A stretch of DNA of 64,000 nt from Terriglobia bacterium (lineage in GTDB: Bacteria; Acidobacteriota; Terriglobia; 20CM-2-55-15), in assembly GCA_965218585.1 (NCBI GenBank), contig CBDCLE010000002.1:64001-128000 (forward strand). The letters are read 5' to 3'. The notes under the pieces are model-generated. The model searched no databases. It was given only the letters and a program-made list of their open reading frames with translations, and was not told where the DNA came from. Below are positions 1 to 64,000 of this stretch, in pieces; within the stretch, counting starts at the first letter, position 1; every line of letters begins with the position of its first letter. A program made the translations under genes and the position numbers.

Positions 1-25
1 GTTTCTTCTCATTCCCGCGATCCTT

Positions 26-1057
26 ATGAGCCAGGAGGTAGCCCCCAACCTGCCACCGGCGCCGGAAGACTGGCCACCGCCAGCAATGTCATCGCCCGAA
101 CACCCGCTTCTGCCCCAACTACTGGCGATGTGTGAGGACCCGCCCCCTTTGCCCGGTGGCGGTGGGGGCGGACCGACCGAGCCCGCACCGGGACCCCGGG
201 ACTACACGGTGAGCGGGATTCCTGGAGTCATCGCTGCAGGCGAGCGGTGGCGGTTTCTCTGGCAGGAGGATAGAAACGTTGGCGACGGCATTGTTGGCGC
301 CGACGATGGAAGCCTGCTGATCGCGCAGGACAACAACAGTCAGGTCTTGAAACTTGAGACCGACGGGACCACTTCGGTTGAGTATTCGAATACCCGAACC
401 GGGGGCTCGCTCTCCATCAACAAGAACGGTGAGGTGTTCATGGTCCAGAGGGCCCTCCGGAGTGCGATCGTCCAGATGGCCCCGGTTCGAAGAATCCTCG
501 CGAATAATTATCGGGGTGGCCCGCTCGACTGCGTCGGCGGCAACCCCAACGATCTGACAGCCGACAGCAAGGGCGGAGCCTACTTCAGCCAGGGCGCGGT
601 CTACTATGCGGCACCGAACGGCATCATCACGCAGTACGGCGAGAACATTCGACCCAACGGGGTCATTTTGAGCGCCGATGAACAGACGCTCTACGTGACG
701 AACCGTCAGACGATTGCGGCGTTCGACGTCCAAACCGACGGTTCGCTGACCAACCAGCGCGTGTTCGCAACGCTCGAGGGCGGGGGCAACGGCGACGGAA
801 CGACGATCGACGGCGAAGGCCGTCTTTACGTCAGCACGAACCCGGGTGTTCAGGTAATCAGCCCGGAAAGCGAATACCTGGGAATCATTCCGACGCCGCG
901 CGGCATCATCAGCACGGCCTTTAGCGGACCCGACAAGCGGACGCTGTTCATCCTCGCCTGCGGCGCGTCCAATTCCGAAGGCGAGCAGATCCGCAACGCA
1001 GCGCAGGTCTATACGATCCCGATGATCGCACAAGGCTATCTGGGCCGCCCGAAATAG
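26..1057 (+). CDS. SMP-30/gluconolactonase/LRE family beta-propeller protein (may start upstream of the window)
   Basis: Motifs PNDLTADSKGGAYFS, RPNGVILSADEQTLYV and GDGTTIDGEGRLYV. Confidence 0.85.
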   Translation: MSQEVAPNLPPAPEDWPPPAMSSPEHPLLPQLLAMCEDPPPLPGGGGGGPTEPAPGPRDYTVSGIPGVIAAGERWRFLWQEDRNVGDGIVGADDGSLLIAQDNNSQVLKLETDGTTSVEYSNTRTGGSLSINKNGEVFMVQRALRSAIVQMAPVRRILANNYRGGPLDCVGGNPNDLTADSKGGAYFSQGAVYYAAPNGIITQYGENIRPNGVILSADEQTLYVTNRQTIAAFDVQTDGSLTNQRVFATLEGGGNGDGTTIDGEGRLYVSTNPGVQVISPESEYLGIIPTPRGIISTAFSGPDKRTLFILACGASNSEGEQIRNAAQVYTIPMIAQGYLGRPK

Positions 1058-1085
1058 ACCGAGCAACAACTTACTTATCCGCACG

Positions 1086-1112
1086 AGGGGGCCGGCCTGA
1101 AAGCCCCCTTTT
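1086..1112 (+). terminator. Probable intrinsic terminator
   Basis: AGGGGGC...GCCCCCT hairpin followed by a T run, ~30 nt after the stop codon. Confidence 0.55.
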
Positions 1113-1196
1113 GTGTGTCTGGTCGTCGAGTGCGAGTTGGGGGACGGGACCTGATATGAACCCGACTCCCCCGAACATGGTGTCAGGATCGACACC

Positions 1197-1931
1197 ATGC
1201 GGAGCCTGTTCCCATCGCGCTACATCGCCTTCGATATAGAAACAGCCAAGATATTGCCCGAAGGTGCCTCGGAAATTCTAGCTTACCGGCCCCTCGGCAT
1301 CAGCTGCGCCGCGGCGTGTTTGACTGACACGGGTGAAACTATGACATGGCATGGAAACGCTGCGTCCGGGGAGCCGGCCCCTCAGATGTCGTCGGACGAA
1401 GCAACAGCCATGGTGGATGACCTCCGACGCTACGTGAACGAGGGCTACACGCTCGTCACATGGAACGGCACGGGGTTCGATTTCGACATACTGGCCGAGG
1501 AATCCGGAAGGTACGCCGAGTGCGCTGAACTGGCCGCCCATCACGTCGACATGCTCTTCCATGCCGTCTGCGTTCTGGGCCATCCCATCAGCCTCCAGAA
1601 AGCCGCCGAAGGAATGGAGATCAGGGGCAAGCTGGCCGAGATGAGTGGAGCAGAAGCACCTCATGCATGGGCTTCGGGTCGTTACAAGGAGGTCCTTGCC
1701 TACGTCACCCAGGACGCCGCGGTCACAGCACAGCTTGCGACTCTCTGTGAAGAGAGGGACGAACTTGCGTGGATCACTCGGCGGGAACAACGCCGGGCCA
1801 TGCCTCTACCCAAAGGCTGGCTGACGGTAGAACAGGCCATAGAGTTACCGCTGCCGGATACGTCATGGATGAGCGACCCGCCCCGTCGTGATCGGTATAC
1901 CGGGTGGATGGATTCCCAACCCGTACGGTAG
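1197..1931 (+). CDS. RNase H-like / DnaQ-like (DEDD) 3'-5' exonuclease domain protein
   Basis: ExoI AFDIET, ExoII TWNGTGFDF, ExoIII YVTQD. Confidence 0.8.
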   Translation: MRSLFPSRYIAFDIETAKILPEGASEILAYRPLGISCAAACLTDTGETMTWHGNAASGEPAPQMSSDEATAMVDDLRRYVNEGYTLVTWNGTGFDFDILAEESGRYAECAELAAHHVDMLFHAVCVLGHPISLQKAAEGMEIRGKLAEMSGAEAPHAWASGRYKEVLAYVTQDAAVTAQLATLCEERDELAWITRREQRRAMPLPKGWLTVEQAIELPLPDTSWMSDPPRRDRYTGWMDSQPVR

Positions 1932-2174
1932 AAAAGCGCGAGCGGCGAGGGCCCTATGCACCGGAACGGGCGTAAACAGACGTCGGAATAACCACTTCCG
2001 GAAACTTCCGTAGCAGCTCCCTGTCAGAACTGACGAGCTTCGATCCTCGCTTGACAGCGAGCGCGACGAAGAACGTGTCTTAGACCGCGACATTTCGGGC
2101 CACAGCGAATTCAAGCGCCTGTTCCCTCAACTGTGACGCGGAGACAACCTCGGGCACCTCGCGTCCGCCTCGAC

Positions 2175-5100
2175 CTAATAAGTCGGAAAATCGGATAGCC
2201 ACTCATACTTCGTGTCCCTAAACAGGTCGGGATGCGCCACTAGCACGAGTTTCTTGCGGGCACGTGTCATGGCGACGTTAAAACGGCGGTCGTCGAAGAC
2301 GAAGCTGCTCCCGCGAGACCGGACCAGAGACAGGATAATCACGTCGCGTTCTCCGCCCTGGAAGCGCTCGACGGTATCGACCATCACACCGGTGCCGTCC
2401 AGCAACTGCCGCAGCAAGACGACCTGTGCGCGGAACGGCGATATCACACCGATACTCTCGGGTGGCGCATGTTCGGAGATTGAACGAACCAGATCTTTGA
2501 CCACACGGGCTTCGGCCCGATTTGCGCGGCCCTCGGAAACCGTATCAACGGGAACGAAGGACATTGGCTGGCCCATCGGTGGCTGACGTTCGCCGGCGTC
2601 GATTCCGGCTCTCAATGCACCGTCGTAATATAAACGGTTCGAAACGCTCATGATCTCCGGATGCATCCGATACTGGACATCGAGCAGCGTCATTCGATCC
2701 CGATGACCTGGTAAAACTTCATTTTTCAATCGTTCGAACAAAGAGGACTTCAGGCCGCTGGTGCGTACGACAGGTGGGAGTTGCTTATCGTCGCCAATCA
2801 ACACGAAGCGCCGGGCACGCATGACCAAGCCCAGCGTGAGGGGTTCGGTCAATTGTGCCGCCTCGTCGATCAGCGTCATTTCGAAGGAACGTCCGCGCAG
2901 ATAGGGGTGGCTCGACCCGCGGTGCGCTGTCGCAGCGACGAGCGGAATCTGATCCAGACGGCGACGTAGTTGTTTCGGACTCCGAATAATGTTTGCCAGG
3001 TCTTCGCTGAAATACTCGGGGGCACGCTCCCCGAGTCGGCGGGCAAGTTCGGGAGAATCCTTCGACCGACCCATCCTCAGGAACGGTGTTTCGGGATGCA
3101 CGTCCAATACGGACAGCAACATCTTGTCGAGCGCCGTGTTCGTGAAAGCGCCGAGGAGGACGCTACCGGAAACATGGCTAACGATCTCGGGTACGACCCG
3201 TGTCTTCCCTGTCCCCGGCGGTCCCCAGATGAGATGGAACACCGGACATCCAACGGCTCTCTGGACCGCCTGGACCTGACTCGGATTCAGACGGGACGTT
3301 AAACCGGACCGACTTCCATCGATGTCGGCTTCGTCAACTGTCCGCTCAGCAACGACGGCGTCCAGATCCCCAAGGACGACACGTCTGGATGGACTGGGGG
3401 GAGCGCGAAGAAAATCGAACAACGCCGTCTGGCTGACAATCGAAGTTTGATCCGATGGAAAACGGTCGATCGTCCACGAACCCTTTCCCAGCGTGTCTTC
3501 AGAAATATTGTTGAGGGGGATCCGGACACTGACCTGGTGGGCGTCCACCGACCGCACGTAGCCGTGATAGGAAGGTGTGCTCGATATGGCTCCTGAATGG
3601 ACCAGAACACGGTCACCCACACCGAGGTCGGACGTGTTTTCCTCGAACTCGAATCTGAAAAGGCCCGACTCCATTCCCACCGGACGAGCATCACAAATCG
3701 TCTTGAAGTTCCGGACACGGTAGCCCAACCGGCTGTCATCAAGGAGATCGGCAAGATCCTGATCGGCGTAATCGCGTTCGCGCTGCACCAGTCGTGAAAA
3801 CCTTCGGTAGTAAGCCAGGTCGGAGGGGTCCTCCTCAGGCTTAAGCAGGTGGGACACATCTCCGAACGTCTGGGAATCTTCCTGGCATCTGGATTTCGTC
3901 CACGACATACACGCTCCGCATACTTCGTCGTCGTAACCGGCGTAAGGCAATCGGACGTGAGGCTCCTCACGGCCAAGATCATTCGCGTGCGCTACGAATC
4001 GGTTCCGCGCTTCGAGAACGTGGAGAAAATCCGCATCTGTCTTAAGCGGCGTGCTGGTGCCGTCATGAGAAGAGAGCAGCCGGGAGGTCAATTTGATCGG
4101 GTCCTCTTTCCGGACCCGTGCTCGACGCACGTAGTCAGAGAACAAGAGTCGATAGATGAAAAGCTGGGCGTGGTCTTCCGGCCGAATGCGTTTGCCGGTC
4201 TTCAATTCAACGATGTCCAACCCGTCTTCGCCCTTGAACACAGCGTCGATCCGGCCCTGGATGCCAATCGTCGCCGAATAGCGCCGCAGTTCCACTTGAG
4301 GGTCACGGCGCATGTGAGGGTTGAGGTCGACGAATTCCTTGAGAGTCCGCGCATGCCGGAAGACGTCTTGAGTGAATGTCTCTTCGTCAAACAGATCATC
4401 AGCGATTGATGCCAACTGGACCAGAAAATCGGGCAGGACCTTTCGATAGCACGCCTCCAGATCATCTTCGCCCTCGATGATCCTGTCCAGTATCGAATGG
4501 ACAACCATGCCCTTGAGAGTGTGCACGGTGACGTCTCCCCGGCCTTTGCGGATCTGGTCGATCTGTGGCTTGGGACAAGCAAGGCTCCGGGCTACTGTTG
4601 TGGCGTTCACCTGGCGGAGCGGTTCGAGGACGAAGAACGTGTCGGCAGATGTTATGAAGTCAGTCGCCGTGTCCGGAACAAGGTTGTATGCCGCTATACG
4701 AGCGTGAACCCATAAATAAGGCACGATGAAACAGGCCGAAGGGTTGACCGAAGAGCGCGCGTGCACTTCGATTTCGCGATCACGCAACTCGCCGCTGGTG
4801 ACCTGCGCCTGGAAAGAGGCCTCCCACCCGTCATCTGACCGGACAAGCGAACCGACACGTAGTATGCGCGCTTCCGGTATGACAACACGGTTACTGTCTT
4901 CACTCTGGGAAGGAGATGCGGCTTCCAGAACAGGGGGATTGCGATCGAGAATCCCGTAGAGACCGGTAACGACCTCGTCGATGGATTCGTAGTCTCCGGC
5001 CAGTGCCCGCCAAACCACCTGGGCCAGATACCTTGAGACACCGTGCTCCGGCCCCATCAGGGTCTGAGGGTCCTTCCGGAACGCATCCCCCGATACGTTC

Positions 5101-5201
5101 CCGCCAGTCAACACCTCCAACATCGAAAGACCGGCTTGTTCAACACCCATACCCGGCGTCGAAGAGAGGGTCTCAATGAGGCTGGCAACGGGAGATGGCA
5201 T
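2175..5201 (-). CDS. Dna2-like nuclease-helicase: Cas4/RecB-like PD-(D/E)xK Fe-S nuclease fused to an SF1 UPF1/Dna2-type helicase
   Basis: GMVVHSIL, GRIDAV..IVELKTG, HAQLFIY; Cys in SLACP plus CGAC..C; helicase motifs GPPGTGKT, DEAAQ, GDDKQLPP, QYRM, TVERFQGGERD, NVAMTRAR. Confidence 0.85.
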   Translation of the reverse strand: MPSPVASLIETLSSTPGMGVEQAGLSMLEVLTGGNVSGDAFRKDPQTLMGPEHGVSRYLAQVVWRALAGDYESIDEVVTGLYGILDRNPPVLEAASPSQSEDSNRVVIPEARILRVGSLVRSDDGWEASFQAQVTSGELRDREIEVHARSSVNPSACFIVPYLWVHARIAAYNLVPDTATDFITSADTFFVLEPLRQVNATTVARSLACPKPQIDQIRKGRGDVTVHTLKGMVVHSILDRIIEGEDDLEACYRKVLPDFLVQLASIADDLFDEETFTQDVFRHARTLKEFVDLNPHMRRDPQVELRRYSATIGIQGRIDAVFKGEDGLDIVELKTGKRIRPEDHAQLFIYRLLFSDYVRRARVRKEDPIKLTSRLLSSHDGTSTPLKTDADFLHVLEARNRFVAHANDLGREEPHVRLPYAGYDDEVCGACMSWTKSRCQEDSQTFGDVSHLLKPEEDPSDLAYYRRFSRLVQRERDYADQDLADLLDDSRLGYRVRNFKTICDARPVGMESGLFRFEFEENTSDLGVGDRVLVHSGAISSTPSYHGYVRSVDAHQVSVRIPLNNISEDTLGKGSWTIDRFPSDQTSIVSQTALFDFLRAPPSPSRRVVLGDLDAVVAERTVDEADIDGSRSGLTSRLNPSQVQAVQRAVGCPVFHLIWGPPGTGKTRVVPEIVSHVSGSVLLGAFTNTALDKMLLSVLDVHPETPFLRMGRSKDSPELARRLGERAPEYFSEDLANIIRSPKQLRRRLDQIPLVAATAHRGSSHPYLRGRSFEMTLIDEAAQLTEPLTLGLVMRARRFVLIGDDKQLPPVVRTSGLKSSLFERLKNEVLPGHRDRMTLLDVQYRMHPEIMSVSNRLYYDGALRAGIDAGERQPPMGQPMSFVPVDTVSEGRANRAEARVVKDLVRSISEHAPPESIGVISPFRAQVVLLRQLLDGTGVMVDTVERFQGGERDVIILSLVRSRGSSFVFDDRRFNVAMTRARKKLVLVAHPDLFRDTKYEWLSDFPTY

Positions 5202-5445
5202 CGATGATCAGGTTACACGTGTTGGACCCATTGGTTGCCCGGATTTCGCAGATGGACCGGGCTTGCGCAGATTATGCGTTCTTATTGGTGAGGGACGACG
5301 GAAGTGAATCTGGTGGATCTTCAATTTTGGACACCGGAGCCGTCTCACGAAACCGCAACCGTGCTCAAATCCCTGATGGCAGCAAAGGGTATTCCGGTGT
5401 CCTCACCTGAACAAAACGTCACTCAGAAATGGGAGTCATGGTTCA

Positions 5446-6318
5446 CTAGTCGTTGAATTTCGCCGGCGTTGTATCGTCCGGGTACGGATTATTGAACGTC
5501 TGATACAGCTCGGTCAGTCCCGCATCGGGGTCACAGTCCCAGGTCTCAATCGGGTCCTCGTCGGTCCGCTCCAGCATCCCGGTGAACACGAACGGGGCTT
5601 TCAAGAAAAGCGGATCTTCCACCGTGATCTCCAGTTCCATAGTGTCAATCCCCGTAAGGGTGTATCGCTCCGTAAATCGCGCCAGATGGGATCGTGCGAT
5701 GTGGGAAAGATCGTCATAGCCGTCCGGGTCCCACGTCAAGTTCGTAGTCTCGACGACGAAGGTGTCGCCATCCATCCAGCCCAGGGAATGCCCGTGAGAA
5801 TACAGCTCCGAGGCTGGCGGATGTTTCCGCCCGTCCATCCAGATCCAGCGCCACCAGTTGGACTGCTCGTAGTGCATGACAAGCGCGTCTGGTCTTTTGG
5901 AGAAAGTTCTCAAGTAACCTTCGGTCAGAACGGTGCCGAGGCTCGCCTTGGCGCAGGCCCATTTCGGCGATATCGCGTCGTCTCCCTGTGAGAATTCCAA
6001 CCAGGCACGGCCTCGCCCGTTTAACATCGCTTCCAGCTCGTCGGCCGGCCACTGACAGAGAAACTCGCCGGGTGCCCCGGGCAGTATGCGCGGGTTGCCG
6101 TAGGAATCTAGACGGGAACCGCAACTCTGTCTCCCGGTTCGCCAGTCCCAGGTGCCGACAAACGCGAACGGCACGTCCGAGATCGTCGGGATCCTGTCGA
6201 GATCGAAGACCTGAGCTGACGCGTCGGTTGCGCCCGTCATGACGACGGCTGCTAAAAACGCAACACTCAGAGTTGCTTTCAAGATCGGCCTGTAGGATTT
6301 GCCCTTAGTAGAATCCAT
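5446..6318 (-). CDS. Exported hypothetical protein of the DUF6152-partner family
   Basis: Signal peptide; RWIWMDGR, GHSLGWMDGDTFVVETT, ERY, WDC; paralogous to 28969, 29731, 38737, 46055. Confidence 0.75.
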   Translation of the reverse strand: MDSTKGKSYRPILKATLSVAFLAAVVMTGATDASAQVFDLDRIPTISDVPFAFVGTWDWRTGRQSCGSRLDSYGNPRILPGAPGEFLCQWPADELEAMLNGRGRAWLEFSQGDDAISPKWACAKASLGTVLTEGYLRTFSKRPDALVMHYEQSNWWRWIWMDGRKHPPASELYSHGHSLGWMDGDTFVVETTNLTWDPDGYDDLSHIARSHLARFTERYTLTGIDTMELEITVEDPLFLKAPFVFTGMLERTDEDPIETWDCDPDAGLTELYQTFNNPYPDDTTPAKFND

Positions 6319-6547
6319 GTTTCATTCTCCCTTTTGAGCTGCAAGATGCTGTCAACTTAGGTTCCCGCGGATTGCGGTCACTTGCCCGGTGTATACCCCT
6401 TGCAATATGGACTGTCAAGGACACCGTGCTTGCTGTCAGAGGAAAGCCCTTGACACCCACCATGCGCCTTGGTCTGATACGCTCGCATCGTCTCTAACTC
6501 AATGGGTATCGTCAGGGTGAAACAGGCTGGCGCAGAAGGAGAGAATC

Positions 6548-7426
6548 ATGTGCGACGAAGAAACAGTTAAAGACGCAAACAAATACCTCGAGAGCTCGGG
6601 GAAACTGACGCGGCGACAGTTCGGCACACTATCGGCCGCGGCCGGGTTGGCCATGATCTTGCCGAAGGCGGCCGATGCTCAGGCGGTTATGGAAACAGAC
6701 GTGAATGTTCCAACGCCTGACGGAACGGCCGACTGCTACTTCGTGCACCCGTCGAACGGTCAATACCCCGGCGTGATTATCTGGCCGGACATTCTCGGCC
6801 TGCGCCCCGCCTTCAGGATGATGGGAAAACGGCTCGCTGAATCGGGCTATTCCGTCCTGGTCGTCAATCCTTTCTATCGCGGGAGCAAGGCTCCTGTTGT
6901 CCCCGAAGGCGCGAGCTTTCAGGACGAAAAGACTCGCAACATCGTCATGCCGCTGGCGAGGTCGTTGAACGCTGAAACCCACATGACCGACGCCCGGGCC
7001 TTTGTCAGTTTCCTGGACCGGCAGACCCCCGTCGATACGAACCGGGGAATCGGAACGACGGGTTACTGCATGGGTGGGCCGATTGTGATGCGTACCGCAG
7101 CTGCAGTTCCTGGACGCGTGGGGGCCGGTGCGTCCTTCCACGGTGGAGGGTTGGTGACCGACGCGCCCGATAGCCCGCATCTGCTGGTCCCCGATATGGA
7201 CGCGCAGTTCCTGTTTGCGATCGCTGCCAACGACGACGAGAGTGATCCGGAAGCAAAGAACGTACTCCGGGAAACGTATAGCGACGCAGGACTAAAGGCA
7301 GAAATCGAGGTTTACGAGGGTGCCCTGCATGGCTGGTGTCCGCCGGATTCGGCCGTGTACAACGAGGTCCAGGCAGAACGAGCGTGGAGCCGCCTGCTGG
7401 TCCTCTTTGAGTCTGCTTTGGCCTAG
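6548..7426 (+). CDS. Dienelactone hydrolase family protein, Tat-exported
   Basis: TRRQF Tat motif; GYCMGG nucleophile; HGW; RBS AAGGAG. Confidence 0.9.
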   Translation: MCDEETVKDANKYLESSGKLTRRQFGTLSAAAGLAMILPKAADAQAVMETDVNVPTPDGTADCYFVHPSNGQYPGVIIWPDILGLRPAFRMMGKRLAESGYSVLVVNPFYRGSKAPVVPEGASFQDEKTRNIVMPLARSLNAETHMTDARAFVSFLDRQTPVDTNRGIGTTGYCMGGPIVMRTAAAVPGRVGAGASFHGGGLVTDAPDSPHLLVPDMDAQFLFAIAANDDESDPEAKNVLRETYSDAGLKAEIEVYEGALHGWCPPDSAVYNEVQAERAWSRLLVLFESALA

Positions 7427-7498
7427 CTAAAAGGATGGAATCGGGAACGCAACCGAAGTGTGAGACAATCCACCTCATTAGAGAGGGGAGGTTTGACG

Positions 7499-8218
7499 AT
7501 GGCTATCTCACGACGTAAAGCAATCGCTATTTCGGGCTCGACGCTGGCAGGGTTGTCTCTGGGTGTAGTCAAGCCAGAAGCCTTGGCAGCCCGGGTCGCA
7601 CAACAGGAAGACTGGCCGGACCAACTGGTGGAACGCCCGATGAGGGACGGTTTCCCCGCGCCTCTTCCACTCAACCCGGACGGTTCGGCGCCGGAACACC
7701 CCGAGAGCGAAGCCGGCCCCATCACAGACCCGCTCATGTGGCGTACTGCGGACCGCCAGGCGCCTGAAATCGAATTCGACTACCGGCAGATGGCGATCCG
7801 CGTGGACACCCGCGGGATGGCCCGGCTGGGTGGAACCCTGCGCTTTTCAGATCTCGAGGTGTTGCCGGTGGTCTCGAACACATTTCTCCTGCAGTGCGGG
7901 GCACCGAACCCGCGCGGAATAGTGAAGTGGACCGGCGTTCGCTTCTCGGACTTTGCCGACGTGCTGGGCCTGCTGCCCGAAGTGCACTATTGCCGGGTTA
8001 TGGGATCGGACGGGCGTTACGCTGACGAAACTGTGGAAACGCTTCGGCACCCGCAGGTGATGCTTGCGTGGATGATGAACGACGAACCGATTCCCCCAAG
8101 GCATGGAGCACCGCTTCGCCTCATCGTTCCTTTCCGGTACGGAGCCCGAAGCATTAAAGCGATTACCGAGTTCACCTTTTCGAGCCCGGCCCTTCCTGCA
8201 CCACCGCAGGCAGGCTGA
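7499..8218 (+). CDS. Molybdopterin-dependent oxidoreductase (sulfite oxidase/MsrP-like catalytic domain), Tat-exported
   Basis: SRRKA Tat motif; LQC Mo-ligand Cys; WTGV; HGAPLRLIVP..YG.RSIK. Confidence 0.85.
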   Translation: MAISRRKAIAISGSTLAGLSLGVVKPEALAARVAQQEDWPDQLVERPMRDGFPAPLPLNPDGSAPEHPESEAGPITDPLMWRTADRQAPEIEFDYRQMAIRVDTRGMARLGGTLRFSDLEVLPVVSNTFLLQCGAPNPRGIVKWTGVRFSDFADVLGLLPEVHYCRVMGSDGRYADETVETLRHPQVMLAWMMNDEPIPPRHGAPLRLIVPFRYGARSIKAITEFTFSSPALPAPPQAG

Positions 8219-8258
8219 CGGGCGGGTCAGAGGGCGGCGAAACATCAGGAAGCTTAAA

Positions 8259-8291
8259 TAGGGACATAGGGCTCTGACCCCTATGTCCCTA
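8259..8291. repeat. REP-like inverted repeat / bidirectional terminator between convergent genes
   Basis: TAGGGACATAGGG-ctctgac-CCCTATGTCCCTA, 13-bp perfect stem. Confidence 0.7.
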
Positions 8292-8984
8292 ATTGACTCC
8301 GCAGCGGGCTGCCAATTCCCTGCTGGTCAACCAGAACTGCCCGGTGATGACCCGCTGGCCGACGACCGGCTGGTAGAGACCTTCCAGTGTCCCCATGTTC
8401 CAGACCGTGACGGGTGAGGCGCCAACGTTGAGGTCCCACTCACCGGCCTCGTTATAGGTAACACCCGGCAGCGGATACCGGAAGGCGGGCGAATGAGAGC
8501 CGAAGGGAACAGCCGGTCCCATGCCGTGGACACGACTCAACAGTTGTTCCGTGTCACCGAAAGTTTCCGCATCATCGAACAAGACCTGGATGGCGCCGAC
8601 GCTCTCCTCGCAGAAGAGGAGATTGACCTGTTCGACTGTAAGATCTTCTGCAAACAGAAACGTCACAAGTCCCCGTCCGAAATTGGATTCCGAGAGCGGC
8701 ACCGTGTTGGTGGAAGGCAGGTTCTCCGGGGGCTCCAACGCCCCCTCGAGTCCGAGCGCCTCGTCCGGGGCCGTGGCCTCGAGTTCCCGGATCAGAGTTC
8801 GGTTCCAACCTTCGAGATGCCCCATAGCAGCGTCGAAGTCCGAATCGAGCAAGTCGCGCAAAACCCCTATGTTATCGATCTGCGCACCGGTTGAGACCGG
8901 AGGGTGCGAAACCAGGACTACCAACGCCGTAAGCAGTAGCAGCCTTCTTCCGAAACGCGTTTGTGTGTGCAGTGTGCGTTGCAT
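8289..8984 (-). CDS. Exported hypothetical protein
   Basis: MQRTLH start followed by a signal-like segment; the ORF extension to 9113 runs into the IS end and is an artefact. Confidence 0.6.
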   Translation of the reverse strand: MQRTLHTQTRFGRRLLLLTALVVLVSHPPVSTGAQIDNIGVLRDLLDSDFDAAMGHLEGWNRTLIRELEATAPDEALGLEGALEPPENLPSTNTVPLSESNFGRGLVTFLFAEDLTVEQVNLLFCEESVGAIQVLFDDAETFGDTEQLLSRVHGMGPAVPFGSHSPAFRYPLPGVTYNEAGEWDLNVGASPVTVWNMGTLEGLYQPVVGQRVITGQFWLTSRELAARCGVN

Positions 8985-9075
8985 TGGAACATGCCGTCGG
9001 GATGCAGAAATTCGGTACTGGTCTAGTTTGAATTTCACTGGAGGGACTGCCGCCAAGTCGTGAGACAATGGCTGC

Positions 9076-9330
9076 ATGCCAGAACCGCGCAAGAATAAGC
9101 GGCCCCGCGACATGAACCAGCTTGCCTACCAGATCGTCCAGGAAGCGACGGGGCAAGCCCCACCAGAACAACCGGATACCCGCAACCCTGCTGCTGTCGC
9201 GCTTGCAAAGCTGGGAGCTTCAAAGGGAGGGAAGGCTAGAGCTGAGAAACTCAGCCCGCTGAAACGGAAGCAGATCGCGAAGAAAGCGGCTCAAGCTCGC
9301 TGGGGACAGCAACAAAATGATACGGATTAG
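9076..9330 (+). CDS. Small basic protein (often labelled histone H1-like), IS passenger
   Basis: RPRDMNQLA..NPAAVALAKLG.SKGGKARAEKLS..R..IAKKAA.ARW; lies inside the TIRs. Confidence 0.8.
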   Translation: MPEPRKNKRPRDMNQLAYQIVQEATGQAPPEQPDTRNPAAVALAKLGASKGGKARAEKLSPLKRKQIAKKAAQARWGQQQNDTD

Positions 9331-9839
9331 CGTTGCTTACGCGGTGCCGATACGCCAGCCCGCATCCTAGGGGTTGCTACTCCAGCGACACTCGCTATCA
9401 GATCACTTCGGAACAGTTTTTTCAATTGTCCAGTTTTACTGATCCTGACAACGAACGGTCGCGCCTGACTATTCGCTAAATTTAGAAGTCGTTCTTGGTT
9501 CACAGTCAGCATCGAGGCCCAGTGTCTTGGCCCAAGACTGTTGTCATTCAGGACGACAAAGAACGCCTTTGAACGAACTATCGTATCTCTATAAAGGCGT
9601 TCTGCCGCTCGGTCTGCACTGATTATCAGCCAGCCACGGCTTGCCACGTCAGCGATCCACACGTCATCATCTTCGTCGTGCTCAAAGTGATCGTAGTGCG
9701 GTTCGATCTTAAAGCCAACACCAGTGAGATGCTCGACCAATTCACTGCCAGTGATGTTGCGGTCCGTGAAGAATACGGTGTCTCGTTTCAGGTCTTCAAG
9801 AAGCGATAGACGCGAACCGGATCGCTGTTTCGATGTCAT
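9327..9839 (-). CDS. PIN-like domain toxin (VapC45-like)
   Basis: FFTDRNI, DDVWI, WLIISAD acidic PIN motifs; overlaps the antitoxin 3' end. Confidence 0.8.
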   Translation of the reverse strand: MTSKQRSGSRLSLLEDLKRDTVFFTDRNITGSELVEHLTGVGFKIEPHYDHFEHDEDDDVWIADVASRGWLIISADRAAERLYRDTIVRSKAFFVVLNDNSLGPRHWASMLTVNQERLLNLANSQARPFVVRISKTGQLKKLFRSDLIASVAGVATPRMRAGVSAPRKQR

Positions 9840-10458
9840 TCGACCCAATATGGTAGTCCTGAGCTAGCTTTCCGACTGATTCGCCCAGCCGATGCCGGTC
9901 TGCGATAACGGACACGAGCACACCGCTCTGTTTAACGCTTGGGCGACCCGATGAAACATTCGGATTCATTACGACGACGGTTTCTTCAATCAGCGGAGGA
10001 TAGAACCTCGACGGTATATTCGATGGGTCGAGGTCAATCCTCTGAAGATACTTCTGAAACATCGGAAGAAGTCTTTGACCCTGATTCTTGACGCTTGCAC
10101 TCACGTACTCTCCGTGCACGTCATCCGCGATTGCTTGGACATAGACTCTGCCACTGCCCAAATAGAATCTTCGATCTATCAGAGGGCGAGAACTTCCAAG
10201 TTGCTCGCTCACGTAATCAATGACGGAGCGCATGTGCTGGATCGATACATTGCCCTTTGCTCGTGCGAAATCTAGTACGTAGAGTTCGACCAAATTGAAA
10301 AAAGACAAAAAATGGGAGTTGTCCACCTGGATGAGCGGGCCGTATTGGTCACCTCGACCGAAGGCCCAGTAACGAACCGTGGATACAGGAATTCCAAGGT
10401 ACCGGGAGGCCTCTTGTGCCGTGTATGTGGGCGTATTTCTTCGATCTATCGTTCTCAT
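9796..10458 (-). CDS. DUF433-containing HTH antitoxin (VapB45-like); alternative start up to 10494
   Basis: YTAQEASRYLGIPVSTVRYW HTH; LSFFNLVE; NPNVSSGRP..SGV..GES...LAQDY DUF433. Confidence 0.85.
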   Translation of the reverse strand: MRTIDRRNTPTYTAQEASRYLGIPVSTVRYWAFGRGDQYGPLIQVDNSHFLSFFNLVELYVLDFARAKGNVSIQHMRSVIDYVSEQLGSSRPLIDRRFYLGSGRVYVQAIADDVHGEYVSASVKNQGQRLLPMFQKYLQRIDLDPSNIPSRFYPPLIEETVVVMNPNVSSGRPSVKQSGVLVSVIADRHRLGESVGKLAQDYHIGSNDIETAIRFASIAS

Positions 10459-10495
10459 CACCAGAGAATGTACAACTGAAAGTTGCATGGACACA

Positions 10496-10528
10496 CCTCT
10501 CTGCTATACTCAGGAAATAGCAGAGAGG
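10496..10528. promoter_or_regulatory. 12-bp perfect inverted repeat upstream of the TA operon (candidate operator or hairpin)
   Basis: CCTCTCTGCTAT-N9-ATAGCAGAGAGG. Confidence 0.45.
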
Positions 10529-10676
10529 ATGCACCGCCATGCACCTCGGAGTTGCCCTCAGTTCCTAATCTACAGACAAGTTCAATACACCACGGAACCT
10601 GAACAGAACGGGTCCGCGCCTGCAATCTACAGGAGAAATAATATTCCGAAAAGAAAATAAGCCATCCACGAAATCG

Positions 10677-10705
10677 TTGACTATTCTTACACGTGTAAGT
10701 ATAAT
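10677..10705 (+). promoter_or_regulatory. Sigma70 promoter of the transposase with a palindrome in the spacer
   Basis: TTGACT-17 bp-TATAAT; the spacer holds the perfect palindrome CTTACACGTGTAAG (10686-10699). Confidence 0.8.
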
Positions 10706-10712
10706 GGCTAAT

Positions 10713-11540
10713 ATGAATCGGCTGAGTAAGGATCGCCAAAGACAGGTTGTCGCTGCCCTGGTTGAAGGGAACGGCCTTCGAGCGACTGCACGGATGACGG
10801 GCGTGGCACGAATGACCGTCGAAAAGCTCTTGAAGGATTTAGGTGCTGCGTGTACCAATCTCCAAGACGAATCCTTTCGCAACCTCGCCTGCAAACGCAT
10901 CCAAGTTGATGAAATCTGGGCGTTCTGCTACGCAAAGGAAAAGAACGTTCCATCCGACAGGAAAGGACAGTTCGGGTACGGGGATGTTTGGACGTGGGTC
11001 GCGATTGACGCCGACACCAAGTTAATTCCTTCCTGGTTGATCGGGCGGCGGGACGCGATCTGCGCCAGTGAGTTCCTGGCTGATCTGGCTGGGCGGCTGG
11101 CCAACCGCGTCCAATTGACCTCTGACGGTCACAAGGCCTACCTAGTGGGCGTAGAGGCTGCGTTTGGCGGCGAAGTCGATTACAGCCAGCTTGTGAAGCT
11201 CTACGGCAAGCCTTACGATGAACACCGCTACAGCCCACCGCAGTGCGTCGGTATCGCGATGAATCCGGTCGTTGGCGATCCAGATCCGGGACACGTTTCG
11301 ACCAGCTATGTTGAACGTCAGAATCTCACGATGCGGATGCACATGCGCCGGTTCACTAGGCTGACCAATGGACACTCGAAGAAAATCGAGAATCACGCAC
11401 TCGCTGTTGCGCTCCACTTCGCCTACTACAATTTTGTGAAGATTCATCAAAGCTTGAAGGTTACTCCAGCGATGGCCGCAGGCGTCACGGATCGACTGTG
11501 GGAGATCGAAGACCTGCTAAGGCTGATTGATTCAAACTAG
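10713..11540 (+). CDS. IS1-family single-ORF DDE transposase
   Basis: N-terminal HTH (VEGNGLRATARMTGV); catalytic triad IQVDEIW / LTSDG / YVERQN; TPAMAAG. Confidence 0.9.
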   Translation: MNRLSKDRQRQVVAALVEGNGLRATARMTGVARMTVEKLLKDLGAACTNLQDESFRNLACKRIQVDEIWAFCYAKEKNVPSDRKGQFGYGDVWTWVAIDADTKLIPSWLIGRRDAICASEFLADLAGRLANRVQLTSDGHKAYLVGVEAAFGGEVDYSQLVKLYGKPYDEHRYSPPQCVGIAMNPVVGDPDPGHVSTSYVERQNLTMRMHMRRFTRLTNGHSKKIENHALAVALHFAYYNFVKIHQSLKVTPAMAAGVTDRLWEIEDLLRLIDSN

Positions 11541-11661
11541 ACCAGTACCAGAAATTCTATCACGCTGCCGAGAACAGCTTCTGGCGTTATAATCGGGACA
11601 ACAAAGCGACTACTACAGGATCTAGCCGTCTGAAGAAGTATAGAACCGGGAGGTAGAGTCC

Positions 11662-12342
11662 ATGAAACGTACAGCCATCTTTGTTGCAGCACTGGTCCTG
11701 CTAGCAGCCTTACCTGCCGGCCTCGACGCACAGCAGGCCGGGTTCAGGGTCGGCATCGGCACCCGAATCGGAGTGGCACAGGCACCTTACGGAATAGGCG
11801 GGCCTATCTTCGTTGGACCGAATATGGTGGGCCGCACTCTGCCCGGAATCGGCGGATCTGTCGTGGTCGGAAACAGAGGCCGTTTCGCTCAACCACCCGC
11901 TTATGGCTTGCAGCGCGGTCGAGGGATTCGTCCAAGGCCTGGGATTAATCGACGAGGGTCGTTTGTTTTCGTGGGACCGCCTGCCGTCAAGATCGGGCCC
12001 GGTCACCAGCCTTTCACACCTACTCATCCGGTGGCGACCCCCGGAGTCACCGTCATCACACCGGGAGGAAATATCGTCTCAACGGGCACGCGCCCGAGAG
12101 GTGGGGTTAACCTAAGGCCTGGAACCCGGATCGTCCAGCAAGGAATCGGGCCCGCTATCGCAGTCAGAACCAATGACCCTTATTCCGGCATCCGGAACGT
12201 CGGCCGGGGGACACCGCGCCACGAAGTCATCACCCGTTTCGGCAGACCGAAAGTACAGATCCTGAACCGGGATTCGGAAACACTGATCTTCGGTGGGACC
12301 ACGGTTATCATTCAGAATGGCGTCGTGGCCCTCGTTCGCTGA
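11662..12342 (+). CDS. Exported Gly/Pro/Arg-rich hypothetical protein
   Basis: RBS GGAGG, signal peptide, low-complexity middle, small C-terminal domain (EVITRFGRP). Confidence 0.65.
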   Translation: MKRTAIFVAALVLLAALPAGLDAQQAGFRVGIGTRIGVAQAPYGIGGPIFVGPNMVGRTLPGIGGSVVVGNRGRFAQPPAYGLQRGRGIRPRPGINRRGSFVFVGPPAVKIGPGHQPFTPTHPVATPGVTVITPGGNIVSTGTRPRGGVNLRPGTRIVQQGIGPAIAVRTNDPYSGIRNVGRGTPRHEVITRFGRPKVQILNRDSETLIFGGTTVIIQNGVVALVR

Positions 12343-13003
12343 AATTACTTCCTGTAAGCGGTGTCCGCGCCTGGTGACGCACCGGGAGTCCATCGCCAAA
12401 CGTAAGACACGCCGTTTCGAGGAGTGGGACTACTGGGGCCGTCCGGTACCGAGTTTTGGAGACCGCAAGGCACGGTTACTGGTGGTCGGCCTCGCACCGG
12501 CAGCTCATGGCGCCAATCGCACGGGCCGAATGTTCACAGGCGACAGGTCGGGCGACTGGCTCTACCGGGCGCTCCACAAAGCCGGTTTCGCCAACCAGCC
12601 GACATCCACAGACCGCAACGATGGACTCGAGCTCAACGACTGCCTGATCACGGCCGCCGCCCACTGCGCTCCGCCGGAGAACAAACCCACACCGAAAGAA
12701 CTCGCCGAATGCCAGCCGTACTTTCTGGATGAATTAAAGCGTCTGAAGAGATTAAGGGTCGTCGTTGGACTCGGGCAGGTGGGCTTCAACGCCTACCTGC
12801 GGACAAGAAAGGCTCTCGGAATGCCAAACCCGAAACCCGCTCCCAAGTTCGGTCATGCCAAGGTCGTTGACCTATCGGACGGCATCGCGCTGGTCGGGTC
12901 CTACCACCCCAGCCAACAGAACACGTTTACGGGCCGGCTAACGGAACCGATGCTGGACGAGGTTTTTGAACTGGCCAGAAAACTAATCGAGGCGTCGCTT
13001 TGA
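12317..13003 (+). CDS. Uracil-DNA glycosylase family 5 (UdgB-like, Fe-S)
   Basis: CKRCPRL, GLAPAAHGANRTGRMFTGD, HCAPP.NKP, SYHPSQQN. Confidence 0.92.
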   Translation: MASWPSFAEITSCKRCPRLVTHRESIAKRKTRRFEEWDYWGRPVPSFGDRKARLLVVGLAPAAHGANRTGRMFTGDRSGDWLYRALHKAGFANQPTSTDRNDGLELNDCLITAAAHCAPPENKPTPKELAECQPYFLDELKRLKRLRVVVGLGQVGFNAYLRTRKALGMPNPKPAPKFGHAKVVDLSDGIALVGSYHPSQQNTFTGRLTEPMLDEVFELARKLIEASL

Positions 13004-13084
13004 CAACGTAAAAAGAGCCCACCCCGATCGAGTAAAAAGGACCCACCCCCCGGGTTAATGGTTTGTAAGTAAATCCGCCGTCGG

Positions 13085-13180
13085 GGTTGCGGGAAGTGTG
13101 GAAGCCGAAAGCTTCCAAGCCGCGGTGGTAACGCGCCGGCTTTGCAGCGGGTTTCCACGGTGGCGACACTTTCCACAGCC
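13085..13180 (-). other. Multi-stem structured sequence between istB and the IS end
   Basis: Outer stem GGCTGTGGAAAGTG/CACTTCCCGCAACC, inner GTGGAAAC/GTTACCAC and TGGAAGC-TTTCG-GCTTCCA. Confidence 0.45.
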
Positions 13181-13197
13181 GCTCGCTCGCGTGTGTT

Positions 13198-13989
13198 TCA
13201 CGCGGAACCTTGGGCGGACCGGGGTTTCTTCTTCCGTTTGCCCGCGGCACCGAGACTCTCGGTGAAGCGGATACTTTCCCAATCGAACTGATGAATCGCG
13301 CAGTGATGGGTCAATCGGTCCAACAGGGCCGCGGTCAGGGCGGCATCGCCGAACACGCTGGTCCACTGCGCAAACGGCAGGTTCGACGTCACGATGAGGG
13401 AACCCTTTTCGTACCGGTCCGAGAAGACCTGAAACAGCAACTGGGCACCCTCGGCCGAGAACGGGATATAGCCGACCTCGTCGACGATGAGCAGCTCGAA
13501 GCGGGACAACTTCGCCAGTTGCCGCTTCAACTGTCGCTCCTCACGGGACTCGATCAGCGTATTGACCCGCCCCGCGGCCGTGGTGAACCCGACGCGGTAG
13601 CCCCTCCGGCAGGCTTCCACACCCCACACCGTCGCGGCGTGAGTCTTGCCGGTGCCGTGTTTGCCCAACAGCACGACGTTCTCGCACCGGGTGATGGTGT
13701 CGCACTCGGCATAGTCGCGCACCTGGACCGCATCCAGTGCCGGCCACTTGTTCAGGTCGGTCGTTTCCAGGGTTTTCAACCGTGGGAACCGGGCCGCGCG
13801 CAACCGGCGCTGGATCTGATTGGCTTGCCGCTGTTCCAACTCACGACTGGCCAGAGCCAGCAGAAAGCCGGGGTACCCCTCGCCGGCTTCCTTGGCCTGG
13901 CGGCCGTATTCCCGCCATTCCCGGACCATGGCCGGCAACCGGAGCTGCCGCAATGCGTCGTCCAGGACCACCTCCTGTCCCGGAGTCAT
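13198..13989 (-). CDS. istB: IS21 helper ATPase IstB
   Basis: Walker A GKHGTGKT, Walker B LIVDEVGY, TSNLPF.W, LLDRL.HH. Confidence 0.93.
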   Translation of the reverse strand: MTPGQEVVLDDALRQLRLPAMVREWREYGRQAKEAGEGYPGFLLALASRELEQRQANQIQRRLRAARFPRLKTLETTDLNKWPALDAVQVRDYAECDTITRCENVVLLGKHGTGKTHAATVWGVEACRRGYRVGFTTAAGRVNTLIESREERQLKRQLAKLSRFELLIVDEVGYIPFSAEGAQLLFQVFSDRYEKGSLIVTSNLPFAQWTSVFGDAALTAALLDRLTHHCAIHQFDWESIRFTESLGAAGKRKKKPRSAQGSA

Positions 13990-15515
13990 CGCACACCTCC
14001 AGCCAACAGGTCGTATCGATTCAGATCGGTTCCGGCAATCGCCCGGTCCGTGATCCCGGGCATCAGTCCGGACTCAAGCGGGGCATGGGATCGGGCGGGT
14101 GCGTCCTCCCGCATCAGAATGTGCCGCACCGCTTCCAGTTCGGCGCAGTGGGCATCGAGCGCATCCTGGACGGCGGCCGACACCCGGCCCAGATCCCAGT
14201 TCTGGTGGAGTTGCAGGATGCTGATGAACTCCCGGGTGCCCCGGCTGTACCCATGCCGGTCCCGCAACCGCTCCAGCACCGTCTCGTAATGGGCCGGCCA
14301 CTGGGGCCGCCACTGCCGGATCGGGCGGGCACTCTCAAACGAGGCCACCTTCCGCCGGATCAACTCCAGGTAGTGCAACGGATCGGTCCGCCAGTCGCTA
14401 TGACCGAAGGCGCGGGCATGTTCGGCCACCTTCTTCTGGTCCGCGTAAAAGCTCACCCGGTCACAGCCGATATGGGCCCAGAGCCGGCGTCCCACATACG
14501 CGGTCGGCACCGAGTAGCGGTTCGAATCCACCTGGGCGGTCTGGTACCGGCTGATCCGCACGCCCACCACCTTCGTGTTTTCGAATGGCGTCTCGGGCAG
14601 CGCCAACAGGCGCTCTTTCTCGACCGCGTGCCGTTCCCCGATCGTGCGGGTGTCGGACCGGCCGCCGATCCGGCGCTGCTCGTCGGTCGCGCAGCGTTCC
14701 AGCAGCTGCGCGTTCAGTTCCTCGAAGTCGGCCACCTCGGGAATCGGCACCAGGAAATTCCGGCGTGCGAAACCGACCAGGCCCTCGACACCACCTTTCT
14801 CCTGGCCCCGGGCCGGATTACAGAACCGCGCTTCAAAGGTGTAGTGGGCTCGTAACGCCGTGAACCGGTCCTGCTCGATCCGGGCCTTCCCCCTCAGAAT
14901 CCGCCTCACAGCTGTCTTCAGGTTATCGAAGACCACGGCCGGGAATACGCCGCCGTACCAGCCGAACGCCCGGATGTGACCGTCCAGGAACATCGCCTTC
15001 CGTTCCCGCGGATACGCCCGCACGAACGACTTGCCCGAGTACCGGCTCCGCATGCAGAACAGTTTGACCTGAACGTCTTCACCCTTCATCCGGACCCAGC
15101 CCGTCCCCCAGTCCACTTCCGCTTCCCGCGCCTGTTCCGGATCCAGCGGCACCACCGCCCCCGGCCGGTGCCAGCCCAAACGCATCTTCCGCTCCCGGAC
15201 CCATCGCCGCACCGTCGGCTCGGCTCCGGTGAACCCATGCTCATCGACCAGGCGCCGCCATACCCGGTGCGCCGTGTGCCGCTGCTTGACCGGCTGCTCC
15301 CGATCGGCCCGCAGCCAGCCCTCCACGATCCCGGCCACCGGGTCCATCACCGGACAGGCCGGCTCCTTCTCCCGCCGATACTTCGGCTCCTGGCCGGCCA
15401 ATACTTTCCGGACCGTCCGTCTCGTGTGCCCGGTCTCCCGGGCGATCTGTCGAATGCTTTTCTTGTAAACTCGATGTGCGGTCCTGACCATCTCGTACTG
15501 ATCCATCCCTAACAA
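13986..15515 (-). CDS. istA: IS21 transposase IstA
   Basis: HTH SIRQIARETG, AEVDWG, VFDNLK, EKGGVE, NRYSVP. Confidence 0.93.
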   Translation of the reverse strand: MLGMDQYEMVRTAHRVYKKSIRQIARETGHTRRTVRKVLAGQEPKYRREKEPACPVMDPVAGIVEGWLRADREQPVKQRHTAHRVWRRLVDEHGFTGAEPTVRRWVRERKMRLGWHRPGAVVPLDPEQAREAEVDWGTGWVRMKGEDVQVKLFCMRSRYSGKSFVRAYPRERKAMFLDGHIRAFGWYGGVFPAVVFDNLKTAVRRILRGKARIEQDRFTALRAHYTFEARFCNPARGQEKGGVEGLVGFARRNFLVPIPEVADFEELNAQLLERCATDEQRRIGGRSDTRTIGERHAVEKERLLALPETPFENTKVVGVRISRYQTAQVDSNRYSVPTAYVGRRLWAHIGCDRVSFYADQKKVAEHARAFGHSDWRTDPLHYLELIRRKVASFESARPIRQWRPQWPAHYETVLERLRDRHGYSRGTREFISILQLHQNWDLGRVSAAVQDALDAHCAELEAVRHILMREDAPARSHAPLESGLMPGITDRAIAGTDLNRYDLLAGGVR

Positions 15516-15674
15516 CTCCTTATCCTCCCTCCGCCATGCCGGTTCATCCAGGCACTCGCCGGGGGAGGCTATCAGGGTGGGTCCTTTTTCCTCGATCAGA
15601 ACCCCGTTTGGTGGGTCCTTTTTATGCTATCGAAATCAGAGGCGAAATAGAAAACAGAACACTCCCCCCTACGG

Positions 15675-15794
15675 GAGTGGTGGAGGCGTGCCCGGGACAA
15701 GGAACGCAAGCGAGGGCACCGGAAACGTATAGGTAGTACGTTGAGGATGCCCGAGCGCAGCGTGACGCCGGATCCGGGTGCGGATCCGCCACTC
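15675..15794. repeat. ~120-nt nested-palindrome element (MITE/REP-like or ncRNA)
   Basis: GAGTGGTGGA/TCCGCCACTC, CGTGCCCGG/CCGGGTGCG, GGGCA/TGCCC and AACGTA/TACGTT nested stems. Confidence 0.5.
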
Positions 15795-15797
15795 AGG

Positions 15798-15926
15798 CTA
15801 CCGCTCCCAGCGGACATTACACACCGCACACATCCACCAGCCCTTCTTCCAATGGGCCACCTCCGAGACGGTATGTTCGTTGCCACAACGGACGCACTTG
15901 GGTTTCTTGGGCTTGGATTCGACCAT
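15798..15926 (-). CDS. 42-aa zinc-ribbon microprotein (not in the ORF track)
   Basis: MVESKPKKPKCVRCGNEHTVSEVAHWKKGWWMCAVCNVRWER; two CxxC motifs; AGGAG RBS 6 nt upstream. Confidence 0.7.
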   Translation of the reverse strand: MVESKPKKPKCVRCGNEHTVSEVAHWKKGWWMCAVCNVRWER

Positions 15927-16080
15927 GGAGTACTCCTGTTAGAAAAACGTCAAAGGATTCGAGTTAAGGAGACGGAAGTATAGTTCACAAGGCTGTCACC
16001 CACAAATAATCGCGTACGCCCTCAGCCTAGTCCAGGAGCGTTGGACTCGGCATGGCAGGCTATGACAGAATTGCCGGGTC

Positions 16081-16164
16081 GCCGGAGTGGCGGAATGGCA
16101 GACGCAGCAGACTCAAAATCTGCCGAGACTTAGTCTCGTGGGGGTTCAAGTCCCCCCTCCGGCA
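16081..16164 (+). tRNA. tRNA-Leu(CAA), CCA not encoded
   Basis: Acceptor GCCGGAG/CTCCGGC+A; anticodon arm GCAGA-CTCAAAA-TCTGC; variable arm GAGAC-TTA-GTCTC; GGTTCAAGTCC T arm. Confidence 0.97.
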
Positions 16165-16172
16165 TATACGTT

Positions 16173-17321
16173 TCAAGCACTTGCAACCTGACCGACTTCT
16201 CGCTCCTTGCTAAATTCGGCCAACTTTGCCCGTACCGTGCCCGCACTTTGCCCGAGGTACTCGTCCACGGCGTCACCGGCGGCTCTAATATCATCCTCAT
16301 TGACGATGTTGTAACGGTCAAAAACCGACCGTGTCTTGTGACCCGAAATCGCCATCGCGACTCTCTCGGGAACACCGGCACGGACCACAGGTTGCGAACG
16401 CCACAACGCCGGAGATCGTGGAATAGAGCACCGCTGAGTCCAACCTTCTCGCAGGCCGCTTTTCCAAGCCGCACGGAAATCCCTAATCGGCCTTCCCGTG
16501 GAATGGCTGAAAAATACGTGTTTACAGAAAGGGAACGACTGATCCCGAAGCTGGCGCTGAGCTAAGAGTTCGTCGTGCAACTCCTGGCCCATCGGAACAA
16601 TTCGAGGACTGTCGTTCTTAGTTGTGTGAGGTTCGAGACGGATTACACGGGCGTTGAAGTCGACCTGGTCCCAAGTCAGACTCAAGACTTCTCCGTGACG
16701 CATGCCCGTTCGGTAGGCGAGACTGACAACCGGTTTCAGGCGGTCTGGAAGGACTTTCTGCAACCGGATGTATGTGAAGTGATCGAAGAAGCCCTTACGA
16801 ACGTTCTTCTCCGCAAGCATCGGAACGTGAGGCACAACAGTGACTTTGCCGTCCTTTTTCGCGATGTTGAACATACGCTTGAGCGCGGATAGCTCGCGAT
16901 TCAGCGTTGCGTTCGAGGGCGGCTAGTCGTGCTGAGTCTCTTCCGTTTGCCTAACTGCGACGTACTCCCGGATCCTATCGGTCGTGATCTGAACGGCCTT
17001 GAAGCCACCGAAGTGCTTCTCTAACCGCTTCACGTAGTCACGAACGTTCCGGATAGCCTTCTTCCGGTTGATCCGGTAGTCATTCAATAAACCCTCTGCC
17101 ATTTCATCGAACGTTGTTCTCTCTGGCGTCAGGTCTACGAATGTACCGCCAGCTACGGCGCCTTCCCGCTTCTTGAGTAACTCCACAGCATCGCGCTTCC
17201 TGTGCGACCCTGAGGATTCACGGTACGGCTTGCCGTTCCGGTAATACTTCACCCAGTACTTACTACTCTCTTGATAAACCCCGTCACTGTTCTTGTAGCG
17301 GGGCTTGTAGATAGAACCCAT
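16173..17321 (-). pseudogene. Phage/island tyrosine integrase pseudogene
   Basis: TGMR..E, FHDLRR, SGHKT.SVF.RY; in-frame TAG at 16923-16925 plus two frameshifts (~16465, ~16388); abuts the tRNA 3' end. Confidence 0.9.
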
Positions 17322-17361
17322 TCTTGTTTTTCACTTCCTTTCGATAGTGATTTGTAAGCAA

Positions 17362-17750
17362 CTACTTTCTAAGTGTATCTATCACTCGCCAGTTGGTGGT
17401 CCCTGGCAAGAGACATTCCCAGAACCGCCAACCATTGACGTTTTTTCCGGTGATTGCCACAGCAGCCGCAGATGGCGTCGGATATCTGTTTCCGTTCACC
17501 TCCATAGCCCCGTTTTTTGCCAGACCGGGTATACCAGTCGGCCCTTGTAAGTCACCCTGAACTCTGTCCCAGGAGGGAAAGAAACTCCTTTTACTGTCCA
17601 GGACAGCCCTGGCGCGTCGACTTTTGAACGGTCTGCTGGCCCAGGCAGCTCCAGTAGGCCTCGGATCACATCATTTTCGGTCATGCCCTCTGTATCCCGC
17701 CTGGCTGTGAGTGCCTTGAAAACCTCGAAATCAACGTCAATCAAAGCCAT
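17362..17750 (-). pseudogene. DUF2924/RAMA-like DNA-binding protein, frameshifted
   Basis: MALIDVDFEVFKALT..FPPGTEFR continues in another frame (~17535) as TPSAAAVAITGKNVNGWRFW. Confidence 0.65.
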
Positions 17751-18090
17751 TATTATTCCTCCTTTTTTATTCGAGAAGGAATAGTAGTACAATTAGTTTC
17801 AGGGTCAAGCACACTTTTGTAGAGGTGAGACGCGGCAGATTCAACATCTAAGCTATTTCTTCTATCGCAGATTCTACTACCATCGCCTATCAGCTTTTCC
17901 TCCTTCACCACCGTGCTCAAGAATATAATCCCTGTGGGCACGCCACGGACACTGGAAACCGTGATGGCGATGCTCACGTTGTCCACAGAATATCGACCCG
18001 CAGGACGCCGGCCAATTCATAAGGAGATCTTCAGATTGAACCGCCCCGGGTTTTCCGGAGACTCCATTTCTTGAGAGGATGGGAGTCATC

Positions 18091-19320
<1,230 letters not shown>

Positions 19321-19350
19321 AACGGTCTCCGGGATTCCCGGGGTGGTTCA

Positions 19351-20530
19351 GTTCAGCGCCGATGAAGAGCTCGGTTACGTATACATGCCGATCTCGTCAC
19401 CGACGAGTGACATGTATGGTGGCCACCGGATCGGCGACAATCTGTTCGGTCAAAGCCTCGTCGCGGTGGATGCGGAAACCGGGGAGAGAGTATGGCACTT
19501 CCAAACAGTGCATCACGGCTTGTGGGATTACGACCTTCCCGCAGCACCCATTTTGATGGACATCACGGTGGATGGCCAGCCGATCAAAGCAGTCGCGCAG
19601 ATCACAAAGCAGGCGTTCACTTTCGTTTTTGATCGCGAGACTGGCGAGCCGGTCTGGCCGATTGAAGAGCGTCTCGTACCGCAGTCGACGACACCGGGCG
19701 AGCAGACTTCTCCGACACAACCGTTCCCGACCGTGCCGGCACCCTTCGACCTGCAAGGCTCCACCGAGGATAATCTGATCGATTTCACACCGGAGCTTCG
19801 CGCTGAAGCGGTCGAGATCGCGCGGCGGTACGTCACGGGTCCCCTGTTCACTCCGCCATCGATTGGCGGCGATGGCCCCAATGACACGCTCGGAACGATT
19901 CAACTTCCAGGTTCGCAGGGCGGAGCTGATGTGCAGGGAGCGGCCTTCGATCCTGACACCGGCTATTTGTATGTCCCGTCGATTACATCGCCGTTCATGG
20001 CCGACCTCGAGGCAGGCGATCCTGAGCGAGGGAACCTACGGTACGTGAAGGGTACAAGGCGTTGGATTTCCGGGCCGCGTGGGCTGCCGCTGTTCAAGCC
20101 ACCTTACGGGAGGATCACTGCCATCGACATGAATACAGGGGAGCATGTCTGGATGGTTCCGAATGGCGACGGCCCCCGTGATCACCCGGCGATTGAACAT
20201 CTGAATCTAGGGCCGCTCGGCAACCCTGGGCGGCCGTCGCCTCTGCTTACCAGAACCCTGTTGTTCATAGGCGAGGGCTTGACGAACATCGATGTCGACG
20301 ATGACCCGCGAGTCCTGCCGGGAATGCCGGCCGATATCGTAACGAACAGCGGTGGTAACAAGTTCCGAGCCTACGACAAGGCAACGGGAGAAACTCTGTG
20401 GGAAACCGAACTCCCTGCGGGCACGACGGGACCACCGGTCAGCTACATGTTCGGTGGCCAGCAATACATCGTCGTAGCGATTGGAGACAGCCAACATCGG
20501 GCCGAGTTGGTGGCGTTCAGTCTTCCGTAG
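19351..20530 (+). pseudogene. 3' half of a PQQ-dependent (glucose/quinate-type) dehydrogenase, truncated by IS3
   Basis: [36 protein letters not shown]; begins exactly at the IS3 end. Confidence 0.88.
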
Positions 20531-20761
20531 TTTAGACAGAATCGACCCTGACACGCGTGCAATGGATTCAAGGTTGTTCAGATAGGAAATCTGCGGCCTA
20601 TAGCACCTAACCCTTCGTCAAACGCACTGGCCGAAAGTCCTAGTCGAGTCAATCCGCCCCAACTATAATCGGGTGTTTCTGGCATCTTTCGGAATCTGGA
20701 CACACGCCAAGTGAGACTCTTAGAGCATCTGTTCACGCAAATAGGAAAAAATGAGGTCCCT

Positions 20762-21553
20762 ATGAAATTAACGATTTCTCTGATAGTGGCGACGCTGCTG
20801 CTGACCGGAACCGCTTTTTCACAAGAAACGGACACGATTTTTCTGGAGGAGCTCACATGGATCGAGGTCCGCGATGCGATCCAGAGTGGGACCACTACAA
20901 TTATCATACCGACGGCCGGCACCGAACAAAACGGCCCGCATAGTGTCCTGGGTAAACACAAGTACGTCATGAACCATGCTGCGGACCTGATCGCCCGTCG
21001 TCTCGAAAACACTCTCGTGGCTCCTGTGATGACGTATGTGCCTGAGGGTGACGTCGAACCACCGTCGGGGCACATGCGCTATGCGGGGACAATTACGCTT
21101 CCCAATGAATACTTCATGAAAGTCCTCGAATACGCAGCGCGCAGTCTGCGGGTCCATGGTTTCACCGACATCGTGTTCATCGGCGATAGTGGCGGCAACC
21201 AGGAAGGCATGCTAGAGGTCTCTCGAATGCTCAACGAAGAGTGGGAAGGTGGGGAAACCCGCGTTCATTTCATTGACGACTACTATTCCAACAATGGCAT
21301 TGACGAGTGACTGCTCGGCCAGGGAGAAACGGCTGATACGATTGGGCACGCGGGCATCAGCGACACTTCGCAACTGCTCTTCGTGGCGCCCGAACATATA
21401 CGGCGCAACGAACTGGCACCGGGGGGTGGTTTCGAGGGCAGCGGCGTCGGCGGTGATCCGTCGCGAGCGTCCACGGACTACGGCAGGAAAGGCATCGAAC
21501 TAAAAGTGGAAGTGGCCGTTCGGCAAATCATGGCCCTCATGGCTGGAAGGTAG
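20762..21553 (+). pseudogene. Creatininase family protein with an internal TGA
   Basis: ELTW.E, TEQNGPH, GDSGGN; the frame continues past TGA 21308-21310 into GHAG..DTS and GDP.RA. Confidence 0.8.
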
Positions 21554-21625
21554 TCCCAAGAGTGCAGCCTCTCATGAATTTCGATACGACTCGAGTTTGA
21601 AACTTTTTTCGAGGAGGACTCCTGA

Positions 21626-23212
21626 ATGCATTCTCGTCATTGGATCGCAGCCGCCGCGCTGTTGGTGACAGTTCACGTTCCGGGCATCGCCCAAGACAAC
21701 GCCCAACTGGATCAGCTGAAGACCGAGGTCGGCCAGCGGGTCGATGATATGGAAACCTTCACACAGCAGATGGTCGACATGATTTTCAGTTTTGGAGAAT
21801 TGGGTTTCCACGAAACCCGCACCTCGGCGTACCTCACGGACATCCTCGAGGAAAACGGCTTCGAGGTGGAGCGAGGCATTTCGGGTATGCCAACAGCATG
21901 GATGGCAACCTGGGGATCCGGATCGCCTGTGATAGCTCTCGGCAGCGACATCGATGGCATTCCCAAGGCATCCCAGAAACCTGGCGTCGCCTACCACGAC
22001 CCGATTGTCGAAGGGGCTCCGGGACACGGTGAGGGACACAACTCGGGACAGGCTGTCAACATCACCGCAGCCATCGCCGTCAAGGAAATCATGGAACGGG
22101 ACGGCATACAGGGCACGTTGAAGATCTGGCCGGGGGTTGCCGAAGAGCAGCTCGGCTCGAAAGCCTATTTCGTTCGTGACGGATTCTTCGAGGATGTCGA
22201 CATCGTCCTGTTTTCACACGTGAGCAATAACCTGTCCACCTCTTACGGCCCGACAGCCGGCAGCGGGCTGGTCTCGATCGAATTCAGTTTCCATGGAGAG
22301 GCTGCACACGGCGCAGGCGCGCCGTGGAGGGGTCGAAGCGCTCTGGATGCCGTGGAGCTTATGAACGTCGGCTGGAACTACCGCCGCGAACACATGCGCC
22401 TGCAGCAGCGATCGCATTACGTGATTTCCAACGGCGGGGATCAGCCCAATGTCGTACCCTCAGAGGCTTCGGTCTGGTACTACTTCCGTGAAACGACCTA
22501 CCCGCGTATCGCAGACATGCTCGAAGCGGGTCAGGCGATGGCCGCCGCCGCCGCGATGATGACGGGAACGGAAATGGAACACCGAATCCTGGGCTCGGCG
22601 TGGCCCGCTCATTTCAACAAGACCTTGGCCGAGACGATGCAGGAGAACATAGAGGCGGTCGGCTTACCCGAGTGGAGCGATGACGACCAGACGTTGGCCC
22701 GTGCTGTGCAGGCAGAATTGGGCAACGAGGAGCAACCGGGTCTGGCCACCAGCATCGGCCCGCTGCCCGAACCGATCATAGAGTCCCAGGGAGGTTTTTC
22801 CGACGACCTCGGGGATATTTCCTGGAACGTGCCGACGGTGACTCTCCGATTCCCGTCGAACATTCCGGGTCTGCCAGGACACCACTGGGCCAGCGCAGTG
22901 GCGATGGCAACGCCGATCGCGCACAAGGGAGCCACGGCTGGGGCCAAGGTTCAGGCAATGACCGTTCTCGACTTCCTTCTCCAACCCGACCTCGGAGATG
23001 AAGCCTGGGAATACTTCCGGGAAGTCCAGACGAAGGATACGACCTACACGCCTTTTATCGGCACCGAGGACACACCGGCCCTCCATCTGAACCGAGACAT
23101 CATGGAGCAGTTCGGCCCTCAGTTGGAAGAGCACTATTTTGACCCCACAAGGTACGACACGTACCTGGAACAACTAGGAATCGAGTATCCGACTGTTCGG
23201 GATTCGCGCTAA
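21626..23212 (+). CDS. M20 family amidohydrolase (AbgB-like), exported
   Basis: ELGFHE, GHGEGHN, GVAEE, GRSALDAVELM. Confidence 0.9.
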   Translation: MHSRHWIAAAALLVTVHVPGIAQDNAQLDQLKTEVGQRVDDMETFTQQMVDMIFSFGELGFHETRTSAYLTDILEENGFEVERGISGMPTAWMATWGSGSPVIALGSDIDGIPKASQKPGVAYHDPIVEGAPGHGEGHNSGQAVNITAAIAVKEIMERDGIQGTLKIWPGVAEEQLGSKAYFVRDGFFEDVDIVLFSHVSNNLSTSYGPTAGSGLVSIEFSFHGEAAHGAGAPWRGRSALDAVELMNVGWNYRREHMRLQQRSHYVISNGGDQPNVVPSEASVWYYFRETTYPRIADMLEAGQAMAAAAAMMTGTEMEHRILGSAWPAHFNKTLAETMQENIEAVGLPEWSDDDQTLARAVQAELGNEEQPGLATSIGPLPEPIIESQGGFSDDLGDISWNVPTVTLRFPSNIPGLPGHHWASAVAMATPIAHKGATAGAKVQAMTVLDFLLQPDLGDEAWEYFREVQTKDTTYTPFIGTEDTPALHLNRDIMEQFGPQLEEHYFDPTRYDTYLEQLGIEYPTVRDSR

Positions 23213-23221
23213 AGAGTTGGC

Positions 23222-23259
23222 CGCTGGGCTTTAAAATCGACCTTGTCGGAAGTTAAGAA
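23222..23259 (-). repeat. Degenerate outlying copy of the ~40-bp island site
   Basis: Reverse strand TTCTTAACTTCCGACAA-GGTCGA-TT; the left arm matches the 30785 copy at 15/17. Confidence 0.55.
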
Positions 23260-23343
23260 CAGGATCGATTTGCCCCTGTTTTTACCGAGGTGAATCTCGA
23301 TTTCGCCGTGCCAGGATTGGATTCCAAACGATTCGTTCCCCGG

Positions 23344-24342
23344 TTACCTGCTCAGGGATCCCTGCCCATCGATCCGATCGGCAAGATGTCCGACAGCGAT
23401 CGCGAAGAAGTGCGAGCGGTTCCAGCGAAGCAGGGCCCGGTAGTTCTGGTAGACGAGAAACGCGGGTTCGGAACCGTCGGAGGGGAGAATAACCGAACCC
23501 TCGATATCGACTGACGGGAGCGGGGTCCCGTCGATCCGGCGCACACCCAGCGCCTGCCATGCATCCAGCGGCATCGACGTGTCGAGACCAGCAAGGCTCG
23601 AATCGAACCCATCTGGCAGTTGGACCTGCCGGCCCCATATGTATCCGCGGCGCCAGGACCTCGACATGAAATTAGCCGCCGACTCCAGCGCGTCCGGAGT
23701 GCTCTGCCAGATATCGATCTGTCCGTCTCCATTGCCGTCTTCGGCAAAGTCAACGAAAGTCGATGGCATGAACTGGACCTGGCCCATAGCGCCGGCCCAC
23801 GAACCCTTCATGTCTTCCAGACCGATGTGGCCTTCATCGAGGATCCTCAGGGCCTGGATCAGCTCGCGGCGGAACATCGTGGCCCGGCGTGGGTCGTAAG
23901 CCAGTGTGGCCAGAGAATTGATCACGGAGAAACCACCCAGGTTCGAGCCGAAATTGCTTTCGATTCCCCAGACAGCCACCAGCATCGGCGCGGGGATTCC
24001 ATACCGGCCAGCAATATCGTCCAGCAGGTTCCGGTTTTCCGCGAGCAGCCGGCGGCCTCGCTCGATCCTTTCCTCGGAAGCGATCCGATCCAGATACGTC
24101 CAGAAATCCAACCGGACTTCCGGCTGATTCCGATCGAGTTCGATCACCCGTTCGACCGGCGTGATTTCACCGAGTGCAGTCTCCACTGTCGCCTCTGAAA
24201 TCCCAGCCTCAAGTGCCTCGGCACGGAGATCATTCAGCCACTGGGCGAAAGGCACTGACTGAGGGCCCTCAGATGTGGGGGATTCCAGACCTGGGGGAGT
24301 CATAGCCACCACAATTATCAAAGCAAGAGTTGCAACGTACAT
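23344..24342 (-). CDS. Lytic murein transglycosylase (MltB/SLT_2 family)
   Basis: AVWGIESNFG, GSWAGAMGQVQFMPS, DGNGDGQID, WNRS..FA. Confidence 0.92.
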   Translation of the reverse strand: MYVATLALIIVVAMTPPGLESPTSEGPQSVPFAQWLNDLRAEALEAGISEATVETALGEITPVERVIELDRNQPEVRLDFWTYLDRIASEERIERGRRLLAENRNLLDDIAGRYGIPAPMLVAVWGIESNFGSNLGGFSVINSLATLAYDPRRATMFRRELIQALRILDEGHIGLEDMKGSWAGAMGQVQFMPSTFVDFAEDGNGDGQIDIWQSTPDALESAANFMSRSWRRGYIWGRQVQLPDGFDSSLAGLDTSMPLDAWQALGVRRIDGTPLPSVDIEGSVILPSDGSEPAFLVYQNYRALLRWNRSHFFAIAVGHLADRIDGQGSLSR

Positions 24343-24469
24343 TGTTCAGCCCCGATTGTGCCCTTTGATAGATTACTTCAATAAATTACTTCACGGGATC
24401 CTAGCCGATCCCACATCCGAAACCGGTCCAACGTGCAGAATAGAATGACCACAGTTAAAGGTAAATAAA

Positions 24470-24546
24470 GGGACACACTACTCAATCACCGAATTAGTCT
24501 CTAGAATTCCTGTGGCTGAGAATTCGGTGATTGAGTAGTCTGTCCC
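24470..24546. repeat. 26-bp-arm inverted repeat (REP/MITE-like)
   Basis: GGGACACACTACTCAATCACCGAATT ... AATTCGGTGATTGAGTAGTCTGTCCC, 25/26 match. Confidence 0.8.
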
Positions 24547-24598
24547 CTTAATTGCACGGATCACGCATCATCGCCCCCTGTATTGAAAGGAGAACGCT

Positions 24599-25534
24599 AT
24601 GTCTTGTTTCTTCAGATCCTCTGTCCGTTTCCTTTGTTTCTTGATGCTGATCGGGTTGACCGCGTGCGGTCCTGCCCCGGAGACACCTGCTCCGGAACCC
24701 GAAGCCCAGCCCGCGGCGGACCCGTCAACGCCAATCTGGTCCGTTACCGAAGGTATCGACACACCCGAGAGCGTCTATGTCGATCCAGATTCCAATTCTA
24801 TTTTCGTATCGCAGATCGTGGGCGATCCGGGAGCGGCCGACGGGATAGGCCGGATCGTCCAGCTTGGCATGGACGGAACGCTTATCGACAGCGAATGGGC
24901 CTCCGGGCTCAATGCTCCGAAGGGGCTTCGCAGTGACGCCGGCGTTCTGTGGGTCGCCGACATGAGTACGGTCATCGGATTCGAGATCGCAACGGGCGAC
25001 GAGGTTGCCCGCATCGAAATCGACGGATCCCAGTTTCTGAACGACGTGGCTGTGGGCAGTGACGGTACGGTCTATGTGTCCGACTTTACGGCGAACCGGA
25101 TATACGGAATTCAGGATGGCAACGTGAGCGTTGTTGCTGAAGGAGAACAGCTGGAGTTTCCCAACGGATTGCTGGTCGAAGACGGTCGCCTCATCGTCGG
25201 AGGTTGGGGCGAACCTGCTGCAGACTTTTCAACAGAGGTGCCGGGCCGACTGTATGCGTTGGATCTGGAAACCGGAGAAAAGACGCTGATCACACCCGAG
25301 CCTTTCGCCAACATCGACGGTGTCGAGAGCGATGGTAGCGGCGGATATGTCATCACCAGCTACCTCGCCGGACAAATCCTGCATGTCACCCCCAGCGGTG
25401 CGGTCACTGAGGTGGCTGGGTTCGGTCCGGGAACGGCCGACCACGCGTTCGTTGCGGAGACCGGCACCGCGATCATCCCGCACATGAACGAGAACACGAT
25501 CTCCGCTTATGATCTTTCGGGCGTGTTGGACTAG
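24599..25534 (+). CDS. SMP-30/gluconolactonase-like beta-propeller lipoprotein
   Basis: Lipobox LTAC; PESV, LNAPKG, FLNDV, PNGL. Confidence 0.8.
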   Translation: MSCFFRSSVRFLCFLMLIGLTACGPAPETPAPEPEAQPAADPSTPIWSVTEGIDTPESVYVDPDSNSIFVSQIVGDPGAADGIGRIVQLGMDGTLIDSEWASGLNAPKGLRSDAGVLWVADMSTVIGFEIATGDEVARIEIDGSQFLNDVAVGSDGTVYVSDFTANRIYGIQDGNVSVVAEGEQLEFPNGLLVEDGRLIVGGWGEPAADFSTEVPGRLYALDLETGEKTLITPEPFANIDGVESDGSGGYVITSYLAGQILHVTPSGAVTEVAGFGPGTADHAFVAETGTAIIPHMNENTISAYDLSGVLD

Positions 25535-25550
25535 AGCGCGGCATGAAGAA

Positions 25551-25576
25551 AGCCCTCAGCCACGTGGCTGAGGGCT
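25551..25576. terminator. Terminator hairpin between convergent genes
   Basis: Perfect palindrome AGCCCTCAGCCACGTGGCTGAGGGCT. Confidence 0.7.
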
Positions 25577-25585
25577 CGCATCGCA

Positions 25586-26767
25586 TTAGCGTTGATCGGA
25601 AACAACGACGCCTTCCTTGATCGTCATCTTGACGTCCAGGTAGTTCCAGTAGCCTTCCAGCGGGTCTCCACCGAGAAGAACGATGTCGGCCAGTTTCCCT
25701 GTATCCAAGGTTCCAAGATCGTCACTCATGTCGACAAATGACGCCGAGCCTGGCCCCATCAGCTTGACGAGGTCCAGGGGGGAGAACATCAGGTTGAGCG
25801 ACCGTAATTCGTGCTGCAATGCTGATTTGGGCAGATACCCGGTGTCGGTGCCGTAACCATAGACAACGCCCGCATCCCAAAGCGTCCGCGCGTTCACAGC
25901 CTTCTCGCCTGCGGCGTTGGAACCGGTCCCAAGGATTTCCTCCGGCCACCGGCTGCCGTCCCGGAAGGTGGGGACGTTGTCGTTGTTGAAGACATCGAAC
26001 AGCGGAACGGCAAACCCGATGGTCGAGGAATTCTCGATTCCGGCGTCGGCCACGGCCTGCGCCTCTTCCGGAGTCATGAAGCTGTCGTGCGGCGTGTGGA
26101 CGAGCTTGTCGGTGCCGGCTGCCACCGCCGCGTTCATCGCAGGAACCGTCACCGCGTGGGTCATAACCTGGAGGTCAACCTGGTGCGCCTCTTCCACCAG
26201 AGCCGCAAGGACCTCCCTTTCCGTACCGGCCTCGGTCAGGTTGATGCTGGTCTTGATAATGTCAACGCCTGCGGCCGCCGCCGCTCGAACCTGCTCCCGG
26301 GCTTCATCCGCCGTACCGTTCGTGTTCGCCCGCGCGGATGTGATGATTCGCGGGCCAATCAATTCGCCGCTCTCCACCCTGCTCTTCAAGTCCGTGATTC
26401 CCGGAGGACGTCCCCCGCCTTCCATGAGCGTGGTAAACCCGGCGTCGAGAAACTCTTGCATGCTTACCGCCGCCCCGCTATCAAACCACTCGTCCGCCGG
26501 CCCACGGATGATGTGACGATGGCCGTCGATGAAAGCCGGCATCGCGGTCATTCCCTCGGCATCGATTTCTTCCAATCCCTCTGCCGTGGCTCCGGCACCG
26601 ACTGAAGCGATCCGGCCGTCCCGGATCACGATGTTGCCACGCTCGATTACTCCGTTTACATCCAAGATCCGGGCATTCCGGATCAACAGGTCCTGCGCTT
26701 CCAGATTCTCGGCAACGCCCAGGCTCATCAGAAAAGCCAGGCAGACAAAAACAAGCAGTCGTTTCAT
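25586..26767 (-). CDS. Metal-dependent amidohydrolase family protein, exported
   Basis: MPAFIDGHRH, THA, LVH, YGTD, GKLADIV. Confidence 0.88.
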   Translation of the reverse strand: MKRLLVFVCLAFLMSLGVAENLEAQDLLIRNARILDVNGVIERGNIVIRDGRIASVGAGATAEGLEEIDAEGMTAMPAFIDGHRHIIRGPADEWFDSGAAVSMQEFLDAGFTTLMEGGGRPPGITDLKSRVESGELIGPRIITSARANTNGTADEAREQVRAAAAAGVDIIKTSINLTEAGTEREVLAALVEEAHQVDLQVMTHAVTVPAMNAAVAAGTDKLVHTPHDSFMTPEEAQAVADAGIENSSTIGFAVPLFDVFNNDNVPTFRDGSRWPEEILGTGSNAAGEKAVNARTLWDAGVVYGYGTDTGYLPKSALQHELRSLNLMFSPLDLVKLMGPGSASFVDMSDDLGTLDTGKLADIVLLGGDPLEGYWNYLDVKMTIKEGVVVSDQR

Positions 26768-26902
26768 TCCTCTCGTCCTCCTGATCAGATGCGCAGATGA
26801 TACCGCAACCCAATGCGATTTGCTCGTGCTGGACAACCCGAGCAGGCAAGCGGTCTGATGCCTCAGACAGGAGTTGAAATGTCTTGACGAAAGATCCAAT
26901 AG

Positions 26903-28370
26903 TACTACTATGTTACAAACGAAGCGGTCCACAGAACGGACAACGAGGAAGCTGCTGAATCAGGAAGCGGGCGATGCGAATGCGAAGCGTGGCAATCGAG
27001 CAGGGGTTATGTCGTTCGGGCCGGATCCGGGGTTCCGCGGGGTTTGAAGTGTTTGGGGAGTTTGGGGACGGATAGTCCAACATGCTCGACAAATGCAGAG
27101 GGGGAAAAACGGCTCCGCTCGGCGACCAGGAACCCATAAGAGGCAATACATAAGGTGCCATGATGGTGAAATCCACGCCAGCCGCGACCTTCGTAGTGTC
27201 CCAGACCGAGTTCCTGCTTGAGTTCCTGATAGTCGCGTTCGATGATCCAGCGCTGTTTGGCCTGACCGGCCAGATCGGAAAGCGAGGTATGGGCCCCAAG
27301 AGTGGAGAGCCAGTACCGGATCGGTTCGGATGCGGTCTTGGGCCACTCGACCAACAACCACTCTTTCGGATGCGGCGAGTGGCGCTCGTGATCCAGATGA
27401 GCGGGACGAATGCGAACTGCGGCGAAACGGGAACGCAGGGTCTCGGAGGTGCCTTCGCGCCAGGAGACGTTCTTCCAACGCTGGGGAGACAACGAGAGGG
27501 CCAGTTGCTTGACCGAAACCGGTTGATGTTTCTTGTTGCGCTGCATGCGGGTCGGTGTCCGTCCGCGGCCGGTCAAGGATTTCGGCGGCAAGGGACCCTG
27601 GCCCGGTTTCCACACGGTCGTGGTGCCTTGCACCCCTAGGACGTAGCTAAGTCCGAGTTCGGTGATGCCGTGCCGGAACTTGTAGTTGTTGCCGTAGGCC
27701 GTATCGCCCAGAACCGGTGCCGGAGCAATGCCGTCATCGACGGCCTGCCGGATTTGTTCCAAAGCAATTTGAGGTTTAGTTTGAAATCGAACGTCTTCGG
27801 GAATAGCGGCTTTGCTTCGACGTTCCGGATCCTTCGCCCAGGTCTCGGGGAGGTAGAGTCGCCATGCCACCGGCAAGCTGGATTTCGCTGTCGCCACCGA
27901 CAGGCTCACCGCCACCCGGCAGTTCTCAGGTTTGCCGACCTGTCCACAGTATTGCCGGGCCACACCCACCGAGTGGGTCCCCTTTTTCACGAATCCGGTG
28001 TCGTCGACAATCCAGGCTTCAATCGGACCGTTGGCTTCCATCGCCCCCAGCGCGTACTGTCGAACTTCTGCCAACAGAGCCGCATCGTCCCAGGGCGCAT
28101 CCGCGACCAGATGATGTAGCGACTGGTGCATTCGGCGTACATTATCCGGAGCCAATCGTGCAGCCATCGGCTCCACACTCTTACGTTTGATCGGCAGCAA
28201 CAACCCGGTGCAGTACGACTTCAACGGTTCATGACGATCGGCGTGTCCTGCGGCCGACGCCAGGCGTTCCAAATAGGCCGCAAAACGTTTTTCCTGAGTG
28301 CCTGGCGCCTTCGATTTGGCGCTCATGACCGGATGCTAACATAAAATAGGCCGCTTGTAACACAGTAGTA
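26903..28370 (-). mobile_element. IS701-family element
   Basis: TIRs TACTACT(A/G)TGTTACAA(A/G)CG 17/19; flanked by ATAG / GTAG. Confidence 0.85.
27007..28326 (-). CDS. IS701-family transposase
   Basis: IVDDTGFVKKG.HSVGVARQYCG, LGDTAYG, RWIIERDYQELKQELGLGHYEGRGWRGFHHH. Confidence 0.93.
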   Translation of the reverse strand: MSAKSKAPGTQEKRFAAYLERLASAAGHADRHEPLKSYCTGLLLPIKRKSVEPMAARLAPDNVRRMHQSLHHLVADAPWDDAALLAEVRQYALGAMEANGPIEAWIVDDTGFVKKGTHSVGVARQYCGQVGKPENCRVAVSLSVATAKSSLPVAWRLYLPETWAKDPERRSKAAIPEDVRFQTKPQIALEQIRQAVDDGIAPAPVLGDTAYGNNYKFRHGITELGLSYVLGVQGTTTVWKPGQGPLPPKSLTGRGRTPTRMQRNKKHQPVSVKQLALSLSPQRWKNVSWREGTSETLRSRFAAVRIRPAHLDHERHSPHPKEWLLVEWPKTASEPIRYWLSTLGAHTSLSDLAGQAKQRWIIERDYQELKQELGLGHYEGRGWRGFHHHGTLCIASYGFLVAERSRFSPSAFVEHVGLSVPKLPKHFKPRGTPDPARTT

Positions 28371-28558
28371 GTAGCGGATCACGTCAATTTATATGCGGAG
28401 GACGCCAAGGTTCAAGGAGGAGCGTACCACCACCCGATGGGACCTGCCACAGGCCACTATTCACAGCGTTCCAGAAGATTATCGTGCTGTCAGCACCATT
28501 AACGGTTAATATTCGCGTCAATGCACAAGCGAATCGCGGACTTAGGGGGAGACAGTTG

Positions 28559-28966
28559 ATGGCCAAACGACTCTTTAGCTTACTAAGCGCAGTCCTACTC
28601 ATTTCCTGCTGCGCCGACGCTCATCACTCCTGGACCTTTGGCTACCAGGCCGGCGATATCGTCGAAGTGGAGGGCGTGGTCAAGGAGATCTGGTTCGCAA
28701 GTCCCCATGCCCGCATCAGGGTAGAGATGACCAACGAGGCGGGCGAGGCGGAGCTCTGGGAGGGGGAAACCTGGCCTGCCAGCGTGCTCATCCGCCGAGG
28801 CTGGACCTACGACAAGATAGCGGTTGGTGACACGATCGTGATCGTCGGCGAACGAGCCAGAGGTGGCCGGCTCGGCCTGCACATCCAGACAATAGCGAGA
28901 CCCTCCGACGGCTGGGAAGCGTTTGTGGGCCTTGGCTCACCCAACAATTTCTCCCTGGGGAATTAG
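28559..28966 (+). CDS. DUF6152-like exported protein (HHS mature N-terminus)
   Basis: Signal peptide then HHS; SPH; W..E. Confidence 0.75.
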   Translation: MAKRLFSLLSAVLLISCCADAHHSWTFGYQAGDIVEVEGVVKEIWFASPHARIRVEMTNEAGEAELWEGETWPASVLIRRGWTYDKIAVGDTIVIVGERARGGRLGLHIQTIARPSDGWEAFVGLGSPNNFSLGN

Positions 28967-28968
28967 CC

Positions 28969-29664
28969 ATGGATTTCCCAACGACTCTGACAACCGGAGC
29001 CCTCATGGCACTCTTCATACTCTCCGGATTCCAGGCAGAAGGGCAGACGAATCAAGGACCAGAGGACGCGATTGTGCCCGATCTAAGTGGAATCTGGGTG
29101 GCGGCGCCCGGTCGAAATCACGGCCGCAGTGGCTTCCTCTCCATGGAACTTCCATTTTCCGACGCTGGTCGGGCCGCCTGGCAGGACTACGTCCAGGACA
29201 CTGACCCGGCTATGGGTTGCTCGATCGATTACGGACGAGTAACCGGCACATCGTTCTTCCCGATGGAAATCCTGCAAGGAGAGGACGTCGTGCATATTTT
29301 GTTTGAGTACGATCACCAGGTGCGCCGCGTTTACATCGACGGGGTGAACCAGCCCCCGGGACAGCCGCCGAGCCGCATGGGGCTGTCGGTGGGTCGTTGG
29401 GAAGGAGATACGCTCATAGTGGAGGTCACTCACCTGATGAGCGGCTATTTTTACGAGCGCGGTTTTGGACCCTATTCCGATGATACCCAGATCACGGAGC
29501 GATTCTCTATCAGTGAAGATGGTCAATTGCTCACGGTGACGCGAACCATCAACGACACAACGTTTTTCACTCGACCCTTTGATTGGACGACGGAACATGT
29601 GCCAGGGGAGTACATCTACCCGTACGAATGCGAACTTCGTGACTACTTGCCCGCGCCGGAATAG
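28969..29664 (+). CDS. DUF6152-partner exported protein
   Basis: DLSGIW, DP...C, RRVYIDG, GLSVGRWEGDTLIVE, YEC. Confidence 0.75.
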   Translation: MDFPTTLTTGALMALFILSGFQAEGQTNQGPEDAIVPDLSGIWVAAPGRNHGRSGFLSMELPFSDAGRAAWQDYVQDTDPAMGCSIDYGRVTGTSFFPMEILQGEDVVHILFEYDHQVRRVYIDGVNQPPGQPPSRMGLSVGRWEGDTLIVEVTHLMSGYFYERGFGPYSDDTQITERFSISEDGQLLTVTRTINDTTFFTRPFDWTTEHVPGEYIYPYECELRDYLPAPE

Positions 29665-29730
29665 TACGGCCGTGGCGCCTTCGGTCCCCGGAATCGGCAT
29701 TTTTCTTTGTCGAAAGTTGCCCTCAGTACT

Positions 29731-30747
29731 TCACTCCACATCGCACTCATATGGTCGAATTTCTGTGCCCGGCACCCAACTCCAGGCTGCATCCCATATC
29801 GCAGGTTCAACAAGATTCGGCGGGTCGGTGACTGAGACTTTGTAGTTAAGGCGACTTCCGTCTTCGCTGACGGTGAATCGCTCGACCATCTCCACCTGAT
29901 CGCTCATCGGCGTACCCCCATCGTCCAGGTACGGAAAATCGATTCGTGCTGTTTCGATCAGTAACGTATTCCCTTCAAAGCGCCCGACCGAATAGCCAAG
30001 TGGACTTGTGGGCGCATCGGCGGGAATTCCCCTTGAGGTCATGTCGATCATCCGAGTGGCCTCCCACTCCTCTATCTCCAGGCGAATCTGGTCTCCCTCG
30101 TCGATGAACTCAATGGGATATGGGTTGAGTATTGCATTCGGCATGCCCGGCGCAATGCAGCGAAGCGCCAGCATGTCGGTTGAAGGATCCCAGGTTGATC
30201 TTGCGGCCTCGGCGGGAGGTGTTAACACGAACGGCATTCTAGGCCGGTACAGCGCGCCAAAACTCCAGACCCGAAATATGCTTCGCCCCAGGTCAGTATC
30301 AGTCAGGTCAGTGGTACGAATCGCTCGTTCCTCAGTCCATCTCAATGGAAAATCAATATCTGTCAAAATCGTCTCTTCCCCGTTGGGCAGGAGGATGTTG
30401 ATCGCAAATAGCTCTCGACGTCCACGTCTGGAAGGCCATCCCGCGACCCTGACCCGATCACCCACTCGGATACCTTCTCGGGTCAACCCTCTTCGTGCCG
30501 CCGCGTTCACAGAGTCGCCTTCCAGTTCCCATACCTCTTGCTCACCGGTGTCGTTTTCAACCATAAGCCTCAGCCCGAGGTGAGGATTTCTCCAGCGTAT
30601 TGCCGAAATCACTCCCTCCAATTCCGAGAAGGTATTCTGGTCATAGGGGGTAATTGAATGATGGGCGATCGCTGCATCGGCCTCTAAAAGAATCAAACCA
30701 ACTACGACAAAGCTCAAGCACCGTCTAAAAACGTGCTCCTGCATCAT
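29731..30747 (-). CDS. DUF6152 plus partner-domain fusion protein
   Basis: AHHS..NPH..WELE N-domain fused to GYSVGRFEGNTLLIET..YEC domain. Confidence 0.8.
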   Translation of the reverse strand: MMQEHVFRRCLSFVVVGLILLEADAAIAHHSITPYDQNTFSELEGVISAIRWRNPHLGLRLMVENDTGEQEVWELEGDSVNAAARRGLTREGIRVGDRVRVAGWPSRRGRRELFAINILLPNGEETILTDIDFPLRWTEERAIRTTDLTDTDLGRSIFRVWSFGALYRPRMPFVLTPPAEAARSTWDPSTDMLALRCIAPGMPNAILNPYPIEFIDEGDQIRLEIEEWEATRMIDMTSRGIPADAPTSPLGYSVGRFEGNTLLIETARIDFPYLDDGGTPMSDQVEMVERFTVSEDGSRLNYKVSVTDPPNLVEPAIWDAAWSWVPGTEIRPYECDVE

Positions 30748-30784
30748 GATCTCCTCCTACTAATGTCCTCAGCAATTTGCCCAA

Positions 30785-30824
30785 TTCTTAACTTCCGGGA
30801 AGATGATTTAACGGGCGTTGAGAA
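30785..30824 (+). repeat. Island site A
   Basis: TTCTTAACTTCCGGGAA-GATGAT-TTAACGGGCGTTGAGAA. Confidence 0.85.
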
Positions 30825-30880
30825 TGAATTTCAGGACGGCTGAGGCTAGAAATTGTCTGCCGACCCTCGCCCAGCACCCC

Positions 30881-31483
30881 TTACGCAGTCGCGTGAATCG
30901 TTTTGACGACGTCCAGATAGACGTGTTGCACGTCCTGTAGCTCGAAACCGGCCGCTTGCACGTTGTCGACCGTCGGGCGGTTCATGTCGGGTCCGATCAC
31001 GCGCGTGATCAGCGTCATCAGGTTCAGCATCAGCTTGAACGGGTAGTACCGGCTGCCGGTGTGCTCGAACATGTATAGATCGCCGCCCGGCTTCAACACC
31101 TTGCGCAGTGCTTCGAGCCCTTTGATGGGGATCGGCACCGAGCAGAATGTGCAAGACGTGAACACCTGGTCGAAGTGACCGTCTTCGAACGGCAGGTCGA
31201 GCACATCCATCTGCTCCACCGTTAGATCACCCTGGTACTGGCCGACACGCTCTGCGGCCTGGTCGAGCATCTTCTGGCTGATGTCGATGCCGAGGATCGT
31301 CTTGCCGCTCGGAAAGAACTGCACGTCGAGCCCCGTGCCGACGGCGAGAAACAAGATGTTGCCGCTGCCCATGTTGTCGAAGAGCGCTTCTTTGTACGGA
31401 CCCCATCGTTTCTCCGGGCCGTAGGAGGCCATCAGATCGAAGTTGGGCGCCGCGCGGTCCCACTTTTTTTGCGTTACGAGGTC
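30881..31483 (-). CDS. Class I SAM-dependent methyltransferase; start probably clipped by the IS256 remnant
   Basis: LAVGTG, GIDIS, FCSVP, LKPGG; the frame extends upstream of Met 31432 as DLVTQKKWDRAA without an ATG. Confidence 0.75.
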   Translation of the reverse strand, partial: DLVTQKKWDRAAPNFDLMASYGPEKRWGPYKEALFDNMGSGNILFLAVGTGLDVQFFPSGKTILGIDISQKMLDQAAERVGQYQGDLTVEQMDVLDLPFEDGHFDQVFTSCTFCSVPIPIKGLEALRKVLKPGGDLYMFEHTGSRYYPFKLMLNLMTLITRVIGPDMNRPTVDNVQAAGFELQDVQHVYLDVVKTIHATA

Positions 31484-31902
31484 GTTTTCCGAATGTAGGG
31501 AGGTACCAGGGCCGACCGGAACGTTACCGGGTCGCCAGTCTTCGCTCGGACTTTCGGGATCTGGACCGTTACCGGCCCCAAACCGGTCTGCAGTTCACGT
31601 TCAGGCAGATAACCGTTGCGCACCACCCCGGCGTTGCCCGTCTCGGTTCTCCGATCGCCGTGGTGGGATAGCAGTTCCGCCAATTCGGTTTCCACCGCGC
31701 GTTGGATCAGTTGCTGAGCTCCAACTCGTAGTAGCTCTGTTATCGGATCCTCAATCGTCTCTCGACCCTCCGGTCCATTCACGTTACTCTTGCTCATAGT
31801 GGCGTATCTCCCTTGGTTGCTTTGAAGTCTGGTAAACAACAAATCAACCAGATACGCCGCTCTTCCTCAATCCCTTAAACACCAGATTCGGTTATAACTC
31901 TC
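31474..31902 (-). mobile_element. Truncated IS256-family remnant (one end plus transposase N-terminus)
   Basis: RNGYLPERELQTGLGPVTVQIPKVR..SALVPPY; end-like sequence GAGAGTTATAACCGAATCTGGTGT. Confidence 0.8.
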
Positions 31903-32078
31903 AGGTACATTGTCGCGAACAAAACCAGATAGATGAACGCTTCACGCGCTTCTGACCTTCGCGGTTTTGGAACCGGGATCCCGTACGGGCTCTCACCGTA
32001 GCCCGCTAGGGCCTGTCGGACCTGCGGTTCCCCCCAGCCAGCGTCAAGCAGAACACTCCGGATTTCTTTTTCGTCCAT
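31903..32078 (-). pseudogene. N-terminal fragment of a DUF5671-like membrane protein
   Basis: LLDAGW..PVPKP..AREAFIYLVLF, cut by the IS256 remnant. Confidence 0.5.
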
Positions 32079-32130
32079 AACCAGCCATATGAGTTACCCC
32101 GTTGGTCGTGTAGGAATTATTCGCAAGAAA

Positions 32131-32170
32131 AGTCTCAAATCCTCGCAAACGACATTGTCGGACTTTGAAA
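32131..32170 (-). repeat. Island site B1 (inverted)
   Basis: Reverse strand TTTCAAAGTCCGACAA-TGTCGT-TTGCGAGGATTTGAGACT; ~57 bp nearly identical to 47661-47717. Confidence 0.85.
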
Positions 32171-32190
32171 AAAGGCCTAAAAACGGGGGT

Positions 32191-32226
32191 TTTCAAGGTC
32201 CGAGAACAGGATCTGATAGGGTCGAG
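32191..32226 (+). repeat. Island site B2 (degenerate right arm)
   Basis: TTTCAAGGTCCGAGAA-CAGGAT-CTGATAGGGTCGAG. Confidence 0.6.
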
Positions 32227-32329
32227 CACTGGTGAGGTGACCCGTAGGCAACTCCTTGGTTGTATCCGGCGCGTACTGACCCATCCACGAAAGCGGGGCG
32301 ACTTCAATGATACTTTGGTGAGTGGGCTG

Positions 32330-33694
32330 GAGGTCGTTCCAATCGGTGTGTAAAAAGAGAAGGCGGTGTACGCTTTCAGTGAATTCGAAACCCTAAGCAA
32401 TCCCGGCAGCAATCGGGAGAAAGGTACACCACCCATGAAGAAGAAGAACATACCGGCATCAGTGGCGTCAACGAACGCGTATGAAGGTTTGGAGGACTGG
32501 GCGCGATCCCGGGTCCAAGTCTGGCTACAGGAGCTGCTCGAGGACGAAGTCACTCAATTTCTGGGTCGGGAAAAGTCGGAGCGGAGTCCGAATCGACGAG
32601 GATACCGGAACGGTCACGGGAAACCGCGACGCTTCGCAATGGTGAACGGTACGATGGAGGTTCGACGACCTCGGGTTCGAAACACCGCCGAGCGGTTCGA
32701 GAGTCAGATCCTGCCGTATTTTCGACGGAAATCGAAACAGCTGGGCGAGCTACTTCCCGATCTCTACCTCCACGGTCTGGCCACAGGGGACTTCGAGCAG
32801 GCCATGCGCGGACTGCTTGGCGCTGGCGCTCCGTTGTCGCGAGCATCGATCCAACGACTGAAATCGACCTGGCAGTTGGAGTATGACGAGTGGGTCCAGC
32901 AGGACCTGTCCGGCCTCGAGGTCGTGTACCAGTGGGCAGACGGCTTGTACGTGAAAGCGGGGATCGCGAAAGAGCGAGCGGCATTGCTGGTGATCATCGG
33001 AGCCTTGTCAGACGGGCGCAAAGTGCTGTTGGCCTGTGAGAGCGGGCAGCGGGAAAGCAAGGAGTCCTGGAGCCGCATTCTGCGCAATCTCCAGAGACGG
33101 GACCTGAAGCTGGGACGGCTGACTGTCGCGGACGGTCACCTGGGCATCTGGTCCGCGCTGGCCGAGCAACAGCCCCAGGGCCAGGAACAACGCTGCTGGA
33201 ACCACAAGTCGATCAACGTGGTCGATCATCTGCCGAAGACCGAGCAGCCCGCGGCCAGACAGCTGCTTCATGGGATGGCCTTCGCGAACTCCCGCGCGGC
33301 CTGCGAACGAAAGCGGGATCAGTTCGTCCGCCGATATGAGAAGAACTATCCCAAAGCGGGTGAGACGCTGTTGCGGGACTGGGACCGGATGATTACTTTC
33401 TATGAGTTCCCGAAACAACACTGGGTGCATCTGAGAACAACCAACATCGTCGAATCGCCCTTCGACATGGTTCGCCTCCGCACCAACGCCGCTCGCCGAT
33501 TCAAGCGTGTCGAGAATGCAACGGCAATGATCTGGAAGCTACTACGTGTCGCTGAGAAGGCTTGGCGACACTTAAAAGGATCCGAACTCTTACAAGAGGT
33601 CTATGATGGTCAGCAATTCGCTGACGGCATCAGAGTCGTGATGAAATCGAAGGCCGCCGCCTGATGACTTTTACACACCTTTTGTAATGACCTC
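32330..33694 (+). mobile_element. Complete IS256-family element
   Basis: TIRs GAGGTCGTTCCAATCGGTGTGTAAAA / GAGGTCATTACAAAAGGTGTGTAAAA; 8-bp TSD GTGGGCTG (32322-32329 / 33695-33702). Confidence 0.93.
32435..33664 (+). CDS. IS256-family transposase
   Basis: YRNGH, WADGLY, VADG, QRCWNHK, RTTNIVESPF. Confidence 0.93.
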   Translation: MKKKNIPASVASTNAYEGLEDWARSRVQVWLQELLEDEVTQFLGREKSERSPNRRGYRNGHGKPRRFAMVNGTMEVRRPRVRNTAERFESQILPYFRRKSKQLGELLPDLYLHGLATGDFEQAMRGLLGAGAPLSRASIQRLKSTWQLEYDEWVQQDLSGLEVVYQWADGLYVKAGIAKERAALLVIIGALSDGRKVLLACESGQRESKESWSRILRNLQRRDLKLGRLTVADGHLGIWSALAEQQPQGQEQRCWNHKSINVVDHLPKTEQPAARQLLHGMAFANSRAACERKRDQFVRRYEKNYPKAGETLLRDWDRMITFYEFPKQHWVHLRTTNIVESPFDMVRLRTNAARRFKRVENATAMIWKLLRVAEKAWRHLKGSELLQEVYDGQQFADGIRVVMKSKAAA

Positions 33695-33740
33695 GTGGGC
33701 TGTCCATTCGCCCCTAATTCAAAATCGAAACAGACTCAAA

Positions 33741-34403
33741 ATGATTAACCCGAATGAAGACCGCCCGACGGATTGGTTCGAAGAGTTGTACTCGGCGTCG
33801 GATGAACGTGGCGGCGGAATCCCGTGGGCCAACATGACAACCCACCCGGATTTTCGACACTGGTCGGAGCAAAACGAATTAAATGGCGCAGGTAAAACAG
33901 CACTCGTGATTGGCTGTGGCATGGGAGATGACGCCATGACACTGGCGTCCCTTGGTTTCAACGTCACCGCTTTTGACGTATCTCCCAGCGCCATTAACTA
34001 TTGCAAACAGCGCTTTTCCCAATCCAACGTCGATTTTGTAGTGGCTGATCTGTTTTCAGAGAACTTGCAATGGGATCGCCGATTTGATTTTGTGCTCGAG
34101 ATTTATACGATCCAGGCCTTGCCACCAAAGTATGAGGATGAAGTAATTGCCAAGATCGCCCGATATGTGGCCGTTGACGGTCAACTTCTAGTCATTGCCC
34201 TGGTGGATGAGACAGAGCGGTCTTTTCAGTCCGGCCCTCCTTGGCTGCTCACGCCAGGCCATCGAGAGTCCTTTGAAGCACATGGCCTGCGCATAGCGAA
34301 CCAATATGTAAGAAGAACCCCCGATGACGACGCCGCGACTTACGTCACAACGTTCATGAGGTTCGCATCTGGCCGACCTCGGCCGCGCCAGGTTGCTAAA
34401 TGA
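33741..34403 (+). CDS. Class I SAM methyltransferase (thiopurine MTase-like)
   Basis: WFEELY..IPW, VIGCGMGDDA, FDVSPSAI, GPPW. Confidence 0.85.
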   Translation: MINPNEDRPTDWFEELYSASDERGGGIPWANMTTHPDFRHWSEQNELNGAGKTALVIGCGMGDDAMTLASLGFNVTAFDVSPSAINYCKQRFSQSNVDFVVADLFSENLQWDRRFDFVLEIYTIQALPPKYEDEVIAKIARYVAVDGQLLVIALVDETERSFQSGPPWLLTPGHRESFEAHGLRIANQYVRRTPDDDAATYVTTFMRFASGRPRPRQVAK

Positions 34404-34500
34404 ATCCAGGAATGAAACGAATACATTCGAGCGACGGCTTTACAAACGTGCTGAAGCATCGTCAGTCAAGACTCACCCGTTAGACAAGCGAGAAAACGTC

Positions 34501-35607
34501 ATGCTTACAGCCCGTGCCGACGTGGTCGGCTCCCTCCTTCGTCCTCCTGACCTCCTGGAAGCACGAAACGATTTCCTGTCGGGTGTCCTCTCTACCGAAG
34601 CATTCAAAGCCATCGAGGATAGCGCGGTTGATCGGGCCATCGCCCTGCAGGAGGAAGCTGGCCTGGAGGTAGTCACCGACGGGGAGCAGCGACGGCTCTC
34701 CTTCCAGAGCCAGATGACTGAAGCGGTGGAGGGTTTCGGAGAATGGGACTTGGACGCTTTTCTCTGGGGCGATTGGAAGGGGGACGTGCGGATCGGGAAC
34801 CAGCGGACTAAGCGGCCCCACTCGCTCGGCGTGGTCTCGAAGCTGAAAAGGAAGCGGTGGCTCTCCGTAGGAGAGTTCGTCTACCTCAAGGAGCGAACTA
34901 CGCGCATCCCAAAGGTCACTCTCCCGAGCCCAAGCCTCTTTTCTAACTTCTGGTCCAAGCAGAAGTCCTCGAACGCCTATGCCACGCTGGAGGCGTTCCT
35001 GGGGGACGTGACCGACATCCTCAAAGACGAAGTCGCCGAACTGGTGCGTTGCGGAGCGACCTACATCCAGCTTGACGCGCCGCACTATCCGCTTCTCCTC
35101 GATTCCAGGCTACGGCAGTTCTACGAATCACGTGGTTGGACGTCAGAGAAATGGCTGCAGGCGGGGATCGAGATGGACAACGCTGTGATTGGAAGCCACC
35201 CCGGTGTAACGTTTGGGTTCCACCTTTGCAGGGGCAACCAGGGCAGCCGGTGGCTCGTGGAAGGGGGCTACGATCTTATAGCTAAACAGATCTTCAAGAG
35301 GATCGGTGCCCAGCGCTTCCTGCTGGAATATGACGGTCCCCGCTCTGGATCCTTCGAACCGCTGAAGGAGGTGCCAGAAGACAAAACGGTGGTCCTCGGT
35401 CTCGTGACCACCAAGTCCCCACTCAGGGAAACCGTCAAAGATCTAACCGACCGTATCCGAGAAGCGTCACGCTTCGTCCCCAGAGAACGTCTCGCCATCA
35501 GTCCCCAATGCGGCTTCGGAACCTCGATCATCGGAAACGCCCTATCCTTTGAGGACCAAAAACGTAAACTCGAAACACTAACGGCGACTGCCCGTTTGTT
35601 CTGGTAG
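34501..35607 (+). CDS. Cobalamin-independent methionine synthase II family protein
   Basis: ADVVGSLLRP, TDGE.RR, HLCRGN, LEYD, SPQCGF. Confidence 0.92.
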   Translation: MLTARADVVGSLLRPPDLLEARNDFLSGVLSTEAFKAIEDSAVDRAIALQEEAGLEVVTDGEQRRLSFQSQMTEAVEGFGEWDLDAFLWGDWKGDVRIGNQRTKRPHSLGVVSKLKRKRWLSVGEFVYLKERTTRIPKVTLPSPSLFSNFWSKQKSSNAYATLEAFLGDVTDILKDEVAELVRCGATYIQLDAPHYPLLLDSRLRQFYESRGWTSEKWLQAGIEMDNAVIGSHPGVTFGFHLCRGNQGSRWLVEGGYDLIAKQIFKRIGAQRFLLEYDGPRSGSFEPLKEVPEDKTVVLGLVTTKSPLRETVKDLTDRIREASRFVPRERLAISPQCGFGTSIIGNALSFEDQKRKLETLTATARLFW

Positions 35608-35642
35608 CAGAGAACGGCGAAAAATCTGAATTCCAGAGAAAA

Positions 35643-35682
35643 GCCTCAACGTCCGAGACGGGGATTTCCGAGGACCTGAGAA
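35643..35682 (+). repeat. Island site C
   Basis: CTCAACGTCCGAGAC-GGGGAT-TTCCGAGGACCTGAGAA. Confidence 0.85.
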
Positions 35683-35761
35683 TGGATTTCAGCGGCTGAA
35701 GGTGGAACAGCTCCGTTCCCCGGACCGCCGCCCTCACTTTAAAGGTTTGGCGTCGCGCGGA

Positions 35762-36523
35762 CTACTGACTACGGAGCAGTGGGACAAATCGGACCGGAGT
35801 GATGTCACGAATATCGACTCCACCTCCGGGCAATTTTTCAATCACCTTCAGGATCTGGATGGAGGCCGGTTCACCGACGGGAATGACCATCCGGGCTCCC
35901 GGCTTGAGCTGAGCAATCAGAGGTTGAGGAATCTCCTTGGCTCCGGCCGTGACGAGGATTCCATCGAAGGGACTGAACTCGGGCCATCCCAGGTACCCGT
36001 CACCTTCCCGTACCGAGACGTTCAAAATCCCGAGTCGTTCGAGTCGCTCTCCCGCGGAGCGGGCCAGCTCCGGAATGATCTCAATGCTATAGACTTCGGC
36101 CACCAGCTCGGCGGCGACGGCGGCCTGGTATCCCGATCCCGTTCCGACCTCGAGAAGACGGCCGTCCGGTTCCGTCTGAACGAGTTCAGTCATCAGAGCA
36201 ACAACGTAGGGCTGCGAGATAGTCTGATCCAATCCAATTGGTAGGGGCGCATCGTTGTAGGCCAAGGCTCTATAATCCGCGGGAACGAACTCGTGTCGGG
36301 GAACCCGTGCCATGGCTTCAAGAACCCGAGAGTCACGGATTCCTCGAGCTTCGATCTGCTGTTCGACCATCTGTTTGCGTGCCTGCCCAAAGTCTATGTT
36401 CTGGCGTGGTGACACCTGTGGTGAAATCGCTTCCACCGGGTCCGGACGGCAGGACACTACAACAGCAAACAAGAGCGCTAGAAACAAGGCCCGCGACCGT
36501 TGAGTGAGACAAGAAATATTCAT
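35762..36523 (-). CDS. pcm: Protein-L-isoaspartate O-methyltransferase
   Basis: VPRHEFVP, QTISQPYVVA, LEVGTGSGYQAA, VRFVPL. Confidence 0.93.
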   Translation of the reverse strand: MNISCLTQRSRALFLALLFAVVVSCRPDPVEAISPQVSPRQNIDFGQARKQMVEQQIEARGIRDSRVLEAMARVPRHEFVPADYRALAYNDAPLPIGLDQTISQPYVVALMTELVQTEPDGRLLEVGTGSGYQAAVAAELVAEVYSIEIIPELARSAGERLERLGILNVSVREGDGYLGWPEFSPFDGILVTAGAKEIPQPLIAQLKPGARMVIPVGEPASIQILKVIEKLPGGGVDIRDITPVRFVPLLRSQ

Positions 36524-36552
36524 TTGCGCAATTCTAGTTTCCGTTGCTGAGA

Positions 36553-36590
36553 TTCTCAAGGTCCGAGAAGGGGATTTCCGAGGACTTTTA
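36553..36590 (+). repeat. Island site D
   Basis: TTCTCAAGGTCCGAGAA-GGGGAT-TTCCGAGGACTT. Confidence 0.85.
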
Positions 36591-36661
36591 TCCGGAAGCT
36601 CCGGAGCCGAAGTTGAAGATGCTTATCCAAATTTCATTTCCAGCGTCGGGTACAGCGTAGT

Positions 36662-37465
36662 CTAGGGAGCGACGACCTCTGCGATCTCGAAGTGGATGCC
36701 TGCGGGCCCTTCGAAGAACATCAGGTCTGAGCCCGGCGGGTTGGGTCTAACCAGATAGGGCTCGTATCCGGAGGCTTCGAGAACTTCGCGGAACTCTTCC
36801 AGCGAGGGTACGCCAAAACCCATGTGATCGAGTGACCGGTAGCGGCTCGGCGCTGTATCACTCTCCGGAACCTGCGAAATCTGGACCCATAAGTCGCCGT
36901 ACAAGATGGTGTGAAACTGCCCCTTGCCGCGTGCCGGGATATCCTCGCCTCCGAACACTTCAAGGAACCACTCGTGAACGCCGTCCGCGTCGCTCGCCAT
37001 GAAATGGACGTGATTCACTCCCGTGTAGACAGGGTCCTCAAGTAGTTCGATTCGCGTTCCCCAGGGATCCTCGATAAACGCGATGGTTGATGCCGTGATA
37101 CCGACCCGCGGCTCGTCCCGGATCTGTGCGCCCATTTCCCTGGCGAGTGCCACGGTAGCGGCGACGTCTTCAACGGCTATGCCAAAGTGATCGATGACAC
37201 CGCCCTGGCTCGGTCGCGTCTCACCTTCGGTGGGCATTGTCATAACCATGCCGTTGCCGTAACGGACAGCCTGTCCAGGGCCACGCGCGACTACCTCGCC
37301 GCCGAGCAGCGCCTGATGCCACACCGCCGCTTCGGTTGTGTCCGGTACACGCATGTGTACGTGCGTAAAAACGCTCTGCGCGAGGACGGAACCAGGGAGC
37401 AGGAACACGCCCAGCGTCAAGCGAATGAGCTGGATTCGAAGCCGTGGATAATTCGTGTGAGACAT
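36662..37465 (-). CDS. VOC/glyoxalase family protein (two domains), exported
   Basis: HVH, DHFG, DPWGTRIEL, NHVH, DHMGF, GP.G..FEI. Confidence 0.85.
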   Translation of the reverse strand: MSHTNYPRLRIQLIRLTLGVFLLPGSVLAQSVFTHVHMRVPDTTEAAVWHQALLGGEVVARGPGQAVRYGNGMVMTMPTEGETRPSQGGVIDHFGIAVEDVAATVALAREMGAQIRDEPRVGITASTIAFIEDPWGTRIELLEDPVYTGVNHVHFMASDADGVHEWFLEVFGGEDIPARGKGQFHTILYGDLWVQISQVPESDTAPSRYRSLDHMGFGVPSLEEFREVLEASGYEPYLVRPNPPGSDLMFFEGPAGIHFEIAEVVAP

Positions 37466-37653
37466 GGTGATCTCCTCGTATTCAGGTCGGTGTCGGTATC
37501 GCGAAACACCTCTCCCCTACCACCTCACCGATCTGGCTCGGATCTCGTAGGGACCGAGTCTTGTGCCCGATCGCATGGACTAAGTGTCCAGTTGAGCGGT
37601 CTACTGAAAAACTCGTTAAACGATACTCGAGGTGGGTGTTAGACACAATCAGA

Positions 37654-37690
37654 AGGTCAGGTCCTCCAGAACGACTTTCCCGGACATTCA
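37654..37690 (-). repeat. Island site E1 (inverted)
   Basis: Reverse strand TGAATGTCCGGGAA-AGTCGT-TCTGGAGGACCTGACC. Confidence 0.7.
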
Positions 37691-37712
37691 GAAAAGACCT
37701 CAAAAATGAGCG

Positions 37713-37750
37713 TTTCAACGTCCGAGAAGATGATTTATCAGAACTTGACC
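37713..37750 (+). repeat. Island site E2
   Basis: TTTCAACGTCCGAGAA-GATGAT-TTATCAGAACTTGACC. Confidence 0.85.
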
Positions 37751-37819
37751 TCAAGTATCGGGGCACCGGCACCCGGTCTTTCAGCGACGTCTCCGCGAAT
37801 CTGTTCGGTACGCCAGTTT

Positions 37820-38329
37820 TCAGTCGCCGCCGACTACCTCCCGAAGTTGAGCGAGGAGCGCGTCGACGGGAATCAGCCGGCCCGTGACGTCCTTCCAGAG
37901 GATGGTGCCCTCTTCATCGAGGAGAAAATAGAAGCGGCTTGCCGCACCGCCTCCGCTCCCGGCTCCGTAACGGCCGATGATCGTTCCATCGGGGTCACTG
38001 ACGAATGGGTTGGGGGTGTTGACTGAAGCCGCGAATTCGCGCTGGCGGTCCGCTCTATCTGTGGAAATGCCGACGACTTCGATACCGAGTGTCTGGAACT
38101 CGGTGTACTTTTCACCGACCTCGGTGAACTCTCGCGTTCAACCGGGAGTGAAGGCGGCCGGGAAGAACGCCAGCAGCACTTTCGTCTGCCCTCGGAGTTC
38201 GTCGAGTCCGAACTCCGGAGCTGTCGAGCCAACCGCAGGCGTGTTGTCCTGTCGGGGAGCCTGGAGCTGAGCTAGGGCGATGCCGCTGGAGACGAACAGC
38301 CCGAGGGCGAGTAACATCAGCTTCTTCAT
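37820..38329 (-). CDS. Selenocysteine-containing peroxiredoxin (AhpC/TSA), exported, 169 aa
   Basis: FFPAAFTPG-TGA-TREF: TGA (38138-38140) sits at the peroxidatic PxxxTxxC position; the frame continues through VVGISTD, PFVSD, RFYFLLDEEG; SECIS hairpin follows. Confidence 0.88.
38111..38128 (-). promoter_or_regulatory. Bacterial SECIS hairpin
   Basis: TGA-ACGCGAGAG-TTCACCG-AGGT-CGGTGAA; G-containing loop 16 nt after the UGA. Confidence 0.75.
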
Positions 38330-38479
38330 CGTCAATTGTCCTCCATATCTATTTACATCGATACACCAACCGGGGTGCCGGACGGGACCCTCCAAGCTGT
38401 GTGCCGGATTCCATTTTGAAAAGCTGGTTAAAGGATACGAAAGGCAGAAATTATGTGCAATGAATCTGTCACAGCGAAA

Positions 38480-38519
38480 TTCTCAGCGTCCGAGAAGATG
38501 ATTTCCCAGGACCTGAGAC
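38480..38519 (+). repeat. Island site F
   Basis: TTCTCAGCGTCCGAGAA-GATGAT-TTCCCAGGACCTGAGAC. Confidence 0.85.
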
Positions 38520-38736
38520 TCACTTTTCACGATCATCTCGGGCACCTCCTGTTTCTCTTGTACATGCCAGAGCTTTCCGCCAATAATAGGCATAATAGCG
38601 GCCGCGTCAGCAGGAGAGTCAAGCGCACGGCCGCGAGAGTTTTTCCGCACGTTCTTTCCGCGGAGCCACAGGGCTCCAAATATCCTGAACCGGCTCCGTT
38701 ATGGGACTGCTCGATCGAGGAGAAAGGAAGGTGCAA

Positions 38737-39689
38737 ATGGCGAAGGTGATCGGACTCGTGGGGCTGTCCGTTCTCATGGTGGCGGGGCTTACCACGCCCA
38801 TCTCTGCCCAGAGGGGCGCGCGTTTTCCCGGGATAATCGATTTTTCTGGCGAGTGGATCGACAACTCGTTTGAAGGAGACGATCGTGTTGGGCCCCCCAC
38901 GGCAGGTCCCCGAGCAAACGGGCTCCAGCACGATGCGTGGCTCGGCAACTACCTGGGCATACCGTACAACGATGCCGGAAGGCAGAAAGGCGCAGCCTTC
39001 GATCTTGCCATCTACTCCCACCCTGCCTGGACATTCCGTCCGCATCCTGTCCAGTATTCCATGCGTGGGGTCATCAACAATTGGAGGATGGCGAAGGAAA
39101 TACATCCGGTGACCGGGGAGCTTGTGGCATACCGAATTACGGGAGGGTACAACCTGGACCGGATCATCTGGATGGACGGTCGGGAGCGTCCTCCCGACTA
39201 TGCCGACACACCTACAATGGATTTTCGACCGGACGGTTCGAGCGTGGAATACTGGTGGTAACGACCACGCACATGAAACACGGATACCACAAGCGTAACG
39301 GCGCTCCGGCGAGTGACCAGGCGACGATGACCGAGCACTTCATACGCCACGGGGATCGGCTGACGATCGTCCAGTTCACCGAGGATCCGGTCTATCTCGA
39401 GGAGCCCTACGTCCGTACCGGGGACCATATCCTGGCACACAATCGGCATGCGAACACTCGTTTCAATGTTCCCACAGCCCCGGGCTGGAACGCAGCCGAA
39501 GAGGTCATCTGGGACGAGGGTTACCTTCCTCACCATCCGTTGGGAACACGTCATACACAGATTTCGGATTTTCTCGGGATTCCTTACGAATCAACGCAAG
39601 ACGGCAGCGAAACGCTCTATCCGGAGTATCGGGAGACCCTGAATCAATTGATGAGTCAGGAAGAAAACGCCCCAGGTGGTGGGAGGTAG
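38737..39689 (+). pseudogene. DUF6152-partner family exported protein, frameshift at ~39205
   Basis: DFSGEW..RIIWMDGRERPP in one frame, HTYNGFSTGRFE..TEHF..DPVYLEEP in the next. Confidence 0.75.
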
Positions 39690-39735
39690 AAGACACGATA
39701 GGCTGACCCCCAAAGTGTCGCCCGGAAAAGGAAAC

Positions 39736-39774
39736 TTCTCAACGTCCGAGAAGATGATTTCTCAGGACTTGACC
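39736..39774 (+). repeat. Island site G
   Basis: TTCTCAACGTCCGAGAA-GATGAT-TTCTCAGGACTTGACC. Confidence 0.9.
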
Positions 39775-39781
39775 TCGAAAA

Positions 39782-39843
39782 TCAAGGAACCGGCACCCGT
39801 TCCTTCAGTTCTTCAAACCAGTCTAGGACGATCTTGACTTGGG
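39782..39843 (-). pseudogene. C-terminal remnant of a Ser/Thr kinase-propeller gene
   Basis: Encodes QVKIVLDWFEELKERVPVP-stop; repeated at 37758, 41226, 44726, 45309. Confidence 0.7.
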
Positions 39844-39963
39844 ATCGTTGCATCTCACCGTCGTTCTGGAAAGTACGTTTCAGCGCCGGGAATCGTCCAT
39901 CGGGGACACGTCATAATATGTCACCTATGTCCTGACCGGTGGAGAGGTAGCGATAGGCGGACG

Positions 39964-40881
39964 TCAAGGCTCTGGACTGCTATCTACTACCTCGCGCGTG
40001 GCGTCGCGCCAAGCACCATCGCCCACGACCTTTCCGGGCAACTCCTCTCTCTCGACGCTGACCACAACCTCTGACCCCAGTTGCAGGCTCTCTACACTGT
40101 CTTTCCCCCGCGGCAAAAAGCGGGCGGCGACTTCTCCAAGAGGTGGCCCGTAGAAGTGAATGTCGATGGCATCCTGACCCGAGGTGTTCGAGACGGCATG
40201 AATGGTGTTCGGGCCATCCAACTCCATCAGCATACTCGGATGAATGACGTCTCGCTGGGTCAGTCGGAGCCGGTTCTCGCTCAGTCGATCGAAGTGCGTA
40301 ATCTCGAGCTGTCCCTCGACGGTCTTGCCCAACCCGACGCAATTGTGGGAGTGGATATGAGCGCGGGTACCCGCGGTCCACTGAATTCCGACCAACGAAC
40401 CGTTTCCTTTCTTGCTCTCCCAGTAGATGGCGCGTCGGTAGTTGATCGGAGGAAGAATCGCGCTCTTTCGTATTGGTTCGAGCTCTCCGATGACCGGGTA
40501 GACCTGCTTCAAGATCCTTTTCGCGACTGTTGGAGTGAGATCCTCTTCCAAGTCGTAGTACTCGAATAGGTCAACCGCCTCGCGTAACGACAGTGGCGCT
40601 CTCGAAGCGAGGCGATGCCTTAGCTGTGTCGTTTCCGGTAGGATGAGCCGTCCCAATCGGTAGAGACCAAAGGAAATAACGAGTGCGATGCCCCCGGAAG
40701 TGAGCACGAGCCACGGAGAGTTTCTGGCGAAAAACAGCAGCATGACGAGCGATACCCCGGCCATGCCGATCGAGCCGCAGGCACCCGCGACTACGGCCTT
40801 CCAACCAATCTCAACGATCGTGGCCAGGTTGATCCGGAGACCTATTCCCGCACACACGCAGACGATCAGAAACGATACCAC
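39964..40881 (-). pseudogene. 5'-truncated YeiH/sulfate-exporter-like membrane protein fused to a cysteine-dioxygenase-like cupin
   Basis: AGIGLRINL...GWKAV TM end; HIHSH, IHAVSN, IHFYGPP. Confidence 0.6.
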
Positions 40882-41040
40882 CTGGTCATTAATCGAGAGG
40901 GTCGTGGCCCAGGCTCCAGTACCGCCAAAGAACGCACGACAGCAGCGTCTCAGTTTTAGGAAATGGGCGGTGAGGCGGGGACAAAACCCGTATATCGGAT
41001 GTAGAAGGTATGCAGGTGGTCCGGAAACTTGGAAAAAGGA

Positions 41041-41074
41041 CTTCGTACTGGCCGAGTTTGGTGCTGGATTCCAT
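41041..41074 (-). pseudogene. N-terminal remnant of a Ser/Thr kinase gene
   Basis: MESSTKLGQYE; DNA nearly identical to the kinase start at 47593. Confidence 0.75.
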
Positions 41075-41114
41075 GTTTAAAGTATGTCGCTGACAATACC
41101 GTGAAAATCTCGGC

Positions 41115-41158
41115 AAAGAATACTAAGGGAGGGGTTTGTAAGCAATCAGAAGGTCAAC
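41115..41158 (-). promoter_or_regulatory. Module promoter block, identical to 44610-44653
   Basis: 44-bp exact repeat containing TTGCTT-17 bp-TATTCT on the minus strand; related blocks near 37610-37659 and 47633-47686. Confidence 0.7.
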
Positions 41159-41169
41159 ATCCGTATTAA

Positions 41170-41209
41170 TTCTCAACGTCCGACAAGATGATTTAACAGG
41201 CGTTGAGAA
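41170..41209 (+). repeat. Island site H
   Basis: TTCTCAACGTCCGACAA-GATGAT-TTAACAGGCGTTGAGAA. Confidence 0.9.
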
Positions 41210-41225
41210 TCATTTTCATGGTCGA

Positions 41226-41285
41226 TTAGGGGACCGGCACCCGTTCCCTCAGTTCTTCAAACCAGTCCAGGATGATATTGATCTG
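41226..41285 (-). pseudogene. Kinase C-terminal remnant
   Basis: QINIILDWFEELRERVPVP-stop. Confidence 0.7.
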
Positions 41286-41291
41286 CTCATC

Positions 41292-42155
41292 CTACCGGCC
41301 TTCGGCCTCCTGAAGCATCGCGTCGAATCGGGTCTCGACGCCCTCCACGTAACCCCTCCACCCTTCCGCGTCAAAGCAGGTCACACACCCCGAATCGACA
41401 GGAAGAGCCGGGTCCAACTCGCGGGGCGGATTCTGCGGGTGGTTGTGGAGAAAGAGGTCGGGAGGTTCGAGATCCCTCAGCCGTAGAAGCGTCCTCTGCG
41501 TATCGGCCACAACCGTCGGGTGCCTGGGATTGTTGAAGAGCTGAACGCCAGCGTTCGGAATTTCGCCGCCACGGAAAGCGACGGAGTAGGCATTCCCACC
41601 CTGCTGGGCAGTTGTCATCCACATCGTTGCTCCTTGCGTGTGGCCACCTGTCCAGAGGGCGCGTAACGTTACCCCGCCCAACGCGACGGTGTCACCGTCC
41701 TCGATCACGCGATCCACCGTGACAGGCTCCCAGCCTCGGGCTCCGAGAGCCGAGTTGTCCTGGCCTGACTGGAGCGCCACCGCGTCGCCGCCGAGCGCGA
41801 CAACTTGCGCGCCGGTCACCCGCTTCATTGCCGCATGTCCCTCAACGTGGTCCCAATGCGCATGGCTCGAGATCATGATCCGAATGTCCCGGACGTTGAA
41901 CCCAAGTTTCTCGACGTTCGACACGATGAGCGCATGCATATCGGCGCTGCCCGTGTCGTGGAGAATGTGACCCTCTGGCGTGGTTATGAGATAGGAGCCA
42001 TATTGGCCGCCGACATAGTAGATATTGCCTATGACGCGGAACGGTTCCACGCCTTGGCTCTCCGCTTGACTCCGCTCGCCTCGCTCCGCTGCACCATACG
42101 GGGACACCGATAGCATCGCAGCACTCAGCAATACCAACGCACATATCAGACGCAT
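41292..42155 (-). CDS. Subclass B3-like metallo-beta-lactamase
   Basis: Signal peptide; EPFRVIGNIYYVG, SYLITTPEGHIL, SHAHWDH, GHTQG, HNHP. Confidence 0.85.
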   Translation of the reverse strand: MRLICALVLLSAAMLSVSPYGAAERGERSQAESQGVEPFRVIGNIYYVGGQYGSYLITTPEGHILHDTGSADMHALIVSNVEKLGFNVRDIRIMISSHAHWDHVEGHAAMKRVTGAQVVALGGDAVALQSGQDNSALGARGWEPVTVDRVIEDGDTVALGGVTLRALWTGGHTQGATMWMTTAQQGGNAYSVAFRGGEIPNAGVQLFNNPRHPTVVADTQRTLLRLRDLEPPDLFLHNHPQNPPRELDPALPVDSGCVTCFDAEGWRGYVEGVETRFDAMLQEAEGR

Positions 42156-42468
42156 AACGGCCTCCTTAACAATAGTGCGTGTCGCAAGTCCGCTTCCGGA
42201 CGGTATGGAATGGAATTTCGATTCTTGGATGAGCTGGATCACGTTCTTGGTCCGGAGTTCGTTAGAATGCAGGAGAGCCTTGCCGAGATCCAGGCACTCA
42301 GTCGAATCTTGCAGGACTGAAAGTCCTCAACTCCTCCAAATTGTCTCGTTCCGATCGTCACTCTGGTCTGCCGTCATGCCGCGCAACTGCGATGATTCGT
42401 GATATCCGGGCGAAGTTCCGAGATGAACGGCAGTGCTCACGAACTCACTGAAGCCTGACTGTGGGTCA

Positions 42469-43077
42469 TCAGCGAAGCTCTGTGCCTCCCCTTCGGTCGT
42501 CAGTAACAAACTTGTCCCTGGCGGGCATCTCGACCCGTGGGAGCGTGTCGGCGTTCATCACCGCGTCCTCGCTGATAATGTCATTCAGATAGAGAAGATA
42601 AGCGGTCAGGCTGTAGACCTCGTTCGGTTCGAGTGTGCCTGGCGCGTCGAACGGCATCGCGCGGAAGGTGTAGTCGTACAGGGTAGTAGCAAACGGCCAG
42701 TAGTTACCGATCGTTCTTGCGAGCGAGGGCTCGTTGCCGAACGGAAATCCTTCACGTGGCTCTCGTCCGACGAGCTGATCGAACGGCTGGCCCTCGCCGT
42801 TCGGGCCGTGGCACATCCCACACTTTTCGATGTACAGCTGTTGACCCTGCTCGGCGGTGCCGCTGCCAGCCGGCAGGCCCCGGCCGTCTGGTGTGACGTC
42901 GATATCCCAGGCCGCGATCTCAGCTTCCGTGGCAGGGCGGCCGAAACCGAACCGCTGCGGCTGCTGTTCGGTGCCCTGCTGGGCCTGCATGTAGATCGGA
43001 ACTGCCAACAGCACGACACCCAATGCCCTCACCACGCTTACGCCGAAACCGACGCGTACAAGTCGATACCTTGACAT
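42469..43077 (-). CDS. Cytochrome c, SoxD/SorB-like
   Basis: EIAAWDIDV.PDG.GLP.GSGT, CGMCH, TIGNYWPFATTLYDY..RAMP. Confidence 0.88.
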   Translation of the reverse strand: MSRYRLVRVGFGVSVVRALGVVLLAVPIYMQAQQGTEQQPQRFGFGRPATEAEIAAWDIDVTPDGRGLPAGSGTAEQGQQLYIEKCGMCHGPNGEGQPFDQLVGREPREGFPFGNEPSLARTIGNYWPFATTLYDYTFRAMPFDAPGTLEPNEVYSLTAYLLYLNDIISEDAVMNADTLPRVEMPARDKFVTDDRRGGTELR

Positions 43078-43170
43078 CAATCCGTTACTCCATCCGGGTC
43101 GCAATCTGCGGTGGTGAGGAAGCTCATTCAGTTTTCAGTTCTCAAGTGGCTGTGGCCCCGAGCTCCGCTC

Positions 43171-44436
43171 CTACCCATCCACCGCAAACACCGTCGACCC
43201 ATCCTGGCGCACACGGCACCCACGGATGTGGTTGTAGTGATAGCTCGTGCCGATACCGCGCACGGCAATCAGCTCGTCGAGCGTCGGCTGCACGTAGCCC
43301 GTCTCGTCAGTCGCGCGGCTCAGGATGACGGTTTCCTCTCCCTGCCAGTTGAACACCGCGCGAAACCGCGTGTGGCAGATCGGCAGCACCGGATCCTGTA
43401 GCTGGGCGTCCTGCCACGTACGGCCACCGTCGGTCGTGATCTCGACCCGCACGATCCTGCCGCGGCCGCTCCACGCCAGCCCGGAGATCTCCCACCACCC
43501 GCGCTCGGATAACGTATCGGGGTAGGCTGGGAATGTGATGATCGACTTTGCGTCCATCGTGAAGCTGAATTGACGCGCCGTGCCGTCCGGCAGCGGGTCG
43601 GTGTACTTGGACGTTTCCTCGCGCGTCATGAAGGCCTCGTCGCCGACTTCGATGCGACGGATCCACTTGATGCTGGAGTTGCCTTCCCAGCCCGGCAGGA
43701 ACAGGCGCACCGGATATCCCTGCTCCGGCCGCAGCGCCTCACCGTTCTGCCCATACGCAATCAGCGCGTCATCCATCACCTTGGACATCGGGATACTGCG
43801 CGTCATGACCGCTGCGTCGGCACCTTCCGCCAGGATCCACGTGGCTTCAGCAGGCACCCCAACCTCCTGCATGAGCGTCGCCAACGGCACGCCTATCCAT
43901 TCGCTGGTGCTCGTCAGGCCGTCGACCGCCTGGGGCGTGCGTTCCTCGGTCGCGCGGTCGCGATAGGAGCCGCCGCCGTTGCCGGAGCATTCCATGAAGT
44001 GGATGACCGAGCGTGAGGGGAACCGCCTCAGATCGGCCACCGTGAACATCGTCGGCCGATCGACCATACCGTGGATGAGCAACGTGTGTCTTTCCGGGTC
44101 GATGTCCGGGATGCCACCGTGATGCCGCTCGAAGTGCAGGTCGGACGGCGTGATGATGCCGTCGAGATCCTGGTGCGGCGTACGGGAGCTGGTCGGCCGC
44201 TCGCTGGAGTACAGCCGCCTAGGCTGCTCGAATGCTGACCTCGTGCCCAGCTCACTGGCGCCTCGCCCTTGGACCTTAGTTGGATCGTCGGGCACCGTCG
44301 GCTGCTCTTGCTGCCGGGCATGCGCCTTGCCGAACGGCATGGCAGCCGTACCCAGGACGCTAGCCGTGCCTACCAGCATGGCGCGGCGACTGATCGGTTG
44401 CCGGGGGGAGCTGCTCCGGGTGATCTGCTTAGCCAC
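43171..44436 (-). CDS. soxC: Sulfite dehydrogenase molybdoprotein SoxC
   Basis: Tat SRRAML; GIITPSDLHFERHHGG, ECSGN, EQGYPVRL..PGWEG, REETSKYTD; GTG start with GAGGAG RBS. Confidence 0.9.
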   Translation of the reverse strand: MAKQITRSSSPRQPISRRAMLVGTASVLGTAAMPFGKAHARQQEQPTVPDDPTKVQGRGASELGTRSAFEQPRRLYSSERPTSSRTPHQDLDGIITPSDLHFERHHGGIPDIDPERHTLLIHGMVDRPTMFTVADLRRFPSRSVIHFMECSGNGGGSYRDRATEERTPQAVDGLTSTSEWIGVPLATLMQEVGVPAEATWILAEGADAAVMTRSIPMSKVMDDALIAYGQNGEALRPEQGYPVRLFLPGWEGNSSIKWIRRIEVGDEAFMTREETSKYTDPLPDGTARQFSFTMDAKSIITFPAYPDTLSERGWWEISGLAWSGRGRIVRVEITTDGGRTWQDAQLQDPVLPICHTRFRAVFNWQGEETVILSRATDETGYVQPTLDELIAVRGIGTSYHYNHIRGCRVRQDGSTVFAVDG

Positions 44437-44609
44437 TGATGTCTCCTCAAGATTTACATTGGGTGATTCGCGTAGGATACCGGGAATATACCATGGAGCG
44501 CATGTGAGTGGCGAACCACCAGTGCTACTATCTGCTGGGTTCACTTCATGCTCACTCGGGCTCGGAGACACGGGTGGGACTGACAGGCAAGAAGACCTAA
44601 AAACTCGCT

Positions 44610-44653
44610 AAAGAATACTAAGGGAGGGGTTTGTAAGCAATCAGAAGGTCAAC
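44610..44653 (-). promoter_or_regulatory. Module promoter block (copy 2)
   Basis: Exact 44-bp repeat of 41115-41158. Confidence 0.7.
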
Positions 44654-44670
44654 GCTTGTATTTAGGCCAA

Positions 44671-44710
44671 TTCTCAACGTCCGACAAGATGATTTATCAG
44701 GCGTTGAGAA
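44671..44710 (+). repeat. Island site I
   Basis: TTCTCAACGTCCGACAA-GATGAT-TTATCAGGCGTTGAGAA (39/40 identical to H). Confidence 0.9.
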
Positions 44711-44725
44711 TCATTTCATGGTCGT

Positions 44726-44779
44726 TTAGGGAACCGGGACCCGCTCCCTCAGTTCTCCAAACCAGTTGAGAACAACGTA
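44726..44779 (-). pseudogene. Kinase C-terminal remnant
   Basis: YVVLNWFGELRERVPVP-stop. Confidence 0.7.
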
Positions 44780-44843
44780 GGTCGAACGGCAACTCCCATC
44801 GCTCGTACGAAACACGTAAACGCTATTAGGCGGCAGGGAATGA

Positions 44844-45239
44844 CTATGTGGCAACCGGTTGCCACGTCACAAGCGCCACCTGCCACTCGCCGCCCGTCCT
44901 CCGTAGGATCCATAGATGCGTTCCCGCCGTAACCCTCACCTCGGAGCTTCCTGCAGCGGCATAGCGCGTGCTGTAAGTACTAGTCTTGTACGCGAACGAA
45001 TCGCTCCCACGAATCTGGATGTCGGCCGTCTGGATTTCTCGAATCTCGACACCCGGCTCTGCCAACAACTCTCTAGCCGCTACCTTGCCAACAAGTAGCT
45101 CCGAGTTAGGAACAAGCCACTGCACGTCGTCGGTGCATAGTTGCAGCACCCCCAGAACATCTCCGTCCAACTCCCTGGCGATCCACCGATCGTGAAGGTT
45201 TCTAATTTCCTGAAGATCTCGGTGGGATAGGTCGGACAT
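44844..45239 (-). CDS. NTF2-like / SnoaL-like (DUF4440) protein
   Basis: W....GD....L.TDD...P...GK; WILRR..GEWQV. Confidence 0.75.
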   Translation of the reverse strand: MSDLSHRDLQEIRNLHDRWIARELDGDVLGVLQLCTDDVQWLVPNSELLVGKVAARELLAEPGVEIREIQTADIQIRGSDSFAYKTSTYSTRYAAAGSSEVRVTAGTHLWILRRTGGEWQVALVTWQPVAT

Positions 45240-45308
45240 GGCCTCACCCGTGACACATCCTACCGTTACGTGCAACACAAGCTGTCACGAACTGAACCTT
45301 TCGATGTT

Positions 45309-45347
45309 TCACTGCACCGGAACCCGTTCCTTCAGTTCTTCAAACCA
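45309..45347 (-). pseudogene. Kinase C-terminal remnant
   Basis: WFEELKERVPVQ-stop. Confidence 0.7.
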
Positions 45348-45599
45348 GGGTCGAAAGTCGTTCCGAACCAGACTGGACTCCAGGCTGGTAAGTTCATGAC
45401 TTTCATAGCATTTCGCGGAGCTAAGCGAAGCGTGCAAAAAGTGGATGCCTGAACTCACTCCACCGGCACGCGCTCGCGCAGCTCTTGGAACCAGTTCTGG
45501 GCGATGTTGATTCGAGGTGTGGAGCAGCGGCACGGACTGCTCCGGCAACGTCGTTCCTCCAACTACAGAGGAACGATCTATCGCCCCGTTTTTCCGGCT

Positions 45600-45995
45600 T
45601 TACTGCCCGGGATTACGAATGTTGAAGACGCGGCCGTCCTCGGTGGTCACCTGATAAATGAGGACGCCTCTCATGCCGTTCGCATGCGGGGGATTACCCG
45701 AAACGGTAATTCGAGTGCCGGGCGCGATCGTGTCGTTGCCGGCGTAACCGGCTTCTCTCATGCCCTGTAGCGAAGCCGAGGTTCCTACCCACCGCTCGCC
45801 GTTTTCGTCGGTCCATGCGAGCTGCGAATGTGGGTTCATTATCCTAGCTCCCACCAGGGTTCCGGCTACCTCTATCTGAGCCTCGGTATTCCAAAACGTC
45901 GTAACCGAGTGGTGTGCGACGGCAGAGACACTCAGCGAAACAAGGATCCCCACCGCCCACAATGCTGAAACCCAAGTACGAATTCTCATGACCAT
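45600..45995 (-). CDS. DUF6152-like exported protein
   Basis: AVAHHS, NPH. Confidence 0.75.
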   Translation of the reverse strand: MVMRIRTWVSALWAVGILVSLSVSAVAHHSVTTFWNTEAQIEVAGTLVGARIMNPHSQLAWTDENGERWVGTSASLQGMREAGYAGNDTIAPGTRITVSGNPPHANGMRGVLIYQVTTEDGRVFNIRNPGQ

Positions 45996-46054
45996 TACTC
46001 CTAATGTTCTCATCAAGGTTGGTCTAGGACTCTTGAGCCCTCACCACATTCTCA

Positions 46055-46873
46055 CTACCGATTGATGGAAATGTCGGCACCATATGGATCCGGAACCGTC
46101 CCTTCCACTTCGAACAGGTTATATTCCGGATCGCAGTTATACACGCCCATCGGCACATGTTCAGCATCCCGCGTCATCATGTGGCTCCACGTAAAAGGCC
46201 TCAACAGCATGAGAGGATCCTCGAGCGTGATGGTCACTCTCATTGTGTCCTCGTCCAGCAACATATAACGCTCAGTGACCTTTTTCATGTCCGAACTGGG
46301 AATATGGAGATGGTCGTCGATTCCATCCACGTCGAATGTGAAATTCGTCGTCTCGATAACGAATTCGTTGTCTCCCTCGAAGCGACCTCTCGAATACCCC
46401 GTAAACCAGGAATCCCTGGGGTGTGGGGCATCTCGCCCGTCCATCCAGACGTGGCGGGTGTGCCAGTAGTAACTCTGTATGATCTGCAGTTCGACCTCGG
46501 ACACGAATCTCCACGTGTGGATCATCCCATCCAACGCGGCGGGTACCGTCGGCGGTTTGCAGTGCCATTTCGGTGAGAGGTATTCATCGCGGCGAAAGAT
46601 CTCCGTTAAGGCCAATGCCCGAGGGCTCAAGTAAGGTTCTAGGTCATTGTACGGAATCGAACACCGGATCACGGGGTTGCCCACTGTATTCGTAAGATGC
46701 CCACAGGCTTCAGACTGATTGAAATCGTTACCCATGATATTCCACGACCCGTGGAAGGCCGGCGGCCACGAATTTGCCTGGGCCTTGAGGTCCTCGGTGC
46801 CCACCAGCGTGACGGCGGTTAGCAAGGCAAGTGTTGCCAACAAACTCCACGCTTTTTGTGTCCATGAATGCAT
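46055..46873 (-). CDS. DUF6152-partner exported protein (closest to 5446-6318)
   Basis: SPKWHC, RHVWMDGR, GYSRGRFEG, ETTNFTFD.DG.DD, YNCDP. Confidence 0.75.
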   Translation of the reverse strand: MHSWTQKAWSLLATLALLTAVTLVGTEDLKAQANSWPPAFHGSWNIMGNDFNQSEACGHLTNTVGNPVIRCSIPYNDLEPYLSPRALALTEIFRRDEYLSPKWHCKPPTVPAALDGMIHTWRFVSEVELQIIQSYYWHTRHVWMDGRDAPHPRDSWFTGYSRGRFEGDNEFVIETTNFTFDVDGIDDHLHIPSSDMKKVTERYMLLDEDTMRVTITLEDPLMLLRPFTWSHMMTRDAEHVPMGVYNCDPEYNLFEVEGTVPDPYGADISINR

Positions 46874-46964
46874 GGTTGCTGCTCCTTGTACTTGTTGCGG
46901 GTTCAGAGTTTGTATATCACCACAATGTCAAATATCCAGCATGAAATTGTGGGCCCGCGGCCTC

Positions 46965-47363
46965 CTACGGTGCCGGCTCCGGATCCGGCCCTCCGCCGTA
47001 TCTCCTCCCGTCGGGAAGAGTGATTGAGGACAACTGGCCCGCGAGGGCTTCCGTAACGGAAGGAAAAGCGACAACGGTCACTTCTTGACCGACCGGCAAG
47101 GTCACTGGGGTAAAACCCGTAAAGATGAAGCCGCGAATGGAACCGCCTTCGAGAGCCCAATTGAGCACTTCGCCCCCTTCGTCCTTCACGTCGATATAGA
47201 GTGACGCATGGGGACTCCGTAGGACGAACTCCGTGACGGTGCCGCGCAATGTGACCGGATTCCTCCTGTCAACCGATAGTGGTGTCGAGTGATGCCCGTC
47301 GAGCGATCCAGAGAAGATAGACAGGACGGCAAACAAGCCGAAAACCGTGGCCAACCTTTTCAA
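46965..47363 (-). CDS. DUF6152-like exported protein
   Basis: TTG start with GGAG RBS; GHHS, SPH, WALE. Confidence 0.75.
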   Translation of the reverse strand: MKRLATVFGLFAVLSIFSGSLDGHHSTPLSVDRRNPVTLRGTVTEFVLRSPHASLYIDVKDEGGEVLNWALEGGSIRGFIFTGFTPVTLPVGQEVTVVAFPSVTEALAGQLSSITLPDGRRYGGGPDPEPAP

Positions 47364-47419
47364 CAGGTAGTCTCCAATTACCGCAGATTCCTCTCCGGTT
47401 TTCTCGTGAGTCTGTCTGT

Positions 47420-47593
47420 AGGACGTTCAAATCGGGCAAGCCGATCAGCATCCTCGGCAAACTCCTCAGGCGTTGTCTTAATAGCCACCTCACGCCCGAG
47501 CTTCGTGTCCCGAGCACGCCACACCTCACCCATTCCACCCTTCCCTAAGAGCGTTGAGATCTCGTAGTGGCCGAGTTTGGTGCCGGATTCCAT
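47420..47593 (-). pseudogene. N-terminal fragment of a Hanks-type Ser/Thr kinase
   Basis: [46 protein letters not shown], then homology stops. Confidence 0.92.
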
Positions 47594-47678
47594 GTCTTTA
47601 GAGTGTTGTGCGGTCACAGACCGCACCTACAGAAATTCCGGCTAAATATAACTACAGGTGGGAGTTATTCGCAAGAAA

Positions 47679-47717
47679 AGTCTCAAGTCCTCGCAAACGA
47701 TCTTCTCGGACGTTGAA
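47679..47717 (-). repeat. Island site K (inverted; last copy before core genes)
   Basis: Reverse strand TTCAACGTCCGAGAA-GATCGT-TTGCGAGGACTTGAGACT. Confidence 0.88.
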
Positions 47718-47890
47718 CTTTGCTTGGATCCGACCAGAGTCCTTCAGGTCAATGTTTTCCTGGAGTTGAGGTACCCGGGGGTTCCTAGAATCGGTCAACT
47801 ATATATTCCCCCTCGAACACACGTTCCTGACCATCAGCGCAGGAAGTGAGGAGTTCACATGAGGTTCGGAGAGGGATCGGCCGCGGGGAT

Positions 47891-48151
47891 CTAAACTTCG
47901 GGAGAGCGGGTGAAGAGTTCGACCATATAGTCGTTGAGGTTCCCGTACAACAATCCCTGGAAACTCCATCTGAACTGAGGATGACCGATTTCTCGTTCTG
48001 TCAGAGTGAAATGATACTCAGTCGAATGAACCTCTCGGATCTTGGAGCGCACACACACATCGACACCGTCCGCTGATTCCTCTGCCGAAAACTCGAAAAA
48101 AGGATGCTCGTAGAGTTCTAATTCAAGCAGGACCTTTCTCTTCAAGTCCAT
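47891..48151 (-). CDS. Small hypothetical protein
   Basis: MDLKRKV start coupled (TGATG) to the upstream stop. Confidence 0.6.
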   Translation of the reverse strand: MDLKRKVLLELELYEHPFFEFSAEESADGVDVCVRSKIREVHSTEYHFTLTEREIGHPQFRWSFQGLLYGNLNDYMVELFTRSPEV

Positions 48152-49497
48152 CAGCCAGCCACAAACCCTTCGCGTCTTTGCGCCTTTGCGGCAAAGATCT
48201 GCGCCTCTGCAAGTCTCGGTTCGGCATCTCTGATGACTCTTTGCATTTTCTTCTCGATTCGTTTCTTCCGGGCTTCTAAACGGGCGCGGCGGCGTTCCAT
48301 CCATGACAGGCCGGCGGTCCGGTCCAAAGCTTCATCGAGCACCTTTGACGCTGCCTCCAGGTCCTTACCATGATATTCGTGAAAGATAGAAGCGCCTTCG
48401 TACCCGACGATGCTGAACTCGGAACGCTGCATCAACTCCTCACACCTCTGGAAGGAACGGGTGTGTTCTCCCATTCGCCGGTAGAGTACAGACAGACGTT
48501 CTAAAATCCGGACCCGCACTTCGGGGGGCAGTGGCGAAGCCAACGCTATTTCAAAACAGCGAACGCTTTTGGAGCGATTTCTAGCCTTGTCGAACACCCT
48601 GCCCAGGGAATAAACGTCCAGGGCGTCGTCCAGTGGCGCCGGCTCACGAACAACCCCGTCTGCCGCATGAATAGCAAGCGCGGCCAGGGAGAGGATGTCG
48701 TAGACGTGATGGGAGAACACCCTTGTGAGGGTCGTCGCATCGGACGACTGCAAATAGTCAAAATAAGCTCTGGGGATCATCGAACCAGGAATGTCCGGAC
48801 CACGCCCGAACCCGACGAGCTTCTCTTCAAGCGCGGTCAACCGGCAGCTCCCGTGACCGGCCCGCCATAACCTGCGTGCTATGAACAGAAGATCGAAGTG
48901 AGACATGTGCTCGAAAGGACTTTCGAGACGTGACAGGACGCAGCGGTTCCGAACCAGCGGCAGGTCAAATGTCCGGCCGTTGTAGGTCACGATCAGTTCG
49001 AATCGCTCGAGGAACTCACCGAGGGCCAGTAACATCGACCCTTCCTCGTCGAAATCGCGTATGAAATATTGAACAACGTGAAACTGATCTCCGCTAAAGA
49101 AGCCCATTCCTATCAGAAACGGGCACATGCCCACACCACCGTGCACACCCGTCGTTTCCGTATCCAGAAAGACGATTCGCTCTCGGTCCAGGTTCTTATG
49201 CGAACAACCGGCAAGATCGAGCAACACAGAAAGGTCGTCGACCGACAATCGATCCAGACGGACGTTACCGTGAAAGTGAGGGTCGGGATATGAATTCGTA
49301 ATGACGTAGTGTTCGCCTTGAGCGGTCGATTCGATTCGGCCATCGGGCAAGGAACACATAGGTGGGCCAGAAATTCTCGCGCGAGAAGTTTCGGAACCGG
49401 GAGGGTCTTTGAGAAATTTGAGCTGATCGGAAATCGAAAACCGAGGCGAAGCAGTCTCACCTCTAAGACGGTTCAGCGCCTTTCGAAACTGGGTCAT
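48151..49497 (-). CDS. YprB/MrfB-like RNase H-like exonuclease with TPR-like C-terminus
   Basis: FLDTETTG, TYNGRTFDLP, HFDLL..ARR.W, DIPG..IP..Y, H...D. Confidence 0.88.
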   Translation of the reverse strand: MTQFRKALNRLRGETASPRFSISDQLKFLKDPPGSETSRARISGPPMCSLPDGRIESTAQGEHYVITNSYPDPHFHGNVRLDRLSVDDLSVLLDLAGCSHKNLDRERIVFLDTETTGVHGGVGMCPFLIGMGFFSGDQFHVVQYFIRDFDEEGSMLLALGEFLERFELIVTYNGRTFDLPLVRNRCVLSRLESPFEHMSHFDLLFIARRLWRAGHGSCRLTALEEKLVGFGRGPDIPGSMIPRAYFDYLQSSDATTLTRVFSHHVYDILSLAALAIHAADGVVREPAPLDDALDVYSLGRVFDKARNRSKSVRCFEIALASPLPPEVRVRILERLSVLYRRMGEHTRSFQRCEELMQRSEFSIVGYEGASIFHEYHGKDLEAASKVLDEALDRTAGLSWMERRRARLEARKKRIEKKMQRVIRDAEPRLAEAQIFAAKAQRREGFVAG

Positions 49498-51875
49498 TCC
49501 TCTCGAATGGAACCTGCTGAGGTCACCTGTGGAGCCTTTCCCTCACACAGAGCGTCCAGGATTAACAGTGAAGGTTCTTTTGCTCCCGGAAACGGACCCA
49601 CGCAGGACGGGCAGCCTTCGTCGCAGGCACAGGAACGAATCAACTGCCGGGTCTCGCCCAGGATGCGTTCTCGAATCTCGTAGAGCGGCCGACTCAACCC
49701 GATCCCTCCAGGATAATTGTCGTAGATGAAGATGGTGGGTTCATGTTCGACCTCAGACGTCTGTCGGAGGGCTTTCTCCGGGGTCGGTTGTGTTTCCTCG
49801 GCGCCGGTCTGAACGGACGATCCCAAGTCGCGACGATCGCACATCAGAAAGACCGAGGCGATTGCCGCCAGTGCATAGGCCACACCGTAGACTCCGTCCA
49901 AGCGCGCAGAAGCTGAAAACGGCAGGGGATCGTAGATACTTCGCGGGATCACGAGCCAATAGGCCGTTGTGTGCATCTCCTGGGTCGGCATGCTGAGCTC
50001 TCCCGAACCCACGTTTTCCATCGTGGTGAACTTCAGTTTCTTGAAGCCCACGACCTGGTGCGCCACGTGGACTTCACCATGCTGATGGATTCGGTCCGAT
50101 TCAGCCGTATCCAGTGCCCGGACATGAGTATAAGTAATCGCATCGGTGTAGTACTCCGACTCGACTCGTTTGACGTAAGCTCTCCGCTCGGGAATATCCA
50201 GCTGCTGAACATAATACTGCTGTCCCTGATGCAGATAGATAGCTTTTTCATGCAACGTCGTAAACGCGCTGGAATAGTCAACCTCACCAATAATTCGTGG
50301 TTCTCCAGTCGTTTCCACGACGAGGAAGTTGTCGGAACCGATACTCCTGAGCGAAATCGAATCGGCCGGATAGGACTCGCTCGTCCAGTGCCACTTCTGC
50401 CCGGCCTTGTGAATGAACTCTCTTTCGGACAGATACTCGAGGATCTCCCCGACATCGTGGCCCCCGAACAGTTCGTCCTCCGCAAAAGGCAACTCGAAGG
50501 TCGCACATTGGAGATGGCTGATCAGGATGTGAATGTTTTCAGGATTGATCAATCCCGATTCGGGCGGTTGCCGGAGGAAATACTCCGGATGGTTGGCAAT
50601 GTACTGATCCAGTGGCGCGCTCGAGGCCACCATGATACCGATGGCGCTCCCACTTCGGCGCCCCGCACGCCCCATGCGCTGCCAGGTGGATGCAACGGTT
50701 CCCGGGTATCCGGCCAGAATCGCCACATCTAGACTTCCGATGTCGATACCCAGTTCCAGAGCGTTGGTTGAAACCACACCCCGGATTGAGCCTTCCCTGA
50801 GTCCACGCTCGATTTCCCTGCGCTCGGTAGGCAGGTAACCCCCGCGGTAACCGACAACAACGTCGTCTTCACCGATCCCCGGACTCAGATCCTCTTTGAG
50901 ATAGCGAACCAGCACCTCTGTGATGAGCCGGCTGTTCGCAAAGACAATAGATCCCTTCGCCCGGCGAAGAAATCCGGCCGCGATCCGCCGGGTTTCCTGA
51001 ACATAGGAACGTCGAATGCCAAGATGCTGGTTAACGACCGGAGGGTTGTAGAAAAACATGTGCTTCTCGCCCTCCGGTGCTCCACTTTCCTGGATCAATT
51101 CGAATTCTTTTCCGGTAAGCCCCTGGGCCAGTTCCCTCGGATTGGCGATGGTCGCCGACGTGGCTATGAAGCGAGGGGTACTTCCATAGAAGCGGCAGAT
51201 CCGTTCCAGGCGACGGAACAGATTAGCGAGGTGGCTCCCGAAAACGCCCCGGTAGGTGTGGAGTTCGTCGATGACTATATATTCCAGGTTCTCGAACAGA
51301 CGCGTCCACTTGGTGTGGTGCGGGAGGATCCCCTTGTGGAGCATGTCCGGGTTTGTCAAAACGACATGTCCGGTGGAACGAATCGCCTGGCGGGCATCCT
51401 GGGGGGTATCTCCGTCGTAGGAATGGATTCGGATTTCACCTGGCAGAGCATCCGACCACTGTATGAGGTCGTCGAGTTGATCGTAGGTCAGCGCCTTGGT
51501 CGGAAACAGATACAGTGCGCGCCGGTCCGGGTTTTCAAGGATGCTCTGTAATACGGGAATGTTGTAGCAGAGGGTCTTGCCCGAAGCGGTCGGCGTCAGA
51601 ACGACTGAGTTTTCGCCCTGGCGCGCGTTTTCGTAACATTGAACCTGGTGCGAATACAGTCGGGAGACGCTTCGCTCCCCCAGAACGCGCTTGATTTCCG
51701 GATCCAGCGAAGCCGGCAGATCCACCCATTTAGCCTCGCGCGCCGGAATCCGGTGATAGCCCGTAACGCAAGGGTTGCTTTGTAGTTGAACGAGGGGGTC
51801 ACCCTGTTCTCCAGTAGGGGTCAACGCTTCTCTATTGAGTTGATCCTTCAGCCGCACCTGGAGTTCAGAGCGCAT
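49494..51875 (-). CDS. YprA/MrfA/Hrq1-like DEAH helicase with DUF1998 Zn domain
   Basis: TPTASGKT, PTKAL, DELH, SAT, TNALELGIDIG, QRMGRAGR, C-terminal CACDEGCPSC. Confidence 0.93.
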   Translation of the reverse strand: MRSELQVRLKDQLNREALTPTGEQGDPLVQLQSNPCVTGYHRIPAREAKWVDLPASLDPEIKRVLGERSVSRLYSHQVQCYENARQGENSVVLTPTASGKTLCYNIPVLQSILENPDRRALYLFPTKALTYDQLDDLIQWSDALPGEIRIHSYDGDTPQDARQAIRSTGHVVLTNPDMLHKGILPHHTKWTRLFENLEYIVIDELHTYRGVFGSHLANLFRRLERICRFYGSTPRFIATSATIANPRELAQGLTGKEFELIQESGAPEGEKHMFFYNPPVVNQHLGIRRSYVQETRRIAAGFLRRAKGSIVFANSRLITEVLVRYLKEDLSPGIGEDDVVVGYRGGYLPTERREIERGLREGSIRGVVSTNALELGIDIGSLDVAILAGYPGTVASTWQRMGRAGRRSGSAIGIMVASSAPLDQYIANHPEYFLRQPPESGLINPENIHILISHLQCATFELPFAEDELFGGHDVGEILEYLSEREFIHKAGQKWHWTSESYPADSISLRSIGSDNFLVVETTGEPRIIGEVDYSSAFTTLHEKAIYLHQGQQYYVQQLDIPERRAYVKRVESEYYTDAITYTHVRALDTAESDRIHQHGEVHVAHQVVGFKKLKFTTMENVGSGELSMPTQEMHTTAYWLVIPRSIYDPLPFSASARLDGVYGVAYALAAIASVFLMCDRRDLGSSVQTGAEETQPTPEKALRQTSEVEHEPTIFIYDNYPGGIGLSRPLYEIRERILGETRQLIRSCACDEGCPSCVGPFPGAKEPSLLILDALCEGKAPQVTSAGSIREE

Positions 51876-52006
51876 GAGGCCCAAGATCACCCTTTCCAGG
51901 GCCAAGACAGGTCCACAACTCGGCCACTAACATTGTCGGACAGGAGGTCTGCACGTATGATGGAGATCAGCCCTTCGAACACATAACTCTGGAGGATCCA
52001 AGCCTG

Positions 52007-53494
52007 ATGAAAGTTCAACTCCGCTACGAGAATCCACAGAAGGTCAAGACAGACCTCCTCGTAGTCATACTCGACAAAGATGCGCGCCTGCACGATCTGG
52101 GACGGTCTCCCTTGACGGAAACCGTCGATCGCCTCCGAAGAAATTTTAGATCGAAGCGACTGAAGCAACAGTACTTCGCCCCGCGTGCCGGTCGGAGTGC
52201 GTCTACCCACCTGGCCGTATATTCGACCTCACTCGATCCGGCATTCAACGTCTGGGAAAACCTGAAAAGCTATGTGGCAAGGGCGATACGCACGGCCCGC
52301 AATCACGGGTTGAAGCGGGTCTCGATCGTACTCAACACCGACGACGCGGCTCCCTTTGTTGGAAAGGCTGTGGAAGGGGCTCTTCTCGGCTCCTATTGCT
52401 TCTCGAGCTACAGGAAGGACAGCAAAGAGAAACAGGAATTCTTCGACAAGATGCGGGTGGATCTGATCGCCCTGAAATCGAACGATGAACAGAACCGGCG
52501 CTATCTGGATCGTTACACGACGGTTTCGGATGCGGTCAACTACGCCCGGGATCTGATCAACGAACCCGGCTCGGTCGTGACTCCTCGGCGGATGGCCGCC
52601 GACGCTCGCGAAATAGCCAAAGAATCCAAACTGGATGTCCGGATCTGGGACCCCAATCAACTCAAGAAAGAAGGCTTCAACGGCCTGGTCCAGGTTGGCC
52701 GGGGCAGTGCCAACAAGCCCAGGTTGATAAGCTTGTCCTACAGCGCGGAAGGATCACCCCATCGACTTGCGCTGGTCGGTAAGGGTGTGACATTCGACAC
52801 GGGGGGTATTTCCCTGAAGCCGGCTGACAGAATGTTCGAAATGAAAGGCGACATGTCGGGGGGCGCGGCTGTTCTGGCGGCCATGAAAGCGATCGGAAAA
52901 CTCAAACCCAACGTGAACGTCGTGGGTATCGTTCCGGCCGCCGAAAACACCCCGGACGCCGAAGCCCAGCGCCCCGGTGACATCTGGTTTGCCCGAAACG
53001 GTAAATCCATCATGGTGGACAATACCGATGCCGAAGGGCGTCTGATCCTGACCGACGGCCTGGGCCTGGCCGGCGACCTGGGTGCCACACACATCGTTGA
53101 TATCGCGACGCTCACTGGTGCCTGTGTCCGCGCGCTGGGACAGAGCATTGCCGGTGTGATGGGCAATTCACCGGACCTGATCAGAGCGGTGATCGCCTCG
53201 GGCGAAAACCATGGAGAGAGCTTCTGGGAGTTGCCACTTCCCGAAGAATACAAGGCTTTGCTCAAGACACCGTATGCGGACCTCAACAATATTGGTGGCC
53301 CGATGGCGGGGGCTTCCACAGCGGGCTTGTTCCTCCAGGAATTCGTTCCTCGGAAGACCCCGTGGGCTCATCTGGATATCGCCGGGCCGTTCATGAGAGA
53401 CAAGCCTTGGAAATACTACGAAGCCGGAGGAATCGGTTTCGGGGCCAAGACTCTGGTCGATCTGGCCGAGCGGTTTGGGAATTATTTCGACTGA
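52007..53494 (+). CDS. pepA: Leucyl aminopeptidase (M17)
   Basis: GKGVTFDTGG, MKGDMSG, NTDAEGRL, WAHLDIAG. Confidence 0.95.
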   Translation: MKVQLRYENPQKVKTDLLVVILDKDARLHDLGRSPLTETVDRLRRNFRSKRLKQQYFAPRAGRSASTHLAVYSTSLDPAFNVWENLKSYVARAIRTARNHGLKRVSIVLNTDDAAPFVGKAVEGALLGSYCFSSYRKDSKEKQEFFDKMRVDLIALKSNDEQNRRYLDRYTTVSDAVNYARDLINEPGSVVTPRRMAADAREIAKESKLDVRIWDPNQLKKEGFNGLVQVGRGSANKPRLISLSYSAEGSPHRLALVGKGVTFDTGGISLKPADRMFEMKGDMSGGAAVLAAMKAIGKLKPNVNVVGIVPAAENTPDAEAQRPGDIWFARNGKSIMVDNTDAEGRLILTDGLGLAGDLGATHIVDIATLTGACVRALGQSIAGVMGNSPDLIRAVIASGENHGESFWELPLPEEYKALLKTPYADLNNIGGPMAGASTAGLFLQEFVPRKTPWAHLDIAGPFMRDKPWKYYEAGGIGFGAKTLVDLAERFGNYFD

Positions 53495-53616
53495 ATAGCG
53501 TCGATTTCCGGACAGGCCAAGGAAAAAAGAACTTTACAAAAGGTATGTCCCCGAAACATAACAATGGCCGGATTTGATAACAATTGCCAGGAAGGCACAT
53601 CAGGAGGGCTAACAGG

Positions 53617-53769
53617 ATGGAACCGAAAAGCTTAATCGAAGGATTCGAACTCGAACTCGAAATCAAAGTAGAAGAATTAGAAGAGCGCATTGCTCCCGGT
53701 GAGTTGGTCTGGCCATTCCCTGGTGGTAAAGGCAAGGGCGGCGGAGGCGGAGGCCACGGCGGTCGCTAA
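53617..53769 (+). CDS. 50-aa peptide with acidic leader (EELEERIAP) and Gly-rich tail; RiPP-precursor-like
   Basis: RBS AGGAGG 9 nt upstream; own terminator. Confidence 0.75.
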   Translation: MEPKSLIEGFELELEIKVEELEERIAPGELVWPFPGGKGKGGGGGGHGGR

Positions 53770-53784
53770 AGAGTTTCGCTAGAG

Positions 53785-53815
53785 AAAGCCCCCGTTTCAG
53801 ACAACGGGGGCTTTT
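53785..53815 (+). terminator. Intrinsic terminator
   Basis: AAAGCCCCCGTT-tcagac-AACGGGGGCTTTT. Confidence 0.85.
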
Positions 53816-53984
53816 CTTGTTTTCCTGCTCTTTTCTCGTTCCCTGGCCCCTAAATTCCGTAAAGAATTCAGGTATCTCAACCACGCGATTACGAAAGAAC
53901 GCCTTAAAACTATAATTCCTTTATTTAGCGTAAATTAATTAAATATTTTATGTATTTTTTTGCTTGCGCGTAATCGCGTCCCCC

Positions 53985-54074
53985 ATGATATGCTTCCGCT
54001 CAACGCAGAGTTCCTATGACGGGCAACTAGGCAAAGGCAAGGGCGGCGGAGGCGGAGGTCACGGCGGTCGCTAG
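53985..54074 (+). CDS. 29-aa ORF sharing the GKGKGGGGGGHGGR tail (start uncertain)
   Basis: MICFRSTQSSYDGQLGKGKGGGGGGHGGR; last 45 nt match 53725-53769 with 3 synonymous changes. Confidence 0.45.
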   Translation: MICFRSTQSSYDGQLGKGKGGGGGGHGGR

Positions 54075-54082
54075 AACATTCT

Positions 54083-54152
54083 ACGAATCCCCTATCGTTT
54101 GATAGGGGATTCGTTTTTCCCTTCAAAATGCAGCTTCGGCTGCATTTTTTTT
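54083..54152 (+). terminator. Two tandem intrinsic terminators
   Basis: ACGAATCCCCTATC-gttt-GATAGGGGATTCGTTTTT and AAAATGCAGC-TTCG-GCTGCATTTTTTTT. Confidence 0.85.
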
Positions 54153-54257
54153 GCCCACAAGACTATGAAACACACGATGATTTCCGCCAACTTTTTCTTC
54201 TCACCTCTGTGATCTCTGTGCCTCTGTGGTTAATATTTCTTTGGGAGTGAAAAGAAG

Positions 54258-54587
54258 TTGAAACTCGGTATCTCAGATCACATCGACTGCGCCCACTTCT
54301 TGCCCGGACATCCCAAGTGCGGAAAACTCCACGGACACACCTATAAGGTCGAGATTATTATCGAGGGAGAAACAGGCCCCAGCGGTATGCTCCTGGATTT
54401 CGATCAGATGAAGATCGATCTCCGTGCAGCCCTGGACACATACGACCACGCCTCTCTGAACGACTTTCTCGAATACCCGTCGGTCGAAAACATCTGCGAA
54501 CTTCTGCGAGGCAGACTGGGCGAAAAATTCGAATTCCCCTTCACGGTCCGAGTATGGGAGGGCGAGGGAAAGTGGGCGGAGCTTTAG
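54258..54587 (+). CDS. queD: 6-carboxy-5,6,7,8-tetrahydropterin synthase
   Basis: AHFLP.H.KC.KLHGHTY, GMLLDF, DH..LN, PSVEN, VWE. Confidence 0.9.
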   Translation: MKLGISDHIDCAHFLPGHPKCGKLHGHTYKVEIIIEGETGPSGMLLDFDQMKIDLRAALDTYDHASLNDFLEYPSVENICELLRGRLGEKFEFPFTVRVWEGEGKWAEL

Positions 54588-54606
54588 CTGTCCGAGACAA
54601 AAACCA

Positions 54607-54924
54607 ATGTCAAGAATTGACGCCCTAAAGGGTTTTCTCGAGGAGAACCCGAACGATTCCTTTTCGCGCTATGCCCTGGCGATGGAGTACATAAAACTCG
54701 GCAACCCCGATCGAGGGATCTCGGAATTCAATACAGTCGTCGAACGGGATCCCGCCTACGTCGCCACGTATTACCAGCTTGGTAAAGCCTACGAGCGTGA
54801 AGGCCGAGCCGAGGAGGCCCTCCAGACCTACAAGAGTGGAATTGAGGTGGCAATTGAGGCTGGGGACGGCCACACACGGGACGAACTCAGAGAAGCTCTG
54901 ACGATGCTGGAAGGAAATGTTTAA
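54607..54924 (+). CDS. Small TPR protein
   Basis: PNDSFSRYALAMEY, P.YVATYYQLG. Confidence 0.85.
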   Translation: MSRIDALKGFLEENPNDSFSRYALAMEYIKLGNPDRGISEFNTVVERDPAYVATYYQLGKAYEREGRAEEALQTYKSGIEVAIEAGDGHTRDELREALTMLEGNV

Positions 54925-57455
54925 CCGAGAGCATCTAGAAACGGTGCGATGTCCTGCCGGTCCTTCAGGACGGGCTCGAACAGATCCCCCGTCCGCTTCA
55001 GTCTCCTCAAGGTATTTCGGATCGTGAATTTTCCGGGATCGATCCGTCGACGGAGCTCTTCCCACCGGAGCGGCGTCGATACCGGAGCCCCCGGACGTGC
55101 CCGCGGCGAATAGACGGAAGCGACGGTCTTCCCCTTCACGTTCTGCAAGAAATCAATGTACACACCGTTGGGGCGACGGCCGACAGACCGCTCGATCGTC
55201 GCCAGATCCGGCAGTCGTTGAACGACTACAGAAGCGACGGCCTGGGCAAAGCTGCGAATCTCGGAATAAGTGAACCGGCTCTCCAGAAGCGGAAGATAAA
55301 TGTGGAGGCCGCTCGCACCGGATGTTTTAGGATAGGCGCGTAGCTCCAGTTCGTCCAGAACCTTCTTGATCTCTCTGGCAACTCTTTGAACCACCATGTA
55401 AGGTACATCAGCTGAGGGGTCCAGATCGAAAATCACGTAGTCGGGATGGTCCAGAGAGCCAAGTCGCGAACTCCAGGGGTTCTGAGTGATGGCTCCCATG
55501 TTAGCCAGATAGATCAACGTCTCCCGGTCGTCTCCGACAAAGTACCGGATGTACTTGTCCGTGTCTTCGCTCCACAGCCTTTCAGTGCGCACCCAGCCCG
55601 GCGTGTGGTCCGGTGCGTCCTTTTGGTAGAAATGCTCCCCGGTGATGCCGTCGGGATAACGTTTCAACACCAGGGGCCGTTCGTTCAAGTAAGGATTCAG
55701 AACGTCGGCGATTTCTCCGTAGTAGTGAACAAGATCTCCCTTGGTCAGTCCGTCCTTGGGCCAAAAGATCTTTCCAGAATTCGTCAGCTGGACCCGACCT
55801 GCGGCAGAGCCGGGAGGGGACTCCTCGGGAACGGGAGTGGCCTCGGCCACCGTTTCTACAGTTTCTCCGGGTTCCTCGCGAAGGACCGAGTCTCTGGGAT
55901 CGATATCTTCCCGAAAGCGAAGGAACACGGGAGCACGCAACTTACGCTCCCGTGTCCATTCGTTGAACCGAACCTCACACACAAGATCCGGCTTCACCCA
56001 TCTCGCCTGTGACAAATCGGAGGGTATGCTTCGAAGAGGCGCTTTCTTGCGTATCCGAGTTTTCAGCAAGGCATAGGTCGACGCCAGACCTTCGTCGTCG
56101 AAACCAGCTCCGACGCGTCCCACGTAGACCAGATTTCCCCGCGCCTCATACAGACCCAATGCCAGCGCCCCAAAATGTTTCCTGGATCCCGACGGAGGTG
56201 TAAACCCGATCACCACAAAATCTTCCGACTGAGTGGTTTTGACCTTGAGCCATTCCCGCGAACGACGCTGATGGTAGGTAGACTCGCGGCGTTTCGCTAC
56301 GATCCCTTCGAGATCATGAGATTCCGCCGCATCGAAGAACTCCCGCCCCCGACCTTCCACGTGGTCTGAAAAGCGAACCCAACCCATGTCATCGGGAATG
56401 AGCGCGCGAAGCAGAGCCTTTCGATCTTCAACGGAAAATCCCGTGACGGAATAACCGCTGATATAGAGCAGATCGAAGGCATAGAAAAATACAGGCGTTT
56501 CTCTTTCAGCCCTGTTCACATCAGCAGGGCCACTCAGATGGATTCTCGGTTGAATCAGGTTGAAGCGCGAACGTCCGTCCCGATCGAGAGCAACGATCTC
56601 TCCATCCAGGACTGCCGAATCGACCGGCAGCGACCGGATGGCGCTGACAATGCCGGGAAAGCGCCTTCCGATTGCCCTATCGTTCCGGCTCCTCAGGTCG
56701 ACGGCCCCTCCGTTCTTGAAGACCACTGCGCGAATACCATCCAACTTTATTTCGAACAGCCATTCGTCGTCATCGAACGGTTCCTTTGTCAGCGTGGCCA
56801 GCATCGGGGAGATTTTTTCCGGTATCGCTCTCTGACGTTCTTTCTTTACTCCGCGCGTTTCCAGTTCGCGCTCTAGGTCGGCGTTCCAGGTTCTGGTCTC
56901 GGAAAGAGCTTCGCCCACCTGTTCGACCCTCAGGCCGGATAAGACGGACTCGGGACGGGTCAGAGTAATGTCGTCCTTCGCCGCGAAGTCGTCACGGACT
57001 TTGAAGAACAACCATTCCTTTTCCGCGCGTCCGGTCTGGACGAGAACCCATTCCCCGGAAAGTTTCTCCCCCTGAAGAACGAAGTGGAACTTGCGGTTTT
57101 CCCAACCTTCTTCAGGCGTCGGGGGATCAACCATTTCGTAGTCGCCGCGGTCCCACACGATGACCTTGCCGGCCCCGTAGTTGCCTTCTGGAATAACACC
57201 TTCAAAACCCCCGTAGTCAACCGGATGGTCCTCGGTCTGGATGGCCAGGCGTTTCTCCCGAGGGTTCAGCGACGGGCCCTTGGGAACGGCCCAGGATCGT
57301 AAAACTCCCTCCATTTCCAGCCGAAGGTCGTAGTGGAGGCGTGAGGCGTGGTGTTTCTGAATGACGAAACTTCGTCCTCGGCGGCGCTTCGGTTTTCCCC
57401 CAGGCTCGGGCGTGCTGTCGAACCTGCGTTTCCGTTTGTATTCCTCAAGTGACAT
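54921..57455 (-). CDS. ligD: NHEJ DNA ligase D (phosphoesterase-ligase-polymerase)
   Basis: QKHHASRLHYDLRLE; EIKLDGIR; EGIVAK; DLDP, KTSGASGLH. Confidence 0.95.
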   Translation of the reverse strand: MSLEEYKRKRRFDSTPEPGGKPKRRRGRSFVIQKHHASRLHYDLRLEMEGVLRSWAVPKGPSLNPREKRLAIQTEDHPVDYGGFEGVIPEGNYGAGKVIVWDRGDYEMVDPPTPEEGWENRKFHFVLQGEKLSGEWVLVQTGRAEKEWLFFKVRDDFAAKDDITLTRPESVLSGLRVEQVGEALSETRTWNADLERELETRGVKKERQRAIPEKISPMLATLTKEPFDDDEWLFEIKLDGIRAVVFKNGGAVDLRSRNDRAIGRRFPGIVSAIRSLPVDSAVLDGEIVALDRDGRSRFNLIQPRIHLSGPADVNRAERETPVFFYAFDLLYISGYSVTGFSVEDRKALLRALIPDDMGWVRFSDHVEGRGREFFDAAESHDLEGIVAKRRESTYHQRRSREWLKVKTTQSEDFVVIGFTPPSGSRKHFGALALGLYEARGNLVYVGRVGAGFDDEGLASTYALLKTRIRKKAPLRSIPSDLSQARWVKPDLVCEVRFNEWTRERKLRAPVFLRFREDIDPRDSVLREEPGETVETVAEATPVPEESPPGSAAGRVQLTNSGKIFWPKDGLTKGDLVHYYGEIADVLNPYLNERPLVLKRYPDGITGEHFYQKDAPDHTPGWVRTERLWSEDTDKYIRYFVGDDRETLIYLANMGAITQNPWSSRLGSLDHPDYVIFDLDPSADVPYMVVQRVAREIKKVLDELELRAYPKTSGASGLHIYLPLLESRFTYSEIRSFAQAVASVVVQRLPDLATIERSVGRRPNGVYIDFLQNVKGKTVASVYSPRARPGAPVSTPLRWEELRRRIDPGKFTIRNTLRRLKRTGDLFEPVLKDRQDIAPFLDALG

Positions 57456-57475
57456 GCCCGCGTATAATACGCGCC

Positions 57476-57748
57476 ATGGGACGCAGGCGAATCAAAAAGA
57501 AGGAGGCTGTCCTTCCCTTTCGGCAGACCGTCGCCTACCGATTTATCATGGTTGTCGCAGCATTCATTCTGTTTCTTATTGCCTCGTTCCAGATCATCCG
57601 ATCGATCCAGCTTGGCAGCACGCCCGCCATAGTCGTTTCTTCAGTACTGGCGTTGATCACTGCAGCTTTCACTGTCTATAACCTCAACCAGATGAGGGAA
57701 GCGAAAGTACCCCGCCGCACAGCGCAGAGAATGAAGCGAAACCGTTAG
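57476..57748 (+). CDS. Small two-TM membrane protein
   Basis: Basic termini, two hydrophobic helices. Confidence 0.65.
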   Translation: MGRRRIKKKEAVLPFRQTVAYRFIMVVAAFILFLIASFQIIRSIQLGSTPAIVVSSVLALITAAFTVYNLNQMREAKVPRRTAQRMKRNR

Positions 57749-57815
57749 CTCTAGTGGCCTGTACCACCCAAAGACCCATCGGCGCTGGTCCCAATATGGG
57801 TCGTACAGGTCACTA

Positions 57816-58991
57816 CTAATGTTTCTCTGTTGGAACCTTCGTCGGCCCATCGTGATGACTACTGACAATTACACCTGGAAGATCGGGAACTGAACGCCGT
57901 AATTCGAACAACGTCAGCAGGAGAGCCATCGAGTGAGAGAAGAACCACAAGGGCGCAAACCAGGCGGCTGCCCCGAGGCGCCGAGAGTAGCAGAAGTAGG
58001 AAGTTGCCATGAGACTGTAGCTGAAAGCAGAAAAGTATAGGATTCCCGAACCAGAAAAACCGTCCTGCCCTGCAAGAATACCGAAAATAATCCCGATCAC
58101 GGAAACCACGGAGATGACTGCGCTGCCAAGAACAAATGCGACAACCCGCCCGACGCTCAGCCCTCCTGCATCGAGATTCGACATCATCGCGCGGATCGTG
58201 GCCTCTCGGGCGATCCAACCGGAACCATCGCCTTGAAACGTTTTAAGACCTTCAACCCTGTAACTCCAGAGAGTCCAACCGGATTCGTTCAGAATCCCGG
58301 GTAATCGGTTCATCTTGTTGATCACAGCGTGGGTCTGACCGTGAAGCAACAGGAAAGGGGCCGACAGGCTGAGGCGACTGGACTTCTCACGGCCCCGATC
58401 CACGACTGCGATCATTCGAACGAACCATTCCAGAGAAGGCGCCAGGAGTTTCTGCCAGAGCGACCGGCATTCGATGCCAGCAGACAGGGCGACAGCCTTT
58501 ATGCCTTCTGTTTCGGAAAATTCCATGGCGGATTCCGCAGCGTAAGGCTCGAGCGCCACATCCGAATCCAGCACAAGAATCCATGAACCCCGCAAGCTTG
58601 GCTGGGCATGGTCCAGAGCACGAATGCGGGTTGCCTCGTCTTCGATGGAGAATGTTATCGGGATGGGCCGGACGGGAATATGTGATCGGAGCGCGGAAAA
58701 CTCCCGCGCGAGGCTCGCTTGGCTGGTGTCTCTCTGATCGTAAACAATGAGTAACTCGATGAACGGATACGACTGATCGAGAACGGACTGCAGGCAGCGG
58801 CGCCGGGCCTCTGCCCTGCCCCGGAGAGGAACCAGCACTGAAATGACCCCCTCTGTTCGGGTCGAGCGAATTGTGGCCAGGCGAGACCCGCGTGTGAGCG
58901 CAAACCAGCTTTCAAGGAAGATGACCAGAGTGACCAGCGCTGATATCCAGGAAACGAACAACAGGGCGTATTGGAGAGAGACACCGGTCAT
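57816..58991 (-). CDS. Glycosyltransferase family 2 membrane protein (divergent)
   Basis: ISVLVP, CLQSVLDQSYP, LVLDSD, C-terminal TMs. Confidence 0.75.
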   Translation of the reverse strand: MTGVSLQYALLFVSWISALVTLVIFLESWFALTRGSRLATIRSTRTEGVISVLVPLRGRAEARRRCLQSVLDQSYPFIELLIVYDQRDTSQASLAREFSALRSHIPVRPIPITFSIEDEATRIRALDHAQPSLRGSWILVLDSDVALEPYAAESAMEFSETEGIKAVALSAGIECRSLWQKLLAPSLEWFVRMIAVVDRGREKSSRLSLSAPFLLLHGQTHAVINKMNRLPGILNESGWTLWSYRVEGLKTFQGDGSGWIAREATIRAMMSNLDAGGLSVGRVVAFVLGSAVISVVSVIGIIFGILAGQDGFSGSGILYFSAFSYSLMATSYFCYSRRLGAAAWFAPLWFFSHSMALLLTLFELRRSVPDLPGVIVSSHHDGPTKVPTEKH

Positions 58992-59061
58992 GCATCCTTT
59001 CTACGGCTCGTGTCGGTTCCATGTCAAGAAGGGAAAGAGGTTTCAGCCCCAGCCTTGAACT

Positions 59062-59688
59062 CTACCTATAATAATAGCGGAGTCTTTGATAGAGCTCGGC
59101 TGTGGCCTTGCAATCGGAAAGACAATAGTCAGCTATCTCGTCGATTCGTCCTTCCTTGAAATAGGCGCCCACTTTGCTCCCGTCGATACCGTTCTTGGGC
59201 GAAGGAACACCGAATATTTCACAGAAATAGTCCAGCGTTCCTTTTCGATAACGGTCGTAGTTGGTGAGCGCCTCCCGTACATCGAAGTGGCGGTCTGTGG
59301 AAAACCGGCGGGTGTCGAGCAGAACCTCCCTGGGAGCCATGACTCCCAGAATCGCGCTCCGAACGTTGATGTACGGAAAATCGAACGATTTCCCGTTGAA
59401 GGTCACAAACCGCGTCGGACGAATCTGAGCCAGGTCTGCCCAGAAATTAGACAGCAGCTCGCGTTCGTCGGCCTGGCAATACGCCCGCGAGCGATCTACC
59501 TCCAGCCAGTAGACACCGATGCAGATGATCTTTCCCGTACACGGATCCAGACCGAAACGATCTACGATTTCGATCTTTGCGTCCTCATCCTCCCTTCCAA
59601 TGAGGATCTCCAGTGCCCGCTCGGGAATGGTTTCCGGGTCCTGGCCAACGGTCTCGATATCGACGATAAGAGTGGTGTAACTGGCCAC
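59062..59688 (-). CDS. PolB-like 3'-5' exonuclease (RNase H-like)
   Basis: VDIETV, VTFNGKSFDFP, HFDV, I..YC..D. Confidence 0.88.
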   Translation of the reverse strand: MASYTTLIVDIETVGQDPETIPERALEILIGREDEDAKIEIVDRFGLDPCTGKIICIGVYWLEVDRSRAYCQADERELLSNFWADLAQIRPTRFVTFNGKSFDFPYINVRSAILGVMAPREVLLDTRRFSTDRHFDVREALTNYDRYRKGTLDYFCEIFGVPSPKNGIDGSKVGAYFKEGRIDEIADYCLSDCKATAELYQRLRYYYR

Positions 59689-59761
59689 GCCTAATCCTAG
59701 CCTCGGAGATGGTCAGATCTGGTCGAGCTGCTGTCTGGAATGAATGGACGGATTCAGGCGG

Positions 59762-60517
59762 TCATTTGCGGGCGGTAAGTCCACCGTCGACGGTCAGCAC
59801 CTGACCTGTAAGGTAATTATCCGTTTCCAGGAAGAGACCGATGGCCCGGGCAATATCTAACGGATCTCCGAACCGTGTTACGACTTCCCTGTCGATGAAG
59901 GGATCGTACTTTCCACTGGCGACACTCTTTTCAGCCATTCCTGACGTTGTCACACCCGGGGCGATAACGTTGACGCGAATACGTTTTACACCGCCCCACT
60001 GGTGCGCCAGGATTCGCGCTGCGTGGATCAACGCCGCCTTGGGTGCGGCATAGGTCGTACTTCCCGGAAAAACCCCCACAGCCTGCATCGTAGACACAAA
60101 AACAACACTTGCATCGGTTCCGGCCACCCTGGAGGCGAAATCTCGTGCGAGAAGGACTGGCGCTACGAAATTGATTCGTGTCGCCGCCAGAAGGTCGTCC
60201 TCGGTGGCCTCCTCGATCGGCACCCTGGCAGGTTCACCCACAAGAGGAACGAGCCCGTAAAGGGGCCCTACCGAAGATGCTGCATCTATTAGCCGGGCGC
60301 GCGTTTCCGGATCTAAGACATCGCCCGTAACGATGGGCACCGTCATACCGTGGCGCGACTCGATATCGGCTGCGACGTTCTGGGCTCGCCGAACGTTTCT
60401 GAAACAACCCAGAACGGGCCGCGCACCACGTCTGGCAAGATAATCGGCCAACGTTCGGCCGAGGCCTCCGGAACCACCAGCGAGAATGACCGTCTTACCT
60501 TCCATCGCGAGTGCCAT
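59762..60517 (-). CDS. SDR family oxidoreductase
   Basis: AGGSGGLG, YAAPK, RVNVIAPG, TGQVLTVDGG. Confidence 0.9.
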   Translation of the reverse strand: MALAMEGKTVILAGGSGGLGRTLADYLARRGARPVLGCFRNVRRAQNVAADIESRHGMTVPIVTGDVLDPETRARLIDAASSVGPLYGLVPLVGEPARVPIEEATEDDLLAATRINFVAPVLLARDFASRVAGTDASVVFVSTMQAVGVFPGSTTYAAPKAALIHAARILAHQWGGVKRIRVNVIAPGVTTSGMAEKSVASGKYDPFIDREVVTRFGDPLDIARAIGLFLETDNYLTGQVLTVDGGLTARK

Positions 60518-60553
60518 CGATGCTTCGAAATTGAAAGGCTGGGCGATCGGCGT

Positions 60554-62139
60554 CTACAAACGCATCAACACCGTATCAATGAATCGGGGATCAATCGCCT
60601 TACCCTTCAGGGGTTCGAGTTCTTCCCTGAGCTGGTCGAGCCATCTCGTGGCCCTCGGCCGAAGCTCTTCCGGGAGATCCAGTTCGGGAAAAACGATCCC
60701 TTGAGAAACGAATTGCTCGAGGAGCTCAGCTTCCAACGGCCTCGGATCAAATTCTCCCGTTACCGCAAACCGGATGACCGCCGTGTTGAACGTCTTCCGG
60801 AGCGTCGTATCGGCGGCTGTGAAGATTCGAAGGAAACCCTCCGAAACGACACGAATGTCCTCCATTCGCTCTTGAGAGTTTTCCACGTCCGACATACTTC
60901 GAAAGTTGCGATACTGCCCTTCTTCCCAGAAAAGCGGTTTAAATCTAAGCAGGCCGTCGTAAAACTCCAGTTCGGGACTTTCGAGCAGGTCGGTAGTAAA
61001 AGACGGAAAGCGGGATAGTTGCTCGGCTGTGTCTCTCAAGCCGGCCAACTGGTCGAAACCAATCTTGAAAACACTCTGCACATGATTGGCCGTCAACACA
61101 GCAGGGGCGGCGCTCACTTCACCACCGGAGAGACACTCCAGGCCAATCGTCAGAAAATCCCGCATCTCTCCAAGCGCATCACTCACACCCTCGATCTCAC
61201 CCAGGTTGATGAGATTTGCAGACAGGATCCTGTTCCCCAACGCGGTCAATTCCTGGGCCAGGCGGTCCGATGCGCTCGCCGGAACCGCCCCAAGCGCAGC
61301 CAACAGGAACCCGCCTTCGGAAATCGAATCGGCAAAAACCGTGGGCAGAAATCCTGGGACATCCTCCTCGTCCAAGCCAGAGCTCACGGCTGCGCCAAGG
61401 CTCACGGTGTCTTCCGGGCTCAGGGCATCTTCCGGGCTCAGGGCTGTGTCCGTTCTCGGTCTGGCCAGCGTCTCACCGTTTACAGGTCCTGCATATATTG
61501 ACAGCGCGGTGTAGTAATCAACGAAACCCTGTACATCCAGGCGTCGTATTTTGTTTTGATACGCTGTTTCTTCGAGAACGGTTCGTGTCGTGTAGCGCAC
61601 TCGGCGCAGAAGACTGTATCCGAGGTCAGGGGCGTAGCGGAACAGCGAGTCGAGAATAAGCGACGCGACAGTTGACAGTTCTCCCTTCTCTTCCTGATGG
61701 ACGGCAAAGCGGTTGTCCGGCGAAAACATGAGTTCTGTCGCTGGAGGCGGCTCGTCGCGCTCGATTTCATAAACAGTGATCAAACCCTTCAGGAACAAAG
61801 CGACGACGTCCTCGTCGATTCCGGACAGGGCCCGCACCGTTTCTTCGGGGCCAACCTGGACGAAAGCAGTAACCCACTCCATGAAAGGTTTTCGAACGAA
61901 ACTATCCTTCCTCCAGCAATCCAGGTCGACGAAACCACGGACCTGATCCTCAGTTACATCCCCAATAGTTCTAACGAATCAGAAAGTCCCACGGTTTTGA
62001 CCGTAAAGAAGAGCTGCTCGAACGATGAGGAACGAATCGCATCCCGGGCAGTAGGAAGTGCAAGGAACTCCTCGAGTTCAGCCCTATCCTGTATGCGTAC
62101 GCTTGGACCGGTCAATGGAGAGAGAACATCATCCGACAT
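60554..62139 (-). pseudogene. DUF6178-like protein with one frameshift at ~61957 (could be a sequence error)
   Basis: LFFTVKTVGLSDSLELL joins EDQVRGFVDLDCWRKD after a 1-nt shift; LEE..Y....RL...GF.D. Confidence 0.65.
61410..61444. repeat. In-frame 18-bp tandem duplication (ALSPED x2)
   Basis: TCTTCCGGGCTCAGGGC(A) twice. Confidence 0.8.
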
Positions 62140-62183
62140 CCATTCACTGTAGCACGGGCCGTCGCGTAAGATAGTAAGCCGCC

Positions 62184-64000
62184 ATGGAGCTAGACGGACA
62201 CATCGTTGAATTTCTCGAATCAGGCGCACTCCGTCTGGGATATGTCCGCAAACGGGAGCAGAGGAAGATGCAAGTCATCGACCAGAGGAGCCGTCAATCC
62301 TCGGTGCCCATGTCGCGTGTCGTGATCGTCCACCCTGCGGTTCCCGAAGACGAATTCAAGAGAACGGCTGAGTCCATCCGCCGACGAATCGATGCGATCT
62401 GCTCGGAAATCGACGTCGAACTGCTGTGGGAATCAGTCCAGACAGAGCCGAAGGAGTTCGACACGGAAGAGCTTTCGGAATCCTATTTCGGCCATTCTTC
62501 TCCTGAATCTCAATCTGCAGTATTTCGGAAGCTCACCGAAGGAGGATTGTTTTTCAAACGGAACGGGACGCGCTTCCAGCCCCGCCCCAGACTCCACGTC
62601 GATTCCCAACGGCTACGGATCGCACGAGAGCAGGAAAAAGACGATTTCAGAAAGCGCGTCAGCGAGATTCTGCACGGCGCGATTCAGACAGGTCCACCCA
62701 CCGAGGGTGATGAATGGGAACCGATTTCCGAACGGCTGGAAATATGGCTCCGTCGCAGGGAGCGCGACGAAATCGGAAGCATCCTCGAAGAGCTCGTTGG
62801 CGAAACACGTGCGAAAGAGATCGCTTACGACCTGCTGGCCAAGTCAGGGCGGATCCAGCCCGAAGAAGATCGATTCCTCGTTATGCATGGGATCCCCACC
62901 ATCTTCCCCCTCGAAGTCGTCAAAGCCTCAAACCAGATCGATCCGGATAGAGCCTTTAACGCTCGTGAGGACTGGAGTGGTCCTGTTACATTGGCCATCG
63001 ACGACGATGAAACCGTCGAAGTGGATGACGCTCTCACCGTTTCCGAAGACTCAGACTACGTGAAGATCGGCATTCACATCGCGGATGTAAGCTCATTCGT
63101 AGACAAAGGCGACGCGTTGGATCGTGAGGCATTCAGACGATCAGCAACGATATATCTGCCCAATATCTCGGTCACCATGTTTCCGGAGCGGCTCTCGACC
63201 GATCTAGCCAGTCTCGTCAGAGGAAACGCCAGGCCCGCCTTCAGCGTGGAGGCCCGTTTCAATAGCAACGACGAGCTTGTCGATTCCCGCGTTTTTCGAA
63301 CAACGATCACGGTAACGGATCGGCTTTCCTACGAATCAGCGGACCGCAGGCTGGAGGACGGTGATGCCGCGCTCAGACATCTCTATCGAATAGCCAACCG
63401 ACTTCGGAACGCCCGTTCTCGGGGCGGCGCCCAGACACATCACCGTCCCGAGATCAAGGTTCGTGTGAGGGAGGGAAACGTCAGCGTGCGCAGAATCGAA
63501 GTCGACACACCGTCCCGCCTCATCGTCAGCGAAATGATGATCCTCGCCAACCGACTCGCAGCGGACAGGGCTTCGACATCGGGCATTCCTATAATCTTTC
63601 GAACTCAGGAACGACCATCGGCTTCGCCGCCCGACATCGAAGGACTTCCCGAGCCGATTCAGTTTGAGCTGTTGCGGAGAAGCTTCAAACGTTCTCGACT
63701 GTCCCTATCACCCGGTGCCCATTCCGGGCTCGGCCTGGGAGCTTACACTCAAATGTCGTCGCCTATTCGCAGGTATGCCGATCTCGTCACTCAAAGACAG
63801 TTCGTTGCAGCACTCGGCCAGGATTCCCTGCCGTACGACAGAGAAGAACTGCTCGGTATCATAACGTCTGCAGAAGTGTCTGAATTGGAACTACGCAGAT
63901 TGGAACAAGCCTCGACGACGTATTGGATTCTGACGTATCTATCCAACAAAGCGATGGATAAACCGATGGCGGCGTTCGTCATCGATGGGAAAGGAACTGT
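62184..64000 (+). CDS. RNase II/R family (RNB domain) exoribonuclease, runs off the window
   Basis: Frame from ATG 62184 carries IDDDETVEVDDAL, IHIADV, EMMILAN, HSGLGL..YTQMSSPIRRYADL; absent from the ORF track, consistent with no stop codon in the window. Confidence 0.92.
   Translation, partial: MELDGHIVEFLESGALRLGYVRKREQRKMQVIDQRSRQSSVPMSRVVIVHPAVPEDEFKRTAESIRRRIDAICSEIDVELLWESVQTEPKEFDTEELSESYFGHSSPESQSAVFRKLTEGGLFFKRNGTRFQPRPRLHVDSQRLRIAREQEKDDFRKRVSEILHGAIQTGPPTEGDEWEPISERLEIWLRRRERDEIGSILEELVGETRAKEIAYDLLAKSGRIQPEEDRFLVMHGIPTIFPLEVVKASNQIDPDRAFNAREDWSGPVTLAIDDDETVEVDDALTVSEDSDYVKIGIHIADVSSFVDKGDALDREAFRRSATIYLPNISVTMFPERLSTDLASLVRGNARPAFSVEARFNSNDELVDSRVFRTTITVTDRLSYESADRRLEDGDAALRHLYRIANRLRNARSRGGAQTHHRPEIKVRVREGNVSVRRIEVDTPSRLIVSEMMILANRLAADRASTSGIPIIFRTQERPSASPPDIEGLPEPIQFELLRRSFKRSRLSLSPGAHSGLGLGAYTQMSSPIRRYADLVTQRQFVAALGQDSLPYDREELLGIITSAEVSELELRRLEQASTTYWILTYLSNKAMDKPMAAFVIDGKGT

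Follow-up and report, generated by a model that had tools for sequence, protein, structure and literature searches.

Gene array and intergenic palindromes

In the window, by which we mean the whole analysed stretch of 64,000 nucleotides, the segment of 30.8-47.7 kb is an array of genes spaced by palindromic sites, and about 20 such arrays are found in the genome of this soil acidobacterium (Terriglobia). It lies on the minus strand, is strain-specific (synteny with four congeners ends at about position 47890) and holds nine copies of a 36-40-nt imperfect palindrome between its genes (Table 1). The site has outer boxes TCTCAA(C/G)...GTTGAGA, two single-base bulges and a 6-nt loop, and its 22-mer core is matched nine times in the window at no more than three mismatches, with 0 matches expected from 100 shuffles. 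As to its stem, no compensatory covariation was found, the pairing of 80.6% being what column shuffling would give (246 of 500 shuffles attain that value), so that the site could equally well be a double-stranded palindrome read by a protein.

The arrays consist of single genes or small gene groups between co-oriented site copies. Adjacent S-type pairs are co-oriented in 39 of 40 cases in this genome (G000) and in 85 of 89 in 403 kb of G001, the median spacing of S-type sites is 1.6-1.9 kb, and the site and the longest ORF of an interval point the same way in 27 of 36 and 51 of 77 cases, respectively. Typically an array starts with a flipped site variant followed by a kinase: among the 20 K-type sites of this genome, 16 lack a co-oriented site in the 8 kb upstream, and at 11 a kinase start comes next. 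Across the genus, the unit met most often consists of a conserved leader, an approximately 890-aa Ser/Thr kinase with a PD40 propeller, and a site.

Among the cargo genes, the peroxiredoxin-like gene has an in-frame TGA at the position of the active-site Cys (tRNA-Sec and SelB are present), and the frameshift-split gene has a relative in run X8 with one extra A after position 39205.

Table 1. Sites, kinase-derived elements and genes of the array (window positions).
Feature	Position	Strand	Remark
Flipped site variant, core	47695		
Core sites, same orientation	30788, 35646, 36556, 37715, 38483, 39739, 41173, 44674		
K-variant site	47681..47716	+	upstream array end; loop ..GATCGTTT..; abuts kinase leader
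Leader / promoter-like block	47607..47680	-	before kinase start; from alignment of 45 kinase upstream regions
Kinase N-terminal relic	47384..47593	-	~70 residues, ...VAIK...RFER; Pkinase match below cut-off
DUF6152 cargo	46965-47363	-	
Unnamed 272-aa protein, cargo	46055-46873	-	
DUF6152 cargo	45600-46016	-	
Kinase C-terminal relic	45455..45510	-	..NIAQNWFQELRERVPVE-stop; no site behind
Kinase C-terminal relic	45309..45350	-	..RPWFEELKERVPVQ-stop; no site behind
DUF4440/SnoaL-like cargo	44844..45278	-	
Kinase C-terminal relic	44726..44781	-	..VVLNWFGELRERVPVP-stop
S-type site	44674..44709	-	
Leader / promoter-like block	44599..44662	-	no kinase start behind; 89% to 41104 copy
Sulfite-oxidase-like Mo enzyme, cargo	43171-44571	-	
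Cytochrome c, cargo	42469-43104	-	
Metallo-beta-lactamase-fold protein, cargo	41292-42242	-	85-88% to G001, G003, G004 copies
Kinase C-terminal relic	41226..41281	-	..QINIILDWFEELRERVPVP-stop
S-type site	41173..41208	-	H of the first-pass annotation
Leader block	41104-41167	-	before 11-codon kinase start
Kinase start relic	41042-41074	-	11 codons, MESSTKLGQYE
Exporter-cysteine-dioxygenase (CDO) gene	39964..40930	-	5'-truncated; 305 of 625 codons
Kinase C-terminal relic	39782..39837	-	..VKIVLDWFEELKERVPVP-stop; same junction in G003, eroded further there
S-type site	39739..39774	-	G of the first-pass annotation
Relative of 272-aa DUF6152-partner protein	38701..39689	+	frameshift-split; opposite-strand cargo
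S-type site	38483..38518	-	
Short kinase start relic	38382-38414	-	MESGTQLG
AhpC/TSA peroxiredoxin-like gene	within 37873..38414	-	after short kinase start relic
Shortest kinase C-terminal relic	37758..37781	-	LKDRVPVP; CGA in place of stop codon
S-type site	37715..37750	-	
Leader block	37607-37670	-	before degenerate kinase start
Degenerate kinase start	37544-37576	-	MRSGTRLGPYE
Glyoxalase/VOC cargo	36662-37465	-	88-90% to G001, G003, G004 copies
Site	36556-36591	-	
Protein-L-isoaspartate methyltransferase cassette	35762-36559	-	between sites 36556-36591 and 35646-35681
Site	35646-35681	-	
IS256-family transposase gene	32366-33664	+	far array end
Degenerate K/S doublet	32147-32214		far array end
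Site	30788-30823	-	far array end

Kinase relics and leaders

In the window, a single Ser/Thr kinase-PD40 propeller family is represented by relics: six preserve its last codons and four its first. The first-pass annotation had reported kinase ends and starts around other genes; this observation is confirmed and extends beyond the window. Its five minus-strand C-terminal remnants (37758, 39782, 41226, 44726 and 45309) are all present, while the sixth, at 45455-45510, had been overlooked, and the one at 37758 carries CGA in place of the stop codon of the others. Four of these remnants, as had been noted, lie close to sites, the hairpin following 7-17 nt past the ends of those at 37758, 39782, 41226 and 44726; those at 45309 and 45455 have no site behind. 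The kinase starts at 47593 and 41074 are real, the former being more than a few first codons, since it keeps the Gly-rich loop and VAIK (identity 88% over residues 1-64 and 81% over residues 1-70). The putative promoter blocks upstream of them are indeed homologous and belong to a repeat family aligned over 45 copies. One leader (44599..44662) runs into the molybdopterin oxidoreductase gene. A scan for sigma-70-type promoters gave 5 matches against 4.6 expected; one sigma-70-like match lies inside the leader at 47674..47645.

Both kinds of remnant belong to the same kinase family, in which intact or near-intact genes have the two termini together, with the same sites on either side; one intact kinase with Pkinase and PD40 domains and both termini lies between two sites. 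The site-leader-kinase-site unit is amplified, as had been proposed. In this genome and 403 kb of the congener G001, the start motif has 45 matches (0 in the reversed control) and the end motif 105 (1 in the control); the last 36 nt of the kinase are matched 113 times (control 0). The mismatches by codon position among these 113 nucleotide-selected end copies (112/89/306) indicate that they were coding while they diverged, and suggest many separate kinase genes as their source. The sampled DNA holds 102 C-terminal relics, 7 of them in frames of at least 300 aa, with homology lengths spread broadly from 5 to more than 21 residues.

Sites as joints between exchanged units

In two arrays of G001 a 1327-bp unit is 99.3% identical, and one of its junctions was resolved to N|TTGAGAAT: the upstream sites differ (4 differences in a 40-nt window), and identity begins at TTGAGAAT. 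In 13 site pairs that have only the downstream flank in common, internal differences reach the base before TTGA and none occurs in the next six columns, while pairs alike only in the upstream flank include some with differences in the 3' arm; the junction position varies between units. Within this genome no duplicated units were seen, nor any downstream-flank-only pair with both members in it. The sites are also targets of insertion: in G001 the exact insertion point of one IS110-family and one IS30-family element is the 6-nt loop, and both of their junctions can be seen; a second IS110-family element abuts the loop, with its right end only.

The site was counted 55 times in this genome, 144 times in G001 and 101 times in G003; two other congeners have 8 (G002) and 1, three genomes of other genera of the same family have one each, and 16 searched genomes of other families have none (reversed control 0). 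Backbone genes are 73-75% identical between species, and cargo genes 85-93%. The methyltransferase is 92-93% identical to those of G001 and G003 versus 75-78% to those of G002 and G004, and the block shared with G001 and G003 begins inside the site, in the loop. For most other cargo, homology between species stops at ORF borders, so the unit borders are unreadable there. Taken from these comparisons, the sites behave as recombination joints, at which units are duplicated and exchanged between arrays and species, probably by site-specific recombination.

We read the system as an integron-like cassette array in which the commonest cassette is the kinase, its link to an integron integrase being putative. 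A search of this genome (95% complete) found no integron integrase. IntI scores above the curated cut-off in G001, G002 and G003, of which G002 has only eight sites, and no site occurs within about 10-20 kb of the intact or broken intI copies examined in congeners. Compared with the published attC model for acidobacteria (consensus length 106, ends GCCUAAC...GUUAGGC), the palindromic site is far shorter, and its stem is continuous, whereas attC sites have an unpaired central spacer.

Alternative explanations

Repeats of about 240 bp are present in large numbers, and a chimeric assembly at such junction modules would make the adjacency of kinase ends and cargo spurious. This is highly improbable. 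Contigs from three short-read runs of three studies are exact across 37185-38897, 40405-41132 and 45468-47516, although they break at sites, none covers the whole array, and the best run, X4, may be the source sample. Exact X4 contigs bridge the kinase-start/CDO (40405-41132) and kinase-fragment/DUF6152 (45468-47516) junctions, those of X4, X5 and X7, the latter two from other studies, cover the sites at 37715 and 38483, and three species with separate assemblies share this architecture. Alternatively, the palindromes might be REP-like, or might serve the kinase genes as regulatory elements (a terminator, an operator or a hairpin at the mRNA end); the arrays would then be decayed tandem clusters of kinase paralogues, rearranged by homologous recombination and IS elements with no site-specific cassette system. 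Such a reading would suit the lack of a recombinase tied to the arrays, the position of the site just 3' of kinase genes and of the flipped K variant directly before leaders (in the alignment, its TTGAGA box matches up with the TTGAC box that other leaders have), the TTGAGA-17-TAGAAT upstream of the methyltransferase gene (36559..36531) and a covariation no greater than that of a plain palindrome. Targeting by IS110-family elements is typical of REP sequences and is seen here at the loop, and the arrays of G001 are full of IS copies. We nevertheless consider it rather unlikely, since RAYT-type Y1 transposase genes are not site-flanked (one site-like match at one of six loci in four genomes) and the sites are clustered in islands rather than dispersed. 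A double-stranded operator would need no strict polarity, yet these near-palindromes show it; the unit-sized duplicates end on both sides in repeats of 38 nt, a length on the low side for RecA-dependent exchange; and cargo of the site-rich species is far more alike than their backbone. G004 has at least 12 full-length family kinases and almost no sites, which indicates that the gene can do without the site.

The first-pass annotation had interpreted the unit as a chassis, a capture platform in which incoming genes preferentially and repeatedly take the place of the interior, be it in a single step or through a dedicated mechanism, and gain a promoter and mobility. This interpretation is partly supported: non-kinase genes do lie behind leaders and before kinase-derived sites, mostly in the leader's orientation, site-bounded segments are exchanged between arrays and species, and the DUF6152 genes begin about 60 nt past the end of the kinase fragment. 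A kinase end relic is found at 16 of the 72 S-type sites in this genome and at 45 of the 117 in the G001 sample; in either set, just 3 are attached to a long kinase. Among 135 non-kinase intervals, 13 have both relics, somewhat above independence (a weak association: pooled odds ratio 2.5, p = 0.039), but lone relics (14 start only, 29 end only) far outnumber them, and one of the 13 measures just 549 bp between its two site starts and includes 71 residues of a kinase start, which leaves little room for cargo. The relics show no fixed size, 45 of the 102 end relics have no site behind, and at the cargo/kinase junctions, where microhomology had been suggested as a check, neither microhomology nor an inserted-element signature is readable; the 110-nt filler at 40931-41040 has no other match in the DNA searched. 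The only shell resolved, that between sites H and G, is the scar of a deletion: of an exporter-CDO gene that has 625 codons in G003, it retains the 3' 305 as its cargo, and at the break (40930) the X5 and X7 contigs stop matching as well. Replacement of the interior is, on this evidence, a doubtful account.

Origin of the kinase shells

Because the CDO cargo is itself 5'-truncated and the start and end relics mostly stand alone, the shells have the appearance of scars left by deletion and fusion rather than of a dedicated chassis; the kinase ends would have been recycled by decay and fusion of adjacent units rather than by demonstrable replacement of the interior. With slightly better than even confidence, we therefore prefer integron-like arrays that exchange units and in which accessory genes inherit the ends of dead kinase units. 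Recombination at the sites would duplicate units and swap them between arrays and species. Kinase genes in the arrays would often die, deletions taking out the kinase body and sometimes also the intervening site and a part of the adjacent gene, so that one or both of the two ends would be left, the leader plus first codons and the last codons plus site. Adjacent accessory genes would thereby come to sit behind a kinase leader, which may function as a promoter, and before a kinase-derived site, and would turn into site-bounded units through these inherited ends; most shells presumably arose like that of the CDO gene. In this case, the kinase leftovers beside accessory genes may show the origin of such gene cassettes.

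The kinase family behind the relics

The observation of kinase remnants arrayed with palindromic sites, made in the first-pass annotation, is confirmed and has turned out to be much bigger than the window. End relics, the leftover last codons of genes for Ser/Thr kinases with a PD40 propeller, stand at all five positions proposed for them, and a sixth was found in addition; the relic at 37758, the shortest, has CGA where a stop codon would stand, and no site follows those at 45309 and 45455. Both kinase starts are real as well: the one at 41074 keeps 11 codons, while the one at 47593 covers 70 residues, among them the glycine-rich loop and VAIK; it aligns with kinase residues 1-70 (81-88% identity) and scores 19.3 bits with the Pkinase profile, below the cut-off because the piece is short. 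Further degenerate starts are present (see the table). The start and end relics were thought to come from one kinase family, and the intact and near-intact members, which have both termini and flanking sites, bear this out. At the end of the same contig lie two near-intact tandem kinases with one frame break each, starting with MESGTKLG(A/H)YE, ending with ..LNWFEELKERVPVP and having sites before, between and after them; in one of the four congeners (G001) an intact kinase of 889 aa with Pkinase and PD40 domains, an 11-residue start (not shown) and the end VVLNWFEELKERVPVP is located between two sites. Full-length members (about 900 aa) and N-terminal fragments are numerous in all five genomes of the genus. 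The kinases found beside sites in the genome under study (G000) are mostly truncated or frame-broken, and fully intact copies are known from the congeners.

Coordinates of the sites, relics, units and mobile elements discussed in the text
Feature	Sequence	Position	Remark
Site array	window	47.7 to 30.8 kb	read along minus strand
Flipped (K) site	window	47681-47716	
End of synteny with congeners	window	about 47890	
K shell	window	47716 to 44674	
H...G shell	window	41208 to 39739	
Break of CDO homology	window	40930	
Start relic, 70 residues	window	47384-47593	
Start relic, 11 codons	window	41074	
Degenerate kinase starts	window	38414; 37576	
End relics, first five	window	37758; 39782; 41226; 44726; 45309	
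End relic, sixth	window	45455-45510	
Peroxiredoxin-like gene	window	37873-38395 (-)	in-frame TGA
Relative of DUF6152-partner protein	window	38701-39689 (+)	frameshift-split
IS256-family transposase gene	window	32366-33664	
Degenerate K/S doublet	window	32147-32214	
Near-intact tandem kinases	G000, locus L018	C2:547436-552959	
S/K doublets	G000	C2:547187/547323	
S/K doublets, example	G001, locus L056	about 19657-19725	
Kinase with half-site	G004	L040:4613	
IS elements at site loop	G001	L058:12470-14022; L046:1949-3211; L059:1-1340	two IS110-family, one IS30-family
Element with tyrosine recombinase	G001	L015:4850-7359; L016:10375-12884	multi-copy, 2.5 kb
Intact intI	G001	C9:714608-715549	
Intact intI	G003	C2:3040327-3041268	
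Intact intI	G002	C41:5422451-5423395	

In G000 together with 403 kb of G001, the start motif was found 45 times and the end motif 105 times, against 0 and 1 matches to the respective reversed controls; the last 36 nt of the kinase gave 113 copies versus 0 in the control. There are 102 end relics in this material, of which only 7 belong to frames of at least 300 aa; a site follows within 80 nt downstream in 57 cases and is missing in 45. The distance from the stop codon at which their homology to the family consensus breaks off ranges from 5 to more than 21 residues, with slight maxima near 12 and 18, and the N-terminal fragments likewise vary in length, breaking off at numerous places from residue 36 to residue 225. 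The 113 copies of the last 36 nt, which were selected by nucleotide similarity, carry 112, 89 and 306 mismatches at codon positions 1, 2 and 3, and this distribution indicates that the copies diverged under protein-coding constraint. Judging from these sequences, the end relics appear to be leftovers of many different kinase genes and not copies of one noncoding element, and the low divergence at the first two codon positions, about 4.5% non-consensus in a set picked by peptide match, suggests that the truncations are fairly recent. An end relic lies just upstream of 16 of the 72 S-type sites (the common form of the palindrome) in G000 and of 45 of the 117 in the G001 sample, being attached to a long kinase only three times in each. 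In the end relics, for example at 39782-39810, the codons for KERVPVP have the potential to fold into a small hairpin themselves (AAGGAAC...GTTCCTT), right before the site; many copies pair imperfectly, and the hairpin may be a simple by-product of the codons.

The palindromic site and its distribution

The 22-nt core of the site occurs in the window in 9 copies at up to 3 mismatches, with 0 expected from 100 shuffles; eight of them have the common orientation, and the ninth is the flipped variant (K site), which differs from the others in its loop sequence. The whole site is 36-40 nt long and consists of a continuous stem of 13-17 bp with two single-base bulges on opposite arms and a 6-nt loop. 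In a minority variant the end boxes read TCTCAAC...GTTGAGA and match 6 of the 7 positions of RYYYAAC and GTTRRRY in each box; in the majority the 5' arm is TCAAG, which leaves the base preceding TTGA unpaired. The arms are paired in 80.6% of cells, as compared with 33-44% when the partner is slid, and this value equals the column-shuffle expectation, so that it provides no compensatory evidence for a hairpin, as opposed to a double-stranded palindrome, being the thing read. A candidate compensatory covariation, GAG:CTC versus GAC:GTC, was ruled out by counting, its observed value being that of the shuffles.

G000 harbors 75 sites at up to 4 mismatches, distributed over 15 of its 26 contigs in about 20 clusters. 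At up to 2 mismatches there are 55 sites in G000, 144 in G001, 101 in G003, 8 in G002 and 1 in G004, one in each of three genomes from other genera of the family and none in 16 genomes from other families of the class; the reversed control gave 0 in every genome counted. A scan of public collections for the exact site retrieved one locus in genome_contigs and two in metagenome_contigs, collections from which close relatives may be absent. An apparent difference in site degeneracy between G000 and G001 (52% versus 72% within one mismatch) was set aside as a biased comparison, because the G001 regions had been picked from good matches. A search of window positions 30-50 kb against Rfam yielded a single chance-level snoRNA match and nothing else. 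In site-poor G004 we observed one full-length kinase followed only by the site's 5' arm and first loop bases (..TCAAGTCCTGTTAAATCC), past which the sequence diverges, that is, a half-site broken in the loop.

Architecture and gene content of the arrays

The sites are embedded in a junction module of about 240 nt, which comprises an ORF end, ..(VLN)WFEELKERVPVP-stop, a spacer of 7-17 nt, the palindrome, a conserved leader and ATGGAATCCGGCACCAAACTCGGC, encoding MESGTKLG. Neighbouring sites point the same way in 39 of 40 pairs in G000 and in 85 of 89 in the G001 sample, at a median spacing of 1.6 and 1.9 kb, respectively, and they share their orientation with the longest ORF of the interval in 27 of 36 and 51 of 77 cases. 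Among the 20 K sites of G000, 16 lack a co-oriented site in the 8 kb upstream, and a kinase start follows 11 of them within 200 nt. Arrays thus typically begin with a K site, a leader and a kinase, after which come units each closed by an S site. When the upstream regions of 45 kinases are aligned, the K site has its TTGAGA box at the position of the TTGAC box in other leaders. The outer flanks of the K sites are heterogeneous, and no recurrent recombinase gene was seen in them. Doublets of S and K sites with opposite polarity were noted just upstream of kinase leaders in both G000 and G001; they are REPIN-like, the spacing being 46-47 nt and sometimes 136 nt. A scan for sigma-70-type promoters gave results that were overall not above chance.

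The array of the window is strain-specific: synteny with the four congeners (a helicase gene, an RNase H-like gene and a small ORF) breaks off at its edge, and all four lack sites at the syntenic place. A segment with an 86% match to G003 was considered as a conserved flank and ruled out, as it is an IS256-family transposase gene; it lies inside the array and adjoins a degenerate K/S doublet. The cargo between the sites consists of ordinary accessory genes, which encode DUF6152 proteins with a partner protein, a DUF4440 protein, a sulfite-oxidase-like enzyme with a cytochrome c and a metallo-beta-lactamase-fold protein, a fragment of an exporter-cysteine dioxygenase (CDO), a peroxiredoxin, a glyoxalase-fold protein and a protein-isoaspartate methyltransferase. 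The peroxiredoxin-like gene, of the AhpC/TSA type, has its in-frame TGA exactly at the expected peroxidatic Cys (..AFTPG-TGA-TREF..), and G000 encodes tRNA-Sec and SelB above the curated cut-off; the gene is probably that of a selenocysteine peroxiredoxin carried as an array unit. Another observation concerns a relative of the 272-aa DUF6152-partner protein, lying on the opposite strand within one unit: contigs of one public sequencing run, X8, from a related strain, have one extra A after 39205 and three runs agree with the window, so the frame break looks real.

The two shells and the origin of the relics

According to the first-pass annotation, the kinase unit served as a chassis whose interior was repeatedly replaced by cargo, leaving shells in which foreign genes stand between the first and last kinase codons. 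This interpretation proved right in part. Other genes do make use of the kinase unit's leader and site, and units bounded by sites do move; for the replacement of interiors the evidence is less favourable. In the H...G shell the cargo ORF (305 aa) is only the 3' half of an exporter-CDO gene, whose product has 625 aa in G003; the homology to G003 (90%) begins abruptly at 40930, inside the gene, and at the same position contigs of two other runs lose their match, one of them running on with 321 unlike letters. The break is preceded by 110 nt of filler, and the filler by the 11 kinase codons with their leader. G003 has the same junction between the CDO 3' flank and the end relic, but its relic has lost another 45-60 nt. 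Given the cut cargo and this common, more eroded junction, the H...G shell is a product of deletions: one deletion joined a kinase leader to a truncated neighbour, and the end relic behind the CDO gene is older and still eroding. The filler and the 60 nt before the DUF6152 gene had no match elsewhere in the DNA compared.

The K shell looks like several units whose separating sites have been lost. Its first part contains the 70-residue kinase fragment, three apparently intact DUF6152-system genes and two site-less end relics, and its last part the DUF4440 gene followed by a third end relic with a site. No close relatives of its cargo genes were found in the comparison with the congeners. Out of 48 non-kinase intervals in G000, 3 have both kinase ends, 6 the start only, 8 the end only and 31 neither; the corresponding numbers for the 87 intervals of the G001 sample are 10, 8, 21 and 48. 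The association of start and end relics in the pooled data is weak (odds ratio 2.5, p = 0.039), which fits independent scars plus some internally deleted kinases, and one both-ends interval of 549 bp from site start to site start includes a 71-residue kinase start fragment, leaving little room for cargo. Both this weak association and the deletion-truncated CDO cargo speak against interior replacement, and we favour decay and fusion of neighbouring units as the origin of the shells.

The sites as probable recombination joints

Several lines of comparative evidence indicate that the sites act as recombination joints. Cargo genes resemble their counterparts in other species far more closely than the backbone does. 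The backbone of the locus, i.e., the flanking helicase and RNase H-like genes, is 73-75% identical across species. The methyltransferase gene is 92-93% identical to its copies in G001 and G003 and only 75-78% to those in G002 and G004; for the glyoxalase-fold, beta-lactamase-fold and CDO genes the identities to congener copies are 88-90%, 85-88% and 89-90%. In G001, unit-sized segments with ends within sites are repeated in different arrays, such as a 1327-bp unit in two arrays (99.3% identity) and a unit of 423 bp (95.5%), whereas no duplicated units were seen within G000 when the flanks of site pairs were compared. The two copies of the 1327-bp unit differ at 0.7% of positions and their upstream sites at several (4 in a 40-nt window), the identity beginning exactly at TTGAGAAT. 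Among 176 sites, 13 pairs have the downstream flank alone in common; their differences fall in the 5' arm, up to the base before TTGA, with zero differences in the six columns from TTGA on, while the same six columns vary among the 16 pairs that have only the upstream flank in common. However, the methyltransferase unit found in three species starts within the loop, behind a different 5' arm in each, and some pairs with only the upstream flank in common differ in the 3' arm, both of which count against a single clean crossover point. As to the assembly, exact short-read contigs from three runs support it locally, and no contig in the runs compared spans the whole array; the many joints seen in contigs reflect repeated modules of other loci and not variants.

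The sites are also a preferred landing place of insertion sequences. In G001 one IS110-family and one IS30-family element are inserted precisely in the 6-nt loop, with the 5' arm on one side and the loop and 3' arm on the other; these half-site arrangements occur in several copies of 99-100% identity. A second IS110-family element only abuts the loop with its right end. Specific target choice is known for IS110/IS1111 elements, as described in PMC11187229. The multi-copy G001 element listed in the table, which lies about 30 nt from a site in either orientation, codes for a 293-aa tyrosine recombinase and a 394-aa Y2 transposase of the IS91 family; it was not taken to be the source of the cassette recombinase, because G000 has no copy of it and site-poor G002 has many.

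Comparison with known systems

In the way it seems to work, the system is integron-like. As in sedentary chromosomal integrons and CALINs, co-oriented imperfect palindromes follow mostly co-oriented accessory genes in arrays of many units; the end boxes of the minority variant, TCTCAAC...GTTGAGA, approach the attC ends RYYYAAC...GTTRRRY, the best-resolved unit starts at N|TTGAGA where integron cassettes have the boundary G|TTRRRY (other junctions are located in the loop or the 5' arm), the sites are very uniform in sequence and specific to a group of species, elements of the IS110/IS1111 type target them, and integron integrases occur in the genus. The length of attC is usually above 55 nt, and the sites differ from it in having only 36-40 nt, no unpaired central spacer, a mere 6-nt loop and bulges on opposite arms. 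The attC features set out in PMC8946536 are the core boxes R'' (RYYYAAC) and R' (GTTRRRY), L boxes, an unpaired central spacer, extrahelical bases and a variable terminal structure. Acidobacteria are known to have chromosomal attCs, and the model given for them in PMC8352920 has 106 positions, the ends GCCUAAC/GUUAGGC and an unpaired spacer. Unlike integrons, many units here have their own conserved leader, units reach the size of 2.7-kb kinase genes or three-gene groups, and arrays open with the flipped site variant instead of attI.

In integrons the integrase gene classically adjoins the array, and IntI recombines attC on the folded bottom strand. As for the enzyme here, a profile search (TIGR02249) detected no integron integrase above the cut-off in G000. 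IntI is encoded above the curated cut-off in G001, G002 and G003 (440-458 bits versus 265), and broken copies also occur in G003 and G004; none of the intact or broken copies examined has sites within about 10-20 kb, repeat arrays of every type are missing from the 18 kb or so that lie upstream of the intact genes, and G002 has an intact IntI yet only 8 sites. Canonical attC arrays were seen neither in G000 nor beside the intI genes: a crude scan for canonical attC ends gave 44 pairs, without clusters, versus 54 in shuffled DNA, and a looser set of 414 GCCTAAC..GTTAGGC pairs was set aside as an uncontrolled count. We regard it as a real but somewhat doubtful possibility that an integron integrase acts at the sites. 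A still more tentative proposal, which we consider unlikely, is that the palindromes form a new minimal class of attC-like sites, with dozens of kinase-anchored arrays per genome opening with flipped "landing-pad" starts, and that the relics are fossils of new cassettes recycling the leader and site of an older, gene-deleted cassette.

REP sequences are short extragenic imperfect palindromes of high copy number, dispersed, located at gene 3' ends and targeted by IS110-family elements; their RAYT is a single-copy Y1 transposase gene with inverted copies of the repeat on both sides. The sites resemble REP/BIME in being imperfect palindromes of 35-40 nt in many copies at gene 3' ends, in forming opposite-orientation doublets 46-47 nt apart and in serving as an IS110-family insertion target; unlike REP, they are clustered in variable islands, not dispersed, and the site-to-site segments behave as exchangeable units. 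Y1_Tnp matches exist in all five genomes, but a site-like match stands beside only one of the six Y1 loci examined in four genomes, and membership in the REP/RAYT type fails because the Y1 transposase genes lack flanking sites. The pdif modules, in which dif-like Xer sites bound gene modules on Acinetobacter plasmids, are similar in their short sites with two inverted arms of about 11 nt, a 6-nt asymmetric centre and both polarities; most sites here are direct repeats and not alternating, there is no by-eye resemblance to the conserved XerD arm (an informal comparison with the dif consensus), and the XerC/D-like genes of G000 showed no link to the sites. Fused cassettes, which occur in class 1 integrons, have a counterpart in the CDO unit, where deletion of a site and adjoining gene parts makes a unit with the outer ends of its parents; in contrast to them, one gene family here supplies the ends of a large share of units. 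A group IIC-attC intron hypothesis has reportedly been proposed for cassette formation. No description of family-wide kinase scars, kinase-scarred cassette arrays or this site was found in the literature titles and abstracts searched.

Significance

Work on integrons has yet to settle how genes turn into mobile cassettes and, above all, how they come by a recombination site. Between a fifth and two-fifths of the units bounded by sites in this genus have kept the last codons of one kinase family, and owing to these retained codons the history of the units can be read and tested by strain comparison. Two other features stand out, namely that large sensor kinases are kept here as exchangeable units and that a very short hairpin site is targeted by at least three types of insertion sequences. 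If the sites are substrates of the integron integrases of the genus, the known structural range of attC would be extended; otherwise, they speak for a cassette system that uses some unknown recombinase. Should minimal attC sites and the recycling of older cassettes prove to be the true reading, it would be explained in concrete terms where cassettes of the integron type get their sites from.
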